Translations under genes and position numbers: made by a program
Notes under the pieces: generated by a model
Told to the model about the DNA's origin: nothing
Databases searched by the model: none
Seen by the model: the letters and a program-made list of their open reading frames with translations, nothing else
Source of the DNA: an uncultured Bacteriovoracaceae bacterium
Lineage (GTDB): Bacteria; Bdellovibrionota; UBA2394
Assembly: GCA_964626465.1 (NCBI GenBank)
Contig: CAZVFP010000001.1
Coordinates: 24,932 to 88,931 of the forward strand
Direction of reading: 5' to 3'
DNA: 64,000 nucleotides
Part shown: positions 1 through 64,000 of the stretch, one piece after another
Numbering within the stretch: position 1 is the stretch's first letter
Layout of the letters: each line of letters starts with the position of its first letter

Positions 1-1088
1 CTTGGAGACTCGAGTTCAAAGCGAACGCTGAGATTTATCGATCCATCAAAAAGAGGAATGCTGAGCCGAGTGTTGATGTTTGAGAACTGATCCAGGGCCG
101 GAAACCTATCGGCATATATGGCTGAGCTTTGATCTGTGTAGTGCATTTGAGTCGCCAGATATTCTTTGGCGTTTGCTTTTCCAAAGATTATTTTCCTCGA
201 GGTCAGCCAGCTCACGAGATCGTTAAAAGGAATCTCAGCTCGTACACCGGCAGGGAGTTGACTTGGCCAAAGCTGGAGATTCAAGAAATTCTCATTGGCT
301 GTCCTATAGAACATTTCTTGCAAGCCTGAGTCCACATTGTCGGTCTTCATGCCAAATGGACGAAGTTTGTTTTTTAGTCGACGAATCACTTCAGAGAGAG
401 ATAGAGGGTCGACGCCTGCAACCAAATGCGAATACCGACCGGGGTATTGAAACACGGGTTTTGGTGCGTTCCTCCAGACTCGTGGATGCCAAAACCTTCT
501 GCCTACGCCGAAAACAACATCGCGCAGACTTTCGTCCTTGAAATTGCCGTCTCCAACGAGCAGGGCAATCGCCCCTGTTGGGAGTTTTCGTATATAAATG
601 GATTTCTTGACGGGATAATAAAGCAAATCGCCTAACTCGCTTAATAGTAAAGGGGTCTCTGTCAGTTGCAAAAAATCATCGTTATCAGCAGGGAGTTTCT
701 CAATCGACTGTCGCAGGGCTTCTAATGTCGTTTCAGACTGCCTTGAGATGTGGTCGGCTGGAACTATTCCTATTTTTAGACTTATGCGTTCGATCTCAGG
801 AATGACGATATCTCGAACAGGCTGCAGAGTGGTGGCAGCATACATGAGATCGATTGCAACACTATTCGCTAATTCTTGAACATCTGAGCGCCGAGGTCTT
901 TCACCTAAGTTCCAGAGCAAGGGGCCGCTTGAGAGTTGAAACGCTGACGACGGAGGGTGCTTGAACGGAATGAAACGATCGAGTAGACGTCCAAGACCTC
1001 TGGCGCATTCAATTTGTGGCAACCGAGGAGTTTCAGCGGATGCTCCCGCTTCGCTGATCATGACAACACTATAAAGAAAGAAAAACAT
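1..1088 (-). CDS. Secreted hypothetical protein, partial. The C-terminus runs off the window start. Begins MFFFLYSVVMISEAGASAETP. It is absent from the ORF track because no stop codon falls inside the window.
   Basis: The reverse-strand reading frame is open from 1088 down to position 1 (hand-translated). N-terminal hydrophobic signal-like segment. No recognisable catalytic motifs. Confidence 0.55.
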   Translation of the reverse strand, partial: MFFFLYSVVMISEAGASAETPRLPQIECARGLGRLLDRFIPFKHPPSSAFQLSSGPLLWNLGERPRRSDVQELANSVAIDLMYAATTLQPVRDIVIPEIERISLKIGIVPADHISRQSETTLEALRQSIEKLPADNDDFLQLTETPLLLSELGDLLYYPVKKSIYIRKLPTGAIALLVGDGNFKDESLRDVVFGVGRRFWHPRVWRNAPKPVFQYPGRYSHLVAGVDPLSLSEVIRRLKNKLRPFGMKTDNVDSGLQEMFYRTANENFLNLQLWPSQLPAGVRAEIPFNDLVSWLTSRKIIFGKANAKEYLATQMHYTDQSSAIYADRFPALDQFSNINTRLSIPLFDGSINLSVRFELESP

Positions 1089-1251
1089 TAGAGTGTCATC
1101 CTGCAGGTAGTGTCTGACTGGGCCAGAGCTATTTTCATCATCACCGCGATAACATTTCCATGTGGACCATGCAAGGAGGCTCTCTGACCCCCAGCGGCAT
1201 TTCTCCCCTTAACTTGACGGGGCCGGAGCGATCATTGATCCTGGATATATA

Positions 1252-1713
1252 ATGATCTTGGATATTTGGAAGAGTTTGTCGAGAGTTCCGTTTGGTCAGT
1301 GGCTTTTTAATTTGTTCATTTCTTGGAAAATTCCCTATACGGGGTCTGTATCGCCTAAAGTCGTAGAGTTTGAAGCAGGGCGATCTCGAGTGAAGATGCG
1401 TGATCGGCGCAGAATCCGCAATCATCTTGATTGTATTCATGCCATTGCATTGATGAATCTTGGAGAATTTACAACCGGACTTGCGGTAGTCTCTACCCTT
1501 TCAGAAAAATTTAGATATATTCTTGTGCATCTAGAAATTGATTTTCTCAAAAAAGCACGGGGCACAGTGGAAGCAAACGCAGTCTTCTCGAGAGCTGAGC
1601 CCTTCACTGAACAGAAGACCTATGTTGTAGAATCTCAAATAAAAAATGGGGCCGGCGAATGCGTCGCGAAAGTTCGCGCTCATTGGTTGGTGGGGCCGAA
1701 AGACATCGCATGA
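1252..1713 (+). CDS. DUF4442 / YiiD C-terminal-like hotdog-fold thioesterase family protein.
   Basis: The stretch IRNHLDCIHAIALMNLGEFTTGLA...LKKARGTVEA matches the YiiD C-terminal hotdog pattern. It overlaps the next gene by 4 bp (ATGA). Confidence 0.7.
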   Translation: MILDIWKSLSRVPFGQWLFNLFISWKIPYTGSVSPKVVEFEAGRSRVKMRDRRRIRNHLDCIHAIALMNLGEFTTGLAVVSTLSEKFRYILVHLEIDFLKKARGTVEANAVFSRAEPFTEQKTYVVESQIKNGAGECVAKVRAHWLVGPKDIA

Positions 1714-2699
1714 GCACGGCACTGACTGAAAAATTAAAAATTGAAGTGCCCATTATTTGTGGGGCGATGTACCCCTGCAGCAATCCAGAGCTTGTTGCCG
1801 CGGTTTCCGAAGCTGGAGCGATCGGCGTTATTCAGCCCCTCTCGCTGACATATGTTTGGGGATATGATTTTCGTGCGGGTGTGAAGAAGATAAAAGGGCT
1901 CACAAAAAAACCATTTGGAATGAATGTTCTGCTCGAAAAAACATCGAGATCTTATGAAAAAAGAATGCGTGAATGGGTTGATATCGCACTTGAAGAAGGA
2001 TGTCGATTTTTTGTGACGGCGCTTGGAAATCCTCGCGAGTTGTGTGGTCAAGTGAAGCCCCTGGGTGCTGTGGTTTTTCACAATGTGACCGAAAGAAAAT
2101 GGGCGCTTAAAGCATTAGAGAATGGAGTTGATGGATTAATCTGCGTGAACAATCGTGCAGGCGGACATGCGGGCACAGAATCTCCAGAAAATTTATTGCG
2201 AGATTTAAGTGACTTAAATGTTCCTCTTGTTTGTGCGGGAGGGATCGGCTCTGAAGATGAATTTCTGTCGGCGCTTCATAAAGGCTATTGTGGGGTTCAG
2301 ATGGGGACTCGTTTCATCGCAACAGTCGAATGCCAGGCCCACGATGATTATAAGCAAGCCATCGTTCGAGCGCACGAGAGTGATATCGTACTGACAGAGC
2401 GTGTTACGGGAATTCCTTTGTCGGTTATTCGAACTCCCTATGTGGATCAGGTTGGCACAAAGGCTGGTTCAGTGGCGCGGTTTTTGCTGAAGCATCGTCG
2501 GACAAAGGAGTGGATGAGATTATTCTATAACTTGCGCGCGCTATTTCAGATGAAGCAGAGCGCGCGCAAGGGGCTTTCAACAAAGGATTATTGGCAGGCC
2601 GGCAAAAGTGTTGAACATATCGAGCGTATTGAAACTGTAAAAGAGATTGTGGCGCGATTCGCAAAAACTGCGGACCCTACTTTTCAGCCCCGTTCTTAG
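1710..2699 (+). CDS. NMO-family flavin oxidoreductase (nitronate monooxygenase / FabK-like enoyl reductase).
   Basis: MSTALTEKLKIEVPIICGAMY, GGIGSEDEF and GVQMGTRF are typical NMO/2-nitropropane dioxygenase TIM-barrel motifs. The internal Met start at 1710 is chosen because it gives a 4-bp overlap with the upstream gene. Confidence 0.8.
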   Translation: MSTALTEKLKIEVPIICGAMYPCSNPELVAAVSEAGAIGVIQPLSLTYVWGYDFRAGVKKIKGLTKKPFGMNVLLEKTSRSYEKRMREWVDIALEEGCRFFVTALGNPRELCGQVKPLGAVVFHNVTERKWALKALENGVDGLICVNNRAGGHAGTESPENLLRDLSDLNVPLVCAGGIGSEDEFLSALHKGYCGVQMGTRFIATVECQAHDDYKQAIVRAHESDIVLTERVTGIPLSVIRTPYVDQVGTKAGSVARFLLKHRRTKEWMRLFYNLRALFQMKQSARKGLSTKDYWQAGKSVEHIERIETVKEIVARFAKTADPTFQPRS

Positions 2700-3751
2700 T
2701 GAGTCTTTATTTCCGTTTCGAGCTGTGCAATCCATTGGTTCAGAAGCGCAAGTACTTCTGAATTTGTTGCGACTCGAGACTCCCGACTGTCAATGAAACG
2801 AAAAAGCAATTCCTTCGTTTCTTTTTCGAGCCTTGGATTTTGAAAGAGGACGGTCTCCGAAACGAGCTCCTTCATCCGCGCAAGACTTGGCACAATTTCT
2901 TTTATTGATTCAAATCCGGAATAGATTTCTGGCCGACGAGCGCTCATGACACAGGCCTCAAATAACATTATTCCGATCGCGTAGTAATCAAAACTCGAAG
3001 TGATTCCCAAATCTGCGTAGTCTTGAAGTGGATAATACGGGCTGGTCAAAATCAAGTCGGTGTCGCCCCACTTCTTCCACATTTTAGAAATCATCTTGGG
3101 CGATCGAATTCCTGTAGGGTCAATGACCACCACTTTTTTCAGAGAGCTTCCGGAAATATCCTCAAGCATAATATTGGGCGGAGCTAAGTCCATGGCGACA
3201 AGGCCATTGTGATGTAGCGCATCTAAGAATTCGAGCACGACTTTCATGTATCCGATGTATCGAATCAAAAAATTTAGGCGTGCCATTTCAGTTTGAGATG
3301 GATCCATGTGGATACTGTAAAAGTCATCTAATTCTACTCGAAGGGTTTTGCCTCGTACCAGGTCCATTGAGATTCCATGAGTTAATCGATTCTCAGCAGA
3401 TCCTCCGCGTGGAAGAGACAGAGCGAGGGTTCCTCGAAATTGCACAAGATGGGGAGGTCTAATCGTCGCAAGACTGCGATAGATGCGTTCTTCTTGTGCA
3501 AGAGTGCTCGATCTTTCATCGAGGGGAACCTTGAAGGCTCTCACGTTATCTGGATTCTTTCGATCTGAAATTTTGTAGACCCGGCCAAAACCGCCAGTAC
3601 CAATTAAAGGTCCAACGCTCCACAATTGGTCATCTGATTGCAGGCCGAATTTTGCTCTTTCGACGACGCGACCTGTGAAACGACGCAAGTCAGCCCAACA
3701 AGTAAAATTTCCTGTAAGCAATAAGAAACTGATCGTTAACTGGGTCAGCAT
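2696..3751 (-). CDS. Hanks-type (eukaryotic-like) protein kinase domain protein with N-terminal signal-peptide-like segment.
   Basis: Kinase subdomains read in order: Gly-loop IGTGGFGRVYK; VAIK-like RAFKV; conserved Glu in EERIYRSL; catalytic loop HNGLVAMDLAPPN (D and N retained; Lys of HRDLKPEN replaced by Ala, DLAxxN-like); DFG-like DPTG; DxxxxG as DYYAIG. N-terminus MLTQLTISFLLLTGNFTCWA is hydrophobic. Confidence 0.7.
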   Translation of the reverse strand: MLTQLTISFLLLTGNFTCWADLRRFTGRVVERAKFGLQSDDQLWSVGPLIGTGGFGRVYKISDRKNPDNVRAFKVPLDERSSTLAQEERIYRSLATIRPPHLVQFRGTLALSLPRGGSAENRLTHGISMDLVRGKTLRVELDDFYSIHMDPSQTEMARLNFLIRYIGYMKVVLEFLDALHHNGLVAMDLAPPNIMLEDISGSSLKKVVVIDPTGIRSPKMISKMWKKWGDTDLILTSPYYPLQDYADLGITSSFDYYAIGIMLFEACVMSARRPEIYSGFESIKEIVPSLARMKELVSETVLFQNPRLEKETKELLFRFIDSRESRVATNSEVLALLNQWIAQLETEIKTH

Positions 3752-3885
3752 CGTGAAACTCGAGCTTTTATAACAGAAGCGGAAACTTTTGTATTCTCAA
3801 ATGCTAAGTTGTTGATTCGATTTGATTTATCACAGCCTCAACTGGCTACTGTTTAATCAAGGACCCTCTGATATATTGGCTTTGA

Positions 3886-4677
3886 GTGCGGTATCTCTCC
3901 TATTTACATTTTCTTCGGGTTTCTTTGCTGGTGATTGGACTGTCTGTTTTCTTTGGGAGCGTCCGCCTGGTTTTTGGCGCGTCGAAGCGAGAGTGTTCAA
4001 TATCTTTAGGGAGGCTCATCGTCGAGTCCGATGCGTCTTTCAGTGACCCATTCGATTTTGCGATAAGAAAAACTTCGAAGGGCTTTTTTATTCCTGCTCG
4101 TGTTTCTCTGAAATCCCTTGCCGATGGCGATGAAATGGAGACTGCAAAGATATATCAATTTTTTCTTGAGCAGACTCGAGCCCAATCTCTGCTTCTTTTG
4201 CCGAGTTGGAAAGGCATTGCGATTCCAGCATTCGATGGAGTCGTGTTCGATGCTGATGGAAAAGTTCGCTATAATATTCAAATTAAATATATTTCGATAG
4301 GGGGCATTGAGTCTGCTCTCCGTTCAATAATGAATAAGGTAAACAAGTGGTCCGCAAAGGATGAAACCTGGCGGAAGCACTTGAATCATCTGAAATCGTC
4401 TGTGCAGACACAGTGGCTGAAAAATATTCTGCCGGTTTTTGGAGTCGGATCTAAGCCACTTCGAAAAACCCAGATCGTTATCCGAATTAAGGGCAATCCA
4501 GCGGAGTCAGATGTTAAAAGCCTTGTTGAAGAAATTCGTTCTAAGTGGAAAGTCTGGCCGTTGAGGCTGGATTCGGTGGTTTTATTGACCTCGACACAAG
4601 CGATTTCAGTCACTGAGCATGATGTGCATAAGAAGGATTGGGATTCGATTGGTCTTTTACCTGCAGATCGTCGCTGA
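3886..4677 (+). CDS. Hypothetical protein with N-terminal hydrophobic segment.
   Basis: 263-aa ORF. N-terminal LLVIGLSVFFGSV segment. No recognisable motif. Confidence 0.5.
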   Translation: MRYLSYLHFLRVSLLVIGLSVFFGSVRLVFGASKRECSISLGRLIVESDASFSDPFDFAIRKTSKGFFIPARVSLKSLADGDEMETAKIYQFFLEQTRAQSLLLLPSWKGIAIPAFDGVVFDADGKVRYNIQIKYISIGGIESALRSIMNKVNKWSAKDETWRKHLNHLKSSVQTQWLKNILPVFGVGSKPLRKTQIVIRIKGNPAESDVKSLVEEIRSKWKVWPLRLDSVVLLTSTQAISVTEHDVHKKDWDSIGLLPADRR

Positions 4678-4681
4678 GAGG

Positions 4682-5311
4682 TTATCGCCAAATCTCGACG
4701 GGCGGATGCGTTAGGAATGTTTTAAGAATATCAGTCGACGTTACAATACCAACGATCGCGTGTGTTGAATCAATTACGGGCAGACAAGGCAACTTTTCAT
4801 GCAGCATCAATGCGACCACCTCTCGGAGGGGGGCCTTTGGATCGACGGTGATAACTTTTTTTGTCATGACCTCGGAAATGCGACTTTCCGAATTTAAGCA
4901 TAAATCTCTATCAGAGACGATACCAACTAGGCTTCCCTCCGCAGACATGACCGGAAAATGACGGTATTGAGTTTTTCTCATGAGATTTTTGATATCGTCT
5001 GATGTCGCATTTTCGAGAACCGTCATTGGTGACCGGCTCATGATCGCTTCAACGACAAGTGGGTGCGAAAGAGCAGAGTCTTCAATCTGATCTTCGTAAC
5101 CTTTTGGAAGATGCCTCTTTGGTGATCCTTCCCTCTTTGAATTTTTCAAATCCGCTTTGGGTTGTTCCAATTCCGATGCACCAAAAGTTGGAATAGCTTG
5201 CTTCTCTATGGCATGATTTGCCGAAATTCTCTCGAGCGCTGAAACTCTGTCGAAAATATGCGACGGTTTATAGGGCTCGAGAGTTCGTCTTTCGTTGAGA
5301 ACATAAAACAC
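4682..5311 (-). CDS. CBS domain pair protein.
   Basis: Two CBS-like repeats: HFPVMSAEGSLVGIVSDRDL and LPCLPVIDSTHAIVGIVTSTDILK. Confidence 0.7.
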   Translation of the reverse strand: MFYVLNERRTLEPYKPSHIFDRVSALERISANHAIEKQAIPTFGASELEQPKADLKNSKREGSPKRHLPKGYEDQIEDSALSHPLVVEAIMSRSPMTVLENATSDDIKNLMRKTQYRHFPVMSAEGSLVGIVSDRDLCLNSESRISEVMTKKVITVDPKAPLREVVALMLHEKLPCLPVIDSTHAIVGIVTSTDILKTFLTHPPVEIWR

Positions 5312-5358
5312 CCTCCATTTTATGGAGCTTTGTCTCTGTTCGCAATCAAACTTGCAAA

Positions 5359-6108
5359 TTAGCGATGCGCGACGGCCGGCAAATCGATTTCGGTTTCTTT
5401 ATTGCCGCATGTGGGATGTTTAAAGCCATTCGCTTCCTCACTTGCTTTTAGATAAATGATATTATCATCCTTGTTGGGGCTGACGCCGGCAGGAACATAA
5501 TCCAAACCTAAGTTTTTGCGCATTTTCCAGGCAATATTGTGGTCTGCACATGAGGTGTCACCGCTGACGCCCAAAGCTCCGAGCAATTGGCCTTTCGCAT
5601 TATAAAGAGCAAGGCCACCACCAAATACATTCACGCCGCCAATGCGTTTTCCGACAAGAGGATCGGCCGCCTGACCAAATTTTTCTGCTTTTCCGGCGTA
5701 TGCAGCTTCAGTGTTGACGGGATTGCTGAGTTGAAGGCCATAGAGGCTGCCACCAGGTTGCACTGCTGAAAATAGATTTGCCGTCGAGAGTGCAAGTTTG
5801 GGGAGACTGAATGCATTCGCAGTATTCGCTTTCTGGGCAGAGATAACACGGCTCCCAGGCCATTGGTCGCCACGGTCGCTTCCGGTAAATACAACAGAAC
5901 AAACAATTCCGTCTCGGTTCACAATGCTCGCCCACATGTCTAGATTTAGACCGCCGTTATTTTCAGCTCGCGCTTTGGAGAGCGCTGCTTTCACCTGTTT
6001 CCAGCCAGGAAGTGTTGAGCAATCACCGGCTTCAGTGCTGGCATTCGAAATAATTGACAAAGTAAGACATAACGCAAAAATAATATTTTTTCTCATGTGA
6101 CGAAACAT
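5359..6108 (-). CDS. Secreted GlcG/HbpS-like (DUF336) putative heme-binding protein.
   Basis: Signal peptide, then GGVNVFGGGLALY...GALGVSGDTSCADHNIA, which resembles the DUF336 GxxGVSG core. Confidence 0.65.
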   Translation of the reverse strand: MFRHMRKNIIFALCLTLSIISNASTEAGDCSTLPGWKQVKAALSKARAENNGGLNLDMWASIVNRDGIVCSVVFTGSDRGDQWPGSRVISAQKANTANAFSLPKLALSTANLFSAVQPGGSLYGLQLSNPVNTEAAYAGKAEKFGQAADPLVGKRIGGVNVFGGGLALYNAKGQLLGALGVSGDTSCADHNIAWKMRKNLGLDYVPAGVSPNKDDNIIYLKASEEANGFKHPTCGNKETEIDLPAVAHR

Positions 6109-6311
6109 GCGCGAACAGCAAAAAAATGAAAAGCTCTAATCTTTGATTTTTTGCTTTTGAAATACGTCTCTCAACGGCTGAGTTAAATAATTCTCTCCAG
6201 TCTTCTGTCTCTGTTACTTTTTCAGCGTCAGTGAGTGCTCGTGTCTCTGCTGGCTGATCTGGATTTTTGGTTCCAGTTTGCAAGACTTTTAAAATCTGCT
6301 TCGATAAATGC

Positions 6312-7142
6312 ATGAACTTTAAATTGCGAATGCTGTTGCCTTTGTTTCTGGTGGTGATCTCTTTTATTCAAGTGGGCTGCGCTGTCTCTCCTCTTGGACG
6401 GAGGCAAATCAAACTGATGCCTGCGGGTCAAATGGATGCAATGGGTATTCAGGCATTTAATGAGATGAAGTTGAAGGCACCACAAGATAAAAATCCTCAG
6501 ATGAATTCATATATCCGATGTGTGGCAAATGCGCTCTTAGATGTATTGCCGGAAGAGACTGGCGCCATTTCTGCGGAGGGTTGGGAAATCGTGGTCTTCG
6601 ATGATAAGACGGCCAATGCTTTTGCTCTGCCTGGAAAAAAAATAGGAGTGCATTCTGGAATTTTGCCTGTTGCGCATACTCCGGACGCGCTGGCCGCTGT
6701 GATTGGGCATGAGATCGGCCATGTCATCGCCGGGCATGGTAATGAACGTGTTTCGGAGGCATTTATTGCACAGGGCGGGCTCGCGGTTGTGGGCTCGATT
6801 CTGAAAGATAAGGAAAGCCCTCGTTATAATTTGCTGATGGGTGCTCTTGGTCTTGGCGCTCAGTTCGGTGTCTTGCTTCCGCATAGCAGAACCCAAGAGT
6901 CAGAAGCCGATATCATCGGTTTAAGATTGATGGCGAGAGCTGGGTTTAATCCTGATGATAGTGTGACTTTGTGGCAGAATATGGAGAAGACGTCTGGCAC
7001 CTCGGGTCCGGAATTTTTGTCGACCCATCCGGCGCACGGAACTCGGATTGAAAATCTGAGAAAAAATATTCCGCTTGTTTCTTCATTTTATCTTGAGCGC
7101 AAAGCAAAAAATACGTTGCCTCACTGTAGTTATCGAAATTGA
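6312..7142 (+). CDS. M48-family zinc metallopeptidase, probable lipoprotein.
   Basis: HEIGH zinc motif in IGHEIGHVIAGH. Downstream ESEAD Glu. N-terminal signal ending VGC (lipobox-like). Start chosen at MNFKLRMLLPLFLVV. Confidence 0.85.
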   Translation: MNFKLRMLLPLFLVVISFIQVGCAVSPLGRRQIKLMPAGQMDAMGIQAFNEMKLKAPQDKNPQMNSYIRCVANALLDVLPEETGAISAEGWEIVVFDDKTANAFALPGKKIGVHSGILPVAHTPDALAAVIGHEIGHVIAGHGNERVSEAFIAQGGLAVVGSILKDKESPRYNLLMGALGLGAQFGVLLPHSRTQESEADIIGLRLMARAGFNPDDSVTLWQNMEKTSGTSGPEFLSTHPAHGTRIENLRKNIPLVSSFYLERKAKNTLPHCSYRN

Positions 7143-7274
7143 TTTGTTTTAATTCTCAACATATGGCCGAGCGAACCTTTGGGTCTGTCGCAGCGAGGCT
7201 TTTCCGTCCGGAAGGGCCTTCGCTATGTGTTTTTGAAGCGCTTGGCTGCATGGCGCCCGTATTCACTAGACAAA

Positions 7275-8552
7275 ATGAAATTCATTGGCTTGAAGTTCTC
7301 CATGATAAGGCCCGTTTTACTCGCTTTGATTCTTTCTTTCGCGTCGACGACTGCGCAGCCGCTCAGAGACGTGCGAGGGTGTCCATCACTTTTGAAAGAC
7401 TTGGCGCTATCGGACCTGAACGTTTCTTTAGGGGATTTTCCGGTTCCGCAGTTTTCGTTTGCACGTGCTTCGGGCGATTTTGTCTCTCCAGAATCTATGG
7501 CTGCAAGAATAGAAGAAATAAAAAAACTTCATCCAGGCATCGAGGATTTGTCGCAATTGGTGACGTTTTCGCCAGATTCTATAGAGGATGCGGAATTATA
7601 TTCCAGTCGGGATCGCCTGCAGCGGCTTCTCACCGATCCACAAAATGGCACCAGGCAATTGGTGGGTTTGAGCGTGGTGCGAGGTGAAGATTTGCAAAAG
7701 TATTGGAAGCTTATCTCAACGAGACAGAAAGAATCGCCTTTCGTGTTCGGGCAAAAGACTTCTATCTTTCATCCCTTTTTAGTCGCCGCTATAACATCGT
7801 ATATGATGATGGGCTACGATATGTTAAACAATGGCGGAGAGAAGACCATCCCGAGATCGATATTCCTCAGTTTGCTGCCTACTTTTGTTTTTCAATTTAT
7901 CTTTTTGCGAGGGGATTTGAATTATCTGAAACTTGCTCGGAATTGGGAGACGACGAAATCGAGAACTCTTTCAATTCTTGAAGCCGTCCAGATGGGGGCC
8001 GTCAGCATTGGATTAATGCGGTACGCCTGGCAGCATGATCCCCACTTGTATCATCCTGCAGCTTTGTTTCTTTTTGGATCCTTGATGTCTGGAATAGGAA
8101 CGACGAAGCAGACTCGCTTGATTTCAAATCTGTTGCATTGTGCATCATTCATCGCGGCCGGAGCTTGGTGGCTGAGCCTTCATCACGTACCGGATGCTTG
8201 GTCGATTGCGGCAGGCTTGCTGACAGGGGTAGCCGTAGACAAAGTTGCATCGTCATTGAGGAAACCAACTGATCTTGAGGATCTTTCTCAACTTCCCATG
8301 ACAGATCCAAAGGAACTTGAACCAATGCACTTGATTCGCAGATTTGAAATGCGAAGAGTGCGCGACAAGCCCGCAATCGACTTTCTTTTCGAGGAGGTTG
8401 GACGGACTCATCCGAATGTCATGTACGCGTCTGGTACTCGCGAAATGACACCGGTTCTAGTGATGCATCAGTTGCTTTTGCCGCAACAAGGCGGCCAAAG
8501 GTCACGTGACTGGAACCTTCTGCAGTTTTTTGAGATTGAATTCAAAAAGTAG
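7275..8552 (+). CDS. Hypothetical polytopic membrane protein.
   Basis: Signal/TM-like N-terminus MKFIGLKFSMIRPVLLALILSFA. Several hydrophobic helices. Start uncertain; the ORF opens at 7179. Confidence 0.5.
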   Translation: MKFIGLKFSMIRPVLLALILSFASTTAQPLRDVRGCPSLLKDLALSDLNVSLGDFPVPQFSFARASGDFVSPESMAARIEEIKKLHPGIEDLSQLVTFSPDSIEDAELYSSRDRLQRLLTDPQNGTRQLVGLSVVRGEDLQKYWKLISTRQKESPFVFGQKTSIFHPFLVAAITSYMMMGYDMLNNGGEKTIPRSIFLSLLPTFVFQFIFLRGDLNYLKLARNWETTKSRTLSILEAVQMGAVSIGLMRYAWQHDPHLYHPAALFLFGSLMSGIGTTKQTRLISNLLHCASFIAAGAWWLSLHHVPDAWSIAAGLLTGVAVDKVASSLRKPTDLEDLSQLPMTDPKELEPMHLIRRFEMRRVRDKPAIDFLFEEVGRTHPNVMYASGTREMTPVLVMHQLLLPQQGGQRSRDWNLLQFFEIEFKK

Positions 8553-8570
8553 ACCTTTTGAAATAGCAGA

Positions 8571-9017
8571 TTGTGTGAGGCTAATCCCTCAGATAAAATC
8601 AAAGTCGTGATAGCAATATCCATTCACGATAATCATTTGTTGAGTTATACAGTTGATTCAGAGAAGCATGAGATTGTTCTGCGGACAGTTTCTCGGGAAC
8701 ATGAACCTCCGGAGTATGCGAATATATTATTTTCAGGAGTCATCGCTTACGACTTTAAATTTGATTCTTTCGGGACAATTCTTTTTGAGGTCAGCGAGAG
8801 CTCACCTGCTGATATTTTTCGCAAAAACCAAAGCCTGTTTAAAGAGGGAAAATTGCGAAGTTGGCCGATTTTCTTGCGCTATGATTCAGACGCGGATTTT
8901 GAGAAGTATCTTCTCGACAATCATATCAAAGGATTTTTTCTGAGCTCGAGTTGTGGAATGGAAGGTTGGATAATGGCGAACTCTGTAGGTGTTCGCGCTT
9001 GTGGTCTCACTGGTTAA
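8571..9017 (+). CDS. Hypothetical protein.
   Basis: 148-aa ORF. No motif recognised. Start uncertain. Confidence 0.35.
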   Translation: MCEANPSDKIKVVIAISIHDNHLLSYTVDSEKHEIVLRTVSREHEPPEYANILFSGVIAYDFKFDSFGTILFEVSESSPADIFRKNQSLFKEGKLRSWPIFLRYDSDADFEKYLLDNHIKGFFLSSSCGMEGWIMANSVGVRACGLTG

Positions 9018-9124
9018 TTTTTCTTTCTTGGAAAGCACGCTGCTGCTTCGTCGAATTGATCGCGCGGCTGAGTCGGCTGAACTAAGTCGGCTCTTGCAGA
9101 AATTGCCCCCATCCAGATCCGGAT

Positions 9125-9901
9125 TTGCCAGGAGCTGAGGAATTCTACAGTGATAAGATTCCTCAGATTCTTAGGACAAAAATCACTGACCTTCGGACAT
9201 TTTTAGGTTTTGGTCTGTGGCTCAATGGCCTCACGTCTAACGACTGGCCAATGGATGATGGTGATGCCAATAATAGAACTATTGCGCCACTGATTGAAGG
9301 GCTTATCAATCATGCGGCAGCCCATAACTATTTCGGACTAGAAGAGGTAGATCGCAATCCATTATATTTGCGCGTCGTTCCTTTTTACCATCTGGCAAGA
9401 AAATATCAGTTGATCAGAGGTGTCGTCGTTTCTGAAGAAACTGCATTATCTGCTATATCAAAGATAGATGATACAGAGAATGAGAGAGATATAGTCCGTT
9501 TGATTGCAGATTTGCCGAGGGGAAATCGATTTTTGGTCAAGGACGGGGGACCGCAGAGCGTGACTTTTGGCCGATCATACTACACTGATTTAATTCCGAA
9601 CCTCATTGCAAGAAAGCTTACGAGCCTTCCTATATTGTCGGCGTTCTATCGTTGGGCATGGTCGATTGATCATTGGTTGCCCTCAACCTTGTGGCCGAGT
9701 TCTCCGAAAGATCGTCAGGAACAATGGGGGATTTTAATGGCAGCATTTCACGGCGCAGCAGTTAGACATAAGTTGCAAATCGACAGTGCAGATGCCGCGG
9801 TTTTGGTAGCGCCGTATACGCCGAAATTGGGTGAATCGGCATATTTCCTGGCAACGAAGTATGACGGATGCCAGAGAGGTTTGGCGAGATTCGCTCACTG
9901 A
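9125..9901 (+). CDS. Hypothetical protein.
   Basis: 258-aa ORF without a signal peptide. No recognisable motif. Confidence 0.5.
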   Translation: MPGAEEFYSDKIPQILRTKITDLRTFLGFGLWLNGLTSNDWPMDDGDANNRTIAPLIEGLINHAAAHNYFGLEEVDRNPLYLRVVPFYHLARKYQLIRGVVVSEETALSAISKIDDTENERDIVRLIADLPRGNRFLVKDGGPQSVTFGRSYYTDLIPNLIARKLTSLPILSAFYRWAWSIDHWLPSTLWPSSPKDRQEQWGILMAAFHGAAVRHKLQIDSADAAVLVAPYTPKLGESAYFLATKYDGCQRGLARFAH

Positions 9902-10047
9902 CCTCATTCCCGAGATGCGAATTGAATTTGTTTGGCTCGCACCTATTTTTTTTGGTCGCTTATTTTTCTTGGCTCGGCGTGAGAATGGTCTTGTGTCTTA
10001 AAAGTCCTGTATTTTAAAAATGGCAAGGACAAAAAAATACAGGCAAT

Positions 10048-10959
10048 CTATCTCACGTCCACAATTCTATCTCGATCAATACGTCTTACGGCCGCCGAGC
10101 CAGCGCCTGACCAGTAAATTGTGATATCAACGAATGGCCATCGACCTTTTCTCTTTTCTTCAAAGATTTGCTGAGCGACGCGATTGGCCATCGGACTATC
10201 ATCGTCGGAGAATCCAAACTGATGATTTCTCCAGCTGGGGATTGACTGAATCAAATCAAGCAATTCGGATAAAATCAAAAATTTTCGATCGGGCACATCA
10301 ATATTCGCGAGCTCGTCAAATTCGGGTGCTGTCACTGGAAAAATCAAAGGGAGTTGAGGCGTATTTTGAATGAACCTTCCCTCTTTTATTAAGCCAAAGC
10401 CTTTGAAGATATCGAGAGCGGGATGACCTCGTGATGTGACTAAGGCAATCTGTTCCGCAAGTGTGGGATCCTTTGCGGCCAATTCGTATTCGTGCATGAC
10501 GAAGCCATACCATTCGGTATCATTATGATCCTTCAACATCTTTCGAACTTGATTTTCAAACTGAGTGCCACGGTAAAGTGAAAATGCGATTTGTGGTGGC
10601 GCTTTGGAATAAGGAGAATCTGGTTTGCCAAGTTGGTCTCGGTACTTCGCAAACTCTCCATTGCTGATAATGACCGTCTTGCCAGATGAATTTTCAATGA
10701 CATAAACACCAGCGAGACATTTGAGCAAATTTCCATCGATATCGAAGGCTCTAAATTGAATGGGTCGCGGAATCCACAGTGGTCGATCCTGAGCATCTAT
10801 TTTTACTCCCCAACTTTGCAAAAGATCATGACGTTTTGCTGGAGTTAGAAATTGGTATTTAGCTTCAGGAGGATGAAATGTGCCGAAAACGAGTGGAAGA
10901 AATAGACTTATTTTTTTGGTCAACAATGTTAAGGACGTAACGCAATTCTGAAGGATCAT
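10048..10959 (-). CDS. Secreted hypothetical protein.
   Basis: 303-aa ORF. N-terminal signal LTLLTKKISLFLPLVFG. Confidence 0.55.
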   Translation of the reverse strand: MILQNCVTSLTLLTKKISLFLPLVFGTFHPPEAKYQFLTPAKRHDLLQSWGVKIDAQDRPLWIPRPIQFRAFDIDGNLLKCLAGVYVIENSSGKTVIISNGEFAKYRDQLGKPDSPYSKAPPQIAFSLYRGTQFENQVRKMLKDHNDTEWYGFVMHEYELAAKDPTLAEQIALVTSRGHPALDIFKGFGLIKEGRFIQNTPQLPLIFPVTAPEFDELANIDVPDRKFLILSELLDLIQSIPSWRNHQFGFSDDDSPMANRVAQQIFEEKRKGRWPFVDITIYWSGAGSAAVRRIDRDRIVDVR

Positions 10960-11072
10960 TTCTTGGTTCCTTGTCTTATTTCTTGGGAGGAAAGCATGAA
11001 TGTATCACTCCGTCTACAGGAAGATCTTTGAGAAGGCTTGCTGTTTGAATTTTCATCGTTCAGAATTTGAGA

Positions 11073-11771
11073 ATGATAGAGCTCTTTCAGTTTCCCGGTT
11101 TGAACAAGTCTTTGAGTATGAGTCCATTTTGTACGAAGGTTGAACTTTATCTTAAGATGACGGGTTTGCCGTACAAGAATCATTTTATTATGGATCCTCG
11201 TCCCGGGCCGAAGGGAAAAGCTCCGTATATCGTCGATGGTGATTTAAGAATCGGTGATTCACATTTGATCATTCAGTACTTGAAGAAAAAATATGGAGAT
11301 TCTTTAGATGCACATCTTTCGCCTGTCGAGCGTGCGACGGCTCTCGCGTTTCAGCGCTTGATGGAAGAAGATCTATATTGGGCGCTACTCTACGCGCGGT
11401 GGGGCGACGAGAACGGATATGCAAAAATGAAAGAGATCATTGGAAAGAATCTTCCGTTTTTTTTGCGTTCCTTCATCATGGGTAAGATTCGCAAAAACTT
11501 ATTGAGACAGGGATATGGTCACGGAATGATGAGGCATTCCGCTGATGAGATTTATGCTCGCGGCATCGAAAATTTAACGGCGGTTCGAGATTTTTTGGGG
11601 ACTAAGAAATATATGATGGGTGATCGGCCCTGCTCGCTTGATGCGACGGCTTTTGGATTTCTGCAGGCGATCAAGGACAGTCTCGTGCCAAATGTTTATC
11701 AGACATTCGTTTCATCTCATGGGAACCTGTCTGCCTATTGCGACCGTTTAAAGGCTGACTACTTTTCTTAA
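11073..11771 (+). CDS. Glutathione S-transferase-like (thioredoxin-fold N-terminal domain) protein.
   Basis: N-terminus MIELFQFPGLNKSLSMSPFCTKVELYLKMTGLPY resembles the GST_N/metaxin-like SPF motif. C-terminal helical domain. Confidence 0.65.
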   Translation: MIELFQFPGLNKSLSMSPFCTKVELYLKMTGLPYKNHFIMDPRPGPKGKAPYIVDGDLRIGDSHLIIQYLKKKYGDSLDAHLSPVERATALAFQRLMEEDLYWALLYARWGDENGYAKMKEIIGKNLPFFLRSFIMGKIRKNLLRQGYGHGMMRHSADEIYARGIENLTAVRDFLGTKKYMMGDRPCSLDATAFGFLQAIKDSLVPNVYQTFVSSHGNLSAYCDRLKADYFS

Positions 11772-11818
11772 GTCATGCGACTTGGAAAAACTGGCGAGTG
11801 TGATATAGAGGGCAGCAT

Positions 11819-14800
11819 ATGTTGTCGTCATTGGTTTTTTCCCCGCTTAATCGAGTTAAATCCGTAGTTTATGCCTCCACGTTGGTTCTAGGACTCTGCC
11901 AGTCCGCCATTGGTGGAACCCTGACATATGATGTCAGTGGTCCAAATGGTGAGAATGGGCGCAATGGGCGCAACTATTCAGGTTCTAGTGCGGGGCACGG
12001 CAGAGATGGCGGTAATGCCGGTCCGGCAAGCAATGGTTCTGATGCTGGATCTGTTGATCTCTCGATGCAGGATCATTTCAATGAGGGGCAGGCTGGCCCA
12101 GCATCCGTCGTGATTCGATCCCGGATTCTTCCTTCAAATGGCGTTCTTCAGGAGTCGTCCGTGACTGAAAGGCTCTCGCCTGCAAGTCCACGAATTCGAA
12201 TTATTGCCCGCGGTGGAAAAGGTGGAGATGGTGGCCATGGTGGAAATGGTGAAGACGGAGGCCGAGGTCGCGACGGCACTGATGCAACTCGCTCCTCTCG
12301 TGGCACTGATGGAGGCCGTGGATATGATGGAGGAGATGGCGGAAATGGCACGCCCGGTGGAGATGGTGGCCGAGGCGGTCGCGTTGTTGTTCGGTTAGCT
12401 GCGACTGATTTGCATCTGGGATTTCTGCTCGAGACAATTGATGTCAACGGCGGACGAGGCGGTGCTGAGGGTGAAAATGGATCTGCAGGAAGCGGTGGCG
12501 CCGGGGGCTCTGGGGGAAGCTCGACGAGCTGGCAAGAAAAGACGGGTGAAAGAAGTATTTCTGTTTCTAACGGTGATGGATCTTTCAGTCACAGACGAGA
12601 GGATGTTTTTTCAACGAGATCGAATCCTGGCGGCAGTTCCGGGGCAAGTGGATCTGACGGTCGAAGTGGCCGTGGTGAAACTCATGCAGGAATGCCTGGA
12701 CCTGATGGATCTTTTGAATTTTTGGTGACGGAGAATAATGGACGAGTATCGAAGTATCATTCTGTCTCAGACCTTCGACTGATTTCCTACGAACTAATAG
12801 AGACTGACGAAGTGTCGAGAGATGGCATCATTGAGCCGAGTGAAAATTTGACCATTAGAAATATTGTCATTCAAAATACTGGAGAGATGCCAAGTCCCGC
12901 AGGCAAGGCTGCTGTTCTCATTGGGTTGCCCCAAGCGGATTGGCTCAAATTGCCAGCGCGAATTTCTATTCCGAGTCTAAAACATAATCAGACATTCACG
13001 ATTGTCGAAGATTATAAAATTCAAATAGCGCCTCTGACCGCCTTCCAACAAAATCGTCGGTGGGCACGTTCTGAAAGGATTGATCCGCAAGCATCAGTCA
13101 CAAGAGTTTATTACGATTATAAAAATTTTTCTCGTCAGCAGACAATTACGATCACTCTTCCCATCGAAATCTCAGAAATTAAGGTGCCAGAGACCTTGGC
13201 ACCAGGTGAACGTTCGGCCATTTCATTTCGAGTGAAAAATATTTCATCGAAACCTCTTGGATCGAGCACGGACGGAAAACGCGCTGTTGAAGTTCTTTTG
13301 GCGCAAAAATCTCAAACAGAACTTCCATTCCAATTTGAAGGTCTCAACGGTGAGGTTCAATTGACAAATGGTTTTGTGGAAAAGATTTTGTCTCTTAATC
13401 CAAACGACGAAACAGTGGTTGAAGGATATTTGCGAGTTCCTGAATCCATAGAACCCTATTCCTCGGTCGATTTTTCGGCGAGTTTGAAATTTCCGCAGCT
13501 TGGCAGTTTGGATGAGGCCCGCATTGTTCAAGAAAATACGACCCGGTTGCGCATTGGTCAGAAATATCGGTATACCCCCGGTGCGGATATTTTAATGATT
13601 GTGAACCACAATACTGAGCGAAATGAGATTCTTGCGTGGACCAATTTATTCAAGAAGCTGGGTTTGAAATTCGATATTTGGGATACCAATTACTATGGTT
13701 ATCTCAATCTAAAGAGAGCGCTGGATGATGATGGTTCGACGCTGATGAAACTTTATGCGCATAAAACCGTGATTCTTTTGAATAATAAATCAGATCGAGA
13801 GAAGTCGAAGATGGGATCCGATGCTCTTGACGCCGAAGAATTTGTCGAGGCGGCCTCGAAACGTCTCATGAACTTCTATGTGATTGGAGGGCAAGGTGGT
13901 GTCGATTTTCTGAAATGGCTGATGACGACGGATCCTGATTCGCAGGGACTTATCGAAAATCCATCAGATCTCGGTCAGTTGAAATCGACGCCGGCCTCTT
14001 TTGTTCGACACATCGATGTGAAGAAACCAAATGAGAAACGCTGGCTGAAGCGAAGCACGACGCTTTCTTCAAGCCTCTATGAGGCTTATCCGGATCAGCG
14101 CTTCGTTTTTGAAGGCCTGACGAATCGTGTCAACCATGCCTACGATCAGGTTGTGATCCGGACAACGATTGCTCCGGCCCGGGGACGTGCCTCATATCTG
14201 TCTCAGCCCGATGAAGAAGTCCATACGGAGGCGTTCGTCAATAGTGAAGCCAATATCAGGGCACTTCTCTTGAATTTGCCGATGAAGAAAAAGCTAAATT
14301 TGTTGGGCAAACTTAATGCCGTGCATCTGGAATCTGTGCCGCATGTCAGTGAATACCTTTATCAGGCTGTTTTGCACGATATAGTTGAAGAGATCGATCT
14401 TTGGCGAAGAGCTCCAAAGGCCTTTCATAAGACGAATCGTGTCGCAATGAATATGCAATATTTTTTGTCGTATGTTGATTCGCGATTTCGCTTTGCTCAA
14501 AATGATGTGAGCGATCAGATGAAGCTCTTGATCGCGTCTTTAGCGGCTATCGATTGTTATTTAGATGCCATACCCGATTCCGTACTCGAAGATTATCTTC
14601 GCGCAGATTTCGATCTTTGGATGGACACTCAGTGGCCAAAGATTTTTGAAGGTAATCATGGAACTGCAAAAAAACTTTTTGATGCCAAGAAAATGGCTCT
14701 GCGAAAAAGTATAAAAGCTCGTGGAAAGGTTCTCGTTGGGCTTGACGATGTCGAGGTGCTCAGACATTTGCTGGTGTTCCCAGCAAAACGAGAGTTGAAG

Positions 14801-14848
14801 ACGACGGACGAAATCTTGAAATACGGTAATTTGGTGGATAAGCCATGA
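11819..14848 (+). CDS. Large secreted protein (1009 aa) with N-terminal Gly/Asp-rich nonapeptide repeat block and an unknown ~700-aa C-terminal region.
   Basis: Signal peptide VYASTLVLGLCQSAIG. Period-9 repeats GGKGGDGGH / GGNGEDGGR / GYDGGDGGN / GTPGGDGGR. A second Gly/Ser-rich tract follows. Confidence 0.8.
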   Translation: MLSSLVFSPLNRVKSVVYASTLVLGLCQSAIGGTLTYDVSGPNGENGRNGRNYSGSSAGHGRDGGNAGPASNGSDAGSVDLSMQDHFNEGQAGPASVVIRSRILPSNGVLQESSVTERLSPASPRIRIIARGGKGGDGGHGGNGEDGGRGRDGTDATRSSRGTDGGRGYDGGDGGNGTPGGDGGRGGRVVVRLAATDLHLGFLLETIDVNGGRGGAEGENGSAGSGGAGGSGGSSTSWQEKTGERSISVSNGDGSFSHRREDVFSTRSNPGGSSGASGSDGRSGRGETHAGMPGPDGSFEFLVTENNGRVSKYHSVSDLRLISYELIETDEVSRDGIIEPSENLTIRNIVIQNTGEMPSPAGKAAVLIGLPQADWLKLPARISIPSLKHNQTFTIVEDYKIQIAPLTAFQQNRRWARSERIDPQASVTRVYYDYKNFSRQQTITITLPIEISEIKVPETLAPGERSAISFRVKNISSKPLGSSTDGKRAVEVLLAQKSQTELPFQFEGLNGEVQLTNGFVEKILSLNPNDETVVEGYLRVPESIEPYSSVDFSASLKFPQLGSLDEARIVQENTTRLRIGQKYRYTPGADILMIVNHNTERNEILAWTNLFKKLGLKFDIWDTNYYGYLNLKRALDDDGSTLMKLYAHKTVILLNNKSDREKSKMGSDALDAEEFVEAASKRLMNFYVIGGQGGVDFLKWLMTTDPDSQGLIENPSDLGQLKSTPASFVRHIDVKKPNEKRWLKRSTTLSSSLYEAYPDQRFVFEGLTNRVNHAYDQVVIRTTIAPARGRASYLSQPDEEVHTEAFVNSEANIRALLLNLPMKKKLNLLGKLNAVHLESVPHVSEYLYQAVLHDIVEEIDLWRRAPKAFHKTNRVAMNMQYFLSYVDSRFRFAQNDVSDQMKLLIASLAAIDCYLDAIPDSVLEDYLRADFDLWMDTQWPKIFEGNHGTAKKLFDAKKMALRKSIKARGKVLVGLDDVEVLRHLLVFPAKRELKTTDEILKYGNLVDKP
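12200..12560 (+). repeat. Coding low-complexity repeat: period-27-nt (nonapeptide) Gly/Asp-rich repeats followed by a Gly/Ser tract, inside the 1009-aa gene.
   Basis: Repeated ggtggagatggtggcc... units. They generate spurious antisense ORFs. Confidence 0.6.
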
Positions 14849-15807
14849 AAAAAAATCTCTTAAAAATATTTTCGTTGTTAACACTGTCACTTTTGATTTC
14901 ATCTGGTCTGGATTATTTGATGGCAGCAAATGCTGATTCAGAGAACGTTCCATGTCGTTCGGTATTGATTGGGGTTGGTCAGAGCTACTGGGGGCAATAT
15001 TTCTGCCATCAATGTAATCAACTTTATTCGGCCAGGCCAAATGTTCAGGGTCGTCAGCAATGTCCCACTTGCGGTAAAGCTCATGAAAGGCCAAGAGATG
15101 GATCGGATGATGCCATTAACTTACCGCATGATGAAGTCATTGTTGACGGAAAGCCATACTTAAGAATTTGGGTTCCAGAGGCGGCTATTGTTGTAGGTGA
15201 TCCTACGGCAAAGTTTGCTGGTAAGGGGGCGCTTCAGTCTTGTTTATTCTGTGGATCCAGCGGCTTTGCTATTGATAAAGCCTGCGGAGGTTGTGGTGCG
15301 CAGTTTGAGAAAGGCGCCGCGCGGTCAAAGGCTGTAAGAGTTCCTCAAGTTGTTCAGGCGTCGAGTCGTCCAACTTCTCAGGCAAAACCTGCGAGTGGCG
15401 CGAGCCGTGGCGTTAACCTCGCTGAGAAAAGAATGTCGGCCCCGGCTCCTTCACCGAACCTGCCGCATGAATTTAGGCCTATCCGCTCCAACAGCGGCTT
15501 GGCCGCTTTGAGATCCGTCTTAATTGGATCGAGCATTGGAGCGACCGCCCTTTCAGTAGCTGTTGGTCTCACTCTTTTTGGTCGCAGTCCTTATATCGCT
15601 GAAGGGCATGTGGTTGATGTTTCTGGGCCAGCGATCACGGTGACTTATACGGCGCGAAGAGGGCAACAACAGCAGCTGACATTTATAGCAGAGAATGTCG
15701 GCGTTCGAGTCGGCGATTCAGTGGAGTTACACGGGCGACGTTGGGGCAGCATCAAGGGCGGCGAAACGTCTGCCGGAATTATTTTGTCTCTCAAGCCGAA
15801 AGACTGA
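14845..15807 (+). CDS. Membrane protein with signal/anchor, two CxxC...CxxC zinc-ribbon-like motifs and one internal TM helix.
   Basis: CHQC...CPTC and CLFC...CGGC pairs. TM helix AALRSVLIGSSIGATALSVAVGLTLFG. ATGA overlap with the upstream giant gene. Confidence 0.65.
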   Translation: MKKNLLKIFSLLTLSLLISSGLDYLMAANADSENVPCRSVLIGVGQSYWGQYFCHQCNQLYSARPNVQGRQQCPTCGKAHERPRDGSDDAINLPHDEVIVDGKPYLRIWVPEAAIVVGDPTAKFAGKGALQSCLFCGSSGFAIDKACGGCGAQFEKGAARSKAVRVPQVVQASSRPTSQAKPASGASRGVNLAEKRMSAPAPSPNLPHEFRPIRSNSGLAALRSVLIGSSIGATALSVAVGLTLFGRSPYIAEGHVVDVSGPAITVTYTARRGQQQQLTFIAENVGVRVGDSVELHGRRWGSIKGGETSAGIILSLKPKD

Positions 15808-15915
15808 TTTTTTTTCGAACATTCGATAATCATTGCCAAAGAAACGGCCTTTTCGTTAACGCTGAGTGATAGGGTTTTGAATTTTAAATTCAAATAATCG
15901 TTCAGGGAGCCGGAT

Positions 15916-17538
15916 ATGCGTCAGTTTCTTTTTTCAGTGATCTTCTTATTTTCTGTATCAGCCTTTGGTGCTGAGATTCCATCAGGAAAACCCGCCAACT
16001 TCTGTCGCTTTTTTCTTGGATCTCTGAATGTGGAAAATGCGCATCCTCCGTATATGACGATTCCAGATCGGGTTGCTGAATATACGCCGATCAAGCACCT
16101 GGGATCAATTCGTGCGCGGGGATTGGCTGGCTCTCCGAATCGTCGTCTGCCCAATTGGACGCGAGAAAAAGTAGAGCTCAAGCTTGGGCAGTTACAGACT
16201 CTTTTGGGGCTCTGGCCTGAGAGGCCTGCGGTGCTTGGAATTGTGGAAGTGCGAGATGCGAGTATCACTGGCAAAATTGCAACTGCTCTTGGTTACAAGG
16301 AGCCGATCGTGAGTGCGAGCAGCAATGAGCGCGGAATGGATGTAGGATTGCTTCTTAATCCATCGCCGGAGCTGGAAATCGTGAGCACGCAAGAGGTGCC
16401 GCTGACTGGCCCAGAGTTTGCCAACTACAGAACAAGGAATTTGTTGGTCGTAAGTGTCTCCGTCGCACAACGTTTTTTACTTCACTTTGTTGTGGCTCAC
16501 TGGCCGTCGCAGGGAGGGCCGACCGAAGCTCGTGTTGAGGCGGCTCGTCAGACTCGAGCGCTGGTGGGCAAACTGAAGTCTGATTATCCTGGATCCGAAG
16601 CCATCGTCATGGGAGATTTTAATACTTTGGATTCTGAAAAAGATATTCTTGGTCGTCACCCTTTTCGAGATATTTTGCTTGAAGCAAATGGGGCTGCAAC
16701 TCTGGTGGATGCGTTTACGTTGGAATCAATGAGAGCTCCAGGAGCCCATCCAGAGGGAACTTACTACTACGCGCCGAATGATGAGTGGAATCGCCTTGAT
16801 CGATTTTTCGTGACGGATGGATTGCTTCGAAATCGCCCTAACGGACTTCGGCTTGTGAGCAAGACTTATCGCGTGAATGCTCCCGAGGCGGTGACTCACG
16901 AAGTGAAGCGCCGAGACGGATCAACAATTCGCGTACCTTTGAGATACGATCCAGAGGCAACAACGGCAGCGCGTGCAGGCTTTACGGATCATTTTGGAAT
17001 TTCTGTTGGAATTGAAGCGCATTGGCAGGATTCTGGCTTGGAGCGTGTGCGATTTCTTTTAGATCAAGACATTTTGCTGGCCAGATCGGTTATCCTCTTT
17101 CCGAAATCGCCAAAGGGGGCTCGTCGCTTCATCTCGTGGTCTGAGTATGTGGCAGAAAAAGATAAAATCGGCGTGGACGGTGCCAAGTTTGGAGCATTTG
17201 AGATTCGTGAGGGCGAGAGTTTCGTCCGATTGCGAGACGGAGATGATGGAAAAAATTGGTACTTCAATGATTTGAGATACGATAGCGAAGGCGGCGATAT
17301 TGAAAAAATCCGCGGTCCAAGGTGGGACGAATTTGTGGCTGCACTTGCAACGCCGGAATCCGCAAGGCGCGTTCTTCTGCATATTCCCGACTACAGAACA
17401 CATCGACCTGAGTCAGTCTATCAACTGCTGCTGGATTTGCGTGAAAAAGGAATCATTGCCGAATTGCCGCTTCTCGAAAATATAGAGCAGGCGCCTTCGA
17501 CAATGCCGGTCGATTTAGCTGAAACGAAGGCGAAATAG
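15916..17538 (+). CDS. Secreted endonuclease/exonuclease/phosphatase (EEP) family protein with extra C-terminal domain.
   Basis: Signal peptide. EEP motifs NVEN, GIVEV, VVAHW, MGDFN, DHFGI. A ~180-aa C-terminal extension follows. Confidence 0.8.
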   Translation: MRQFLFSVIFLFSVSAFGAEIPSGKPANFCRFFLGSLNVENAHPPYMTIPDRVAEYTPIKHLGSIRARGLAGSPNRRLPNWTREKVELKLGQLQTLLGLWPERPAVLGIVEVRDASITGKIATALGYKEPIVSASSNERGMDVGLLLNPSPELEIVSTQEVPLTGPEFANYRTRNLLVVSVSVAQRFLLHFVVAHWPSQGGPTEARVEAARQTRALVGKLKSDYPGSEAIVMGDFNTLDSEKDILGRHPFRDILLEANGAATLVDAFTLESMRAPGAHPEGTYYYAPNDEWNRLDRFFVTDGLLRNRPNGLRLVSKTYRVNAPEAVTHEVKRRDGSTIRVPLRYDPEATTAARAGFTDHFGISVGIEAHWQDSGLERVRFLLDQDILLARSVILFPKSPKGARRFISWSEYVAEKDKIGVDGAKFGAFEIREGESFVRLRDGDDGKNWYFNDLRYDSEGGDIEKIRGPRWDEFVAALATPESARRVLLHIPDYRTHRPESVYQLLLDLREKGIIAELPLLENIEQAPSTMPVDLAETKAK

Positions 17539-17569
17539 TTGCTAAACTTGGCACGCAACTTGCTTTAAA

Positions 17570-18661
17570 TTGAGGACGATGCTCGCGTATTTATCGGCCG
17601 TGTATTTTTCAGTTGTGTCTCAGACAAATGTTTTGGCTGAGACGCTTCCGACCTGCTCAACAAATGCGTCGATCGTTCAGCAAACCAACAAAATTTTTGA
17701 GAAATCGGCAAAGAAACTGGAAAATCGGCGAGTGTTTCTTCCGCTGAGCCAGATGCCTTTGTCCCTTAATTCATTGGATGCCGTAGCGTTCAATCCCAGC
17801 GATCGCTCTCGCTTGACTCAGATCTCTCTCATTCTGCAGATTTCGGTCATCCACGTGAGTGGAGAAGGTTCAAGAAGTCTCAGTGACGTGACGATTTCGC
17901 GCCAACGTTCTGATTTTATGACGTCGGTATCGCAAGAGATGAAGCAAAAAAAATTTTCAGTGAATTCGAATTTGCCACCCATTTTACCGCACCAACTTTT
18001 TCCTCTTGAGGCAGCGTTTAGCTCGACCAATCAAGCAGCTTATGCGAGTGCTTTTGTTGCCCCGGGCCGGGTGCTCGGCGAGGGGCGATTTACTTCCCTC
18101 ACTCCCCTCCTTCTGTTCAAAGATTTTTCGGATAAAACAGGTATCTTAAAAGAGATGATCAATGCTCTCATTTGGAAGCAGAGAGCTCAGAAGGGTTTGA
18201 TGGATCCATGGTCTGTGACTTTTCATTTTCAAAATCCTGACGATTATGAATTCTTGAGAGAGAATGAGCAGGAAGAGTTTTTGCTGCGGCCGACGCATTA
18301 TGTGCCAAAACTCTTCGAGAGAAGCCAACGATTTTATGATCAACTGGCGATTCAGTTTGATGCGCAGTGGCTGCTCTTTGAGAACTCCGAGTATTGGGGA
18401 CTCTCTGGGACTGTTCGAAGGGAGGCCCTTGAGAATCTGCGTGCAATTTTGGGAAGTCCTTATGAGGGTGGCGTGGATGGATCAGTGGGACTCGTCAAGC
18501 TGGTCGGAGATATTTCATCTCGAATTGGAGCATTGGCGTCTAGGCCTGATGGATTCAAAGATCCTCGTCTCGATGGCCAGCTTCGTGAGTTCGAAAGCTG
18601 GCTCCGCCAGCGAAAGGCATCTGTAGATGCCGCTTATGCGTGGCTTCAAAAACAGAATTAA
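17570..18661 (+). CDS. Secreted hypothetical protein.
   Basis: 363-aa ORF. Signal peptide ending VLAETLP. Confidence 0.6.
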   Translation: MRTMLAYLSAVYFSVVSQTNVLAETLPTCSTNASIVQQTNKIFEKSAKKLENRRVFLPLSQMPLSLNSLDAVAFNPSDRSRLTQISLILQISVIHVSGEGSRSLSDVTISRQRSDFMTSVSQEMKQKKFSVNSNLPPILPHQLFPLEAAFSSTNQAAYASAFVAPGRVLGEGRFTSLTPLLLFKDFSDKTGILKEMINALIWKQRAQKGLMDPWSVTFHFQNPDDYEFLRENEQEEFLLRPTHYVPKLFERSQRFYDQLAIQFDAQWLLFENSEYWGLSGTVRREALENLRAILGSPYEGGVDGSVGLVKLVGDISSRIGALASRPDGFKDPRLDGQLREFESWLRQRKASVDAAYAWLQKQN

Positions 18662-18734
18662 TTCATAGGCTTTGCTCGCCGACTTGTGTTCCTTCGGGCT
18701 TAGTGTTGCAATGGTAGTCTTGGGGGAACAGTTT

Positions 18735-19406
18735 ATGAGGTTATATGCGCTTATTTTGTCGTTTTTTTTATCCTGTCTCGGGCTCTTCAGAAACGAATTT
18801 GACGTTCTAGCCAGCGTGAATCCGAAGGAATCAAAACGCAATTTTAAGCCTGTGAATTCTCCCTCTCCTTCGCCTGAGGCGAGTGATAAGCCGTCGTCGG
18901 GTGGGGTGACAAAAACAGAGACCGGACTCCCCGGCACTAAATCTACTTTTAATTTTGTGGATGGTGGCGATCGTCGGGCTTTGGAATATTCGGTTCAGGT
19001 GGGTTGCCAAACCGTGACTGGAAGTAGTTTGGCCAATCGTTATGAACTGGAAGTTTGTATTAGCCCAGATTTCAAGACACGAGTTTTTTCTTTGAAAGTT
19101 TCTGTTCAGTGTGATGACGAGAAAGATCCGTCGAAGGTGATTGCAGCAATGGGTCTTTTGTCGCGTCGAGCAGAACATTATTGTGTGACTGAAAAGGCTC
19201 ACAACTTAAGCTATAAAGAATCCTGCGGGTATGAGCCCATGGCAGCCTGTGGGGGTGATTGGTACAGCACTAAAGGAACGAATTGCCAGCGAGAGAATAT
19301 CAAATATTGTTGTAGTCCTGGTGTCGATTGTAGTCGCTATCAGAAGGAGTTCGATCTGAATCGAATTATTAAGTATTCGGAAGAACCCATATGGCCATCG
19401 TTTTAG
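18735..19406 (+). CDS. Cys-rich small secreted protein/lipoprotein, hypothetical.
   Basis: Start chosen at MRLYALILSFFLSCLG, which is preceded by a GGGGGA Shine-Dalgarno-like run. About 12 Cys in the mature part. Confidence 0.5.
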   Translation: MRLYALILSFFLSCLGLFRNEFDVLASVNPKESKRNFKPVNSPSPSPEASDKPSSGGVTKTETGLPGTKSTFNFVDGGDRRALEYSVQVGCQTVTGSSLANRYELEVCISPDFKTRVFSLKVSVQCDDEKDPSKVIAAMGLLSRRAEHYCVTEKAHNLSYKESCGYEPMAACGGDWYSTKGTNCQRENIKYCCSPGVDCSRYQKEFDLNRIIKYSEEPIWPSF

Positions 19407-20827
19407 GTTCTAGAAATATCAGACGAGCTCTGGCGATTTTTGCGCTATCTTTTTTGACCTGTGGATGTAAGGCGATTCCTGACGTCGCGTTGGAAGAGAA
19501 TATCGATAAGACAAAAAATCCGGCGAGTTCTTTACCTCAACCGACGAGTCTTGATCAGGCAAATCAGAAGACTCAAAACCAGCCCGAGACCTCTCCTTCT
19601 CCGTCTCCATCTCCGGCAAAGCCGCCTGTGGCGGCTTCTCCTGCGAAACCGGCCCCCGTACCTGCCGCCCCGGTTATTCCTCCTATGCCGCCACCGGTAC
19701 CGGCGCCAGTTCCTCCTCCTGTAAATCCTCCACCAGCGACGCCGACGGCACCCCCGCCAGCTGCGCCAACTCCAACAGCTCCAGTGAATGCGCCGATCGA
19801 TCCGTCATGGCCAGATCCAGCAAAGGATTTGCTCATTGTTTATAATTCAAAGTCCAAAGACAGTGTAGATCTGCTCAATTACTATAGAACGCAGAGAGCT
19901 GCAGGCATTGAGAAGGCCCCCACATTTGCGATAGCGTTTCCAACGTGGTGTGAAGTTGGATCTGATGGCTGCTATTCACCAGATTCCGAGTTAGTTCCCG
20001 GATGGCCAGTTGACTATGCTCAGATTGAAGTTGTTAAGCCAATTCTCGATCATCTGAAAACTCGCCCTACTATAAAACATGTTTTACTCCTCTATGGAAT
20101 CCCCACGAGAAGTGTTAATTTTTCGGAATCGATTTCAAGCCGAATCAGTGGCCCCTCCAATACGAAAGTAACAACGATCAATATGGGTTCCGCAGAATCT
20201 ACGAAAGCCTATATTGACAAGCTCGTGCGGATGAAAAATTCGATGCCACAAACGATGGGGCCGATCATTTCGTCCAAGTCGAGCCCTTTGCGGGGCGTTG
20301 TCTATGGATTCGAAGATGCGGGGTCGAGGTATGGTGGAATTCCTTGGAACGGGCAACAGGGAGAGCTTCGTCGTGATGCGGTTCTCAGTGTTAATCCATC
20401 GGCGATTATTGATTTTAGACCTTTTGGAGCTCAACGAATCAGCACCCTCAAAGATGTTGCAGGTTTTGTCACCTGGGGAGCAAATGGAGGCCGAGAACCG
20501 ACTTACTCAGGCGATGGATCAATTAAGTTTTCCGGAAATTCATCTTGGTGGGTGTTGAACACGATTGAGTCTTTCAATGGTCAGCAACGTGTTGCTTGGC
20601 AGGGCTCATATGAGCGCTGGTTTGCAAAGAATGCATTTGGCTCTGTGAATTATGAGAATACGCCCGTTGCTGCGACGGCGCATACCACCGAGCCTAGCCT
20701 TCTTGGTGTTGCGGACGCGAGTCTCTATGCATGTTGGGAATCTGGAAAACTTTGGATTGATTGCGCAGCATCAGCCACGCGTACGCCAAGCTACTTAAAT
20801 CTGGGTGACCCTTATATCTCTCGATAG
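19391..20827 (+). CDS. Lipoprotein with Pro/Ala-rich linker and a ~330-aa C-terminal domain of unknown function.
   Basis: N-terminus LAIFALSFLTCGC (lipobox-like). The PSPSPSPAKPPVAASPAKPAPVP... tract is about 70 aa. Confidence 0.65.
   Translation: MAIVLGSRNIRRALAIFALSFLTCGCKAIPDVALEENIDKTKNPASSLPQPTSLDQANQKTQNQPETSPSPSPSPAKPPVAASPAKPAPVPAAPVIPPMPPPVPAPVPPPVNPPPATPTAPPPAAPTPTAPVNAPIDPSWPDPAKDLLIVYNSKSKDSVDLLNYYRTQRAAGIEKAPTFAIAFPTWCEVGSDGCYSPDSELVPGWPVDYAQIEVVKPILDHLKTRPTIKHVLLLYGIPTRSVNFSESISSRISGPSNTKVTTINMGSAESTKAYIDKLVRMKNSMPQTMGPIISSKSSPLRGVVYGFEDAGSRYGGIPWNGQQGELRRDAVLSVNPSAIIDFRPFGAQRISTLKDVAGFVTWGANGGREPTYSGDGSIKFSGNSSWWVLNTIESFNGQQRVAWQGSYERWFAKNAFGSVNYENTPVAATAHTTEPSLLGVADASLYACWESGKLWIDCAASATRTPSYLNLGDPYISR
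19590..19800 (+). repeat. Coding Pro/Ala-rich low-complexity linker.
   Basis: ccg/cct/gcg-rich tract encoding PSPSPSPAKPP... Confidence 0.5.
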
Positions 20828-22260
20828 GTGTTGTTGATCTCGAGAGCTTCAAAGAAAATATCTTGAGTCACAATCGAGTCTGCATCGAGCGAAAGCGCAA
20901 GAGTCTGTGGCCGATAACCCGGCGCAGCAAAGTTAAATTCATAGCTTCCAGCGATGAGGGGTTTAAAGAAAATTCCATTTTTGCTGGCTCTTGGTTTTTC
21001 ATCTTTGTATGCCAACCCGTTAATCGAAACGAATCCGTCGATTGGCTGACCCGTCTTTGCGTCTAACATTCGTCCTCTAAGCTGAGGCCCCGCGACCATA
21101 CGATTGAGAAGATAATTCCATCCGGCTCGTTGCCCGATCACTGTTTTGTCTCGCCATTCGTCATAAGACGGCTGGAATCCTTGATCCGAGCCATTTACTT
21201 CGATGACATAAGCAAGCGTATTCACTTCATTGTACATCCACGAAATATCATCTCCGTCGACCGGATATAAAATTTCCCATCCAGTTCCGTAACGATAGGT
21301 TCCTCTGCCATCATCTGTTTTTAGTTTTTTCGCGAGCGACGCGCCGATTTCTCTCACGATCATATTTTCAGGAGTTAAATGATCCTGGCAACCATAGGGA
21401 GCGATCACCAGCTCGCTATAGGAATGATAAGAAATATCCATTGCGAAGTTTTTATCTTTCACGAATTTCATCATTGAAATCGTCTCGGGTTCACTGGCGG
21501 CCTTTTCGCCACGATAGGTTTGATTTCTTTGACTTCCGCTGCTTCCACCGCAGGTTCCCCATTCATAGGGATAGTTTCGATTAAGATCGACGCCCCATGT
21601 CGATTCAGAATCTCCCCGAGCATTCTTTCGCCACCAATTATCCTTTGTCCAAGCAATATCATTTCCATCAGGATTGAATTGCGGGAGTATCCAGATGGCC
21701 AGATTTTTGAGCCAGACATTCACCCAGGGTGTTTCTGGATTGTCGTAGTTTGTGACGAGATAGTTCATGATGTCAGTAGTGATTTCCGTTGTCATGATTT
21801 CGCGAGCGTGATGCATGCCATTGAAGAGGATGGTTGGCTTATAGTCGATATTGTCGGGTGTCGAAATGCGAACTGCAAAAATCGGTTTGCCACGCAGACT
21901 ATTTCCAATTGATTCAACGTGGACTAATTCCGGATACTTCTCTTGCAAGGCTCGAATATTGGAGACAATTTTAGCATATGTCTGGTAGCGGGGATCGATG
22001 CCGCCAATCTGTTCACGGATGATTTCGACACTGTAACCACTGTCTTTCAATAGTTCGAAATATTCGGGGGATCCAACAATATCGAGTGTATTTTTTTCAA
22101 GATCTTGGCCTGCAATATCAATAGAACCAGGAATGCTTTGGATGCGCATTTCAGAATCTCTCAGGTTCAGGCGGATCAACACTTTAGGGTCTTCGATTTC
22201 ACTCTGAGCGACGGTGATTTGCGAGACGAACAGCAAAGCGATAGCATAAATATATTTCAT
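20812..22260 (-). CDS. Secreted M14-family zinc carboxypeptidase with C-terminal carboxypeptidase-regulatory-like domain.
   Basis: Signal peptide. NGMHHAREIMT (HxxE zinc ligand). DLNRNYPYEWG, SYHSYSELV. Confidence 0.9.
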   Translation of the reverse strand: MKYIYAIALLFVSQITVAQSEIEDPKVLIRLNLRDSEMRIQSIPGSIDIAGQDLEKNTLDIVGSPEYFELLKDSGYSVEIIREQIGGIDPRYQTYAKIVSNIRALQEKYPELVHVESIGNSLRGKPIFAVRISTPDNIDYKPTILFNGMHHAREIMTTEITTDIMNYLVTNYDNPETPWVNVWLKNLAIWILPQFNPDGNDIAWTKDNWWRKNARGDSESTWGVDLNRNYPYEWGTCGGSSGSQRNQTYRGEKAASEPETISMMKFVKDKNFAMDISYHSYSELVIAPYGCQDHLTPENMIVREIGASLAKKLKTDDGRGTYRYGTGWEILYPVDGDDISWMYNEVNTLAYVIEVNGSDQGFQPSYDEWRDKTVIGQRAGWNYLLNRMVAGPQLRGRMLDAKTGQPIDGFVSINGLAYKDEKPRASKNGIFFKPLIAGSYEFNFAAPGYRPQTLALSLDADSIVTQDIFFEALEINNTYREI

Positions 22261-22418
22261 TTATCTTTCCTCCCTCCAAGGATCTGATGATTCAGATATC
22301 ACTATTCTACCGACACAGACGTTCTTATCCCACAAATTTGGAGGGCGGCTTCAAGGTAAATCTGAATGCAGAGAGACTGCGCTATGCGCCACAATGAAAT
22401 GCGTTGATGAAATGTGGT

Positions 22419-23591
22419 TTATTTTGCAGCAGGATCTTTTTGCTTGGGAGGATCATAAAAAATTTTCTCAAGTCCCTTCCAGTAGCCCTTCATGAGTTCC
22501 GATAGTCGATTCTGCTCCGCGGGCCCAATAGTAAAATTTGTTTTGATTTCTTTTTCACGCTTCTGCATGACTTCAATAGTTTTAATTCCGAGAGCTGTGA
22601 ATTCTGGATCGTCGTCAAAAAGATCTCGAGTGAATTGAGAGTTCAACGCTTTTGCTGCTTCAACGGCCGCTTGTGGGCTTGATACCTTATCGACTGTATC
22701 TACAAGTGTTTGAGCAACTGAGAGCTGAGCTTCATCTTCAACTAGAATCTGAATTTTTGAAATCATGTCAACGAACGGTTTTATCGGGTCTTCAGCTTTG
22801 TGGTCCGTAAAATATTCAAGACGTTTTTTAAAAAAAACCATCGCCAATTCCGTGGCTTCGATATCATCAATTCCAAAAAGCAAATCCATGCGGTCATGAT
22901 TTTGCGCATACCAGGTGATATAGGAAATGGTTTCGCTGTCTGATGTCCGTCTTGCAATTTGCACAACGAGATCAACTTTTTCATGCGAGACTAAATAATC
23001 CATAATATCTGGGCTGAAGGTTGAATGATGTTTTTCAACAAATGTTTCAAGCGCCAGCTCGCCGAGATACGACGTCTTGCCGTCAAGAATTTCCACGATA
23101 TCTGAGCTTACAAAATTGACTGCGCCAAGCAGACCGATGAGTTCCGCGGCCAATCTTCTGACAGGACCATCAAGAGGTGTTAGCTCTGTGGCGGGCAATT
23201 TGAGTACATCGACGATCGATTCGACGAGTTCTGGGTAGTTCACAAGGTTGATGTTTTCAGGTAGCTTCTTGATTTCTTCGAGGCCCATTTTCACTACAGC
23301 GAGACTCTTGGTATATTTGATGCGCCTTAATGCAAGTTCAACGATTGAGCGCTGCTCTGGTGTTCCAAGAAATGGTTTTTTCGGAACATGCATTCTCCAC
23401 TTAAATACCGGCGTAACAACAGGTGCATTGGTACCGGGGGTACCAGGTGTACCGGGGGCACCGGGAATCTCAATGGGTGAAGTCGTTGGAGGGCTGTTTG
23501 TGTCCGAGGTTTGAGCCGCGAGTGGGTATGCAGTAAAAGACATTGTGCATACAAATATGGCTGTCGAAACTTCCCTCATCCCAACTACCAA
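22419..23591 (-). CDS. Secreted hypothetical protein.
   Basis: Signal peptide FVCTMSFTAYPLAAQ, then a GAPGTPGTPGT low-complexity segment. The rest is predicted alpha-rich. Confidence 0.6.
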   Translation of the reverse strand: MVVGMREVSTAIFVCTMSFTAYPLAAQTSDTNSPPTTSPIEIPGAPGTPGTPGTNAPVVTPVFKWRMHVPKKPFLGTPEQRSIVELALRRIKYTKSLAVVKMGLEEIKKLPENINLVNYPELVESIVDVLKLPATELTPLDGPVRRLAAELIGLLGAVNFVSSDIVEILDGKTSYLGELALETFVEKHHSTFSPDIMDYLVSHEKVDLVVQIARRTSDSETISYITWYAQNHDRMDLLFGIDDIEATELAMVFFKKRLEYFTDHKAEDPIKPFVDMISKIQILVEDEAQLSVAQTLVDTVDKVSSPQAAVEAAKALNSQFTRDLFDDDPEFTALGIKTIEVMQKREKEIKTNFTIGPAEQNRLSELMKGYWKGLEKIFYDPPKQKDPAAK

Positions 23592-23705
23592 TTTAGTCGC
23601 GACAGTTTCGAATAGACAAGTATTATCAGTCGGTTGACTGTGCGTTGTAAGCTCGAATTGGTGCGTGCAGGAATTCTCGAATCGAGCTAGTAGTAAAACA
23701 CCCTT

Positions 23706-25649
23706 ATGGTAAAGCCCGCCCCGATTCCATTCGATTCAAAGACTCTTTATCGCGAGGCCTGTCGCTTTTTTCTGCCGACGTCGCGTGAAGAAATGCAGTG
23801 GAAGGGTTGGTCCGAACTTGATGTGCTTCTTGTTTCAGGCGATGCATATGTCGACCATCCGACTTTTGGCATTCCCTGTCTCGGCCGGTTTTTGGAAAGC
23901 CTTGGACTGAGAGTCGGAATTATTCCTCAGCCGCGCTGGGAGTCCATCGACGATTTTTTAGTCATGGGGCGCCCTCGATTGTTTGTGGGGGTCTCTTCTG
24001 GAACTGTTGACAGCATGATCAATAACTATACGGCGAATAAAAAATTTCGTTCTGACGACATGTATTCTGAGGACGGAAAAGGCGGAAACAGGCCGGACTA
24101 TGCGAGTCTCGTGTATTCAAAATTGGCGCGACAAGCTTTTCCAGAGACGCCAGTCATCGTCGGCGGTGTGGAGGCCAGCTTGCGACGCTTGGCACATTAC
24201 GACTATTGGCAAAACAGAATTCGACCCTCGATTCTATTAGAGCTCGAGGCAGACCTGATGGTTTTTGGCATGGGTGAAAGACAGTGCCGCGCATTGGTGA
24301 AAGAACTGCAAAAAGTTGAAACTCAAACTGGCTGTGCAGTGAATATTGGCGACCCACTTGCGCAAGCAGCCATTGCGAAGATGAAGCGTGAGCGAGGTTT
24401 TGCTTATTTGACGACCAAAGAAATTGCGCGTGAGCTTGAACCAAGACTCACTCTTCCCTCTTTTGAAGAAGTTCGTGATGACAAGAAAAAATTTGCAAAG
24501 GCTTCACTGTTTATCGAAAAAGAAGCGAGCCCTTATAATGGGCGTCGTTTGGTTCAGTATCATGGCAATAAGGCGGCAGTGATCAATCCCCCAGCATTGC
24601 CATTGACCACGGCTGAACTAGATGCCGTTTATGAGTTGCCTTATACAAAACAGAAACATCCCCGATATACGAAGCGCATTCCCGCCGCCGAGATGATTCA
24701 ATTTTCAATCAATTCGACTCGTGGATGCTTTGGCGGATGTTCGTTTTGTGCCATCACATTGCACCAAGGACGTATTGTTCAATCTCGATCGGAAGAAAGT
24801 CTCTTGAAAGAATTAGAGGGATTAAATCAGGTGAATGGATTTAAGGGTATCGTCAGCGATATCGGAGGCCCCACAGCCAATATGTATAAGCTCCGATGCA
24901 AGAGCGAAGATATTCAGAGTAAGTGCCGAAAACTGTCGTGCGTACATCCTGGGGTTTGCCCACATTTGCATACGGATCATACTCCGCAGGTAGGATTGCT
25001 GAAAAAAGCGCGGAAGATTCCTGGAATCAGAAAAATTTCGATCGCCTCGGGGCTTCGGTACGATATCGCGCTTGCCGATAAGAAAGCTGGCCACGAATAC
25101 TTGAAAGAGTTGATTCAAAATCACGTCGGCGGACACTTGAAGGTTGCGCCAGAGCATTTAGATTCTGAAGTCCTGCATTTGATGAAAAAGCCAGGCCTGA
25201 AAGACTTTGATGAATTCGTGAGCTATTTCGAAAGAGTTTCACAGGAAGCTGGAAAAGAGCAATATATCGTCCCTTATTTCATCAGTGGTTTTCCTGGAAC
25301 TACTCACGAGAAAATGGAAGGGATCTACGAATACTTGAGATCCAAAGGATGGAACTTGCAGCAAGTTCAGGCTTTTATTCCTACTCCTATGACTTTGGCC
25401 ACGGCTATGTACTGGACCGGTTTGGATCCTCAAACGAGAAAGCCCTTGTTTGTTGCGAAAACATTTGAAGATCGAAAGCTGCAGCAGGCCCTTCTGCAGC
25501 CGCACAAAGAGCAAAACCACGAATCGGTGCGACGCTATTTTCAAAAGAAACAAAGAACGCCTGCAAAGACGAGTCAGAATCCGCGAGCTGTTATTGGTCG
25601 AGTTCCCCGCAAAAACATGGGGCCTCATTTGCTTCTTGATCAGCGCTGA
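23706..25649 (+). CDS. ygiQ: YgiQ-family (UPF0313) radical SAM protein.
   Basis: CFGGCSFC (CxxxCxxC radical-SAM cluster). YgiQ-like N-terminal LLVSGDAYVDHPTFG. Length 647 aa. Confidence 0.9.
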   Translation: MVKPAPIPFDSKTLYREACRFFLPTSREEMQWKGWSELDVLLVSGDAYVDHPTFGIPCLGRFLESLGLRVGIIPQPRWESIDDFLVMGRPRLFVGVSSGTVDSMINNYTANKKFRSDDMYSEDGKGGNRPDYASLVYSKLARQAFPETPVIVGGVEASLRRLAHYDYWQNRIRPSILLELEADLMVFGMGERQCRALVKELQKVETQTGCAVNIGDPLAQAAIAKMKRERGFAYLTTKEIARELEPRLTLPSFEEVRDDKKKFAKASLFIEKEASPYNGRRLVQYHGNKAAVINPPALPLTTAELDAVYELPYTKQKHPRYTKRIPAAEMIQFSINSTRGCFGGCSFCAITLHQGRIVQSRSEESLLKELEGLNQVNGFKGIVSDIGGPTANMYKLRCKSEDIQSKCRKLSCVHPGVCPHLHTDHTPQVGLLKKARKIPGIRKISIASGLRYDIALADKKAGHEYLKELIQNHVGGHLKVAPEHLDSEVLHLMKKPGLKDFDEFVSYFERVSQEAGKEQYIVPYFISGFPGTTHEKMEGIYEYLRSKGWNLQQVQAFIPTPMTLATAMYWTGLDPQTRKPLFVAKTFEDRKLQQALLQPHKEQNHESVRRYFQKKQRTPAKTSQNPRAVIGRVPRKNMGPHLLLDQR

Positions 25650-25951
25650 GGCGCCGTCATATTCATTTTTAGCGGGATATTTTGCTGTCGCTCTAAGATA
25701 TCGAGAGTTTCATGCGCTCTAAAATTTTTTTCTCTATCGTCTATATCTAGTTCTTCCGGATTTGACTTATCCGGCGTTAGGCTGCCCACGATGAAGGTGC
25801 CGATAATTGTGCTGAGAATCAGGCTGGTCAATGCCATCACTTCAGGATCATGAATTTTTGTTTCCGCGTGAATATTATTTCTTGATGTCGACATGAGAAG
25901 CAACAGCGAGATAAGTAGTGACCGACCGACAAAACAAATATTTTTTCTCAC
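25640..25951 (-). CDS. Small hypothetical protein with signal/TM segments.
   Basis: 103-aa ORF. Convergent 10-bp overlap with ygiQ. Weak support. Confidence 0.3.
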   Translation of the reverse strand: MRKNICFVGRSLLISLLLLMSTSRNNIHAETKIHDPEVMALTSLILSTIIGTFIVGSLTPDKSNPEELDIDDREKNFRAHETLDILERQQNIPLKMNMTAPQR

Positions 25952-26050
25952 TAGTGCTTTCTGACATCTTGATCGATTCTTGTGAAGATCTTTATGTGCG
26001 TGATTGCCAGCTGACTTGCAGCGAGGTTACATAGCTTACCGAGAAGGGAT

Positions 26051-27604
26051 TTGATATTGCCTCAAAAAATACTTCAGCTGTTCATTTCATTTTCATTCAG
26101 CGTGATGTTGCTGCTGTTGCAGAATCTCGGCGCCCAAAGCTTGATGTGGACGTCTCATCGATATTTTCTTGATCAGCGCGAAAATTTATTTGTGTCAAAT
26201 AGTTCGCCGTCCCAGTTATTGGGAAATTATCCGTCACTGTTCGAACGTCGTTCTATGGTTTTCAGGAATTTAACTGCGGATACATTTTTTCGACCCACAC
26301 GGGAGCGTTTTTCGATTCAGTGGAATGCGCAAGTGGCGGGTCTTTATCAGCAGCCCTATCGTGAGCCTCTCATGGGCTCAGACCGCTGGCCTGTGCATTA
26401 TTCGGACGTTGTACACGATTCTGAGGGCCTTCTTTCGCATCAACCCATCGAAGGAGCTCATTCTTGGACGGGTCTAGAAGCGCAGTGGATGCCGAGTAGT
26501 TGGCTTGGTTTGAGTGGCAAGATTTCGTCTGGAAAAAATTGGCGAAAGGACGATTTATGGTGGCAAGTTGACGAGCTTTATACCGATATTCGCATAAACA
26601 AATTGATTCTCTCTGTAGGACGAAAGCCTCTGTTTTGGGGACAAAATGGAACTGGATCATTTCTACAGTCATTGAACGCGAAAAATCTCGACCTTATTGA
26701 ACTGACGAATTTGCCGCTCATCCTTCCCTCTTTTTTTCGCCATTTGGGGCCAGTGAAAGCTGACTTTTTCTTCTCTCGTCTCGATGCTGAAAGACTTCCA
26801 TCGAATGATTTTTTCTCGGGCTGGCGACTTGGTTTTAAGCCAACGAAAAAATTCGAGATGAATATTTCTGGAGTGTATCAATGGGGAGGAGACTCGATTG
26901 CTTCAGAATCTTGGTATCATGCACTTGTAGAATATTTTGGGGGGCGGGTTCAGACAGGTTCCACCAACCTGGATACATCGAATTTCTTTAATCGTGCGGG
27001 CTTGCTCGATTGGCGGTTGACGTTTAGCGACTGGAAATATCCAACCTCATTCTACAGCGAGAATCATTTGGAAGATTGCTGTGGAAATCCATTTTTTCTT
27101 CTCAAGAAGGCTGTCTCATACTCTTATGGAGCCCATGTACTGTCGAGTCATGAACCAGATGCATGGCGATTCAGACTCGAGTATTTAAAGACGGGAAACG
27201 CCATTTATTATCATCAGACTTGGCCCTCTGCTGCATCAAACGCAGGGCGTTTGATGGGTCACGATATGGGGCGAGATGCTCAAGAAATTTATGTCGAGGT
27301 TGCAAAAAACTTAAGTCCTTTGAGAATCGACTGTCGTCTCTATGGATTCTGGAGGGAACGACTTAGAACTGGCCGATTATCAACGGTCTCGGAGGTTCCG
27401 GACGTCGACGCACATGGTTTGATTCCCTATTTCACGGAAAGTGAAAAAACTTCAGCCATCGGTTTCAATATGAAATGGGCATGGTCGAAGTTTCTTGTTT
27501 TTGATGCCGGGGGTCTGATTGATTATGTTTTTAACAAAGAAGGCCGAGGGGGTGTAAATAGGCTCGAAGGTGGCTTCCAAATGGGGTTTTCGGCCTTGTT
27601 TTAG
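26051..27604 (+). CDS. Putative outer-membrane beta-barrel protein (possibly Wzi-like capsule/glycan-associated).
   Basis: Signal peptide. Amphipathic beta-rich composition. C-terminal ...GFSALF ends in an aromatic residue, which is typical of OMP barrels. Confidence 0.55.
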   Translation: MILPQKILQLFISFSFSVMLLLLQNLGAQSLMWTSHRYFLDQRENLFVSNSSPSQLLGNYPSLFERRSMVFRNLTADTFFRPTRERFSIQWNAQVAGLYQQPYREPLMGSDRWPVHYSDVVHDSEGLLSHQPIEGAHSWTGLEAQWMPSSWLGLSGKISSGKNWRKDDLWWQVDELYTDIRINKLILSVGRKPLFWGQNGTGSFLQSLNAKNLDLIELTNLPLILPSFFRHLGPVKADFFFSRLDAERLPSNDFFSGWRLGFKPTKKFEMNISGVYQWGGDSIASESWYHALVEYFGGRVQTGSTNLDTSNFFNRAGLLDWRLTFSDWKYPTSFYSENHLEDCCGNPFFLLKKAVSYSYGAHVLSSHEPDAWRFRLEYLKTGNAIYYHQTWPSAASNAGRLMGHDMGRDAQEIYVEVAKNLSPLRIDCRLYGFWRERLRTGRLSTVSEVPDVDAHGLIPYFTESEKTSAIGFNMKWAWSKFLVFDAGGLIDYVFNKEGRGGVNRLEGGFQMGFSALF

Positions 27605-27651
27605 GCCTCGTCCTCGATAGACACGGGCCTTAAATTGTAATTATCTACGTC

Positions 27652-29433
27652 ATGCTCGCGGTCGTTCCACGACGGATTAAAATTCGTGTCAGCGTTTTGT
27701 CAGTTGTCGCCGCAGCCATCATCTTTGCGCCGTGGTCGTTTTCTCAGTCGATCGTTTTCAATCTTGTGTGGACTTTATTGAGTGTCTTGTTTGGGCTCTA
27801 TATGCTCTGGTGTTATTGGCCAAAACTCAATTGGGGAATCGGTCGTGAAATATCAGGATCCCTCGCGATTGTGGCTGGCCAGAAATTCTCATTAACTTTT
27901 GATGATGGCCCTACACCGGGGCTCACTGAAAAAATTTTGGATATTCTTACTGCCACAAATATAAGGGCTTCGTTCTTTGTCTTGCTTCCAAAAGCGAGAG
28001 AGAATCCTGACCTTATTCGACGCATCGTCAACGAGGGTCATGAGCTCGGCCTGCACGGTGAAGATCATCGTTCTCCATTCTTTAGAACGCCTCAAGATCT
28101 CTTTTTGTCTCTGTCGCGCGCGAAGGCTGAGCTAGAAAATATAGCCGGTCGATCCGTAGATCTGTATCGACCGAGTCATGGTTGGAAAAATATAGCTCTG
28201 CTGATCGCTGTGAGACGTGCTTCTCTAAAAATCGTGCAATGGGATTTGGGCGTTTGGGATACAGCCAATCCGGATCTCAATACTTTATTTGATCGATTGA
28301 AACTCTCTTCTTCCGCTTCACATGAAAACAATAGAAAGACAATTTTACTCCATGATGGTAAAAATGATGACCCTCAGATGCCCGCTCATGGTGTCGTTCT
28401 CTTAAGTGCTCTCGAGAAGTGGTTGCGTTTTGAGAATTCTCATCGCAGTGATCAATCTAATTCGACTACTCGCGTTGCATTTGGGGGATGGCTTGGTTTC
28501 TTCGTCGTGGTGGCCCTTTCAATCTTGGCGGTTCGTCACATTAACTTTCAAGCTTTTTTAATTTCGCTTAAATCACAATCGTTATTAGCTCTTTTTTGTG
28601 TTTGTGCTGGAAATCTAGTCGCGACTTTCTTCCAAGGGTTGCGTTTTTTTTGGCTTTTACCAAATTCAAATATTTCAGCGTTGCGACAGGTGGGGCTCCA
28701 ATTCGTTGTGAATTCAGGAAATATCTTGCTTCCCTTTCGGGCGAGCGAAGTCATTCGACCTCTATTCTTAAAAAAATGGGAAGATAGAATTTCAATTAAG
28801 GAGCTGATCCTCTGGACCGTGGTCGATAAATTCCTAGAGGCTCTGAGCTTTTTACCATTTCTGCTTGTAGCTTCAGAAATGTTTTCAATTTCTAGGATAT
28901 GGCTTTTCGTCGCCATTGCTCTCGGTGGAGCGGGAATTTTCTTCTGGCGCAGGAGGTGGCCGCATATTCAGCCTCGTTCTTTAATTCTTGCAACGCTGGC
29001 GTCTTGCGCTATGTGGACAGCCTATGTTTTTTCGTTTGGAGTTCTGTTTTCTTCTTGGAAGTTGGGTTTTGGGGCAACCATTGCGACCACTCTTGGATCT
29101 GTGATTCCTGCGGGCCCTGCGAGTATTGGAACGTTTGAAGCGGCGCTTACCTGGTTTCTTGAAAGCTTTAAGCAGATGCCTGCCTCTGAAGCTTTGGCAG
29201 TGGCCGTTGCGGCGCATGGAAGTCTGATCTTTTCAAGTTTAATGGTTGGGGTGCCGCTGATCATGACTTGGGGCTGGCCGAAGCGACATGGTGAGATGAT
29301 TTCAAAAGTTCGAGTGCCACTTCGTTATAAGTTCACCAATACTTTGGTCTATATCTGCGCGTTTATTATGATTGTTTTTTCGTTTGCCATTTGGATTCCA
29401 GAATCGCGAATGCCCAAGGTGAATAGGAATTAA
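27652..29433 (+). CDS. Polysaccharide deacetylase (NodB homology domain) fused to a C-terminal lysyl-PG-synthase-like (MprF/UPF0104-type) transmembrane domain.
   Basis: NodB motifs TFDDGP and HELGLHGEDH, LYRPSHGW. N-terminal TM helices and about 8 C-terminal TM helices. Confidence 0.75.
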   Translation: MLAVVPRRIKIRVSVLSVVAAAIIFAPWSFSQSIVFNLVWTLLSVLFGLYMLWCYWPKLNWGIGREISGSLAIVAGQKFSLTFDDGPTPGLTEKILDILTATNIRASFFVLLPKARENPDLIRRIVNEGHELGLHGEDHRSPFFRTPQDLFLSLSRAKAELENIAGRSVDLYRPSHGWKNIALLIAVRRASLKIVQWDLGVWDTANPDLNTLFDRLKLSSSASHENNRKTILLHDGKNDDPQMPAHGVVLLSALEKWLRFENSHRSDQSNSTTRVAFGGWLGFFVVVALSILAVRHINFQAFLISLKSQSLLALFCVCAGNLVATFFQGLRFFWLLPNSNISALRQVGLQFVVNSGNILLPFRASEVIRPLFLKKWEDRISIKELILWTVVDKFLEALSFLPFLLVASEMFSISRIWLFVAIALGGAGIFFWRRRWPHIQPRSLILATLASCAMWTAYVFSFGVLFSSWKLGFGATIATTLGSVIPAGPASIGTFEAALTWFLESFKQMPASEALAVAVAAHGSLIFSSLMVGVPLIMTWGWPKRHGEMISKVRVPLRYKFTNTLVYICAFIMIVFSFAIWIPESRMPKVNRN

Positions 29434-29451
29434 GATGAATAGGAACCTGCG

Positions 29452-30639
29452 ATGAAAATCGGAATTGTCACAGAATTTTTTTATCCGACTCTTGGGGGTA
29501 TCCAGGAACATGTCTATTTCTTTGCGCGCGAACTTTTAAAAAGAGGTCACCAGCCTAAAATTATTACACCTCAGATCCCGGTTTCTGGAGATATTGAGAA
29601 ATGGTGGCCAGAGGATTTGCCACGAGAAATTTATTGTCCGATTGGAATCAGTCTTCCATTTTTTATTAATGGCTCAGTGGGAAGGACTTGCGTCGGGTTT
29701 CGCATGGGATCAAAGCTGAAGAATCTTCTGACCCCAGAGAATTTCGACATTGTGCATATTCATTCACCGATGTTGGGGGTTTTAGCGCTTTTATCTAATC
29801 ATTTTGCGACGGCACCTGTTGTAGGAACATTTCATACATCCTTCGGTGATTCGCTTAATTTAAGATTTTATAAATTTCTTTTGCGGCGGCATTTGCGACG
29901 CTTGAATAGCACGATCTGTGTCTCTCCGATATCTCGTGCATCGATTCAGAATATTTTCTCTGACTTTGACGCCCATATTATTCCAAATGGAATTGATACA
30001 AATATCTTTCGTCCTCTCGATCTTCGTGATGATGATCGTTTCCAAAAGTTCGTTGATGGAAAACTGAATATTTTATTCATGGGCCGTGCTGATCCACGCA
30101 ATGGACTCGGAACTTTGATTAAGGCTTTCCATGAAGCAAAAAAAGTCATTCCGGAAATGAGACTCTTGGTTGCAGGCGGAGGCGATCTGATGTCGACCTA
30201 TCAATCAATGGTCGCGGACCTTAGCACATCCGATGTCGAATTTTTGGGCCCTGTGCGAGATGAAAGACCTCAGCTTTATCGCACAGCTGATATTCAGTTT
30301 TTTGGAGTCGAAAGAGCGGCGTTTGCTTTGACTCTACTTGAAGGGATGGCCACAGCTTTGCCGATCATCACGACGGATTTTGAAGGGCATGAGTTTACGG
30401 GACGAGCTGGAGAACACTTTGTGACTTCGCCTTTTGGCAATGTTCCTCTATTGGTGGAACGTCTAGTGGAGCTTGCGCAAGATCCAAAGAAAAGAAGAGA
30501 AATCGGCGTGGCGGCTCGCGAACGTGTGAAGCTGTTTACTTGGACAAAGATTACAGATGAGATTCTTAAAGTTTATGATGGGGTACTTTCTTCCTCTGGT
30601 GCCTTGCGTGCAAATGATAAAGCTGTATGTAATCAGTAG
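29452..30639 (+). CDS. GT4-family (GT-B) glycosyltransferase.
   Basis: N-terminal FYPTLGGIQEHVYFFARELLKRGH (MshA/BshA/PimA-like). C-terminal LTLLEGMATALPIITTD (the E-x7-E region). Confidence 0.85.
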   Translation: MKIGIVTEFFYPTLGGIQEHVYFFARELLKRGHQPKIITPQIPVSGDIEKWWPEDLPREIYCPIGISLPFFINGSVGRTCVGFRMGSKLKNLLTPENFDIVHIHSPMLGVLALLSNHFATAPVVGTFHTSFGDSLNLRFYKFLLRRHLRRLNSTICVSPISRASIQNIFSDFDAHIIPNGIDTNIFRPLDLRDDDRFQKFVDGKLNILFMGRADPRNGLGTLIKAFHEAKKVIPEMRLLVAGGGDLMSTYQSMVADLSTSDVEFLGPVRDERPQLYRTADIQFFGVERAAFALTLLEGMATALPIITTDFEGHEFTGRAGEHFVTSPFGNVPLLVERLVELAQDPKKRREIGVAARERVKLFTWTKITDEILKVYDGVLSSSGALRANDKAVCNQ

Positions 30640-30684
30640 TTTGAAGCGGCTTGGCAGATAAGAAATTTCGGACTATGTAGGGGC

Positions 30685-31494
30685 ATGGGTTTTTTGGGTC
30701 GATTCAGGGTTGTGCTCTGCGCTATTCTCATTTTCACTTCAGTTCGTGAGGTTGATGCTGGATGTAAATCTCGGCTGAAAAGTATCGTTCTTCCTGCCTA
30801 TTCTGTCGTTCTTGGGGCCGTGATTCTCACAACGAATTGGTGGCTTCCACGTCTGTTGAAATTTCATGATGAGCGAGTTCGCCAGGCAGGCATTCAGCGA
30901 GAGGTTAATTTGTGGGCATCGGCTAAAACTCCGGCGGAGGTTTTTCGGATTATTTCAAATCGATATATACGCTTTCAGTCCGTGCCATCACTTGATGCAA
31001 TTCCTGCAGATATTTTAAAACTTGGATCCGCGGATTCTTGGGCTTTGGTTTTTAGGCAGGAAGTCAGCAGATACTTGGTCGAAGTCAACCAACCTGACGG
31101 GAGCTCAGAAATTCAAATTCATTTAGACAGAGAAATTTCGGAGCCGTATGAAATTATTCGGTCTTTGGATGTGCTTTCTCATTTGGCCAATATGATCATC
31201 GAAACAAAACCCTGGGGGTCGGTTTCTGAAAGTGGGATCGAAGGATTCCGACAACCGCTTTACGTTGTTCAGCAGTTTTGTACGGAATTTCCTGAGTTTG
31301 TGAGAAAGTCGCCACCTCCTGAGAATGCTGCGAGTCAACAGCTTGAGCGACAGGTTCGTGAAATGCTTTACATGGTTTCTCTTTTGATGAAGCCACCTGC
31401 CCCGATGCTGGGCATTGAAGATCGTTCGAGGGCCCGATCTTTCGGGCGGCTTTGGTCGTGGCTTGATTCGCTTCCCAAGTCAGCTGAGAAGTGA
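30685..31494 (+). CDS. Hypothetical protein with N-terminal hydrophobic anchor.
   Basis: 269-aa ORF. N-terminal TM/signal. Confidence 0.5.
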   Translation: MGFLGRFRVVLCAILIFTSVREVDAGCKSRLKSIVLPAYSVVLGAVILTTNWWLPRLLKFHDERVRQAGIQREVNLWASAKTPAEVFRIISNRYIRFQSVPSLDAIPADILKLGSADSWALVFRQEVSRYLVEVNQPDGSSEIQIHLDREISEPYEIIRSLDVLSHLANMIIETKPWGSVSESGIEGFRQPLYVVQQFCTEFPEFVRKSPPPENAASQQLERQVREMLYMVSLLMKPPAPMLGIEDRSRARSFGRLWSWLDSLPKSAEK

Positions 31495-32787
31495 TTTACG
31501 TTTGAGCAGCTTCTTCGCCGTGAAATAGCTTGAGATCAATAGAAATATACCAAATAGACTCAGGGCCAAATTCTCCTTGATCTGAATGGCGAGCACGACC
31601 CCCGCCAATAAAATAAATGATATTGGTTTATAGTTCAGCTTATACTTCAGCCACGGATTTTTAGTTGATATTTTTTGTTCAATCAGAATGAAGCCTATGG
31701 CCACAAGAATATAGAAGCACCAACTAATGGCAATGAAACAGGTAATCAGTGATTCGAAATTTCCAAGAAGTGCAAAAACAGAAGAGATGAAACACTGTAA
31801 GATAAGAGCAACTGATGGCGAAGTAAATTTTGGATGAAGAGTTCCTAATCTTTTCGGCAGCCATCCTTCTTTTGCCATCTGCTCTGTGACTCTAGGCCCA
31901 ATCATGATGGCCGGAACGGCAGTCATAAATACAGCGACGATCATCATCAATAATGTTAGATTCTCTCCGCCGGCTCCAAATGCTTTGGACGAAAGCGCCA
32001 CCGCAATATTGGGCATCATGACAAGATCTTGAGGTTGAATATAGCTGATCGCGAGGTAGTTGAGAAGAAAGTAGAGAATCATCACAACACCACAGCCAGT
32101 CAAAATATATTTTGTGAGATTCTTGCTGCTCTCATGGATCTCATGGGCAACAAAGGATAGAGAATTAAATCCTTCGTAACTCCAGAGGATGCCCACGATC
32201 GCCATGGCGAAATTAGAAAAATTCTTATCCGAAACATGATTCGCTATTGCGGGATCAATTTTTTCAATTGTAAATGCGAGAACACTGAAGAGCGCGAGAA
32301 TAAGGCAGATTTGAGTAGATACAACGATCTTTTCAAATGTGCCCGTCGCTCGCATTCCCAGATAGTTGATTGTTGTAATCAGAGAAATAAACGCGACTGC
32401 GATACATGAAACTGCAGCTGCAGAAAGTTGAGGAAAAAACGCTTTTGCTTGTTCAGCAAAAAACATTGAGTAACCGGCAATCATCGACGGAGAAATCACA
32501 AGTAGGCACATCCATCCGTAAACAAGCGCAATATCTTTTCCCAAAGTTTTCTCGAGATAAATATATTGACCTCCACCAGACGGAAATCTCTGTCCTAATT
32601 TTCCGTAGATTTCTCCACCGACAGCACACATGAATCCACCGATGGCCCAGAGCGCAAAGGTCAGCCAAAGGTCTGTTGAGAACCTCGCAACCATAGCCGG
32701 CGTGACGAAAATGCCTGTTCCTACGATGCTGCCAATGACGATTCCGATTGAAGCAATTGCTCCGATTTTTTGAAGATGAATAGTCAT
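31480..32787 (-). CDS. APC-family amino acid permease.
   Basis: 12-TM pattern. N-terminal GSIVGTGIFVTP motif typical of amino acid/polyamine transporters. Confidence 0.85.
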   Translation of the reverse strand: MTIHLQKIGAIASIGIVIGSIVGTGIFVTPAMVARFSTDLWLTFALWAIGGFMCAVGGEIYGKLGQRFPSGGGQYIYLEKTLGKDIALVYGWMCLLVISPSMIAGYSMFFAEQAKAFFPQLSAAAVSCIAVAFISLITTINYLGMRATGTFEKIVVSTQICLILALFSVLAFTIEKIDPAIANHVSDKNFSNFAMAIVGILWSYEGFNSLSFVAHEIHESSKNLTKYILTGCGVVMILYFLLNYLAISYIQPQDLVMMPNIAVALSSKAFGAGGENLTLLMMIVAVFMTAVPAIMIGPRVTEQMAKEGWLPKRLGTLHPKFTSPSVALILQCFISSVFALLGNFESLITCFIAISWCFYILVAIGFILIEQKISTKNPWLKYKLNYKPISFILLAGVVLAIQIKENLALSLFGIFLLISSYFTAKKLLKRKSLLS

Positions 32788-33003
32788 ATTTCTCCAGTTT
32801 TCTTGTTCTGACCATACCCTAATCTATTAAAAATCTACGGCATTTCGGTGTCGTTGCCAAAAATCCATTCATGACGGCGCTTGGGACTGACTCTGCCGTT
32901 AGGGCCATTTGCTAACAGCCCACCGGCTTTATGACAAGTTTTTGATCTTCCGGCCAAGAAGTGTTGCCTGACCTAGAGACATCAAAGCCTCTTCAAATTG
33001 ATC

Positions 33004-33609
33004 TCACTCTTTTTTGAATTGATGAACTGTCGAACCCGTCTCGGCTGCATTTTCTGTCTGGTGCGTAGAAGTTTGTTTTCCTGGCTGCTCTGTTGATAGG
33101 CCACTCTTCTGAAGATTCGAGGCGTTTAAATTCTCTAACTTTTTCAAAAGTTGCTGAAGCACTTCTGCCAAAGCAGAGTCACCTTCTCGTTTTAGGCTGA
33201 TTTGAAATTCATGCTCTTTTTCTCTTATCAAACGTGCCTTCTCGTCCTTCAAAGCATCAACTTTCTCTGAAAGCTGAACCAAGTTTTTTGTAACGATTTC
33301 TCTCAGTTCTGAGGCATTCACAGGCTCAGAATTGCCTTTGCCACCGAAGTGTCGATGATAGCGTTCATATAAACCGGCGTCAGTGTTCGGAAATATTTGG
33401 GTCTTCAATGAACCCAGCGTAGGCTCCTTGGTCAAACGTATGACAACCTGTATATCGATCTCTGCAAATTTCAGTTCGCTACTTACGCGCTTGAGTTCGA
33501 TTGAGACTCTAGATAACTGCTGATCGAGCGATTCGGCAGACAGCGATTGAATGGAGATTAGTCGCGATAAGGTTGCTAGGAATAATAAGATCACTCGTTT
33601 GCTGTTCAT
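33004..33609 (-). CDS. Secreted coiled-coil hypothetical protein.
   Basis: Signal peptide. Heptad-rich sequence. Confidence 0.55.
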   Translation of the reverse strand: MNSKRVILLFLATLSRLISIQSLSAESLDQQLSRVSIELKRVSSELKFAEIDIQVVIRLTKEPTLGSLKTQIFPNTDAGLYERYHRHFGGKGNSEPVNASELREIVTKNLVQLSEKVDALKDEKARLIREKEHEFQISLKREGDSALAEVLQQLLKKLENLNASNLQKSGLSTEQPGKQTSTHQTENAAETGSTVHQFKKE

Positions 33610-34036
33610 TTCTTCACTCCTTCGTATGTATCCAGACTATTTCCTCAGAATTTAATCAAACATAAGGCTTTGATAAGGATGCAAATTGCATACCAAGGTC
33701 CCACGGCCGAGAGAGGATACGCCTGTAGGGGGAATCCGCGGATAAGATGAAATTTGAAAGAGACCTCAAGCGCCTGAAATCTTTGGGTTTAATGCTAAAT
33801 GAAACTGAAGAGAAAGAAGGAGGTCGCAAGTGAAGGTAATCAAAGGTAGGAAGGCACGGCAATGGAAAAAAGAGCAAGGAGTCAGCCGTCAGTGGGAGCT
33901 GATGTCGCAGTTGATACCCATTGGTCTTGAAGACATTGAGGGCGGGTTCCAAAAAGAAGTTCAAGTGATGTAGGCCAGCTCAATTTCAACTAAAAAAGGG
34001 ATTGCCCCCGCCCTGGCCCCCCAATCAGGGCCCTCA

Positions 34037-35449
34037 GTGTTGGCATCAGTCTTGCAGATTTATTCTGTAATGCTCAATACTTGGCAGTCTCAAGTGAAGG
34101 CTTTTGCTGGCGTTATTGTCAGTTTGATATTTTTTCTCTCATCGAGTCTCTGCTTTGAGGGAGTTCTGTATGCGAAGAGAGAAGATGTTTCAGCGTCAGA
34201 GCCTGGCCTCAATCATCAGTGCTCGTCCGTTCTTAAAGAATTAGCGCAGCGTCTCGCGGAGAGTTTTAGGCGGCAAGATCGAGTTGATTATCCTCATTTC
34301 AGTTGGGAAAAGATAGATGCCGAAACTAGATCTCGTTCTCGTGTCTTCAATTTCAGCGCGCATAACTACCGCACCGTTTGGCGGCAATATCTTGCGGATG
34401 ATTCGCCTTTACAAGAGTTCATGGATCAAACGATCGAATATCTTCAGTCAAGTCACATTGATCGTTGTGTCATTCGACTTCAAACGGGAGCGGAACGCCG
34501 TTTGGCTCGAGGTGAAAAAATAGTTTATCCCAGATCTTATCAGGCCTGCAAAGAGGCGAATGTACTCAATCCCGGCACTTTCAATTTGGATTCCCCGAAT
34601 CTTCGTAACGAGTGGGCAGCAAATAGCGCCTTTCGTAGGTACGGGCTCAAAGCGAAGGATTATTTTAAATGGAGCTCCCGTATCAAGAGCGCTGCCATTC
34701 GTGTGGCCCTGGAGGGCAATCTTAGAATTGTTAAAATCAAAAACATCCGAGAAAAAAAACAGAGGGCCTTAGAGCAGCGATGGAAAGAAAATCTCGAGTT
34801 TGGATTGAAATACTTAAACGATCGAGAAGCGATCAGCGATGGTGAACCTCTGCCCCAAGGCCCAATCTCAGATGATGTGGCACGTGAAACTTTAGATTTT
34901 TTTCGCTCCTTTGATGTCGGCGATTGGGCGTATTTTGAGGAAATTCCTCTTGTAAGTTCGTCTCATGCAACAAAGGACCGAATATCTAAACAATGGAAGG
35001 CCAGAAGTTGGAATATAGAAAACTACTCTGATCGTTGGAGAAGGTTTTTTGATTCTTCTCCTGCCGATCAAGAATTTATGGATGATGTCATAGGCTACCT
35101 TGAGTTAGATTCCGACGAGCGGTTGATTTTTCGATTGAATCGCGGCTTATTAGCACAGCTATCCAGATCTGACGTGATTCGTATTCCTCGCAGAAACACG
35201 CTCATTCCAGACGCAGAAAAAGTGAGAAATCCGCGAGAAACAAGCTTGGAAGGGTCGCCGGCTCAGCGACTGCAAAGCCTAGGAATTTCGATTACATACA
35301 GAAATGCTCTGGAAGATGAACTTGTGCCAACAATCCTTAAAGACGCGATTCACTGGAGTGAAGATCTTACCGAGTCTGAGCGGGAAAAAATTCGTGAAAT
35401 TTACAGAAATAGTCAGTCAGAGGGGCTAGCCAGAGGTATCCGTCAATGA
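34037..35449 (+). CDS. Hypothetical secreted protein.
   Basis: 470-aa ORF. Hydrophobic N-terminal region. ATGA-coupled to the downstream gene. Confidence 0.55.
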   Translation: MLASVLQIYSVMLNTWQSQVKAFAGVIVSLIFFLSSSLCFEGVLYAKREDVSASEPGLNHQCSSVLKELAQRLAESFRRQDRVDYPHFSWEKIDAETRSRSRVFNFSAHNYRTVWRQYLADDSPLQEFMDQTIEYLQSSHIDRCVIRLQTGAERRLARGEKIVYPRSYQACKEANVLNPGTFNLDSPNLRNEWAANSAFRRYGLKAKDYFKWSSRIKSAAIRVALEGNLRIVKIKNIREKKQRALEQRWKENLEFGLKYLNDREAISDGEPLPQGPISDDVARETLDFFRSFDVGDWAYFEEIPLVSSSHATKDRISKQWKARSWNIENYSDRWRRFFDSSPADQEFMDDVIGYLELDSDERLIFRLNRGLLAQLSRSDVIRIPRRNTLIPDAEKVRNPRETSLEGSPAQRLQSLGISITYRNALEDELVPTILKDAIHWSEDLTESEREKIREIYRNSQSEGLARGIRQ

Positions 35450-35991
35450 TAAATGGCGATCAAATGATGGCGAGGATTCTGCTCTCAATCACTCTCTTAA
35501 CCGCTGTGCCGGCATTTGCCGAAGGTCCTAGTGGCCCTCGATCTTGTGCGGAAGTGCTTCGTAAGCTGCAATATGAGTTGCAAACGATTTCTGGACGGTT
35601 GAAGACAGAGCTTCCTTTCGTAGATACGAATTTTCTTGGGCATCCTGTGAATTTGGATTTCACGGTGTTCTGGGATCATTCTCAGAGCCACGCTTCTGTT
35701 TTGATATCTGCTGTGAGCGCTGATCGCGATGGGCGGAGCCGACGGAGCAACCCGCGGACGATTGCATTATATCCTCTTGCGGATCAATCTGGTTTTGAAA
35801 GTAAAAATTCTTTTCAGTTTGACTTCGGGTCCCCCGCATTACATCCACGCTTCGACGATCATCGCCATTTATATTTTGAGTTTAGGTTCAGTGATGATGG
35901 GTCGAGAGGCTTGCTCTATGTCTTCAAAGGGTCAGCTACGGATCCGAGGGTGCGAGGCGAACTTATTCATCTTCATCAATTTCAGCTTTGA
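35446..35991 (+). CDS. Secreted hypothetical protein.
   Basis: Signal peptide ARILLSITLLTAVPAFAEG. ATGA overlap with the upstream gene. Confidence 0.55.
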   Translation: MINGDQMMARILLSITLLTAVPAFAEGPSGPRSCAEVLRKLQYELQTISGRLKTELPFVDTNFLGHPVNLDFTVFWDHSQSHASVLISAVSADRDGRSRRSNPRTIALYPLADQSGFESKNSFQFDFGSPALHPRFDDHRHLYFEFRFSDDGSRGLLYVFKGSATDPRVRGELIHLHQFQL

Positions 35992-36134
35992 TCCATTTCC
36001 ATTTTTCTCATCAGAATTCCTTACTTAGCCTGATCTCTTAATCGGCGGGGTTCTCCTCGCCAACGCCAAATGCTGCGGCGTGTTTATGCAAGATGTCAGA
36101 TCGGCGCGACAATAGTCTTTGGGGGGAGACTATC

Positions 36135-37742
36135 ATGGCAAAGTGGCTTGCTGTCACGGTTCTAGCGACGTGCGATATTTCATGGGCATCATCATTTCAG
36201 AACCTGCAATGTATGAATGAATTAACGAGAACTTTTTCAAATGCGCAGATGAATTTTTGTGACAACGGATATTTTTTTTCGAGCGATTCATCTGGCTTCA
36301 ATGCTTATGATAAAGCGACCTGTCATTTGATCAATGATCTGACGTTGCATATCTATCAAGAAAATAATCGGATGATTGTGGAAGTGGCGGGTCTTCACTC
36401 TGGTTTTTTTTCGACGGCTGATGCCTCGAGAAACGGTATGGAGACATACTCCCGGTGTAAGGATGTTACTGCGGCTGTAAAGAAATGGGCAACGCTCCGT
36501 AAGATTGCTGTACTTCCGGCAAATTCAAAATCGCCGGAAAACATTGATAGTGTTGCAGTTGTCGCATCAAAAAGAAATTGTAGTGGCCTTAAAAATGTTA
36601 TCGATGATTGGATTGAAGCGTTAACAAGCGAAGGAAAGAGTGGTTCGGCCCTCATCTGTGTTCCTGATGAAATCGTTGGCACGAATAATCCAGCACTCGT
36701 CAGACAGTATATTTTCGAAAATATTAGTCGCCAGAAAGGACTCATTCTTGTTGGCAGCGACCTGCCACCATTTGAGATCTATTCGAAGACAGGTTTTTCG
36801 CCCGGCTATGCACAGTTTGATTATGGGTCAAGCGATCTGCCTTATGGGGAAATCAGCTCTGTGTTCTGGAATCAGCCGATTTCAAAGCTAAGTGATTCAC
36901 TACGAAATATCGTATATCATGATGAAAATAATATTCATCTGACCCGTCAACCCACTTCATGGGCCTATGATTTAGACTTGTGGCGAGCCTCTGTTATGCG
37001 CGGATCAGAGACTTTCGAGGCGCAGAATAATCTTTGGGTCAGTCGATGGGTTGCAGATGAATCATATTTGAAGCATTCCCTGAGAAATTTTGTTGAGCGT
37101 CGAAGTCAGTTCCGGCCTTTTCTAAATCACCGATATCTACATGCGCGTGGCAGTTCTGGTGTGATGTTTACTCCGCATGATCCAGATTTGGAGCTGAGAA
37201 CTCAAAATATGCTAAGACCGTTTTTTGACAACCTGCCGCCACAGAGTCGGTCATATATTATGACAGGAACGCAGCTGTTTGGTTTGACTCGTCATATCGA
37301 TACCGAAACAACCATGATGACCTATGATGAACATGGAACCTCAGTTGGAATTGGGGATCTGAAGGCCTTTCGTCTTGTTCAGATGGATTTTTATCCGCCT
37401 ATACTTAACTTAGATAGTTGTCAGGTCGGCGAATGGTATGAAGAAGAATCATCGCAGACTTTTATAGCGCAGTTGTTTTCAGCCGATCGACCTCCGCTTG
37501 TTGTTCTTGCAAGCCAAGGCACCAAATGGATGCCAACTATTGGTAGTGTTGATTCAATAACGGGGGATGTATTTTTTGATGGGCTGGCAAGTGGGCAAAC
37601 ATTTGGAAACCGACAATTGGAGACGTTTCAGAATAATATGCGGCATTGGTTTCAAAATTATCCAAACGATCCGACGACGAGTTTTCCTATGCAGCTCTAT
37701 CATTCACTTTCTCTATTTGGCGATGGAAGTATTGAATTTTAA
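36135..37742 (+). CDS. Secreted hypothetical protein (~535 aa).
   Basis: Start at MAKWLAVTVLATC, preceded by a GGGGGGA Shine-Dalgarno-like run. Signal peptide. Confidence 0.6.
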   Translation: MAKWLAVTVLATCDISWASSFQNLQCMNELTRTFSNAQMNFCDNGYFFSSDSSGFNAYDKATCHLINDLTLHIYQENNRMIVEVAGLHSGFFSTADASRNGMETYSRCKDVTAAVKKWATLRKIAVLPANSKSPENIDSVAVVASKRNCSGLKNVIDDWIEALTSEGKSGSALICVPDEIVGTNNPALVRQYIFENISRQKGLILVGSDLPPFEIYSKTGFSPGYAQFDYGSSDLPYGEISSVFWNQPISKLSDSLRNIVYHDENNIHLTRQPTSWAYDLDLWRASVMRGSETFEAQNNLWVSRWVADESYLKHSLRNFVERRSQFRPFLNHRYLHARGSSGVMFTPHDPDLELRTQNMLRPFFDNLPPQSRSYIMTGTQLFGLTRHIDTETTMMTYDEHGTSVGIGDLKAFRLVQMDFYPPILNLDSCQVGEWYEEESSQTFIAQLFSADRPPLVVLASQGTKWMPTIGSVDSITGDVFFDGLASGQTFGNRQLETFQNNMRHWFQNYPNDPTTSFPMQLYHSLSLFGDGSIEF

Positions 37743-37791
37743 ATTTCGGGGGTTTGAGTTCTGAAAAAAGTGCCTTTACACTAGTCTGTTC

Positions 37792-38670
37792 GTGTCTGAT
37801 TCTATTTGTATGGGACTTTTTCGGCTTAGATATTTTTTTTCATTTTTACGCGATGTGGCTCGACAATCGTCTCAGCATCGTGTCACACGAATGTCGGCAG
37901 CTCTTTCTTATTATGCGATGTTTTCGCTCGCACCGTTTTTGCTGCTGGCGGTCACAATTATAAGAATTCTTTTCAATCGAGAGACAGCACGCTCGCAAAT
38001 AGTCATTCAATTGCAAAACCTATGTGGCCCTCAGCTTGGGCAAGCCATTGAATCAATCCTCGAAATTAGTTCCCATCAAAGAGCCGGGAGTTTAACGACA
38101 TTTCTGGGAATCTTTGCCATCAGTCTTGGGGCTATGAGTGCGCTCAATGAACTTCAAGATTCGTTGAATACTATTTGGAATACTCCAAAGGAACGAATCT
38201 CTGGATGGAGAGCATATTTAGTGAAGCAGTTTATTTCACTAGTTTCTGGACTAGGGATTGGAGCCGTTCTTTTGTTGATCATTATTTCTAATTTGGTCCT
38301 TTCAATGGCAAGTCATTGGCTCTCTTCGGAGCATCTTCTCTCGAGGCGAAGTGATCTCTGGCTGTGGGCAAATGGTTTGATTTCATTTGTATTATTGGCC
38401 TCTGTTTTTGCAGCCATTTATAAATATGTGCCTCGCGTTAAAATTTCGTTTCGACATATATGGCTTGGGTCAATTTTTTCGGCGGCCTTTTTTATTTTTG
38501 GTAAGTTTTTTCTGGGCTTTTATTTAAGTCATGCAGCCATTCGTTCAACTTATGGGGCTGCGGGCTCGCTGGTCGTTATTTTGATTTGGGTCTACTACGC
38601 GGCCCAAGTATTTCTGATGGGAGCCGAGATAAATCGGGCTGTCGCGAATCGGTTGGGCACTTCCAGTTAA
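37792..38670 (+). CDS. YihY/BrkB-family inner membrane protein.
   Basis: AALSYYAMFSLAPFLLL hallmark. Six TM helices. Confidence 0.8.
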   Translation: MSDSICMGLFRLRYFFSFLRDVARQSSQHRVTRMSAALSYYAMFSLAPFLLLAVTIIRILFNRETARSQIVIQLQNLCGPQLGQAIESILEISSHQRAGSLTTFLGIFAISLGAMSALNELQDSLNTIWNTPKERISGWRAYLVKQFISLVSGLGIGAVLLLIIISNLVLSMASHWLSSEHLLSRRSDLWLWANGLISFVLLASVFAAIYKYVPRVKISFRHIWLGSIFSAAFFIFGKFFLGFYLSHAAIRSTYGAAGSLVVILIWVYYAAQVFLMGAEINRAVANRLGTSS

Positions 38671-38739
38671 AATCATTGATGAGCTAGATCCACCCACTTC
38701 ATTCTTCTATTGTGGGCTCTAGTATGAGATGTTGACTCG

Positions 38740-39111
38740 ATGACCAAAATGAAATTTGCGTTGATTGCGCATGATCGTCAGAAACCGATGCTCCTGAAAT
38801 GGGTAAAAGGGCATCTGCGATTTTTTCGACAGCATAATTTATGTGCGACGGGTACGACTGGTGCACTGCTTGAAAAAAAACTGAGTTTAAAGATCGAAAA
38901 ATTTATGAGTGGTCCTTTAGGGGGCGATTTGCAGATTGGAGCTCAAATTGTTGAGGGGTCGATCGATGGGGTTTTCTTTTTTTGGGATCCGTTAGCTCCT
39001 CAGCCCCATGATGTTGATGTCAAAGCTTTGCTACGAATTGCGGTGGTCAAGAATATTCCTATTGCTTGTAATCCGGCTTCGGCTGATTTGATTCTGAGGG
39101 GCTTGCATTGA
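38740..39111 (+). CDS. mgsA: Methylglyoxal synthase.
   Basis: GTTG...SGPLGGDLQIGA...DPL..QPHDVDVKALLR matches the MgsA signature. Confidence 0.9.
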   Translation: MTKMKFALIAHDRQKPMLLKWVKGHLRFFRQHNLCATGTTGALLEKKLSLKIEKFMSGPLGGDLQIGAQIVEGSIDGVFFFWDPLAPQPHDVDVKALLRIAVVKNIPIACNPASADLILRGLH

Positions 39112-40648
39112 GATATTGGACGATTTCCATTTTTTTATTTTGGTAGAGGACTTTTGCTGAGCCTGTTCCATGCAGGCTCTTATTTGAGGAGTGGCTAAGG
39201 TCTCGGATATAAATATTAATATTGAAACTATTAATAAATCTTTCGATTGCGGAGTCTGAAAAATAGGGATGATTTTCGATAAACTCCGAATGATCAAGGC
39301 CTGCAATGGTTTCTTGCGATGGATAATAAATCACGAAGCTCCAATTAGTATTGAGCAGTGTGTAGATCCAGTTTTGATTGTTGCAGATCATTCTTATATT
39401 TGGGTCTGTGGTGCGAGATTTTTCGATGATATCGGTGATCTCGATTAAGTCCTCTTTCGTGAGTCCATTGAATTCGCTTCGTTTATGCACTACAAATGAA
39501 TAGAATACTTGTAATGCTGTGATGAGAGCTGAGTAGATCAGCAGAGCGATGAAGGGGTACTCCCCCGTTTTTTGTTCCGAAATTGATACTGAGACCAGCG
39601 CAATAAATGCAAATGGCGTTACCAATTCAATATATCTTTCTGGCTCTCCTAAGAATCTTGTTTTTCGAAATGAAGTCGCAAAAAAAATGAGGCATCCCAA
39701 GACAAAGATATGCCAACTGAAGAGCGCAAAACCCGTGAGGTTCTTGTCGTAGACAGTGAGAAGTGTCATAACCGCAATGGGATTTAATATTAAAACCACA
39801 AGCACTGCGTTTTGATAGGCGTAGAGAAGTGCGCTCTTTGGACTTTTAATCAAGAGAACCCAAATGTCTAAAATCAGATCTTTCCAAATGCTCGGTCTAA
39901 ATTTGAGGATGAATACTTTTGCAAGTTTTGTGGCATATACTTTTGAGTGCATGAATCTTTGACGCATATAATTGAATGCATATGAGGGATGTAAGGCAAT
40001 AAAGAAGCCTAGCCCGAAAGCCGCTGACCGAAAGAGATCTGCTTCTCTAAAGGTGATCATCAGGCCAACCGAAATGAAAAGCATCGCCTGCATCGCGAAG
40101 ATATTTGTTCCCCAAATTAAAAATGCCACAAATATAGGGATCGCTTGATAAACGAAGGGTTCCTCTCTGACGAGATATTGGGAGAGAATGAGGGATGCAA
40201 ATAGAAAAATCCCAAGAGCTCTTGAAGAGATCCCTAAGCTTCGCGCGTTGGTCCATACATAGTATTGAGGAGTCAGTGATAAGGCTGTGACTAGAATCAA
40301 CGACTGAATCGTATCGAGACTCGGAATGAGTGTTTTCTGGGTGATAATGGAGATCCCAACGAATTGAAGGACCATCACGATCGAGTTGAAAAAACGTGAT
40401 ACCTGCTCAACTTGGTTTTTACTGAGATAAGAGAGCGCCAGATGCATATAGAGCGGGTCGCAAATGAATACCTGGTTCAAAACATTTGGAAGGCGTATGG
40501 GTAGCCTGTGGCCGCGTTCGCGAATCACATCAATATAATATCGATGTACAGCATTATCTGAGGTCGCCATGCGCTTGACGCTTAGTCTCAATAACTGCGT
40601 TAAGATCAGAACGATAAACGCGGGGGTGATGAGAGTCAGAAACGACAT
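39059..40648 (-). CDS. Polytopic membrane protein with ~150-aa C-terminal soluble domain (possible glycan polymerase/ligase-like).
   Basis: About 12 predicted TM helices. 1-nt overlap with the upstream ABC exporter gene. Confidence 0.55.
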   Translation of the reverse strand: MSFLTLITPAFIVLILTQLLRLSVKRMATSDNAVHRYYIDVIRERGHRLPIRLPNVLNQVFICDPLYMHLALSYLSKNQVEQVSRFFNSIVMVLQFVGISIITQKTLIPSLDTIQSLILVTALSLTPQYYVWTNARSLGISSRALGIFLFASLILSQYLVREEPFVYQAIPIFVAFLIWGTNIFAMQAMLFISVGLMITFREADLFRSAAFGLGFFIALHPSYAFNYMRQRFMHSKVYATKLAKVFILKFRPSIWKDLILDIWVLLIKSPKSALLYAYQNAVLVVLILNPIAVMTLLTVYDKNLTGFALFSWHIFVLGCLIFFATSFRKTRFLGEPERYIELVTPFAFIALVSVSISEQKTGEYPFIALLIYSALITALQVFYSFVVHKRSEFNGLTKEDLIEITDIIEKSRTTDPNIRMICNNQNWIYTLLNTNWSFVIYYPSQETIAGLDHSEFIENHPYFSDSAIERFINSFNINIYIRDLSHSSNKSLHGTGSAKVLYQNKKMEIVQYLNASPSESNQPKPDYKQ

Positions 40649-42396
40649 TAGGGTCCCTTATAAGTCACAAGTGGATTTCCATTTGGTTCAGTGGCGAGCT
40701 CAAGAGTTGCGCCTCCGAATTTGAGAACGCTTTCACGATGAGAAACGATGACAGTAGTGATTTTGCCATCCCATTGGCTCAGGTTTTCAAGTAGATGCGA
40801 CTCTGTTTCTATGTCTAAATTTGCAGTGGCTTCGTCCAAAATAAGTGCGCGAGGTTTTCGAAGAAGGGCGCGCGCCAAACAGATACGCTGCTTCTGCCCG
40901 GAGGAGAGACCCTCCCCTTGTTCTGAAATAATGTGATGAAGCTGTTTTCCTAGATCGAAAACAAATTGAGCTCCCGCAGCGATGAGAGCCCGATTCATTT
41001 CATCTGAAGAAACTTCGCGGTCGACTCCAAACTGCAGGTTTTCTGAAATTGAACCATCAATCAAATAACTTTCTGGTCCGACGTAACCAATTTCAGGCAG
41101 GATAAGCTCAGACACGTCTTTCAATGCCCAAGTTTCTTTTCCACAACTGGCAAAGATCTGTCCGTTTGTGGGTTCAATCTGACCAAGCATTAGATTGAGA
41201 AGTGAGCTTTTACCTATTCCTGAAGGCCCGCGAATGACTAATCTAGTTCCCGGCTTTAGATCGAGGTTCAGATTTTTAAAAATCTCTCTTGATCCATCTG
41301 GGTAGGCAAAAGAAATATTCTTGAATGTCCACCCAATAGGTCCATCGCTCAGCTGAGTTCCTTCTAATGGCTTGGAAGATAGACCGTTGTTAGTGTGTGG
41401 GGCTTTGTTCTGGGAATAGAGATCGTCCCAGCTCTTCACGGTCTTCAATGTGGGCCAGTAGAACATTATGCTCGACAGTCCAAATGCCAGCATGCCAGAA
41501 GTCTGCATCAAGCGTAGCCATAAATAAAAATATGTGAGCAGAAGCGCGGGTGAAAGTGCTTCTATGCGGGTCGTAATAAAGATAATGCCTACGATAACAA
41601 AGAGGCCGAGAAGCTGGGGATAAGCAAATAAAATTGCCGAGAATCGAGCATTTTCCAGAGATAATTTTTGATAGCGATCAATATTTGTTTTACACCAGTC
41701 GTGTTGCCGGTTTTGTCCACCGGTGATTTTGAGAAATAAAATATTTTTCAGAGAAATGGAGAGCCTTTGGTTTAACCGATCCCATTCTTGGCTTAGCTCT
41801 TCGCCGAAACTTTGAACATGTCTTTGAAATAATCTCAGCGGAAACAATAGAGCTGGAATGAGAAAAAGAGCAATAAAGCCGAGCGTTGTAGATTGCAAAA
41901 ATAAGGCAGTGATCAAGCAGAGACAGAGAGAGCTTTGCACCACCAACGATTGAAGATTGCCCAAAGTAAACGAAGTCCAATTGACGCCTTCTCCGAATAG
42001 CGAAGTGAATTCACCAGTATTCACAGATTTGGCAGAAAATACCCAATCTAACATCTTTTGCCTTTGATGCTTTTTGTATTCTTGGCTTACAGCTGACGCG
42101 GAATAGGTTTGAGCCCACGATAGAACAGATCTGAGAACAGCAAGTAAAATAAGACCTGCGAAGAGCTCATAGCTATCGAGATTGTCAAACCAATGCGGCG
42201 CGGTACCCATTTCTTTTTTTGGGACGACGACCAGAAAGAAAGACTGAATGCCGTGAGTGAAAGCAAACTCGGTGACGAATAAAGCAATTCCAGTAATGGC
42301 ACCTATGATGAAAAAAAAAGCCGTTTTAGATCCGACAAAATAAATCCAGCTTTTCGGACGTGACTGATTTGGCATCAGCTGACGAGTGAGGTTCAT
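40648..42396 (-). CDS. ABC transporter, fused permease + ATP-binding protein (type I exporter).
   Basis: N-terminal 6-TM domain. Walker A GPSGIGKSS. Signature LSSGQKQRICLARAL. Walker B ILDEATANLD. Confidence 0.85.
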   Translation of the reverse strand: MNLTRQLMPNQSRPKSWIYFVGSKTAFFFIIGAITGIALFVTEFAFTHGIQSFFLVVVPKKEMGTAPHWFDNLDSYELFAGLILLAVLRSVLSWAQTYSASAVSQEYKKHQRQKMLDWVFSAKSVNTGEFTSLFGEGVNWTSFTLGNLQSLVVQSSLCLCLITALFLQSTTLGFIALFLIPALLFPLRLFQRHVQSFGEELSQEWDRLNQRLSISLKNILFLKITGGQNRQHDWCKTNIDRYQKLSLENARFSAILFAYPQLLGLFVIVGIIFITTRIEALSPALLLTYFYLWLRLMQTSGMLAFGLSSIMFYWPTLKTVKSWDDLYSQNKAPHTNNGLSSKPLEGTQLSDGPIGWTFKNISFAYPDGSREIFKNLNLDLKPGTRLVIRGPSGIGKSSLLNLMLGQIEPTNGQIFASCGKETWALKDVSELILPEIGYVGPESYLIDGSISENLQFGVDREVSSDEMNRALIAAGAQFVFDLGKQLHHIISEQGEGLSSGQKQRICLARALLRKPRALILDEATANLDIETESHLLENLSQWDGKITTVIVSHRESVLKFGGATLELATEPNGNPLVTYKGP

Positions 42397-42501
42397 GTTT
42401 TAGTTGATTCTCCGGTATGCTTAAGTCGAATTTGATTTACTGTTTGGCAATATAGATCCATCTCTATAAAGTATTCTTGCGTAAAGAAACGGAGTAAACA
42501 A

Positions 42502-43344
42502 ATGTTGTTGCCGAACGCACATTTTTCCGATGCCACAAATTCTAGGTTTGACCTGAACAGCCTGTTTATCAAAGAAGAGTCTCTGAAATCGCTGAGGCAG
42601 CAAATCTATGGCTCCCAATCCCCTGGCTATTTTATTATAAGGAATTTTCTGACTCCAGAACAGTTAAGGCATATTCAAGAGATCTGGACAGAGGCAGAAG
42701 CTCCTAAATTTCACCAGTGCTTTCGTGATAAGCGAGATTTTTATTTCGGCTGCCCAAACTATTATAGCGAGCAAAATGGATCTCGAACTTTCTACAATTT
42801 TCTATGGGAAAAACCGTTGGACGAACTGACGTATTCGATCGCGATTCATTTTCATATGCTCCGCAATCGTATCGAGGCAAAAACCATTTCTGACGATTTA
42901 TTTCCATATCAAAGACGATCATGTAGCTATCGTGTCATTGTTTCGGATTTTCCCGAGTATGAAGTGAAGCCACACCGAGACTATTATTTTCCGGACGACC
43001 CCACAAATAAGCTGCACGACCTGACGCGAGTTCAAGGAACATTGTTTTTGTCAGAGTATGGGCGGGACTATACTGGAGGTGGCTTTGTATTTCGGACGAA
43101 TCAAGGGACGGATATTCAGTTCGGCAAAGATATTCAATTGGCAGCAGGCGATTTCGTGATTTGGCGCTATTCGAATCTTCACTCCGTCACTTTGACAAAG
43201 AGGATGGATAATGGAATGGGTTTTGTCCGGATTCTGTTTCCACCAGAATATATTTATGAACGCAGAAGAGGTTTCTTGGACTTTGGGTATCGAATTGCGC
43301 GAGTTGCTTGTGATCGCTTAGCGAAGTTCGTGGCTCTTCGGTAA
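42502..43344 (+). CDS. Hypothetical protein, possibly 2OG-Fe(II) oxygenase-like.
   Basis: HRD...(~57 aa)...H then R spacing resembles the HxD...H facial triad. Weak. Confidence 0.45.
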   Translation: MLLPNAHFSDATNSRFDLNSLFIKEESLKSLRQQIYGSQSPGYFIIRNFLTPEQLRHIQEIWTEAEAPKFHQCFRDKRDFYFGCPNYYSEQNGSRTFYNFLWEKPLDELTYSIAIHFHMLRNRIEAKTISDDLFPYQRRSCSYRVIVSDFPEYEVKPHRDYYFPDDPTNKLHDLTRVQGTLFLSEYGRDYTGGGFVFRTNQGTDIQFGKDIQLAAGDFVIWRYSNLHSVTLTKRMDNGMGFVRILFPPEYIYERRRGFLDFGYRIARVACDRLAKFVALR

Positions 43345-43359
43345 TTTTGAGGGAAGCAC

Positions 43360-44007
43360 ATGAGATTTACTCCATATAAAGTTGACTATGACTTGTTGGT
43401 CGACACGGGACTTGAAAATAACTTAGTTCCAGATAATTATTTTACGCTTTGGGATCTCATTGCAGAGTGGCAGGTGATGGTACTGAGTGAAAGAGGTATT
43501 CGCACCTCAAGCTATCTTCTTGATATTGGTTGCGGTGCAATGCGATTGGGATTTAGCGCTGTAAATTATTTGGACTCTGGACATTATTTTGGAATGGACC
43601 CCTACTCTCCCTATGTGGAGACTGCAAAAGCAATGGCAGCCAAATTGAAGATTCAGAAAGAATTTCATTTGTCAAATCGGTCTGATTTTGGATTTGGACT
43701 TTTTAATCACAAATTTGATTATGCAATGGCTCAATCCGTTGTCACTCACTTGTCGTGGGCTCAGTTTAGAGCCTGTCTGCTTGAGTTGAAAAAGGTGATG
43801 AACTCTGGAGCCCAATTTATTTTTACTTATTCAATTGGTTACTATCCGACTGTTGGCTTTATGTACGGAGGTAGCCATGTCATGAAACGTCCTTGGATTC
43901 GTGATATTCAGCAGATCAAGAATTTGGCAGCCGAATTGAAAATAGATTTTCAAACCTTGGAGTTTAAGCATCCGACAGGTCAGTTGGTTGGCATATTTCG
44001 TTTCTGA
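43360..44007 (+). CDS. Class I SAM-dependent methyltransferase.
   Basis: Motif I LLDIGCGAMRLG. Confidence 0.7.
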   Translation: MRFTPYKVDYDLLVDTGLENNLVPDNYFTLWDLIAEWQVMVLSERGIRTSSYLLDIGCGAMRLGFSAVNYLDSGHYFGMDPYSPYVETAKAMAAKLKIQKEFHLSNRSDFGFGLFNHKFDYAMAQSVVTHLSWAQFRACLLELKKVMNSGAQFIFTYSIGYYPTVGFMYGGSHVMKRPWIRDIQQIKNLAAELKIDFQTLEFKHPTGQLVGIFRF

Positions 44008-44163
44008 TATTGCGACCCATTTAATGGGCACCCGTGTCCCTCAATCTGCGACATTTACATCTCAGAGCCATCTTTTAAATAGGTTTTAAGCTGTTTATAG
44101 CCTATTTGGGGGCGGCACATATTCTGCATTTTATCTCTGTAGAAGCAAAAAGCTTCAGAGGAG

Positions 44164-44517
44164 ATGGATATGCGAATGACACTGAAAAATCGATGGCGCG
44201 GGTTGGCCCTGCTTGGCCTGATTTGTATATCTCTTCTCAGTGGGTCGCGAACTGAGGCTTCAAGCTTGATTGCCTCTGACAAAGGAATGCATTTCGGTGT
44301 TTCTGCAGCCTCGCATATGGCCTGCTCGATGATTACTCAGGCGCTGACGAATTCTAAATGGGGAAGCAAAATTGGATGCTGGATGGCTGTGAATGCGGCA
44401 GGTGTGATCAAAGAGATGACCGATCCGCTTCATCATGGAACCCGAGATGTTGAGGATGTATATGCCAATATGGCGGGATCCGGTATTTCATTTGCGACTC
44501 TTTCTATAGCATTTTGA
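44164..44517 (+). CDS. Small secreted/membrane hypothetical protein.
   Basis: Signal peptide. Hydrophobic C-terminus. Confidence 0.45.
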   Translation: MDMRMTLKNRWRGLALLGLICISLLSGSRTEASSLIASDKGMHFGVSAASHMACSMITQALTNSKWGSKIGCWMAVNAAGVIKEMTDPLHHGTRDVEDVYANMAGSGISFATLSIAF

Positions 44518-44547
44518 GCTTGCTGAAACCGGCTGCGATTTGCTCTA

Positions 44548-45969
44548 GTGTCAGACGTGGGCAGGGATTTTCTCATATCATTGTTTGTTTTCTCGTTTTT
44601 ATCTTTCGAATTATTGGGCCAAAAGGCTTCTGTTCCCCCGAGTATTTGGATCACCAAAGAGCAGCGAGCTGTTTTCAGTGACTTTCGTGCGGCAGAGTAT
44701 CGAATTACATACGATACGATTCACGAAAAGGTGCATGTAAAAACGCAAATTGAATTTGATACCTTTCAAGAGGGAAAACTGCTTTTTGATTTGGTCGAAG
44801 AGCCTGCAAAAATACTTCTAGATGGCGAAGACGTAAAATCGAGCGTTGTTGAGATCGGCGAAAAAACGACCAAGATGAGAATGCTCGAAAAATCATGTTT
44901 TTCAGGGAGACATATTCTTTTGATCGAGCATGAAATTTCGGAAAAGGTTCGTTTTCAAAACGGTGGGGCCGCTAGCGCCTTTTGGACAGACGATCGTTTG
45001 GATCGTCATCTTCTCGAGCAGTATTTGCCAACAAATTTGGAATACGATCAATACGCAATGACTGCTTATATCAATTTTGAAGGGAGTGGGCCCGATCAAG
45101 TGTTGTGGACAAATGGTGAAGTGACGAAGACAGATGGTCGGCAGTTCAAAATTGTTTGGCCGCGTACTTCCACTTCGGCTTCCATTTATTTTCATCTTGG
45201 TCTTGAGGACGAATTCATTTCAACTAATGGTGAATTTATAAGAACTGACGGAAAAATTATTCCCATCACTGTGTATTCTAAACGTGAAGGGAATTTGAAA
45301 ATTGATTCGTATATCGATCAAGTCAAAGTGGAATTGAAGAAACTGGAAGACACTTTTGGAATTTTTCCTCACTCTCGCCTCTTAATCTATATGGCCCCAG
45401 ATTTCTTGGGTGAATCCGACTACCCTGGTGCGGTGATGGCTGGCGAAAAGTCGCTGATCCATGGGCTAGCGCATCAATACTTTGGACATGCGCTGCAGGC
45501 CGCTGGCGGTAATTCGCGCTGGATTTTTGAAGGAATCGTCGCTTGGAAAGAAAAAGAATATCCGAAACTTAATCGACTCATCTTTGATTCGGAAAATTTT
45601 GTCTCGGAATGGGCTTTTCGTCGTCAGATGGTCTCTTCGGGATATGATCGTGGCGGAGACTTAATGGCTTACTTTGATTCTCTCGTTTTTACACAAACCG
45701 GAGGAACAAAAGGATTAGCGGATGTGATTCGTCATTCTTTAAAGCTGCGTTTATTTAAACCCATGACCGTTGAACAATTTCGTGAAGATCTTGAAAAAGT
45801 ATCTGGGAAATCCTTTGAGAAGGAATTTAAGAAATGGGTCTATAAGGGCGAAGTTTCTAAGAATCAGAATATTTTTGGTGGATCAATCGAGCGAAGGGTG
45901 AAGAGCGTTCACCATCCGGTGAGGCAGAAAACGAAGGATGATGAAGATTTCTTCGGTAAGTATCTATAG
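44548..45969 (+). CDS. M1-like gluzincin-fold protein with HExxH replaced by HGxxH (possible pseudo-peptidase).
   Basis: YPGAVMAGE...IHGLAHQYFGH resembles GAMEN...HELAHQWFG, but the motifs are unusually close together and the catalytic Glu is replaced by Gly. Confidence 0.5.
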   Translation: MSDVGRDFLISLFVFSFLSFELLGQKASVPPSIWITKEQRAVFSDFRAAEYRITYDTIHEKVHVKTQIEFDTFQEGKLLFDLVEEPAKILLDGEDVKSSVVEIGEKTTKMRMLEKSCFSGRHILLIEHEISEKVRFQNGGAASAFWTDDRLDRHLLEQYLPTNLEYDQYAMTAYINFEGSGPDQVLWTNGEVTKTDGRQFKIVWPRTSTSASIYFHLGLEDEFISTNGEFIRTDGKIIPITVYSKREGNLKIDSYIDQVKVELKKLEDTFGIFPHSRLLIYMAPDFLGESDYPGAVMAGEKSLIHGLAHQYFGHALQAAGGNSRWIFEGIVAWKEKEYPKLNRLIFDSENFVSEWAFRRQMVSSGYDRGGDLMAYFDSLVFTQTGGTKGLADVIRHSLKLRLFKPMTVEQFREDLEKVSGKSFEKEFKKWVYKGEVSKNQNIFGGSIERRVKSVHHPVRQKTKDDEDFFGKYL

Positions 45970-45982
45970 GTCTCGCACGAAT

Positions 45983-46945
45983 CTAGAAATGACTTGCTCC
46001 GACGGATAGAGCTCTTAAAACTTCTTGGTTAATATTTTCTTGATCCTGAAATCTGAGGCGAGAGAAGAGAATGCCCTTCTTTGAATTCGGCAGTTGGTAA
46101 GCGAGGCTTCCTATCCCTTGAATACTGCCATGTGGTGATCCGAGGTCTAACGTAAATGCAAAAGTTTCTGGGAGTTGTGGGGCTTCAATCAGACAGCCGC
46201 CTGCGGACAATGAGAGTGTGTGAAACTTCTGTGCAATACCAACAGAGGGATCAGTGATCATAAATGCTTTTCGCATGGTGACTCGCTTCCATGTGCGTTC
46301 AGCCTTCCATGGATTTTCTTGCCCTTCTTTCATTCGACTCTCAATGACCTTGAGATATTTAAAAATTGTCGACGAGTCGGGTTTAGCTTTTGCGGCTTTT
46401 ACAATGAGCGAATATGCCGCATCAATGTGGTTGAGCGAGAGTTCCGCCAATGCTTTGAGCGTTAAGGCTTGTGCGTCATTTGGAAATTTCTTGAGCAATA
46501 GATCGGAGTAGTAAATCGCTCGATCAAATGCCTCTGAATAAAGAGCCGCCGTACCAGCACACATAAGAACATCTGGCTCTGCTTGAATATGTGGCAAGGC
46601 TTCTTCAAACAACTTCAGAGCTTCAGAATAATTTTTTTCTTGGAGGAGGTTTTTTGCTGTGCGAATGGTGTCAGTTGCTCGGCCAATCGCTTTGTCTTCC
46701 ATTCGTAATACTTGCCTGAGCTGAATGAGCTGAGAGAAAGCGTCATCAATTCGTCCCGCTTTCAGTTGCCTCTCACTAGCAGAGGACATTGAATTGATGC
46801 GTCGTTGAATTTCACTGCGAAGTTTGTCACACGCTTTTTGGCAGTCTTCCTCCGAAGCGTTGATAAATAGATGCAAGGCTTGGTAGATTCTGAGCTCCCT
46901 CAGGGATAAGTCTTGTTTCTTTTCGGGTTCCTTTCTTTTTATCAC
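45983..46945 (-). CDS. TPR-repeat protein with C-terminal PilZ-like domain.
   Basis: TPR-like helices. C-terminal RTWKR (RxxxR) and LSLSAGG (a degenerate D/NxSxxG). Confidence 0.55.
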   Translation of the reverse strand: MIKRKEPEKKQDLSLRELRIYQALHLFINASEEDCQKACDKLRSEIQRRINSMSSASERQLKAGRIDDAFSQLIQLRQVLRMEDKAIGRATDTIRTAKNLLQEKNYSEALKLFEEALPHIQAEPDVLMCAGTAALYSEAFDRAIYYSDLLLKKFPNDAQALTLKALAELSLNHIDAAYSLIVKAAKAKPDSSTIFKYLKVIESRMKEGQENPWKAERTWKRVTMRKAFMITDPSVGIAQKFHTLSLSAGGCLIEAPQLPETFAFTLDLGSPHGSIQGIGSLAYQLPNSKKGILFSRLRFQDQENINQEVLRALSVGASHF

Positions 46946-47122
46946 ACCGTCAGAAAATGCAAAATGAGCGCCCAGCGGCCTGCAACGAAAAATGCCTATT
47001 ATTTCAATATCTTGTGTATTTCAGCAAAAAATGCGGATCGTTAAAAGCGGCAAAAGTCGTCGTCAATTTTGAGCTGAGGCCACTACATTTTTCGGACGAG
47101 GGGGTTCACTCAGCACAACGCC

Positions 47123-48109
47123 CTAGAGATTGATAAAGCTGCTGCCAATGTCTGGTGGATTCTTCAGAATGCCGAGATCAATCAGCTGCGCACCGAGACT
47201 CTCCCATCGTTCTTTCGACATAAATCCAAGCAGATGATTTTCTGGATCGTCGTCGCGAGGAATAATAAATGGCATTTGCCTTTTTGAGATATCATTGAAT
47301 GTCGTAAGCGGCATTGATTTGTTGAGCTCAGACATATGCACATTTGTCGGAGCTGGATTCTTGATATAGAGATCCCAGCCAGCACGGGTCGCGGTCACAA
47401 ATTTATCGACAATTTCCTTGTTGTTCTTCAAGTAATCAGCCTTCATCGCAACAACTTCGATATATGGATTATAACCTGAGTCTGCGATTAAAAATGTTTT
47501 CGTCGGTACATTTTCTTTTTCAGCGTGAAGAGGTTCAGAGAATACGAAACACTGTTGGGCAAGATTTGTATCATGCAGAAATGGGCCAATACTTCCTGTG
47601 TATGGGACGACCTGTATTTTGGAGAATCCATATTTTTTTTCTAAGAACAGTGAGAACGCTTGGCCTTTCTGGATAGCGAGAGTTCCAGATTTAAATACGT
47701 CTGCTAATTCGCCTAGTTTTCTAGAGTCATGAACCATAATGGCCATTGGTGATGTGTGATAAACGGCATATGCTGAAATAACATCTGCGCCTCTATCGCG
47801 CGCGGTTAAAACTTCAGATGCACTCGAAATGGCGAGCTCCACCTGTCCGGCGGCAACCATCTGAATCGTTGGACTTCCAGCGCCACCGGGAACAATTTCC
47901 ACATCAAGCCCGGCAGAATCATAGAGCCCCATCATCTTTGCGGCATAGAATCCTCCAAACTCAGGCTCAGCCACCCAGTTTAAAGCCAGTCGAATTTTTG
48001 GTTTCGAGGATGATATTAGAGAATGTTTCTCCATTTTCTTTTCAAGGACAAAGAAAAGAGCCGCGCCCAGTAATGGTAAAACAAAAAATGTGAATCGAGA
48101 GATTTTCAT
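47123..48109 (-). CDS. ABC transporter substrate-binding protein, NMT1/THI5-like (NitT/TauT family).
   Basis: Signal peptide. SsuA/ThiY-like fold signature. Confidence 0.75.
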   Translation of the reverse strand: MKISRFTFFVLPLLGAALFFVLEKKMEKHSLISSSKPKIRLALNWVAEPEFGGFYAAKMMGLYDSAGLDVEIVPGGAGSPTIQMVAAGQVELAISSASEVLTARDRGADVISAYAVYHTSPMAIMVHDSRKLGELADVFKSGTLAIQKGQAFSLFLEKKYGFSKIQVVPYTGSIGPFLHDTNLAQQCFVFSEPLHAEKENVPTKTFLIADSGYNPYIEVVAMKADYLKNNKEIVDKFVTATRAGWDLYIKNPAPTNVHMSELNKSMPLTTFNDISKRQMPFIIPRDDDPENHLLGFMSKERWESLGAQLIDLGILKNPPDIGSSFINL

Positions 48110-48116
48110 CGAACGA

Positions 48117-48848
48117 TCATCGTTCTGAAGGGTGCCAGGAGTGAAGTATTATTTTTGAGATTTTCGAGACAATTTTGAGAAAGGCTAAACCGATAAAGGA
48201 GGCTGAGATCACGCTCGCACCAATCATCTCGATGCGTTGTTGAGTTCTCGAAGTATCAATAAGGCCACCAAGCCCTCCTCCCGCAATAAATTCGCCGACA
48301 ATTGCGCCAATGACCGCAAGTCCCGCAGAAATTTCGGCGCCGATGAAAATCTGCGGCAATGCGTGGGGTAATCTCAGTTTAGTAATCGTGTCCCATTCTG
48401 AAGCCTTGTGGATTCTGAAAAGATCAACGAGTGGCAGATCTGTTGAAAGAAAGCCTTTAAGAGTACTCGCGATCATTGGAAATACCGAAACGATGAAACT
48501 TGAAATGGCGACCGTATTGAATCCATACCCAAACCAGATGACGAGAAGCGGAGCTATGGCAATGATGGGAACCGTCTGAAAAAAAGAGATATAAGGATAA
48601 AACATTTTCTGAAGAATTTTTCTCGATGAAAGAAAAATTCCAATCCCAATTCCAACAATGACGGAAAGAAGAAATCCTGTTGTCGCGGCTGTTAATGTTG
48701 AGAGGGCTGCCTGAAAAAGAGTGGAAGGTTCATTGATAAATATGGAGAGAATTTCTGTTGGCGCTGGAAAGAGAAATGAAGGGATCACTTTCTGTCTGAC
48801 GAGAATTTCGAGTACAGTCACTATAACCACCAGCGGAATAATTGCCAT
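48117..48848 (-). CDS. ABC transporter permease (NitT/TauT family).
   Basis: Six-TM permease. Adjacent to the ATPase and substrate-binding genes. Confidence 0.85.
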   Translation of the reverse strand: MAIIPLVVIVTVLEILVRQKVIPSFLFPAPTEILSIFINEPSTLFQAALSTLTAATTGFLLSVIVGIGIGIFLSSRKILQKMFYPYISFFQTVPIIAIAPLLVIWFGYGFNTVAISSFIVSVFPMIASTLKGFLSTDLPLVDLFRIHKASEWDTITKLRLPHALPQIFIGAEISAGLAVIGAIVGEFIAGGGLGGLIDTSRTQQRIEMIGASVISASFIGLAFLKIVSKISKIILHSWHPSER

Positions 48849-49567
48849 TAAGATTGACTCCTCAATATTTCAGAAAAACGAGAGACCTCAGCGCCGAATT
48901 GTGGACTCCATCTTATTTCTGTTGGCCGATCTAAGGGAAGCTCGATGCTTCTGACCAGACTAGGTTCCGTCATCGTCAAAATTTTTGAGCTGAGGAATAT
49001 AGCTTCCATGATGGAATGAGTGACAAATATGACGGTTAAGTTTTGTTCACGCCAGATCTGGCGCAGATCTTTGTCAAGGCGCTCTCGTGTCAACTCATCC
49101 AGAGCAGCAAATGGTTCATCGAGCAGAAGAAGTTTTGGCTTTGTGATCAAAGCTCGAGCGAGGGACACTCTCATTTTTATTCCGCCAGAAAGCTGATGTG
49201 GCTTGAGTGATGAAAACCTTTCAAGTCCGAGCCACTGCAAATGTTGTCGAATCACTTGTTCGTCGACAGTTAATCCCTTCAGTTCAAGCGGAAGTCGGAT
49301 ATTTTCAACAACGTTTCGCCACGGCAGTAACTGCGCTTCTTGAAAAACAATCGATGTTTTATGTATCCATTCAGTATTCTGCCAGTCGACATTCCCCGAG
49401 TATTCAGAATCGAGTTCTGCAATGATTCTGAGTAACGTGGATTTTCCACAACCCGAAGGTCCTAGAATCGAAAGAAAATCTCCTTCATGAATTGCAAGAT
49501 TGAGGTTCCTAAAAACATTTAGTTCCCCATACTGTTTCGAAAGATTTGACAGGCGAAGAATTTCCAC
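48848..49567 (-). CDS. ABC transporter ATP-binding protein.
   Basis: Walker A GPSGCGKST. Signature LSGGIKMRVSLARAL. Walker B LLLLDEPF. Confidence 0.9.
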   Translation of the reverse strand: MEILRLSNLSKQYGELNVFRNLNLAIHEGDFLSILGPSGCGKSTLLRIIAELDSEYSGNVDWQNTEWIHKTSIVFQEAQLLPWRNVVENIRLPLELKGLTVDEQVIRQHLQWLGLERFSSLKPHQLSGGIKMRVSLARALITKPKLLLLDEPFAALDELTRERLDKDLRQIWREQNLTVIFVTHSIMEAIFLSSKILTMTEPSLVRSIELPLDRPTEIRWSPQFGAEVSRFSEILRSQS

Positions 49568-49586
49568 CTGTCAAATCTTAGCAGTT

Positions 49587-50882
49587 TTATTGAAATTGGT
49601 CTTTGTTTGGTTGGGAATCTTGTTGCTTTTTCTGTTCCGGATGAACGGGCGTCTGGGCTCCAGATGCAGGAGTCTTTGGGCCTTCAAGAGCATCGAGAAT
49701 GTCCTGGTCGGTCTGGCCTGGCTCAGGTTTTTTATCAGCCGCGTCGTTATCATCGTCTGCATGGTCTTCGTCATCGCTCGCATAAGCCTGTTTAAATGTG
49801 AGCTTGTCTAATACGGCTACATCTTTTCCGAAAGTTTTCGCAATCTCGAGTGTTTTTTTGTCAAGAACTAGAACTTCTTTTGATCCACTTGTGGTGGATT
49901 TCATAAAGACAAGTCCCCCATCCTTAAAGGAATAAGTAATTCCACTGCTGTCACTTTTTGGAAAATTTCCGGGTTTGGCTGGCTTTATCATTTGCGCAAT
50001 TTTTTTTGAGAAATCCCCCAACGAATCCGTCTCAGATATTTCACTCACTTTTTTTTCAAGAGATTTTACTTCAGAAATTTGTTGATCTACAAACTCCCGT
50101 AATTTCTTCATTTCGTCTGGTGAATTCAATATTTGACTATTTTCAGCCAATTCGTGTTGAGCCATTCTTATTTCGTCGAATAAGTCGTTCTGGCTCAGCA
50201 TAATGCTGGAAATTCTGAGGGGCGAAGGAATATAACTATTCTTGGGCAGATCAAGTGCGATAATTTCTTGAGTTTTTTTATCCAAGTCTTTTTGCTGCTT
50301 CTCGATTTTTTGGGTTGTGGCCTTGATTTCTTTTGGCAGATTTTCAATCTTTTGCTCTGCAGAAGCGATTTGGGTGTTGATGAGCTTAGAAATATTCTCT
50401 TGGGTTTCTTTCTTTAATAAATCTTCTGATTCCCGAGTCATCCCAGGTTGTGCATTGCTGGAGAGCCTCATCGGAAGCGCAAGAATAGAATCGTGATCTT
50501 CTTCCTTTTGAATGAAGAAGATAAACGGTGATTTTTCTGGAGAGTATCCGTGAAATATCTCAAGAGATGACTTTCCATCGACAGATTTAACCGTTGTAGA
50601 AAAAAAGTGGTCGAAATCAAACCCAACATATACAGGATTTCCTTGTCGATCTTTTCCGGCAACAAGTTGAACCCCGCCACGCTCAGCTTTAAGCATTTTC
50701 TCTATTTCTGCAGAACTGTCTTCCGTGGCACTCTCATCGTCATCGGAATTTTCATCGAGCTCAGCCTCGGGCTCCTGGCCAAATGTTTGTTGTAATGTTT
50801 CATGCGTTTCAGCCCGCAAAACCAATGGGTTTATCAAAAGACCAGCATTTACAAGAACAGAAAAAATATTTCTCATTTTCAT
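49587..50882 (-). CDS. Secreted acidic coiled-coil hypothetical protein.
   Basis: Start at MKMRNIF with an AGGAG Shine-Dalgarno about 7 nt upstream. Signal peptide. Asp/Glu-rich termini. 19-bp gap to the ABC ATPase gene. Confidence 0.6.
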   Translation of the reverse strand: MKMRNIFSVLVNAGLLINPLVLRAETHETLQQTFGQEPEAELDENSDDDESATEDSSAEIEKMLKAERGGVQLVAGKDRQGNPVYVGFDFDHFFSTTVKSVDGKSSLEIFHGYSPEKSPFIFFIQKEEDHDSILALPMRLSSNAQPGMTRESEDLLKKETQENISKLINTQIASAEQKIENLPKEIKATTQKIEKQQKDLDKKTQEIIALDLPKNSYIPSPLRISSIMLSQNDLFDEIRMAQHELAENSQILNSPDEMKKLREFVDQQISEVKSLEKKVSEISETDSLGDFSKKIAQMIKPAKPGNFPKSDSSGITYSFKDGGLVFMKSTTSGSKEVLVLDKKTLEIAKTFGKDVAVLDKLTFKQAYASDDEDHADDDNDAADKKPEPGQTDQDILDALEGPKTPASGAQTPVHPEQKKQQDSQPNKDQFQ

Positions 50883-51058
50883 GAAGCATCTCCTCACTTT
50901 TGTCGTTACTACCAGCGAGCTGAAAGTTCATCCAGCACCACATCAAGTCAATTCTGCAAATCTTATACCAGGCCTAGGTCATTGAAATGATTTGAGAATA
51001 TAGCCTGCTACCCGAGACCGGGAAGTCCCATCTGTGGTATCTTGTTCGCAGTTGAGCG

Positions 51059-51973
51059 TTAATCAAAAATCAGGGTCTGAGTAATCGTGACATCTTGAGC
51101 GAGTTCTAAGGTGGTGATTTGGCCAAGCGTATTCCTTAGACAGCTGGCGAAGTCTGTATAATCAGAGCTGCTGACACCATCGAATAAGATATTTTGAATT
51201 GTGCCCTTTCTGCTGATCAGAAATGATGCCGACAGGTATTTTTCATTGGGATGATGATTTTTCAGGTCTGCCATGCACGCCTGGATGAGGCGTTTTTTTG
51301 TGGATAATCGCTCGGACAGTTGTGAAGTCACTACGCTTTGCCCCTCGCCGGATAAGGTCGTTTGGGAACGGATTCTATCTTCCGATTGTTTGACGATTTG
51401 TCTGTGAGTCTGAAATTTCCATTTTTTAAGGATTGCGGATTCATTTTCATTCAATGATGCCGCTGAGGGCGAGATTCGACCTATCGACTCTCTCGGACCC
51501 TTCGCCTGTTTGAAATAAGTATGTTGAAGTCCAACTGCCTCAATGATTTTAGGGCTTGAAGCAATCGCAAGGGGTCTACGAGCGTGAATCTGAAATTTGA
51601 GTGCAAACACGCAAGCGATATGAGCCAAAATAACTGCGCTGATAAGGCCGAAGCGACTATTGAAAGGATTCCATTTTTTTTGAATCACTTCTAGAGATAA
51701 GCTAAACCTGTTTTGGAATCTGATCTTGAGCGGTTTGTTAAGGTTGTTCCAGGATATTGTTATCTCTCGTTGGCCGAGATCCTGGGGGATAAGCATCTCA
51801 TGGCCGGCACTTTCGATTGAGTGAGCGCTCGACAGGGTCAATGATAGCCGTCGTCCTCGTGAATAACCGGCGACGATATTCATGAATCTGAATTTTCCTG
51901 AATACTGGCCAGTCTGCTGAAGTGACCCGTTTGGGTCTTGGAGCTTTAAAAGAAGACAGGAATGGCGAAGCAT
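51059..51973 (-). CDS. Membrane-anchored protein with TonB C-terminal-like domain.
   Basis: TM helix LISAVILAHIACVFAL. C-terminal ISRKGTIQNILFDGVSSSDYTDFASCL resembles the TonB_C I..GxV.NV.IVKSSG..xLDxAA pattern. Confidence 0.45.
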   Translation of the reverse strand: MLRHSCLLLKLQDPNGSLQQTGQYSGKFRFMNIVAGYSRGRRLSLTLSSAHSIESAGHEMLIPQDLGQREITISWNNLNKPLKIRFQNRFSLSLEVIQKKWNPFNSRFGLISAVILAHIACVFALKFQIHARRPLAIASSPKIIEAVGLQHTYFKQAKGPRESIGRISPSAASLNENESAILKKWKFQTHRQIVKQSEDRIRSQTTLSGEGQSVVTSQLSERLSTKKRLIQACMADLKNHHPNEKYLSASFLISRKGTIQNILFDGVSSSDYTDFASCLRNTLGQITTLELAQDVTITQTLIFD

Positions 51974-52023
51974 TTGGCCCTCTGTCTACATCAAATGATT
52001 GTAAAATCAACAAGCGCCGAGGC

Positions 52024-52395
52024 TTAAGGAACGACGACGTCTACTTCAGGATAGGACGTTTCAGAATCGCCGACAGGTCGACCCAGTGTCTGACCTCCGG
52101 CTGTGCAGTTTGAGCGTCCCGTATAGGTATAGCCGCACGAATATCCACATCCAGAATATCCTGAGCCGCCCGACGTATTGCCGGAGCTCATAAAGAAGGT
52201 ATCGGTACCTCCTGCGGAGTTCAGTAATGTACAGTCATAATTTGTTTTGTTGGTGACCGTCACTTCCGCCCAGCCTTTGAGGGAGGCGGTCTTGTAGTAG
52301 CACATGCAGTTTGTCTCAGCATTCGCGCCGCTTTGCCAAAGTCCTAAAATCCATGTCAAAAACGTCCATAAAAGTGACTGACTTTTAATTTTCAT
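52024..52395 (-). CDS. Small secreted Cys/Gly/Tyr-rich protein.
   Basis: Signal peptide. Mature region of about 100 aa with 8 Cys and GGSGYSGCGYSCGYTYTG. Confidence 0.5.
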   Translation of the reverse strand: MKIKSQSLLWTFLTWILGLWQSGANAETNCMCYYKTASLKGWAEVTVTNKTNYDCTLLNSAGGTDTFFMSSGNTSGGSGYSGCGYSCGYTYTGRSNCTAGGQTLGRPVGDSETSYPEVDVVVP

Positions 52396-52512
52396 ACCGC
52401 ACCTACTTAATGTCTATTATCTCAGTCTAAGCCGCATAACGTCAATACGGGCAGAATTGAGCGAAAGTTTGCATATATCAGGGCATACTCTGTAAACTAT
52501 GCATAGGAAATC

Positions 52513-54402
52513 ATGCCAGAAGAGCGCTGTTGGAGATCAAGTTCGCTTATTTTTCATTCGGGAAGTTATGAAAGGCTACTCTTTCAAGAGGGGGATCGTC
52601 CTTCGGCGGTTTCTCTTCCACTTGCCGATTTGTTGGAATCCTGTCGTGATTTTGAATCGTTAGAAACTCATGCTGCTGGTTGGTGGAAGAGTCTGACTTT
52701 TGGCCAAAAGAGAATGGCCTTGAAAGACATGATTGGGTTTTTGAGGCAGAGATCAGAGACAATTCATCTGTCAACGAGATTGGGCACTTCTCTTGCAGTG
52801 CAGGTTTTGGGTCTGTTAAAACAGCAAAATTATCTCTGTTCAAAAGCAGACCTTCTCCAGTTTTGGTCCCAATCGTCTTCGCGAGTGCAAGCAAACTCTA
52901 TTTCTAGACTCGCCGTCGTGACGAAGGATCGACAAGATTTTCTCTCGCGATGTTTAAATTCATATGCAGAGAACGCTTCGTTCTTTGATGATCGATTGAA
53001 TTTCGTGATCTTCGATGATTCTATGTCGCAAGACTCAGAAGCTCTCATTACCAAATGGGCAGAGGATTTTTACGCTAGATGGGGGCAGTCCATCTCCTAT
53101 TGTGGAAAAAAGCAGAAGTCAGAATTCCGCAACGCTCTTGTTTCTGCAGGTATTGACGCCACTCTTTTGGATTTCTGCTTTTGGGGCGGATCAGACGAAT
53201 CAGAAAATTATCTCACTTATGGCGCTAATCGTAATGCCTTTCTCTTGGATGGTATCGGAGAGCTTTCTCTTTCGGTTGATGACGATACGTTTTGCCGCAT
53301 TGGAACTTCTGAAAAAAATACCTCCGCACGATTGGCAGACCCCAACGATCATACGCATTTTCGATTTTTTTCATCGCGAGATGAGGCCTTGAAATCGGTG
53401 AGCTTATATTCTGGAAGTTTCAAGAAGATGCATGAAAGAGGATTAGGACGATCACTTCCCGATTTGCTCAATCAATTGCTTGATTGGGAAAAGCTGAAGT
53501 TCTCTGAACTGGGTCCATTGCTTCACCAGCTGATGCATTTAGGAAAAGGGCATATTGTTTCGACTTTTCAGGGGCTGGCGGGTGACTCTGCATCAACAGA
53601 TCCACTTCATGTGCTCGGCTATATGGCGCGACGGTTTGAGCCACAATTTGAAAACGAAAATGTGTTTAGAGATTCGCTGAGCCATCGAGAAATTCTTCGT
53701 ACGCTTGATCAGCCTTATATTTATCCGCTGCGCAAATGTATGATGACGGCATTTGGCCTCGATCAGAGAGATGTCCTGGCGCCATTTTTTCCTCTCTTCA
53801 GACAGGAAGATTCCATATTTGGAGATGTCATGAGTTTTATCGATCGGGAATCTCTCATGATGCATTTGCCGTACACATTGGATCATTTGCCAGAAACCGG
53901 CAGGCAATACTCCACGATTTATTTTGAAGGAAAGAGTGAATTTTGGCCGGTCCATGCTTTCGAAGAAGCCTTCAGATCCTTGCCTCTCCCATCATTGATC
54001 GTGGATCGAGAACGAGCCTTGAAAATAATGGGTTTTCATTTAGAGGCCGTTGGCGAAGGTTCGTTTCGAGACTATCAAATGAAAATGAGAGCAGCGCATT
54101 GGAATCGGATTGCACAGAGTATCAGTTATTATGAATACCTGCTCGATACTTACAAGAAAATGCCCGTACATTGGAGAAAATTTGTTTTTGAGTTAAGGCA
54201 AAAGACTCGCCAAAATTTAAGTTACCCAGCGTTTTTAGCCCCGCCTTGGCTGGTGATGTCTTTAGGACAAGAGGCTGCCGAGAGAAAAGTGAAAAGCTGG
54301 ATATCACAATACGGCAGACTTCTTCAGGCTTGGCCAGATATTTGGGAGGCAGCATTGTGCCTGAAAAAAAAGGGTCAGACTCTTTCGAAAAAAATAAAAT
54401 AA
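52513..54402 (+). CDS. Cytoplasmic hypothetical protein with GT-A (GT2-like) glycosyltransferase-like N-terminal region.
   Basis: LAVVTKDRQDFLSRCLNSYAENA...VIFDDS and VDDDTF (a DxD-like motif). Confidence 0.5.
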   Translation: MPEERCWRSSSLIFHSGSYERLLFQEGDRPSAVSLPLADLLESCRDFESLETHAAGWWKSLTFGQKRMALKDMIGFLRQRSETIHLSTRLGTSLAVQVLGLLKQQNYLCSKADLLQFWSQSSSRVQANSISRLAVVTKDRQDFLSRCLNSYAENASFFDDRLNFVIFDDSMSQDSEALITKWAEDFYARWGQSISYCGKKQKSEFRNALVSAGIDATLLDFCFWGGSDESENYLTYGANRNAFLLDGIGELSLSVDDDTFCRIGTSEKNTSARLADPNDHTHFRFFSSRDEALKSVSLYSGSFKKMHERGLGRSLPDLLNQLLDWEKLKFSELGPLLHQLMHLGKGHIVSTFQGLAGDSASTDPLHVLGYMARRFEPQFENENVFRDSLSHREILRTLDQPYIYPLRKCMMTAFGLDQRDVLAPFFPLFRQEDSIFGDVMSFIDRESLMMHLPYTLDHLPETGRQYSTIYFEGKSEFWPVHAFEEAFRSLPLPSLIVDRERALKIMGFHLEAVGEGSFRDYQMKMRAAHWNRIAQSISYYEYLLDTYKKMPVHWRKFVFELRQKTRQNLSYPAFLAPPWLVMSLGQEAAERKVKSWISQYGRLLQAWPDIWEAALCLKKKGQTLSKKIK

Positions 54403-54408
54403 ATTATT

Positions 54409-56193
54409 TTATTCGAGATTTTTAATCGCTTCGCCGATATCCACCTTCACAAGTGAAGAGCTTGTCAGCGCTTGCATAAGTCCAATATTGACTGCAAAGG
54501 TAAGTCCTGGCGGCGGATTTTCCACAAGCCTATACTCCGGAATCATTGTCACATTTCTAAATCCGGTTGTGTATGTTGAACCATTTGAACCTGCCCAGGT
54601 TTTACTTGAAAACGTTGGTTGCGATTCTACAATCAAACCTTGAGTTTCAAGACGTCCAAATGCACGTGGCCCGACCGCGGGGTAATCAGGATTTGAATCC
54701 ATAAATGATTCAGGAATCTTAAAACTACCGGAGCTAGTTGTCATGGTTGCTTGAATTCGAAGGCCGGTATAGCCGTCTGAGATTGTGCGGGCCCCAGACT
54801 TGATTTCGAGTCCTGAGGCTAGACCTGCTGAACTACATTGATTGCAAACTCCACTTGCACAATAGTTAGAATTATTTGAACAAAGAACTGTAAAGTTCAC
54901 GGGCTCGAGAGTGATGTCTCCCGTGGAGAGAAGCCAAATATTATTTGTCGGGCCGCTTTTTACAATGGAACTTCCAATTTTTATTGAATCTGCCAGAAAT
55001 GTCTGGGGAGCGCACATAACGGCATCTTTATACGGAGCTTTGGGTGTTACAGCGGTCGATCCATGAAATAAGGCCGTTCCTTCAACATAATAGATTCTTC
55101 CGGCAACCTGGGGCACAGCGCCACTGTCACTCGTTGCACGCGGGCCTTCAATATATTGGCCCGTTGCCGATTTGTAGAATGATCTAGACGTCTCCACAAC
55201 TCGAATATCACAGCCAGGTAGAATCTCGTAGGCGGCATAATCAGGAACAGAAGTACATCCCGTATTGGGATGAGCCGCTATGCATGCCGCTAACGCTTGT
55301 TGCCGAGTGTTTGGTCGAACTGCAGCCTGGACTTTCAGCTCGGCAAAGACATCTTCAACCGCTTTACTGAAGACTTGAGGCTGACTAAAGGCCACGCGAC
55401 CAATATCACTTTGAGCTCCGGTTCGATGTACGAGTCCGGTCGCTGAGTCGACGCTAGTGAATAGAATATCTTTAAAAACTGTGCCTGATCCTAGACCTGC
55501 AAATACGATATTACCGGCGAACGGATTATTATTATTGTCTAGTGGAGAGAAGAAAAGACCGGTGGGGCCTTCAAATGTTGTGTTGCCCAAAACGATATCT
55601 TCTTTGGACGCTGTGATGATATATGAGAAGCGATTGATGGTCGCGCGATCAATCTTAAATTCTTGAGTCAATCGTAACGTGACGGATGACTGAGCGTCGT
55701 GTCTTTCCATGACCAACTGAAAAGTTTTTGGCATTCGATCTCTATGAAAACTGCATGGTTCTGCTGCTAAAGCAAGCGCATTGACAGGATCAGGTGCGAT
55801 TTGATTTAGACAAGTGAGGGAAAGTGACTGGCCAAGCGCGAGATTATCCGAGTTTGCATTAAAAACATTCACAACGTTTGCTGCAAGGAAATCGGAAAAA
55901 GCTGATGTTGCAAGTTCTGACGTTGTAGGGCTGATTGATAATCGATTGTTAAGTGTGTCGGCTACTGATTTTCGTACTGATTCTGAAGTGGCAATAAGCT
56001 CCTGTTCCTTCAGCCTTTGCGATGATTCGACGAAAGAAAATCCACTGAAGATTTGAGCTCGCTTCAAATAAATACCGGCACCAAGCGAGACGGCTAAAAT
56101 TCCTGCAATCGCCATGACGGCCGCGTAGCCTGCATGGTCAGCCTGTTTACAAAGGATATGCATTCGTTCAACATTTTTCATAAAACACCTCAT
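54409..56193 (-). CDS. Membrane-anchored Cys-rich extracytoplasmic protein, partner of the giant pilin-like protein.
   Basis: Start at MRCFMKNVERM, forming an ATGA overlap with the upstream gene stop. TM anchor AAVMAIAGILAVSLGAGIYL. Cys cluster CSNNSNYCASGVCNQC. Confidence 0.6.
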   Translation of the reverse strand: MRCFMKNVERMHILCKQADHAGYAAVMAIAGILAVSLGAGIYLKRAQIFSGFSFVESSQRLKEQELIATSESVRKSVADTLNNRLSISPTTSELATSAFSDFLAANVVNVFNANSDNLALGQSLSLTCLNQIAPDPVNALALAAEPCSFHRDRMPKTFQLVMERHDAQSSVTLRLTQEFKIDRATINRFSYIITASKEDIVLGNTTFEGPTGLFFSPLDNNNNPFAGNIVFAGLGSGTVFKDILFTSVDSATGLVHRTGAQSDIGRVAFSQPQVFSKAVEDVFAELKVQAAVRPNTRQQALAACIAAHPNTGCTSVPDYAAYEILPGCDIRVVETSRSFYKSATGQYIEGPRATSDSGAVPQVAGRIYYVEGTALFHGSTAVTPKAPYKDAVMCAPQTFLADSIKIGSSIVKSGPTNNIWLLSTGDITLEPVNFTVLCSNNSNYCASGVCNQCSSAGLASGLEIKSGARTISDGYTGLRIQATMTTSSGSFKIPESFMDSNPDYPAVGPRAFGRLETQGLIVESQPTFSSKTWAGSNGSTYTTGFRNVTMIPEYRLVENPPPGLTFAVNIGLMQALTSSSLVKVDIGEAIKNLE

Positions 56194-58880
56194 GGACTGC
56201 CCAAACTTTTTTCGCCTTGTGTAAATGTCGTTGTCCCACCATTTTGAGGCGGAGATACCTTCACTCCCTGGTCTCGGCATGCAGAAGGAGGAACTCCAAA
56301 CTGGATGAATTTCTTTCGGTAGTAATCACGCTCTTTTGACAGAGCGGTATGGCCGATATTGGCCCCTGCATAGGCATTTGGGTCCGCTCCCGTTCCGCAG
56401 TCGGCATCACAAAAGAATCTGTAAGGCCACAATGCCGAAGCTCCGGCTGCGGTAAGAGTTGCTTCCATATTAGCAGGGAATCCGACAGGAGCATTGATGA
56501 AATTGAGTTGTCCTTCGTTTGTGCAAAATGATGGTGAATCAAACCACGCCATGCCCTTCGTCTGTGTATCTCGACTGATGAACATTGACTCGGCAGATGG
56601 ACATGAATTTCCAGACAAGGAAGAGAGGGTCGCCGTGGTTGGATTCCACGCATTCAGAATAAATGTATTAGGCGCGTTTACCTGTCTTCCTGCGTCGACA
56701 GAGAAAGAAAGATTGCCTGGTCCAAGATCTCCAACCTCGGGAATTTCGAAACCAACGCTGTTACCACAAGTCCATGACGTTTCATTTCCTCCAGGAGGTG
56801 TGCAATTTGCACCAAGAGAACCGAGCCCAGCGTCGGTGGCGACAACCGCAGGTAGAGTCGTGAGATCGGCTGGAGCTGGTCCGCGAAAATCTCTCATGAA
56901 ATAAAGGTATTTGGGGCCATAGATATTATTTTCTTGGGTGCCAGATCGAGGCGCTGCTACGAGATTTGCACAAGAACACATTTTTGCCATACTGGGTGTT
57001 AAGCCTTGAGGATTGCCCGTTCCCTGCAAGAAATATCCTTCTTGTCCTCCAGTGCTATGCCAAGTGTTGGCGCATGTCGTGCCCGTGCTTGCGCAGATCT
57101 TCGCCCAATTAATGTCGTACGCATTTCGAATTCTGGTGGTGATCGCCCCTGAACCATCCCAAGTACGAATCTGGCAGCTGCAGACATCCGCAAAGGTATT
57201 TCCGATGCTTCCTCCAACCTGACTTGCAAACTGTGAATACATATCGTCGCAGGTCGTTATTCGGATATCCCACTCACCACATTTGATCTTCTGGTTACCT
57301 GATGCATTGGCATCATTTACATTCGACGCTTCAAGTAATGCTTTGAGATGCGCAAAATCGACTCCGCCTCCAACGAGCGTTTCATAGGACGAAGGCCGTG
57401 AATAAAACGAAGATAAGACTCCAGACATCGTGCTGTTGATACAACTTTTGACCAAATTGCATGCCGGATGTCTTGATCTGAGCCACGCATGCGCGCCATT
57501 TGAATCGCCCAAAATACAGTCATAATAAGAGGCGCAAGCATCCAGACGAACTTTATTTTGAATCGTCGCGCCTGCTGGAACTGTTGAGTCATATTGTTTA
57601 GGGATCTTTGAGCTGAATTTAACCGGATCAAAGAACTGACCCTCAACAGGATCCCAACCGCATTTACACAGATTGCTTGTATAGTGATACTGCTGTTCGT
57701 TTGAAGTATATTTGTAAGCGCAATCCGGATTACATCTCGCTTTTTCTGGGATATCGCAGACACTCAAAATAATTCCAGAATCCAGCTGGCTCATTCCTGT
57801 ATTGTCTCCAGGCTTCTGATCCAGAGTGCTTGCAAACGAAACAATATTGTTGGCAACTGAAAATCCATTCGCAGAACTGACATTAATTACTTTCAAATCA
57901 AGCCCTGGAATCTTTTGAGAGATATTAATTTCAACTCGATCCACATCACTGAAGGTGACAGCCTTGGCTACATTACTCGCGCCGAGCGCCGTGAGATAGG
58001 CGCTATCTTTTGGCGATCGTATTCGACGTGGCAAAGATGGATGGGCTGTTTGCAACTCAACGGTCGTAATATGGCTTGTTCCAACGGCGGGTTTAAAGTC
58101 ATAATTGACCCTGAACGAATCAATGTTTTTGAGAATTTGTTTCCATTTAGTTGAATCTGATTCTCCATCAATTCGTCGATACAAAGTGTTTTGATTGACG
58201 AAGTACTCAACTCTCTCAGCCACTCTAAGCTGGGAGCCAAATCTTCTCAGTTCTGCAAGGTTTGTGATGACTTGTGGAATCGATGTCGAGCCGGTCATCA
58301 CATGGATTCTGTAGCAATTCTGATTTCCGGCGGCCTGTGATGGACAATCTTCCGTAGTGGGTGCTCCACTGACCTTCTGAACAACATTTCTAAACTCTGT
58401 ACTGCTGAGGACAAAATAATTTTTGTTGGTTAACGCATTGAGAAAGAATGTGTCTTTAGCTGCACTAGCGCCCACTTTTTTGTAAAATAGATCGTAAGTA
58501 TTTACCCCTGTTTTTGTAATTTCAAAATTTCCTGAGATATCGCCGTAAAGCTCTTTCAGAATATAGATTGTGTCGTTTTGTGTGGAATCGTAGGCCAGTT
58601 CAAGGCCAGTCGTTTCGTCATATGGCCGTGAGACGGCCTTGAAAATCTTTGATGATGAACCAGTGATCTTGAGGGCTCCGCTGAGATCTTTGCTGATGAG
58701 TTGTTTGGCAATGGAAACCGTTTCGACCGTTTTGCTTTTCATCGATTCTTGCTGCTGGGACTTGTAAAGTTTTTTGATGGCATAGGCGGATCCTCCGACA
58801 ATTAGCGCTGAGAGACCCGCTGCAATCATAAGCTCCGGAACAGAAAACCCACGGTTTTTAAAATAAGATATTCTTCTCAT
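56190..58880 (-). CDS. Giant (~896 aa) type IV pilin-like protein with class III prepilin leader.
   Basis: MRRISYFKNRG|FSVPELMIAAGLSALIV matches the G|F(S/T)xxE prepilin peptidase site with Glu at +5. A GAGGGG Shine-Dalgarno sits before this Met. About 40 Cys in the C-terminal region. Confidence 0.7.
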   Translation of the reverse strand: MRRISYFKNRGFSVPELMIAAGLSALIVGGSAYAIKKLYKSQQQESMKSKTVETVSIAKQLISKDLSGALKITGSSSKIFKAVSRPYDETTGLELAYDSTQNDTIYILKELYGDISGNFEITKTGVNTYDLFYKKVGASAAKDTFFLNALTNKNYFVLSSTEFRNVVQKVSGAPTTEDCPSQAAGNQNCYRIHVMTGSTSIPQVITNLAELRRFGSQLRVAERVEYFVNQNTLYRRIDGESDSTKWKQILKNIDSFRVNYDFKPAVGTSHITTVELQTAHPSLPRRIRSPKDSAYLTALGASNVAKAVTFSDVDRVEINISQKIPGLDLKVINVSSANGFSVANNIVSFASTLDQKPGDNTGMSQLDSGIILSVCDIPEKARCNPDCAYKYTSNEQQYHYTSNLCKCGWDPVEGQFFDPVKFSSKIPKQYDSTVPAGATIQNKVRLDACASYYDCILGDSNGAHAWLRSRHPACNLVKSCINSTMSGVLSSFYSRPSSYETLVGGGVDFAHLKALLEASNVNDANASGNQKIKCGEWDIRITTCDDMYSQFASQVGGSIGNTFADVCSCQIRTWDGSGAITTRIRNAYDINWAKICASTGTTCANTWHSTGGQEGYFLQGTGNPQGLTPSMAKMCSCANLVAAPRSGTQENNIYGPKYLYFMRDFRGPAPADLTTLPAVVATDAGLGSLGANCTPPGGNETSWTCGNSVGFEIPEVGDLGPGNLSFSVDAGRQVNAPNTFILNAWNPTTATLSSLSGNSCPSAESMFISRDTQTKGMAWFDSPSFCTNEGQLNFINAPVGFPANMEATLTAAGASALWPYRFFCDADCGTGADPNAYAGANIGHTALSKERDYYRKKFIQFGVPPSACRDQGVKVSPPQNGGTTTFTQGEKSLGSP

Positions 58881-58933
58881 GCACCCCTCACTTTTTGACG
58901 CTCGGCGCGACGTCATTTAATTGTAGCACAGTT

Positions 58934-58953
58934 ACCGGCTTGACCAAGCCGGT
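58934..58953. promoter_or_regulatory. Perfect 9-2-9 inverted repeat ACCGGCTTG-AC-CAAGCCGGT in the divergent intergenic region upstream of the giant pilin operon.
   Basis: Read directly from the sequence. It lies between divergent genes, so a terminator role is unlikely. Confidence 0.3.
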
Positions 58954-59100
58954 CTGCTGACATTGACAACTTAAGTTGCCTGTAAATTGTATGTGGCTAC
59001 GGACTCTGCAACTCTTTTATAGGCCTAAAGTGTTTGAACTTTTTTCGAAGTATCTAATTTTGTTTTACAACTGCTTGAAATCAGTAGGACACTCTGAGTA

Positions 59101-59763
59101 ATGAAGAAAGAAAAAGCGTATCTCGCATGGGGTGGAGGCATTTCAAGTGCGGTGACACTTTATGAAATTAAAAGTCCAGAATATCGACTTACTGGGATTT
59201 TTTCTTCCGTGACTGCAGAGGATGATCTGTTGCTTGGCCATCGCATACCGCGTGCTCTTATTGAAAGTCAGGCCCTCGCGCTCGATGAAAAGATTAAGTT
59301 CATCACGGTCGCCAATCAGAAAACTCCCTTTCAGTCTCAGGAAGAAGAGACGGCGATGACCGAATGGGGTGCCGGTGTTGTCAAACGAATTGCAGTGGGA
59401 ACGAGTCATATGGGAACGAGTCACCAGGGCGCAGTGGCTGCATGTCAGAGTGGTGAAATGAGAGCGATTTTTCCTCTTTGGAACTGGCCGTCAAAGGAGG
59501 TTTCTCGTGTATTTTTGATGCTTGGTTTTCAAGCTCTTGTCATTGGAATCGATTCAAAACGTATACCAGCGAGCTTTTTGGGAAGAGTTTACGATAAATC
59601 ATTTGTTGATTCTCTTCCTGCAGGCGTCGATCCCATCGGAGATAATGGAGAATTTCAGACCTTCGTTGCGAATGGTCCATTTTTCCAATCAAAAGTGGAT
59701 TTTAAGAAGATGAACCGAGTTCAGGATGGAGACTGGGCTTATATCCCTTTGCTTCCATCCTAA
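59101..59763 (+). CDS. Dph6/MJ0570-related ATP pyrophosphatase-family protein.
   Basis: C-terminal GDNGEFQTFVANGPFF matches the GENGEFHTFV.DGP family motif. The N-terminal PP-loop is degenerate (WGGGISS in place of SGGKDS). Confidence 0.65.
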   Translation: MKKEKAYLAWGGGISSAVTLYEIKSPEYRLTGIFSSVTAEDDLLLGHRIPRALIESQALALDEKIKFITVANQKTPFQSQEEETAMTEWGAGVVKRIAVGTSHMGTSHQGAVAACQSGEMRAIFPLWNWPSKEVSRVFLMLGFQALVIGIDSKRIPASFLGRVYDKSFVDSLPAGVDPIGDNGEFQTFVANGPFFQSKVDFKKMNRVQDGDWAYIPLLPS

Positions 59764-59766
59764 GTT

Positions 59767-60342
59767 TTGATAGAAATTGAAACCATGAAAAATTTTCATA
59801 AAGTTGCTTTAGTTTCGATTTTTTCGATAATTGCGGTCGTTTTTCGACTGATTCCGCATCCTGAGAATATGACACCGTTGGTGGCATTAGCCTTGTTGAG
59901 TGGCCTTATTTTTGGTTCATCGTCAGTCATAGCCATTCTTTTTCCTGTGATCGTGATGTTGATGAGCGATTTCGTTTTAGGTTTTCATCCGGTGAGTATT
60001 TTCGTTTACGGTGCAATAGCCCTCACTCCCCTGTTCGCGAAATGGGTTCGCGAGAAAAATTTCTTCTCACTGGGATGCGCGAGTATTGGCTCTTCTCTGT
60101 CTTTCTTTGTGATTACAAATTTCGGGCATTGGATGCTGACAGAGATGTATCAAAAGACATGGGCTGGATTGATAGAGTGTTATGTCGCAGCCGTTCCTTT
60201 TTTGTTTAAGTCAGCCGCAGGTGATTTAATGTTTGTTTCTGGATTTGTCGGGATTCTCTGGATTCTGAGAGCAAGTACTTCGGTTAGCTGCTCTGGTGTT
60301 TCCGAAGGTCAAAAGCCTTTGGATACATATCGCTCAGTTTGA
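59767..60342 (+). CDS. Small polytopic membrane protein (ECF-S-component-like/DUF), hypothetical.
   Basis: Five to six TM helices. Convergent overlap with the cdd 3' end. Confidence 0.5.
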   Translation: MIEIETMKNFHKVALVSIFSIIAVVFRLIPHPENMTPLVALALLSGLIFGSSSVIAILFPVIVMLMSDFVLGFHPVSIFVYGAIALTPLFAKWVREKNFFSLGCASIGSSLSFFVITNFGHWMLTEMYQKTWAGLIECYVAAVPFLFKSAAGDLMFVSGFVGILWILRASTSVSCSGVSEGQKPLDTYRSV

Positions 60343-60694
60343 GAACATTAAAAATTTTCTTTTGATTGCCTACAATTACCTTCAGATCTGGTGAGCAAAA
60401 CTCAGTAAGTGTTTGGAGACAAATACCACACGGGTAAATAGCTGTCTTAGTGGGCGCAATAATACAGATGGCTTCAAATTTTCGTACGCCAGCTGAAACG
60501 GCGGAACAGATCGCCGAGCGTTCCGCACAAATCGATGCCCCATTCACACCATTTTCAACATTGACCCCAACAAATGTCTTGCCTCCTTTGGCGACCAAAA
60601 GGGCGCCTACTGGGAAATCAGAGTAAGGAGCGTAAGCGTTTTTGTAGCTAAAGCGAGCTTTTAGCCAGATTTTCTTGTCCGCCAATGTGATCAT
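60284..60694 (-). CDS. cdd: Cytidine deaminase.
   Basis: CAERSAI and PCGICLQTLTEF zinc-binding motifs. Confidence 0.9.
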   Translation of the reverse strand: MITLADKKIWLKARFSYKNAYAPYSDFPVGALLVAKGGKTFVGVNVENGVNGASICAERSAICSAVSAGVRKFEAICIIAPTKTAIYPCGICLQTLTEFCSPDLKVIVGNQKKIFNVLKLSDMYPKAFDLRKHQSS

Positions 60695-62121
60695 ACGAGA
60701 ATCTCCTTCAGGGCCCAGGATGAGCCATCCGGCCCGTCCATTAACTGAATATTTTGTTTTTCCAAATTAATTCGAATGGCATCCGCGGCATCAAATTGTT
60801 TCTGTGCTCTCAAACGTTCTCTCTCTTTTAGTTGAGATTCAATTTGATCACAAAATTCTCGGCTTAAGTTCCAGCGCTGTCTCTTTTTCATCTTGATCGC
60901 CTCAATGCCGTCACGACCGCTGTGTTCGAGAATGCCAAAGACTGAATGAAGGAACGAGATCGATGCGCCCCACTCTTTCCATGCTTGTGAATCTCCTGAT
61001 CTAAAAGCTTGTCTTGCAGCGGCAAGACAATGGCCCATTGCCTTAGCAGAATTAAAATCGTCAAAAATCGCATCATTGATTTGTTCAATCAATCGGGATG
61101 ATTGAATGTCAAACGTTCCAAGTTCCTCGACCTTCGATTTGCAGAGATAGAGTCTTTCGAGGAGCGCCTCAGTTCGTGCAATATTTTCTGGAGAAAAATC
61201 GAGGGGAGATCTGTAGTGATGGTTGAGCATCATCAAACGCAGAACCTCGCCTCCGTATTTTGAAACAAATTCACGAATCGTCACCAGATTTCCGAGTGAC
61301 TTCGACATTTTCGCATGCCCCATCTCTAATAGGCCATTGTGTATCCAATATCGCGCAAGTGTCGAATCGGTGAATCCCTCGCTCTGCGCAATTTCATTTT
61401 CGTGATGTGGAAAAAGCAGATCAATGCCTCCCATATGGATATCTAAACCTGTTTCAAAAAGGTCATAGATCATTGCAGAGCATTCTATATGCCATCCAGG
61501 ACGTCCTGGACCCCATGGGCTCGGCCATGCCGGCTCTCCTGGTTTAGCCGCCTTCCAGAGAACGAAGTCTGCAGAATCTTCTTTCGATGAGTCGGCTTCA
61601 ATCCGAAAACCAGCTTCCAATTCATCAAGTTTGCGACCTGAAAGGCATCCGTATCGCGGAAATTTTCTGACTCGAAAGAGGATATCCGTTCCGAATGATG
61701 TTTCTTTTGAATAGGCGAGTTCCCGCTTTTTCAAAGATTCAATAATGCGAATCATCCCTGGAATTGTCTCAGTGGCGCGAGGCTTGAAAGTGGGTTCTAA
61801 AATCGCCAGCGATCGCATATCTTCTTCAACGGCTTGTGTGTATTTCTTTGCGACTTCTTCGGCTGTTATTTTTTCGACAATAGATTTTTGGATAATTTTA
61901 TCATCAATATCGGTGTAGTTTCTTGCGTATTTGACATCGTATCCCGCGTATCTAAAAACTCTCACGATGAGATCCTGAGTCAAAAAGGCTCGCGCATTTC
62001 CGACGTGGCAGTAGTCCCATACGGTTGGCCCACATCCATAAAGTGTGACTGACGAGCCATTTTTAGGCTGAAAAGATACCTTCTTTCCGGTCATCGAATC
62101 GTGGAATTTGATTTCTTTCAC
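60691..62121 (-). CDS. cysS: Cysteinyl-tRNA synthetase.
   Basis: CHVGNARAF (the HIGH motif). KMSKSLGN. 4-bp overlap with cdd. Confidence 0.95.
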   Translation of the reverse strand: MKEIKFHDSMTGKKVSFQPKNGSSVTLYGCGPTVWDYCHVGNARAFLTQDLIVRVFRYAGYDVKYARNYTDIDDKIIQKSIVEKITAEEVAKKYTQAVEEDMRSLAILEPTFKPRATETIPGMIRIIESLKKRELAYSKETSFGTDILFRVRKFPRYGCLSGRKLDELEAGFRIEADSSKEDSADFVLWKAAKPGEPAWPSPWGPGRPGWHIECSAMIYDLFETGLDIHMGGIDLLFPHHENEIAQSEGFTDSTLARYWIHNGLLEMGHAKMSKSLGNLVTIREFVSKYGGEVLRLMMLNHHYRSPLDFSPENIARTEALLERLYLCKSKVEELGTFDIQSSRLIEQINDAIFDDFNSAKAMGHCLAAARQAFRSGDSQAWKEWGASISFLHSVFGILEHSGRDGIEAIKMKKRQRWNLSREFCDQIESQLKERERLRAQKQFDAADAIRINLEKQNIQLMDGPDGSSWALKEILV

Positions 62122-62146
62122 AATGCAAACTCTAAGCTAAACAGGC

Positions 62147-62959
62147 TTACATGTGAATCATTTGAATGCGTCGATTATCGCTGTCACAGACCCACAGGGA
62201 ATTCAGATTCATTCGCACGTCATAGGGCTTGAGAAAATCAGACCAGCTTTGGATTTTCTCAAAAGTTTTTGAGTTGAAGAGAGTGACAGTACTGTTTCCA
62301 ACATCGGAAATGACAAATAAATCGTTGCCACCATCGATGGCCACAGGAAGTTCAAAGCCTGTTTCGATATGGTCAATCTGAGATCTGTCGTTAGAAAATT
62401 TCTGTAGACGCGAATTCCATGTATCGACAACAATGAGCCCGCCATCCGGAAGGAAAAGAACGTCGTGAACTCGATCAAATTCGCCGGGGAGTTTTCCGCC
62501 CGCTGGAATACCCTCAGAATTTTTTCCCATAAATCCCAAGAAACTACCCTGCTCTGAAAAAATTTGAATACTGTTCGATCCATAATCACAAACATAATGG
62601 TGATTGTTGGCATCAATGCGTAGTGTCGCCGGCCCGGTCAAAAGCCAATGTGGCTTGATTGTTTCATGATCCAAAAATACAGAATGGAATTTTAGATCCG
62701 CAGTGAATTTTAATATTTTTTTTCCTAGATAGTCTGTGACAAAGATCCAGTGATGGTCGTTCGAATACGTGACACAGTGTGGACCAAGAACAGAGCCATT
62801 GCGGCCGTTTTGCGTGATGCTGACTTTCTCTTCCGATTGAAGATCGAGCAGCACTAACTCGCGCGCCAAATAATCGGCGACGAGCAGCTTTCCAGAATCT
62901 AATATAAGACTAGAGAAGGGCCGCTGGAATCCAAGAAAAGATTTTGGGACCACGATCAT
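62147..62959 (-). CDS. NHL-repeat beta-propeller protein.
   Basis: Repeated ~45-aa units with LxVxDxxNxRIQxF-like signatures (FVTDYLGKKILKF, YVCDYGSNSIQIF, VVDTWNSRLQKF, WVCDSDNRRIQMI). Confidence 0.7.
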   Translation of the reverse strand: MIVVPKSFLGFQRPFSSLILDSGKLLVADYLARELVLLDLQSEEKVSITQNGRNGSVLGPHCVTYSNDHHWIFVTDYLGKKILKFTADLKFHSVFLDHETIKPHWLLTGPATLRIDANNHHYVCDYGSNSIQIFSEQGSFLGFMGKNSEGIPAGGKLPGEFDRVHDVLFLPDGGLIVVDTWNSRLQKFSNDRSQIDHIETGFELPVAIDGGNDLFVISDVGNSTVTLFNSKTFEKIQSWSDFLKPYDVRMNLNSLWVCDSDNRRIQMIHM

Positions 62960-63065
62960 TAGTTTTGATGCTCAGCCGCATTATGTCAACTCATTAGATC
63001 TCTCGCATCGACCAAGCAAGATTTCTTCTTTTTAAAGACACCTGCCCACAATAGAATGCGAGCCA

Positions 63066-64000
63066 TGAATAAAAATACACCTAAAGGAATCCTTCTTATT
63101 CAGCTTGGAACTCCGGATTCTCCTAGTACCGCAGACTGCCGAAGATATTTGCACGAATTTTTGATGGATCCGAGGGTGATTGATATTCCCTGGATCCTCA
63201 GAGTGTTTCTGGTATACGGCATCATTGGAATTTTTCGATCTCCGAAAACAGCTGCTGCTTACAAGACGATCTGGACAAAAAATGGGAGCCCTCTTCGATT
63301 TTATACCGAGAGCTTGAAGGACAAATTACAGAATACTCTGGGAAATTCCTATTTTGTCGCGCTCGGAATGCGCTATGGAAATCCATCGATCTCGGCTGCA
63401 TTGGAACAGATGAAGAAACATCAGATCTCTGAGATATTGATGATTCCACTTTATCCACAATATGCTTCGGCGAGTTACGGTTCGTCTGTTGAAAAGGTCT
63501 TCAACCTATTGAGAAATGAAACAAATATTCCTGCAATTTCTTTGATGCCACCGTTTTATGGCGAGAATTTCTTCATCGATTCTCAAGCGGCCATTGCTCA
63601 ACAATTCGATTTAAAAAAGTACGATCATTTTTTAATGAGTTTTCACGGCTTGCCTGAGCGGCAAATATTGCGATCAGCTGATGGCAAAGAATGCCTGACA
63701 ACTCACTGCTGTCATAGCGACCGGGTCCATCCCTATTGCTATCGTGCCCAATGCTACAAAACTGCAGAGCTATTAAGCAAAAAGTTGGCTCTACAGAAAT
63801 CAGATGTGACAGTTTGTTTTCAATCTAGACTTGGAAGAACTCCTTGGATTCAACCCTTTACTGACCAGGTCATTGTCGACCTAGCAAATGCTGGGAAAAA
63901 AAATATTTTAGTTTTTTGTCCGTCATTTACTGCCGACTGCCTTGAAACACTCGAAGAAATCACCATACGAGGACAAGAACTGTTTCGACAGGCCGGAGGT
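63066..64000 (+). CDS. hemH: Ferrochelatase, 3' partial at window end.
   Basis: GILLIQLGTPDSP, MRYGNPSI, FHGLPER. Confidence 0.9.

Follow-up and report, generated by a model that had tools for sequence, protein, structure and literature searches.

Two adjacent genes on the minus strand of a 64 kb stretch of DNA from an uncultured Bacteriovoracaceae bacterium (the whole stretch analysed, hereafter the window) raise the question of whether two large proteins annotated as "hypothetical protein", from families for which neither Pfam nor NCBIfam holds a model, are parts of a type IV filament, and of which kind. The recognition and holding of prey by obligate predators of the Bdellovibrionota is partly understood; pili are required, and the tip parts that contact the prey are poorly defined. 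A first-pass annotation, made from the letters alone, had taken the upstream gene (gene A) for an unusually large, Cys-rich tip minor pilin akin to CofB/TcpB, and the downstream gene (gene B) for its Cys-rich, membrane-anchored partner. Our own reading, to which we give a probability of roughly 0.55, is that A and B form a stand-alone module of two genes, whose products are non-core tip subunits of a type IV filament in a Bacteriovoracaceae-like member of the Bdellovibrionota; the filament would most likely be a type IVa pilus.

Gene A encodes a type IV pilin-class protein

The open reading frame of gene A spans 56190..58916 (minus strand), and translation from the ATG at 58880 yields 896 aa. 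This start is favoured over the in-frame upstream ATG at 58916 because a GAGGGG Shine-Dalgarno sequence lies upstream of it and an NCBI-sourced member of the A cluster (P0022) likewise has 896 aa. The N-terminus reads MRRISYFKNRG↓FSVPELMIAAGLSALIVGG (arrow, predicted cut), and the prepilin signal proposed earlier (MRRISYFKNRG↓FSVPE) proved canonical, with a basic leader, Gly at −1, Phe at +1, Glu at +5 and one hydrophobic segment only (aa 12-36). Coordinates of all features are collected in Table 1.

Table 1 Features of the A-B locus (positions in the window)
Feature	Position	Strand	Basis or remark
Perfect 9-2-9 palindrome ACCGGCTTG-NN-CAAGCCGGT, divergent intergenic region	58934..58953	.	Read from sequence
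TACAAT, candidate -10 box, 16 nt past TTGGTC	58920..58925	-	Read from sequence; below consensus-scan threshold
GAGGGG, Shine-Dalgarno of gene A	58884..58889	-	Read from sequence
Gene A, 896-aa modular minor pilin	56190..58880 incl. stop	-	ORF list, GAGGGG Shine-Dalgarno, NCBI-sourced cluster member P0022
Class III (prepilin) leader MRRISYFKNRG, predicted cut after Gly11 giving Phe+1, Glu+5	58848..58880	-	Sequence; family motif
Pilin alpha1 helix, aa 12-67, hydrophobic alpha1-N then amphipathic alpha1-C	58680..58847	-	AF2, PDB profile, hhalign
GspJ/PilW-type beta-sheet head domain, aa ~100-357	57810..58583	-	
C-terminal disulfide-rich module, aa ~370-896	56193..57773	-	24/26 Cys; no homologue detected outside the family
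GAGGTG, Shine-Dalgarno of B start 56181	56186..56191	-	Junction sequence AAAAGTTTGGGCAGTCCATGAGGTGTTTTAT, ORF translation
Gene B, 590-aa partner (alternative ATG 56193, 594 aa)	54409..56181 incl. stop	-	ORF list, P0002, homologues downstream of A
B Gly18 and ~22-residue hydrophobic segment without Glu+5, GspK/PilX-like N-terminus (inferred)	56062..56130	-	Alignment, hhalign

The motif [GA]↓[FY][ST]x[IV][EQ] was kept in all A-family members with an intact N-terminus; about half of the family have Ala at -1, Gln at +5 or both, residues with which cutting by the peptidase or canonical assembly may be impaired or lost in these relatives. In Pfam searches, N_methyl matched 7 of 19 family members (best E 4.8e-5), while window A itself gave sub-threshold values for both N_methyl (E 0.16) and T2SSJ (E 0.21). 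When the A-family profile was compared with the PDB, pilin alpha1 helices were matched at E 7.5e-5 to 0.019. We conclude that A truly belongs to the type IV pilin class, its leader being no mere look-alike; cleavage and incorporation into a filament are predicted properties.

The N-terminal module of A resembles GspJ/PilW-type minor pilins

The AF2 model of A, moderate overall (pLDDT 68, pTM 0.44), has a helix at residues 14-67 and strands between 105 and 355, regions in which the block-mean pLDDT is mostly ~70-93. It thus presents the lollipop fold of a pilin, an alpha1 helix packed on a beta-sheet head. With this model, the top eight Foldseek matches were all EpsJ chains. The closest structures and profiles to the head were those of the T2SS GspJ proteins XcpW, GspJ and EpsJ; the Thermus type IV-like pilin TTHA1219 scored equal to GspJ, so that the fold does not discriminate between T2SS and type IV pili. 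Alignment of the A family with E. coli GspJ by hhalign gave 93% probability (E 3e-7) over the N-terminal 66 residues (GspJ aa 3-68), including a shared alpha1-C motif, as against only 4% with E. coli GspK. The pilin-like N-terminal fold that the earlier reading depended on was therefore recovered by PDB profile, AF2 and hhalign alike.

Among A members, matches to PilW, T2SSJ, TIGR01711 gspJ (the top-scoring named family, best 1.8e-5), PpdB and ComGF were scattered across Pfam and NCBIfam. Those to Pfam T2SSJ/PilW and TIGR01711 were weak, occurred in only 2-3 of the 19 members and stayed under the curated cut-offs; window A itself reached 12.3 bits against T2SSJ (cut-off 28) and 20 bits against PRK10557 (cut-off 120). 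Judged from sequence profiles and the structural model, the carrier module of A is specifically that of a GspJ/PilW-type minor pilin, which makes A a modular-pilin tip candidate rather than one of the CofB/TcpB type. Of the earlier comparison with CofB/TcpB, the pilin-class A and its conserved partner stand, and the type of carrier has to be replaced.

The C-terminal module of A is rich in conserved cysteines

Behind the head, A continues into a module that is mostly helix as far as aa ~640 and holds all but two of the 26 cysteines of the protein (2.9%, against a mean of 1.13% across 49 window ORFs). Despite an overall identity of ~25%, 21 of these cysteines were conserved in at least 16 of the 19 family members, and the Cys counts were even in nearly all members. 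The module had no match in Pfam or NCBIfam and no convincing fold match among PDB or viral structures. We propose that it is a new, lineage-specific domain with predicted disulfides. An origin from a phage receptor-binding protein was considered and is unsupported, because searching the viral fold library brought up nothing significant. Internal repeats, an idea suggested by three CxC motifs, were likewise rejected, the hhalign comparisons between segments being not significant (best E 0.014, 17 columns).

A modular pilin is defined as an N-terminal pilin module plus an additional non-pilin module (PMC8179133), and A has this composition, with a pilin module at aa 1-~360 followed by the separate module at aa ~370-896. 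The size of A had been thought to lie outside that of known pilins; this did not hold, since a modular pilin of 860 aa is already on record (PMC8179133).

Gene B is coupled to gene A and has a putative GspK/PilX-like N-terminus

The ATGA overlap described earlier between the two genes is present in the sequence (ATG 56193-56191, TGA 56192-56190, giving a B of 594 aa) and is probably not the start in use. Four nucleotides separate the ATG at 56181 from a GAGGTG upstream of it, and both the 590-aa length of the NCBI-sourced protein P0002 and the N-termini of homologues (MK...) agree with it, for which reasons 56181 is probably the true start, at a gap of 8 nt to A. The Shine-Dalgarno sequence of B would then overlap the A stop TGA (56190-56192), an arrangement consistent with translational coupling; the two genes are tightly coupled whichever start is used.

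Within the N-terminus of B, Gly18 was invariant in 8/8 members, in the consensus G-x-A-L-V-F-A-I with no acidic residue at +5, so that a Gly before a hydrophobic segment without Glu5 is found as in GspK/PilX. By hhalign, Gly18 was paired with two glycines, the one at -1 in A (E 5.8e-4) and that of E. coli GspK (E 0.003, 24 residues); E. coli GspJ gave a weaker value (E 0.029), and both E. coli alignments cover just the 20-24-residue TM segment. The sole named match for the B family was NCBIfam T2SS_GspK, in 1 of 8 members (E 0.064). Pfam had no match to B and its homologues, apart from a non-significant PF13400 at one family N-terminus (E 1.9), PDB profile searches with B returned nothing significant, and its single-sequence AF2 model was unusable (pLDDT 34). 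The cysteine richness claimed for both proteins applies to A and was overstated for B, which has 11 Cys (1.9%), compared with 4-8 in other homologues, and two conserved pairs only. From its N-terminus, we infer that B is a pilin-type protein of the GspK/PilX-like kind.

A and B are inherited as a rare but strict pair

An exhaustive HMMER search of 1.84 billion proteins found the A family in 20 clusters, with lengths of 724-1132 aa; one member is located in a Bacteriovoracaceae MAG. Word-indexed homology searches with A, B and the A-family profile returned only ~99-100% identical copies, a genome-collection scan found one locus, and a metagenome scan found no family locus. Wherever the DNA behind an A gene could be read (12 of 12 cases, including the two tandem A-B modules of one genome, L012), a homologue of B came directly next, and the two-gene arrangement first noticed in the window is thus kept throughout. 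The gene order parallels that of J followed by K/X, as in E. coli, where gspJ is followed by an overlapping gspK. The flanking genes of L009 are syntenic with the window; beyond this general synteny, no accessory neighbours were conserved across the loci.

The pairing also bears on a reading in which A and B are not filament subunits at all, and their pilin-like N-termini are mere inner-membrane anchors, or a relic, on envelope or periplasmic proteins unrelated to pili. The missing linkage to filament machinery (see below), the Ala -1 and/or Gln +5 of roughly half of the A family and the lack of a significant pilin signature in B would all fit such proteins. A, however, keeps a complete GspJ-type head and the alpha1-C motif, which goes beyond an anchor, and its strict co-inheritance with a partner bearing a Gly plus a hydrophobic segment resembles J-K pairs. 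Moreover, Ala at -1 and a missing Glu5 are tolerated in known minor pilins, GspK and PilX themselves having no Glu5. We consider the anchor reading rather improbable.

Upstream region of gene A

The perfect 9-2-9 palindrome reported earlier was confirmed in the divergent intergenic region, where it may serve as an operator and overlaps a weak -35 (TTGGTC). The same palindrome stands unchanged in a 99%-identical contig (L001). A few comparable palindromes (9-10 nt arms, short loop) occur elsewhere in the window. As a conserved operator it was rejected, being missing upstream of divergent homologues and lacking additional half-sites within the window. Scans of the A-B operon for consensus promoters and terminators stayed at chance level. 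By eye, GG-N10-GC-like (sigma-54) motifs were seen upstream of A in L005 and L010 only.

Genomic surroundings and the assembling machine

In agreement with the first-pass annotation, Pfam searches of all window ORFs of at least 150 aa found no filament ATPase, secretin, platform protein or prepilin peptidase in the 64 kb. Pfam and NCBIfam gave no curated-threshold match for A, B or the neighbouring genes, and Rfam gave none for the window. Neither the window nor any related locus contained a further ORF with a prepilin motif. The linkage of homologues to filament genes, on which the earlier proposal had been staked, is essentially missing, with a single TadA-like ATPase in eleven other contexts; the association with machinery genes that is usual, not obligatory, for pilins was thus not found for A-B. 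In Bdellovibrio, however, filament genes are known to be scattered (bioRxiv 10.64898/2026.07.08.737194). In known systems, GspJ requires GspI for the tip core. GspH/GspI (FimU/PilV)-like genes were absent from the window and almost absent beside the homologues, so that instead of the minor pilin set H-I-J-K (FimU-PilV-PilW-PilX) the loci hold just a J-like gene and a possible K-like gene.

These surroundings have to be set against the possibility that A and B are divergent T2SS pseudopilins, paralogues of GspJ and GspK, that would form the periplasmic tip of a pseudopilus, where the C-module would bind cargo instead of being a surface adhesin. The nearest structures and profiles of A (XcpW, GspJ, EpsJ), the rank of TIGR01711 gspJ among its named matches, the T2SS_GspK match of one B member and the J-K order with overlap as in gsp operons are all in line with it. 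Yet gspC-M and GspH/I genes were adjacent to A-B in no locus, and the equal score of TTHA1219 takes the discriminating power from the fold. A 530-residue module with a 590-residue partner would seem bulky for a periplasmic tip beneath a secretin, and large grafted modules are typical of surface-exposed modular pilins (PMC8179133). We regard the pseudopilus reading as quite improbable.

The one ATPase found, of the TadA/VirB11 family and two genes upstream of the module in L005, would instead fit a Tad/Kil-type pilus. A-B would then correspond, in Bacteriovoracaceae, to the KilLMN "Tip" complexes of Myxococcus, with a Tad machine for assembly and a shared PilD for processing. In predators, Kil Tips are encoded in clusters of their own and include a large subunit with an uncharacterised C-terminal domain and many predicted disulfides (PMC12075869), and the two tandem A-B modules in one genome are reminiscent of interchangeable tips. 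In Bdellovibrio, a Tad system is needed for prey invasion, the tad genes, like other filament genes, are dispersed and include a lone tadG, and one shared PilD processes PilA and Flp alike (bioRxiv 10.64898/2026.07.08.737194). Against this, the N-terminus of A is of the T4a/T2SS type (G↓F-x-x-x-E-L) and not of the Tad type (E-F/Y), no A member matched TadE (PF07811) or Tad (PF13400) in Pfam at E<=1, and the head fits GspJ/PilW structures and the GspJ profile. Furthermore, every locus has two genes and not a three-gene L/M/N cluster, and the ATPase linkage is confined to 1 of 11 contexts. Assembly by a Tad machine therefore appears unlikely to us.

A model for the A-B module

Under the type IV filament reading that we prefer, A would be made as a prepilin, inserted into the inner membrane via its alpha1-N segment and cut after Gly11 by a PilD-type prepilin peptidase encoded elsewhere. 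Its N-terminal ~360 residues would dock as a GspJ/PilW-type module into the top of the filament, and its C-terminal ~530 residues, a lineage-specific module with about ten conserved disulfides, would be displayed distally. B would be translated off the mRNA of A from a Shine-Dalgarno sequence overlapping the A stop codon and, with a pseudopilin-like N-terminus devoid of Glu5 like those of the capping subunits GspK and PilX, may be positioned with A at the very tip. Together, A and B could serve to prime the filament or to cap it, with the disulfide-rich module exposed as an adhesin, for which the prey surface would be a plausible target in a predatory lineage. Parts of this picture have precedents: modular pilins are known (PMC8179133), predators have disulfide-rich minor-pilin Tip clusters that stand alone (PMC12075869), and Bdellovibrio has scattered filament genes and one shared PilD (bioRxiv 10.64898/2026.07.08.737194). 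That the pair has a role in prey recognition is speculation.

If the model is right, the module is a concrete candidate for the tip that touches the prey, made up of a J-type minor pilin, a new disulfide-rich display domain and a dedicated partner, conserved as a pair yet very rare in sequence databases. It would also extend the concepts of the "modular pilin" and the "interchangeable tip" by a new carrier, of the GspJ/PilW type, and a new module. A bolder version, which we put forward tentatively, holds that A-B is the type IVa-class counterpart of the Kil Tips, that is, an exchangeable, lineage-specific prey-recognition head of a Bacteriovoracaceae invasion pilus, whose module of ~530 residues and ~10 disulfides would be a new adhesin fold setting which prey is attacked; on this view, the two paralogous modules that stand in tandem in one genome would represent alternative specificities. 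Should A-B turn out to be just divergent minor pilins with an ordinary function, what is gained is an annotation.

Comparison with known systems

With the GspJ/PilW class (XcpW 3NJE, GspJ 3CI0, EpsJ 2RET, Thermus TTHA1219 5G23, E. coli PpdB), A shares the class III signal with Phe+1 and Glu5, a long alpha1, a two-sheet beta head and a K/X-like gene immediately after it, as in gspJ-gspK. In contrast, A is 4-5 times longer owing to the disulfide-rich C-module that GspJ/PilW lack, has no neighbouring H/I (FimU/PilV) genes or machinery and does not reach the curated cut-offs. B resembles GspK/PilX in its basic residues and Gly followed by a hydrophobic segment without Glu5, and in being encoded directly after the J/W gene and larger than other minor pilins; but it is about twice the size of GspK, and its likeness to that family covers the TM segment only in hhalign, with a best family E of 0.064 in one of eight members.

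PilY1/PilC of type IVa pili is large, non-core and associated with the tip, its gene following those of the minor pilins, and an adhesin role like that proposed for A-B is ascribed to it. PilY1 is not a pilin and carries a Sec signal. Its C-terminal beta-propeller domain (IPR008707; PMC8179133) had no Pfam match in either A or B.

The modular pilins surveyed by Raynaud et al. (2021, PMC8179133), among them S. sanguinis PilB (vWA) and PilC (lectin), CofB, ComZ and GspK, reach sizes of up to 860 residues, and many of their extra modules have no database signature. A is like them in joining a small pilin carrier to a bulky grafted functional module expected at the filament tip. It differs in that its grafted module matches no known domain or fold, its carrier belongs to the J type, the lengths of the family lie at or above the top of the reported sizes, and a dedicated partner of ~600 aa always accompanies it.

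The Tips of the Tad-type Kil system of Myxococcus xanthus, KilL/M/N, are heterotrimers of TadE/F/G homologues (Herrou et al. 2025, PMC12075869). A-B has two genes instead of three, and A combines a leader of the T4a/T2SS type with a GspJ fold and bears no TadE/Tad signature. In other respects the two are alike: both are stand-alone minor-pilin clusters away from machinery in predators (PMC12075869), both have one large subunit with a C-terminal domain of no known fold, both have many predicted intramolecular disulfides, and the multiple paralogous tips per genome of the Kil system may be compared with the tandem A-B modules of L012.

Protein A carries a GspJ/PilW-type minor-pilin module

The prepilin signal that the first-pass annotation had read in protein A was found in full: the N-terminus (MRRISYFKNRG followed by FSVPELMIAAGLSALIVGG) has a leader ending in Gly, with Phe at +1 and Glu at +5, and the protein contains only one hydrophobic segment (aa 12-36). 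All A-family N-termini have the form [GA]/[FY][ST]x[IV][EQ] (slash, end of the leader) with a hydrophobic stretch, and about half of the family has Ala at -1 and/or Gln at +5. When the A-family profile was compared with the PDB, it matched alpha1 helices from type IV pilins of known structure (E 7.5e-5 to 0.019). A Pfam scan of each of the 19 members gave N_methyl in seven, PilW in three and T2SSJ in two, while NCBIfam gave PpdB (PRK10557) in five, gspJ (TIGR01711) in three (best 1.8e-5) and ComGF in two; all these matches are below the curated cut-offs, yet they consistently point toward the GspJ/PilW (J/W) class. In hhalign, the A family aligned with GspJ of E. coli K-12 over 66 residues (93% probability, E 3e-7), against 4% for GspK.

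An AF2 model of A was built from the family alignment (mean pLDDT 68, pTM 0.44). It predicts an unbroken helix (14-67), a beta-sheet domain (~105-355, block-mean pLDDT mostly ~70-93), a mainly helical region (375-640, mostly ~62-84) and a less confident stretch of ~250 residues at the end. With this helix, the beta head and the PDB alpha1 matches, a pilin-like fold is predicted for the N-terminus, as had been expected. The top eight Foldseek matches of the model were all EpsJ chains, with weak E-values. By fold and motif, the first ~360 residues of A are thereby identified as a GspJ/PilW-type minor-pilin module.

The C-terminal ~530 residues of A had no Pfam or NCBIfam match, no convincing structural neighbour among PDB or viral structures and no internal repeats. 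A contains 26 Cys (2.9%) and B 11 (1.9%), compared with a mean of 1.13% over 49 ORFs of the window. Mean column identity in the 19-sequence A-family alignment is 23%, yet 21 of the 26 A cysteines are kept in at least 16 of the 19 sequences, and the Cys count of most members is even (22-30); such a pattern marks an exported protein with structural disulfides. Both proteins had been described as Cys-rich at first; this stands for A, but B homologues are not consistently so and conserve only two Cys pairs.

The A-B pair is conserved in a very small family

Word-indexed searches recovered near-identical copies only. HMMER, run exhaustively on 1.84 billion cluster representatives, gave no more than 20 proteins with E<=1e-3, 12 of them with E<=1e-10. 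Family proteins are 724-1132 aa long and ~25-34% identical to A, with the exception of one 192-aa fragment; one member comes from a MAG that carries the label Bacteriovoracaceae, a family of Bdellovibrionota. Gene contexts were compared for 12 A-family genes, 11 of them outside the window (contigs L002, L003, L004, L005, L006/L007, L008, L009, L010, L011, L012/L013 and that of protein record P0005). The coupling of the two genes was borne out in other genomes, with a B homologue downstream of A in every readable context. It encodes 558-629 aa and lies within ~30 nt of A or overlaps it, the sole exception in size being a copy split into 362 + 250 aa. No other gene was consistently co-located among the A-B loci compared.

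The split copy belongs to a metagenomic genome with two A-B modules in tandem (L012, also L013), the first with an A' of 873 aa and the split B', the second with an A of 783 aa and a B of 558 aa. Possible readings are a duplicated or "interchangeable" tip arrangement and the decay of one copy.

The window shares with L009 (GCA_964601045.1) a block with 36-53% identity, comprising a diphthamide-synthase-like gene, DUF6580, cytidine deaminase, CysS (51% identity) and ferrochelatase, which in L009 is 6-10 kb away from the A-B pair. The two genomes are therefore related and the location of the module is broadly stable; given this flanking synteny, the module is chromosomal and vertically inherited in the lineage.

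Gene layout and promoter region

Coordinates of the features in the window and in contigs holding A relatives
Feature	Sequence	Coordinates	Strand	Description
Gene A ORF	window	56190..58916	-	908 codons, ORF list
Gene B ORF	window	54409..56280	-	623 codons, ORF list
9-2-9 palindrome	window	58934-58953		54-73 nt upstream of the start at 58880
10-1-10 palindrome	window	54393-54413		perfect, AT-only, AATAAAATAA-T-TTATTTTATT
629-aa ORF	window	52513-54402	+	convergent with gene B
123-aa protein	window	52024-52395	-	two genes downstream of A-B
244-aa ORF	window	18672-19406	+	12 Cys (4.9%), no family match
1009-aa protein	window	11819-14848	+	DUF7932 sole match
Conserved block	window	59101-64000		
Conserved block	L009	378-5840		
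Tandem A-B modules	L012	2750-11435		
ATPase and 88-aa gene	L005	345-1896		just upstream of A-B
Genes ending GDELDY, flagellin	L006	1271-4597		upstream of A-B
Genes ending GDELDY, flagellin	L007	104-3413		upstream of A-B

Translation of A from the ATG at 58880, preceded by GAGGGG at a spacing of 3 nt, gives 896 aa, identical in length to the NCBI-sourced cluster member P0022. The ATGA overlap proposed earlier is present, as the A stop TGA (56192-56190) overlaps an ATG (56193-56191) that would yield a 594-aa B, but B likely starts at a second ATG (56181), because this has GAGGTG 4 nt ahead of it, matches the 590-aa NCBI-sourced P0002 and agrees with the "MK..." N-termini of B homologues. With this start, the A-B gap would be 8 nt and the ribosome-binding site of B would sit on the A stop codon. 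Base composition over the pair is unremarkable.

The 9-2-9 palindrome reported upstream of A is indeed perfect. Reading by eye, we saw that it overlaps a weak -35-like TTGGTC, with a good TACAAT 16 nt further on; this candidate promoter was absent from the consensus scan output. The palindrome is kept in the 99%-identical contig L001, and nothing similar was found upstream of divergent A homologues. No extra half-sites of it occur in the window, which elsewhere holds a few comparable palindromes (9-10 nt arms, short loop). Very tentatively, the 9-2-9 palindrome is a candidate operator. Sigma-54-like GG-N10-GC elements were seen by eye ~20-60 nt upstream of A homologues in L005 (TGGCCCgccgaTTGCA) and L010 (CGGCACaaccaCTGCA), and none upstream of gene A of the window.

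The 629-aa ORF facing gene B has no Pfam/NCBIfam match and no homologue adjoining the A-B pair in other loci. The AT-only palindrome lies right at the point where the stop codons of this ORF and gene B meet. Although no GC-rich hairpin, it may serve to terminate transcription in both directions. The 123-aa protein has an N-terminal hydrophobic signal-like segment, is Gly/Ser/Thr-rich with 6 Cys (4.9%) and has no family match; a 120-aa gene at the equivalent place in L009 showed no BLAST similarity to it.

Protein B as a possible K/X-type subunit

The N-terminus of B is basic and is followed by an invariant Gly and a ~22-residue hydrophobic segment (consensus G-x-A-L-V-F-A-I) without an acidic residue at +5, as in GspK and PilX, the capping pseudopilins (K/X class). 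In hhalign, the N-terminal 82 residues of B aligned with A alpha1, Gly on Gly (E 5.8e-4, probability only 29%), and B aligned with E. coli GspK over the TM segment only (E 0.003; GspJ, 0.029). NCBIfam T2SS_GspK was matched by one of eight B members (E 0.064), Pfam and PDB profile searches with B found nothing, and its single-sequence structure model was unusable. In E. coli K-12, gspJ and gspK overlap by 8 nt. Since the order of A and B matches that of gspJ and gspK, we reasonably infer that B may be a K/X-type subunit.

Filament machinery and proposed mechanism

As first noted, no filament ATPase, platform protein, secretin or prepilin peptidase was found by Pfam among all window ORFs of at least 150 aa. 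A six-frame regex scan revealed no other prepilin-type N-terminus in the window, and Rfam gave no matches there. Pfam matches include genes for housekeeping and envelope functions, among them CysS, cytidine deaminase, a diphthamide-synthase-like ATP pyrophosphatase, DUF6580, ABC transporters, glycosyltransferases, Wzi, a radical SAM protein and an M14 peptidase; more than a dozen ORFs of at least 150 aa have none.

Linkage of the homologous pairs to filament machinery did not emerge: the only machinery gene adjoining any A-family member is a TadA/VirB11-family ATPase (411 aa, L005). The leader and fold of A are of T4a/T2SS type, and T4aP, a Tad/Kil-like system and T2SS are each candidate assembly machines. 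In L006/L007, four to five tandem paralogous genes (78-102 aa) stand beside a 638-aa flagellin whose N and C domains are separated by inserted FG-GAP repeats.

We propose that A and B would be co-translated from one mRNA and enter the inner membrane N-in via their hydrophobic N-termini. The leader would be removed by a PilD-type peptidase encoded elsewhere, and the J-type module of A might join, with the Glu5-less B, the priming/tip complex of a type IV filament, where the disulfide-stabilised C-module of A could offer a binding surface at the distal end.

Comparison with known systems

The first-pass reading as a prey-recognition tip module is supported in part: A proves to be a true and giant modular minor pilin of the J type, and its partner is conserved. 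The tip location and the role in prey recognition are putative; the finding would be of greater interest if prey recognition holds. Modular pilins, in which a module is grafted on a pilin carrier, are established and widespread, with 264 architectures surveyed and many modules without signatures (PMC8179133). The size of A, initially put at about twice that of known large tip-located minor pilins, has a precedent in a modular pilin of 860 residues, the extreme of that survey (PMC8179133). Myxococcus has four KilLMN "Tip" clusters, each standing alone, whose minor-pilin complexes decide which prey gets killed; these have a large subunit bearing a distal domain of unknown kind and many predicted disulfides, and structural analogues are predicted in Bdellovibrio (PMC12075869). 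The tad genes of B. bacteriovorus are dispersed, with a lone tadG, and its PilD processes both PilA and Flp (bioRxiv 10.64898/2026.07.08.737194). Given modular pilins, Kil Tips and these dispersed tad genes, it is no anomaly in the phylum for a tip module to stand alone with no machinery adjacent. The novelty lies in the combination of a GspJ/PilW-type carrier, an unrelated ~10-disulfide module and a dedicated ~600-aa partner, restricted to a very small set of sequences.
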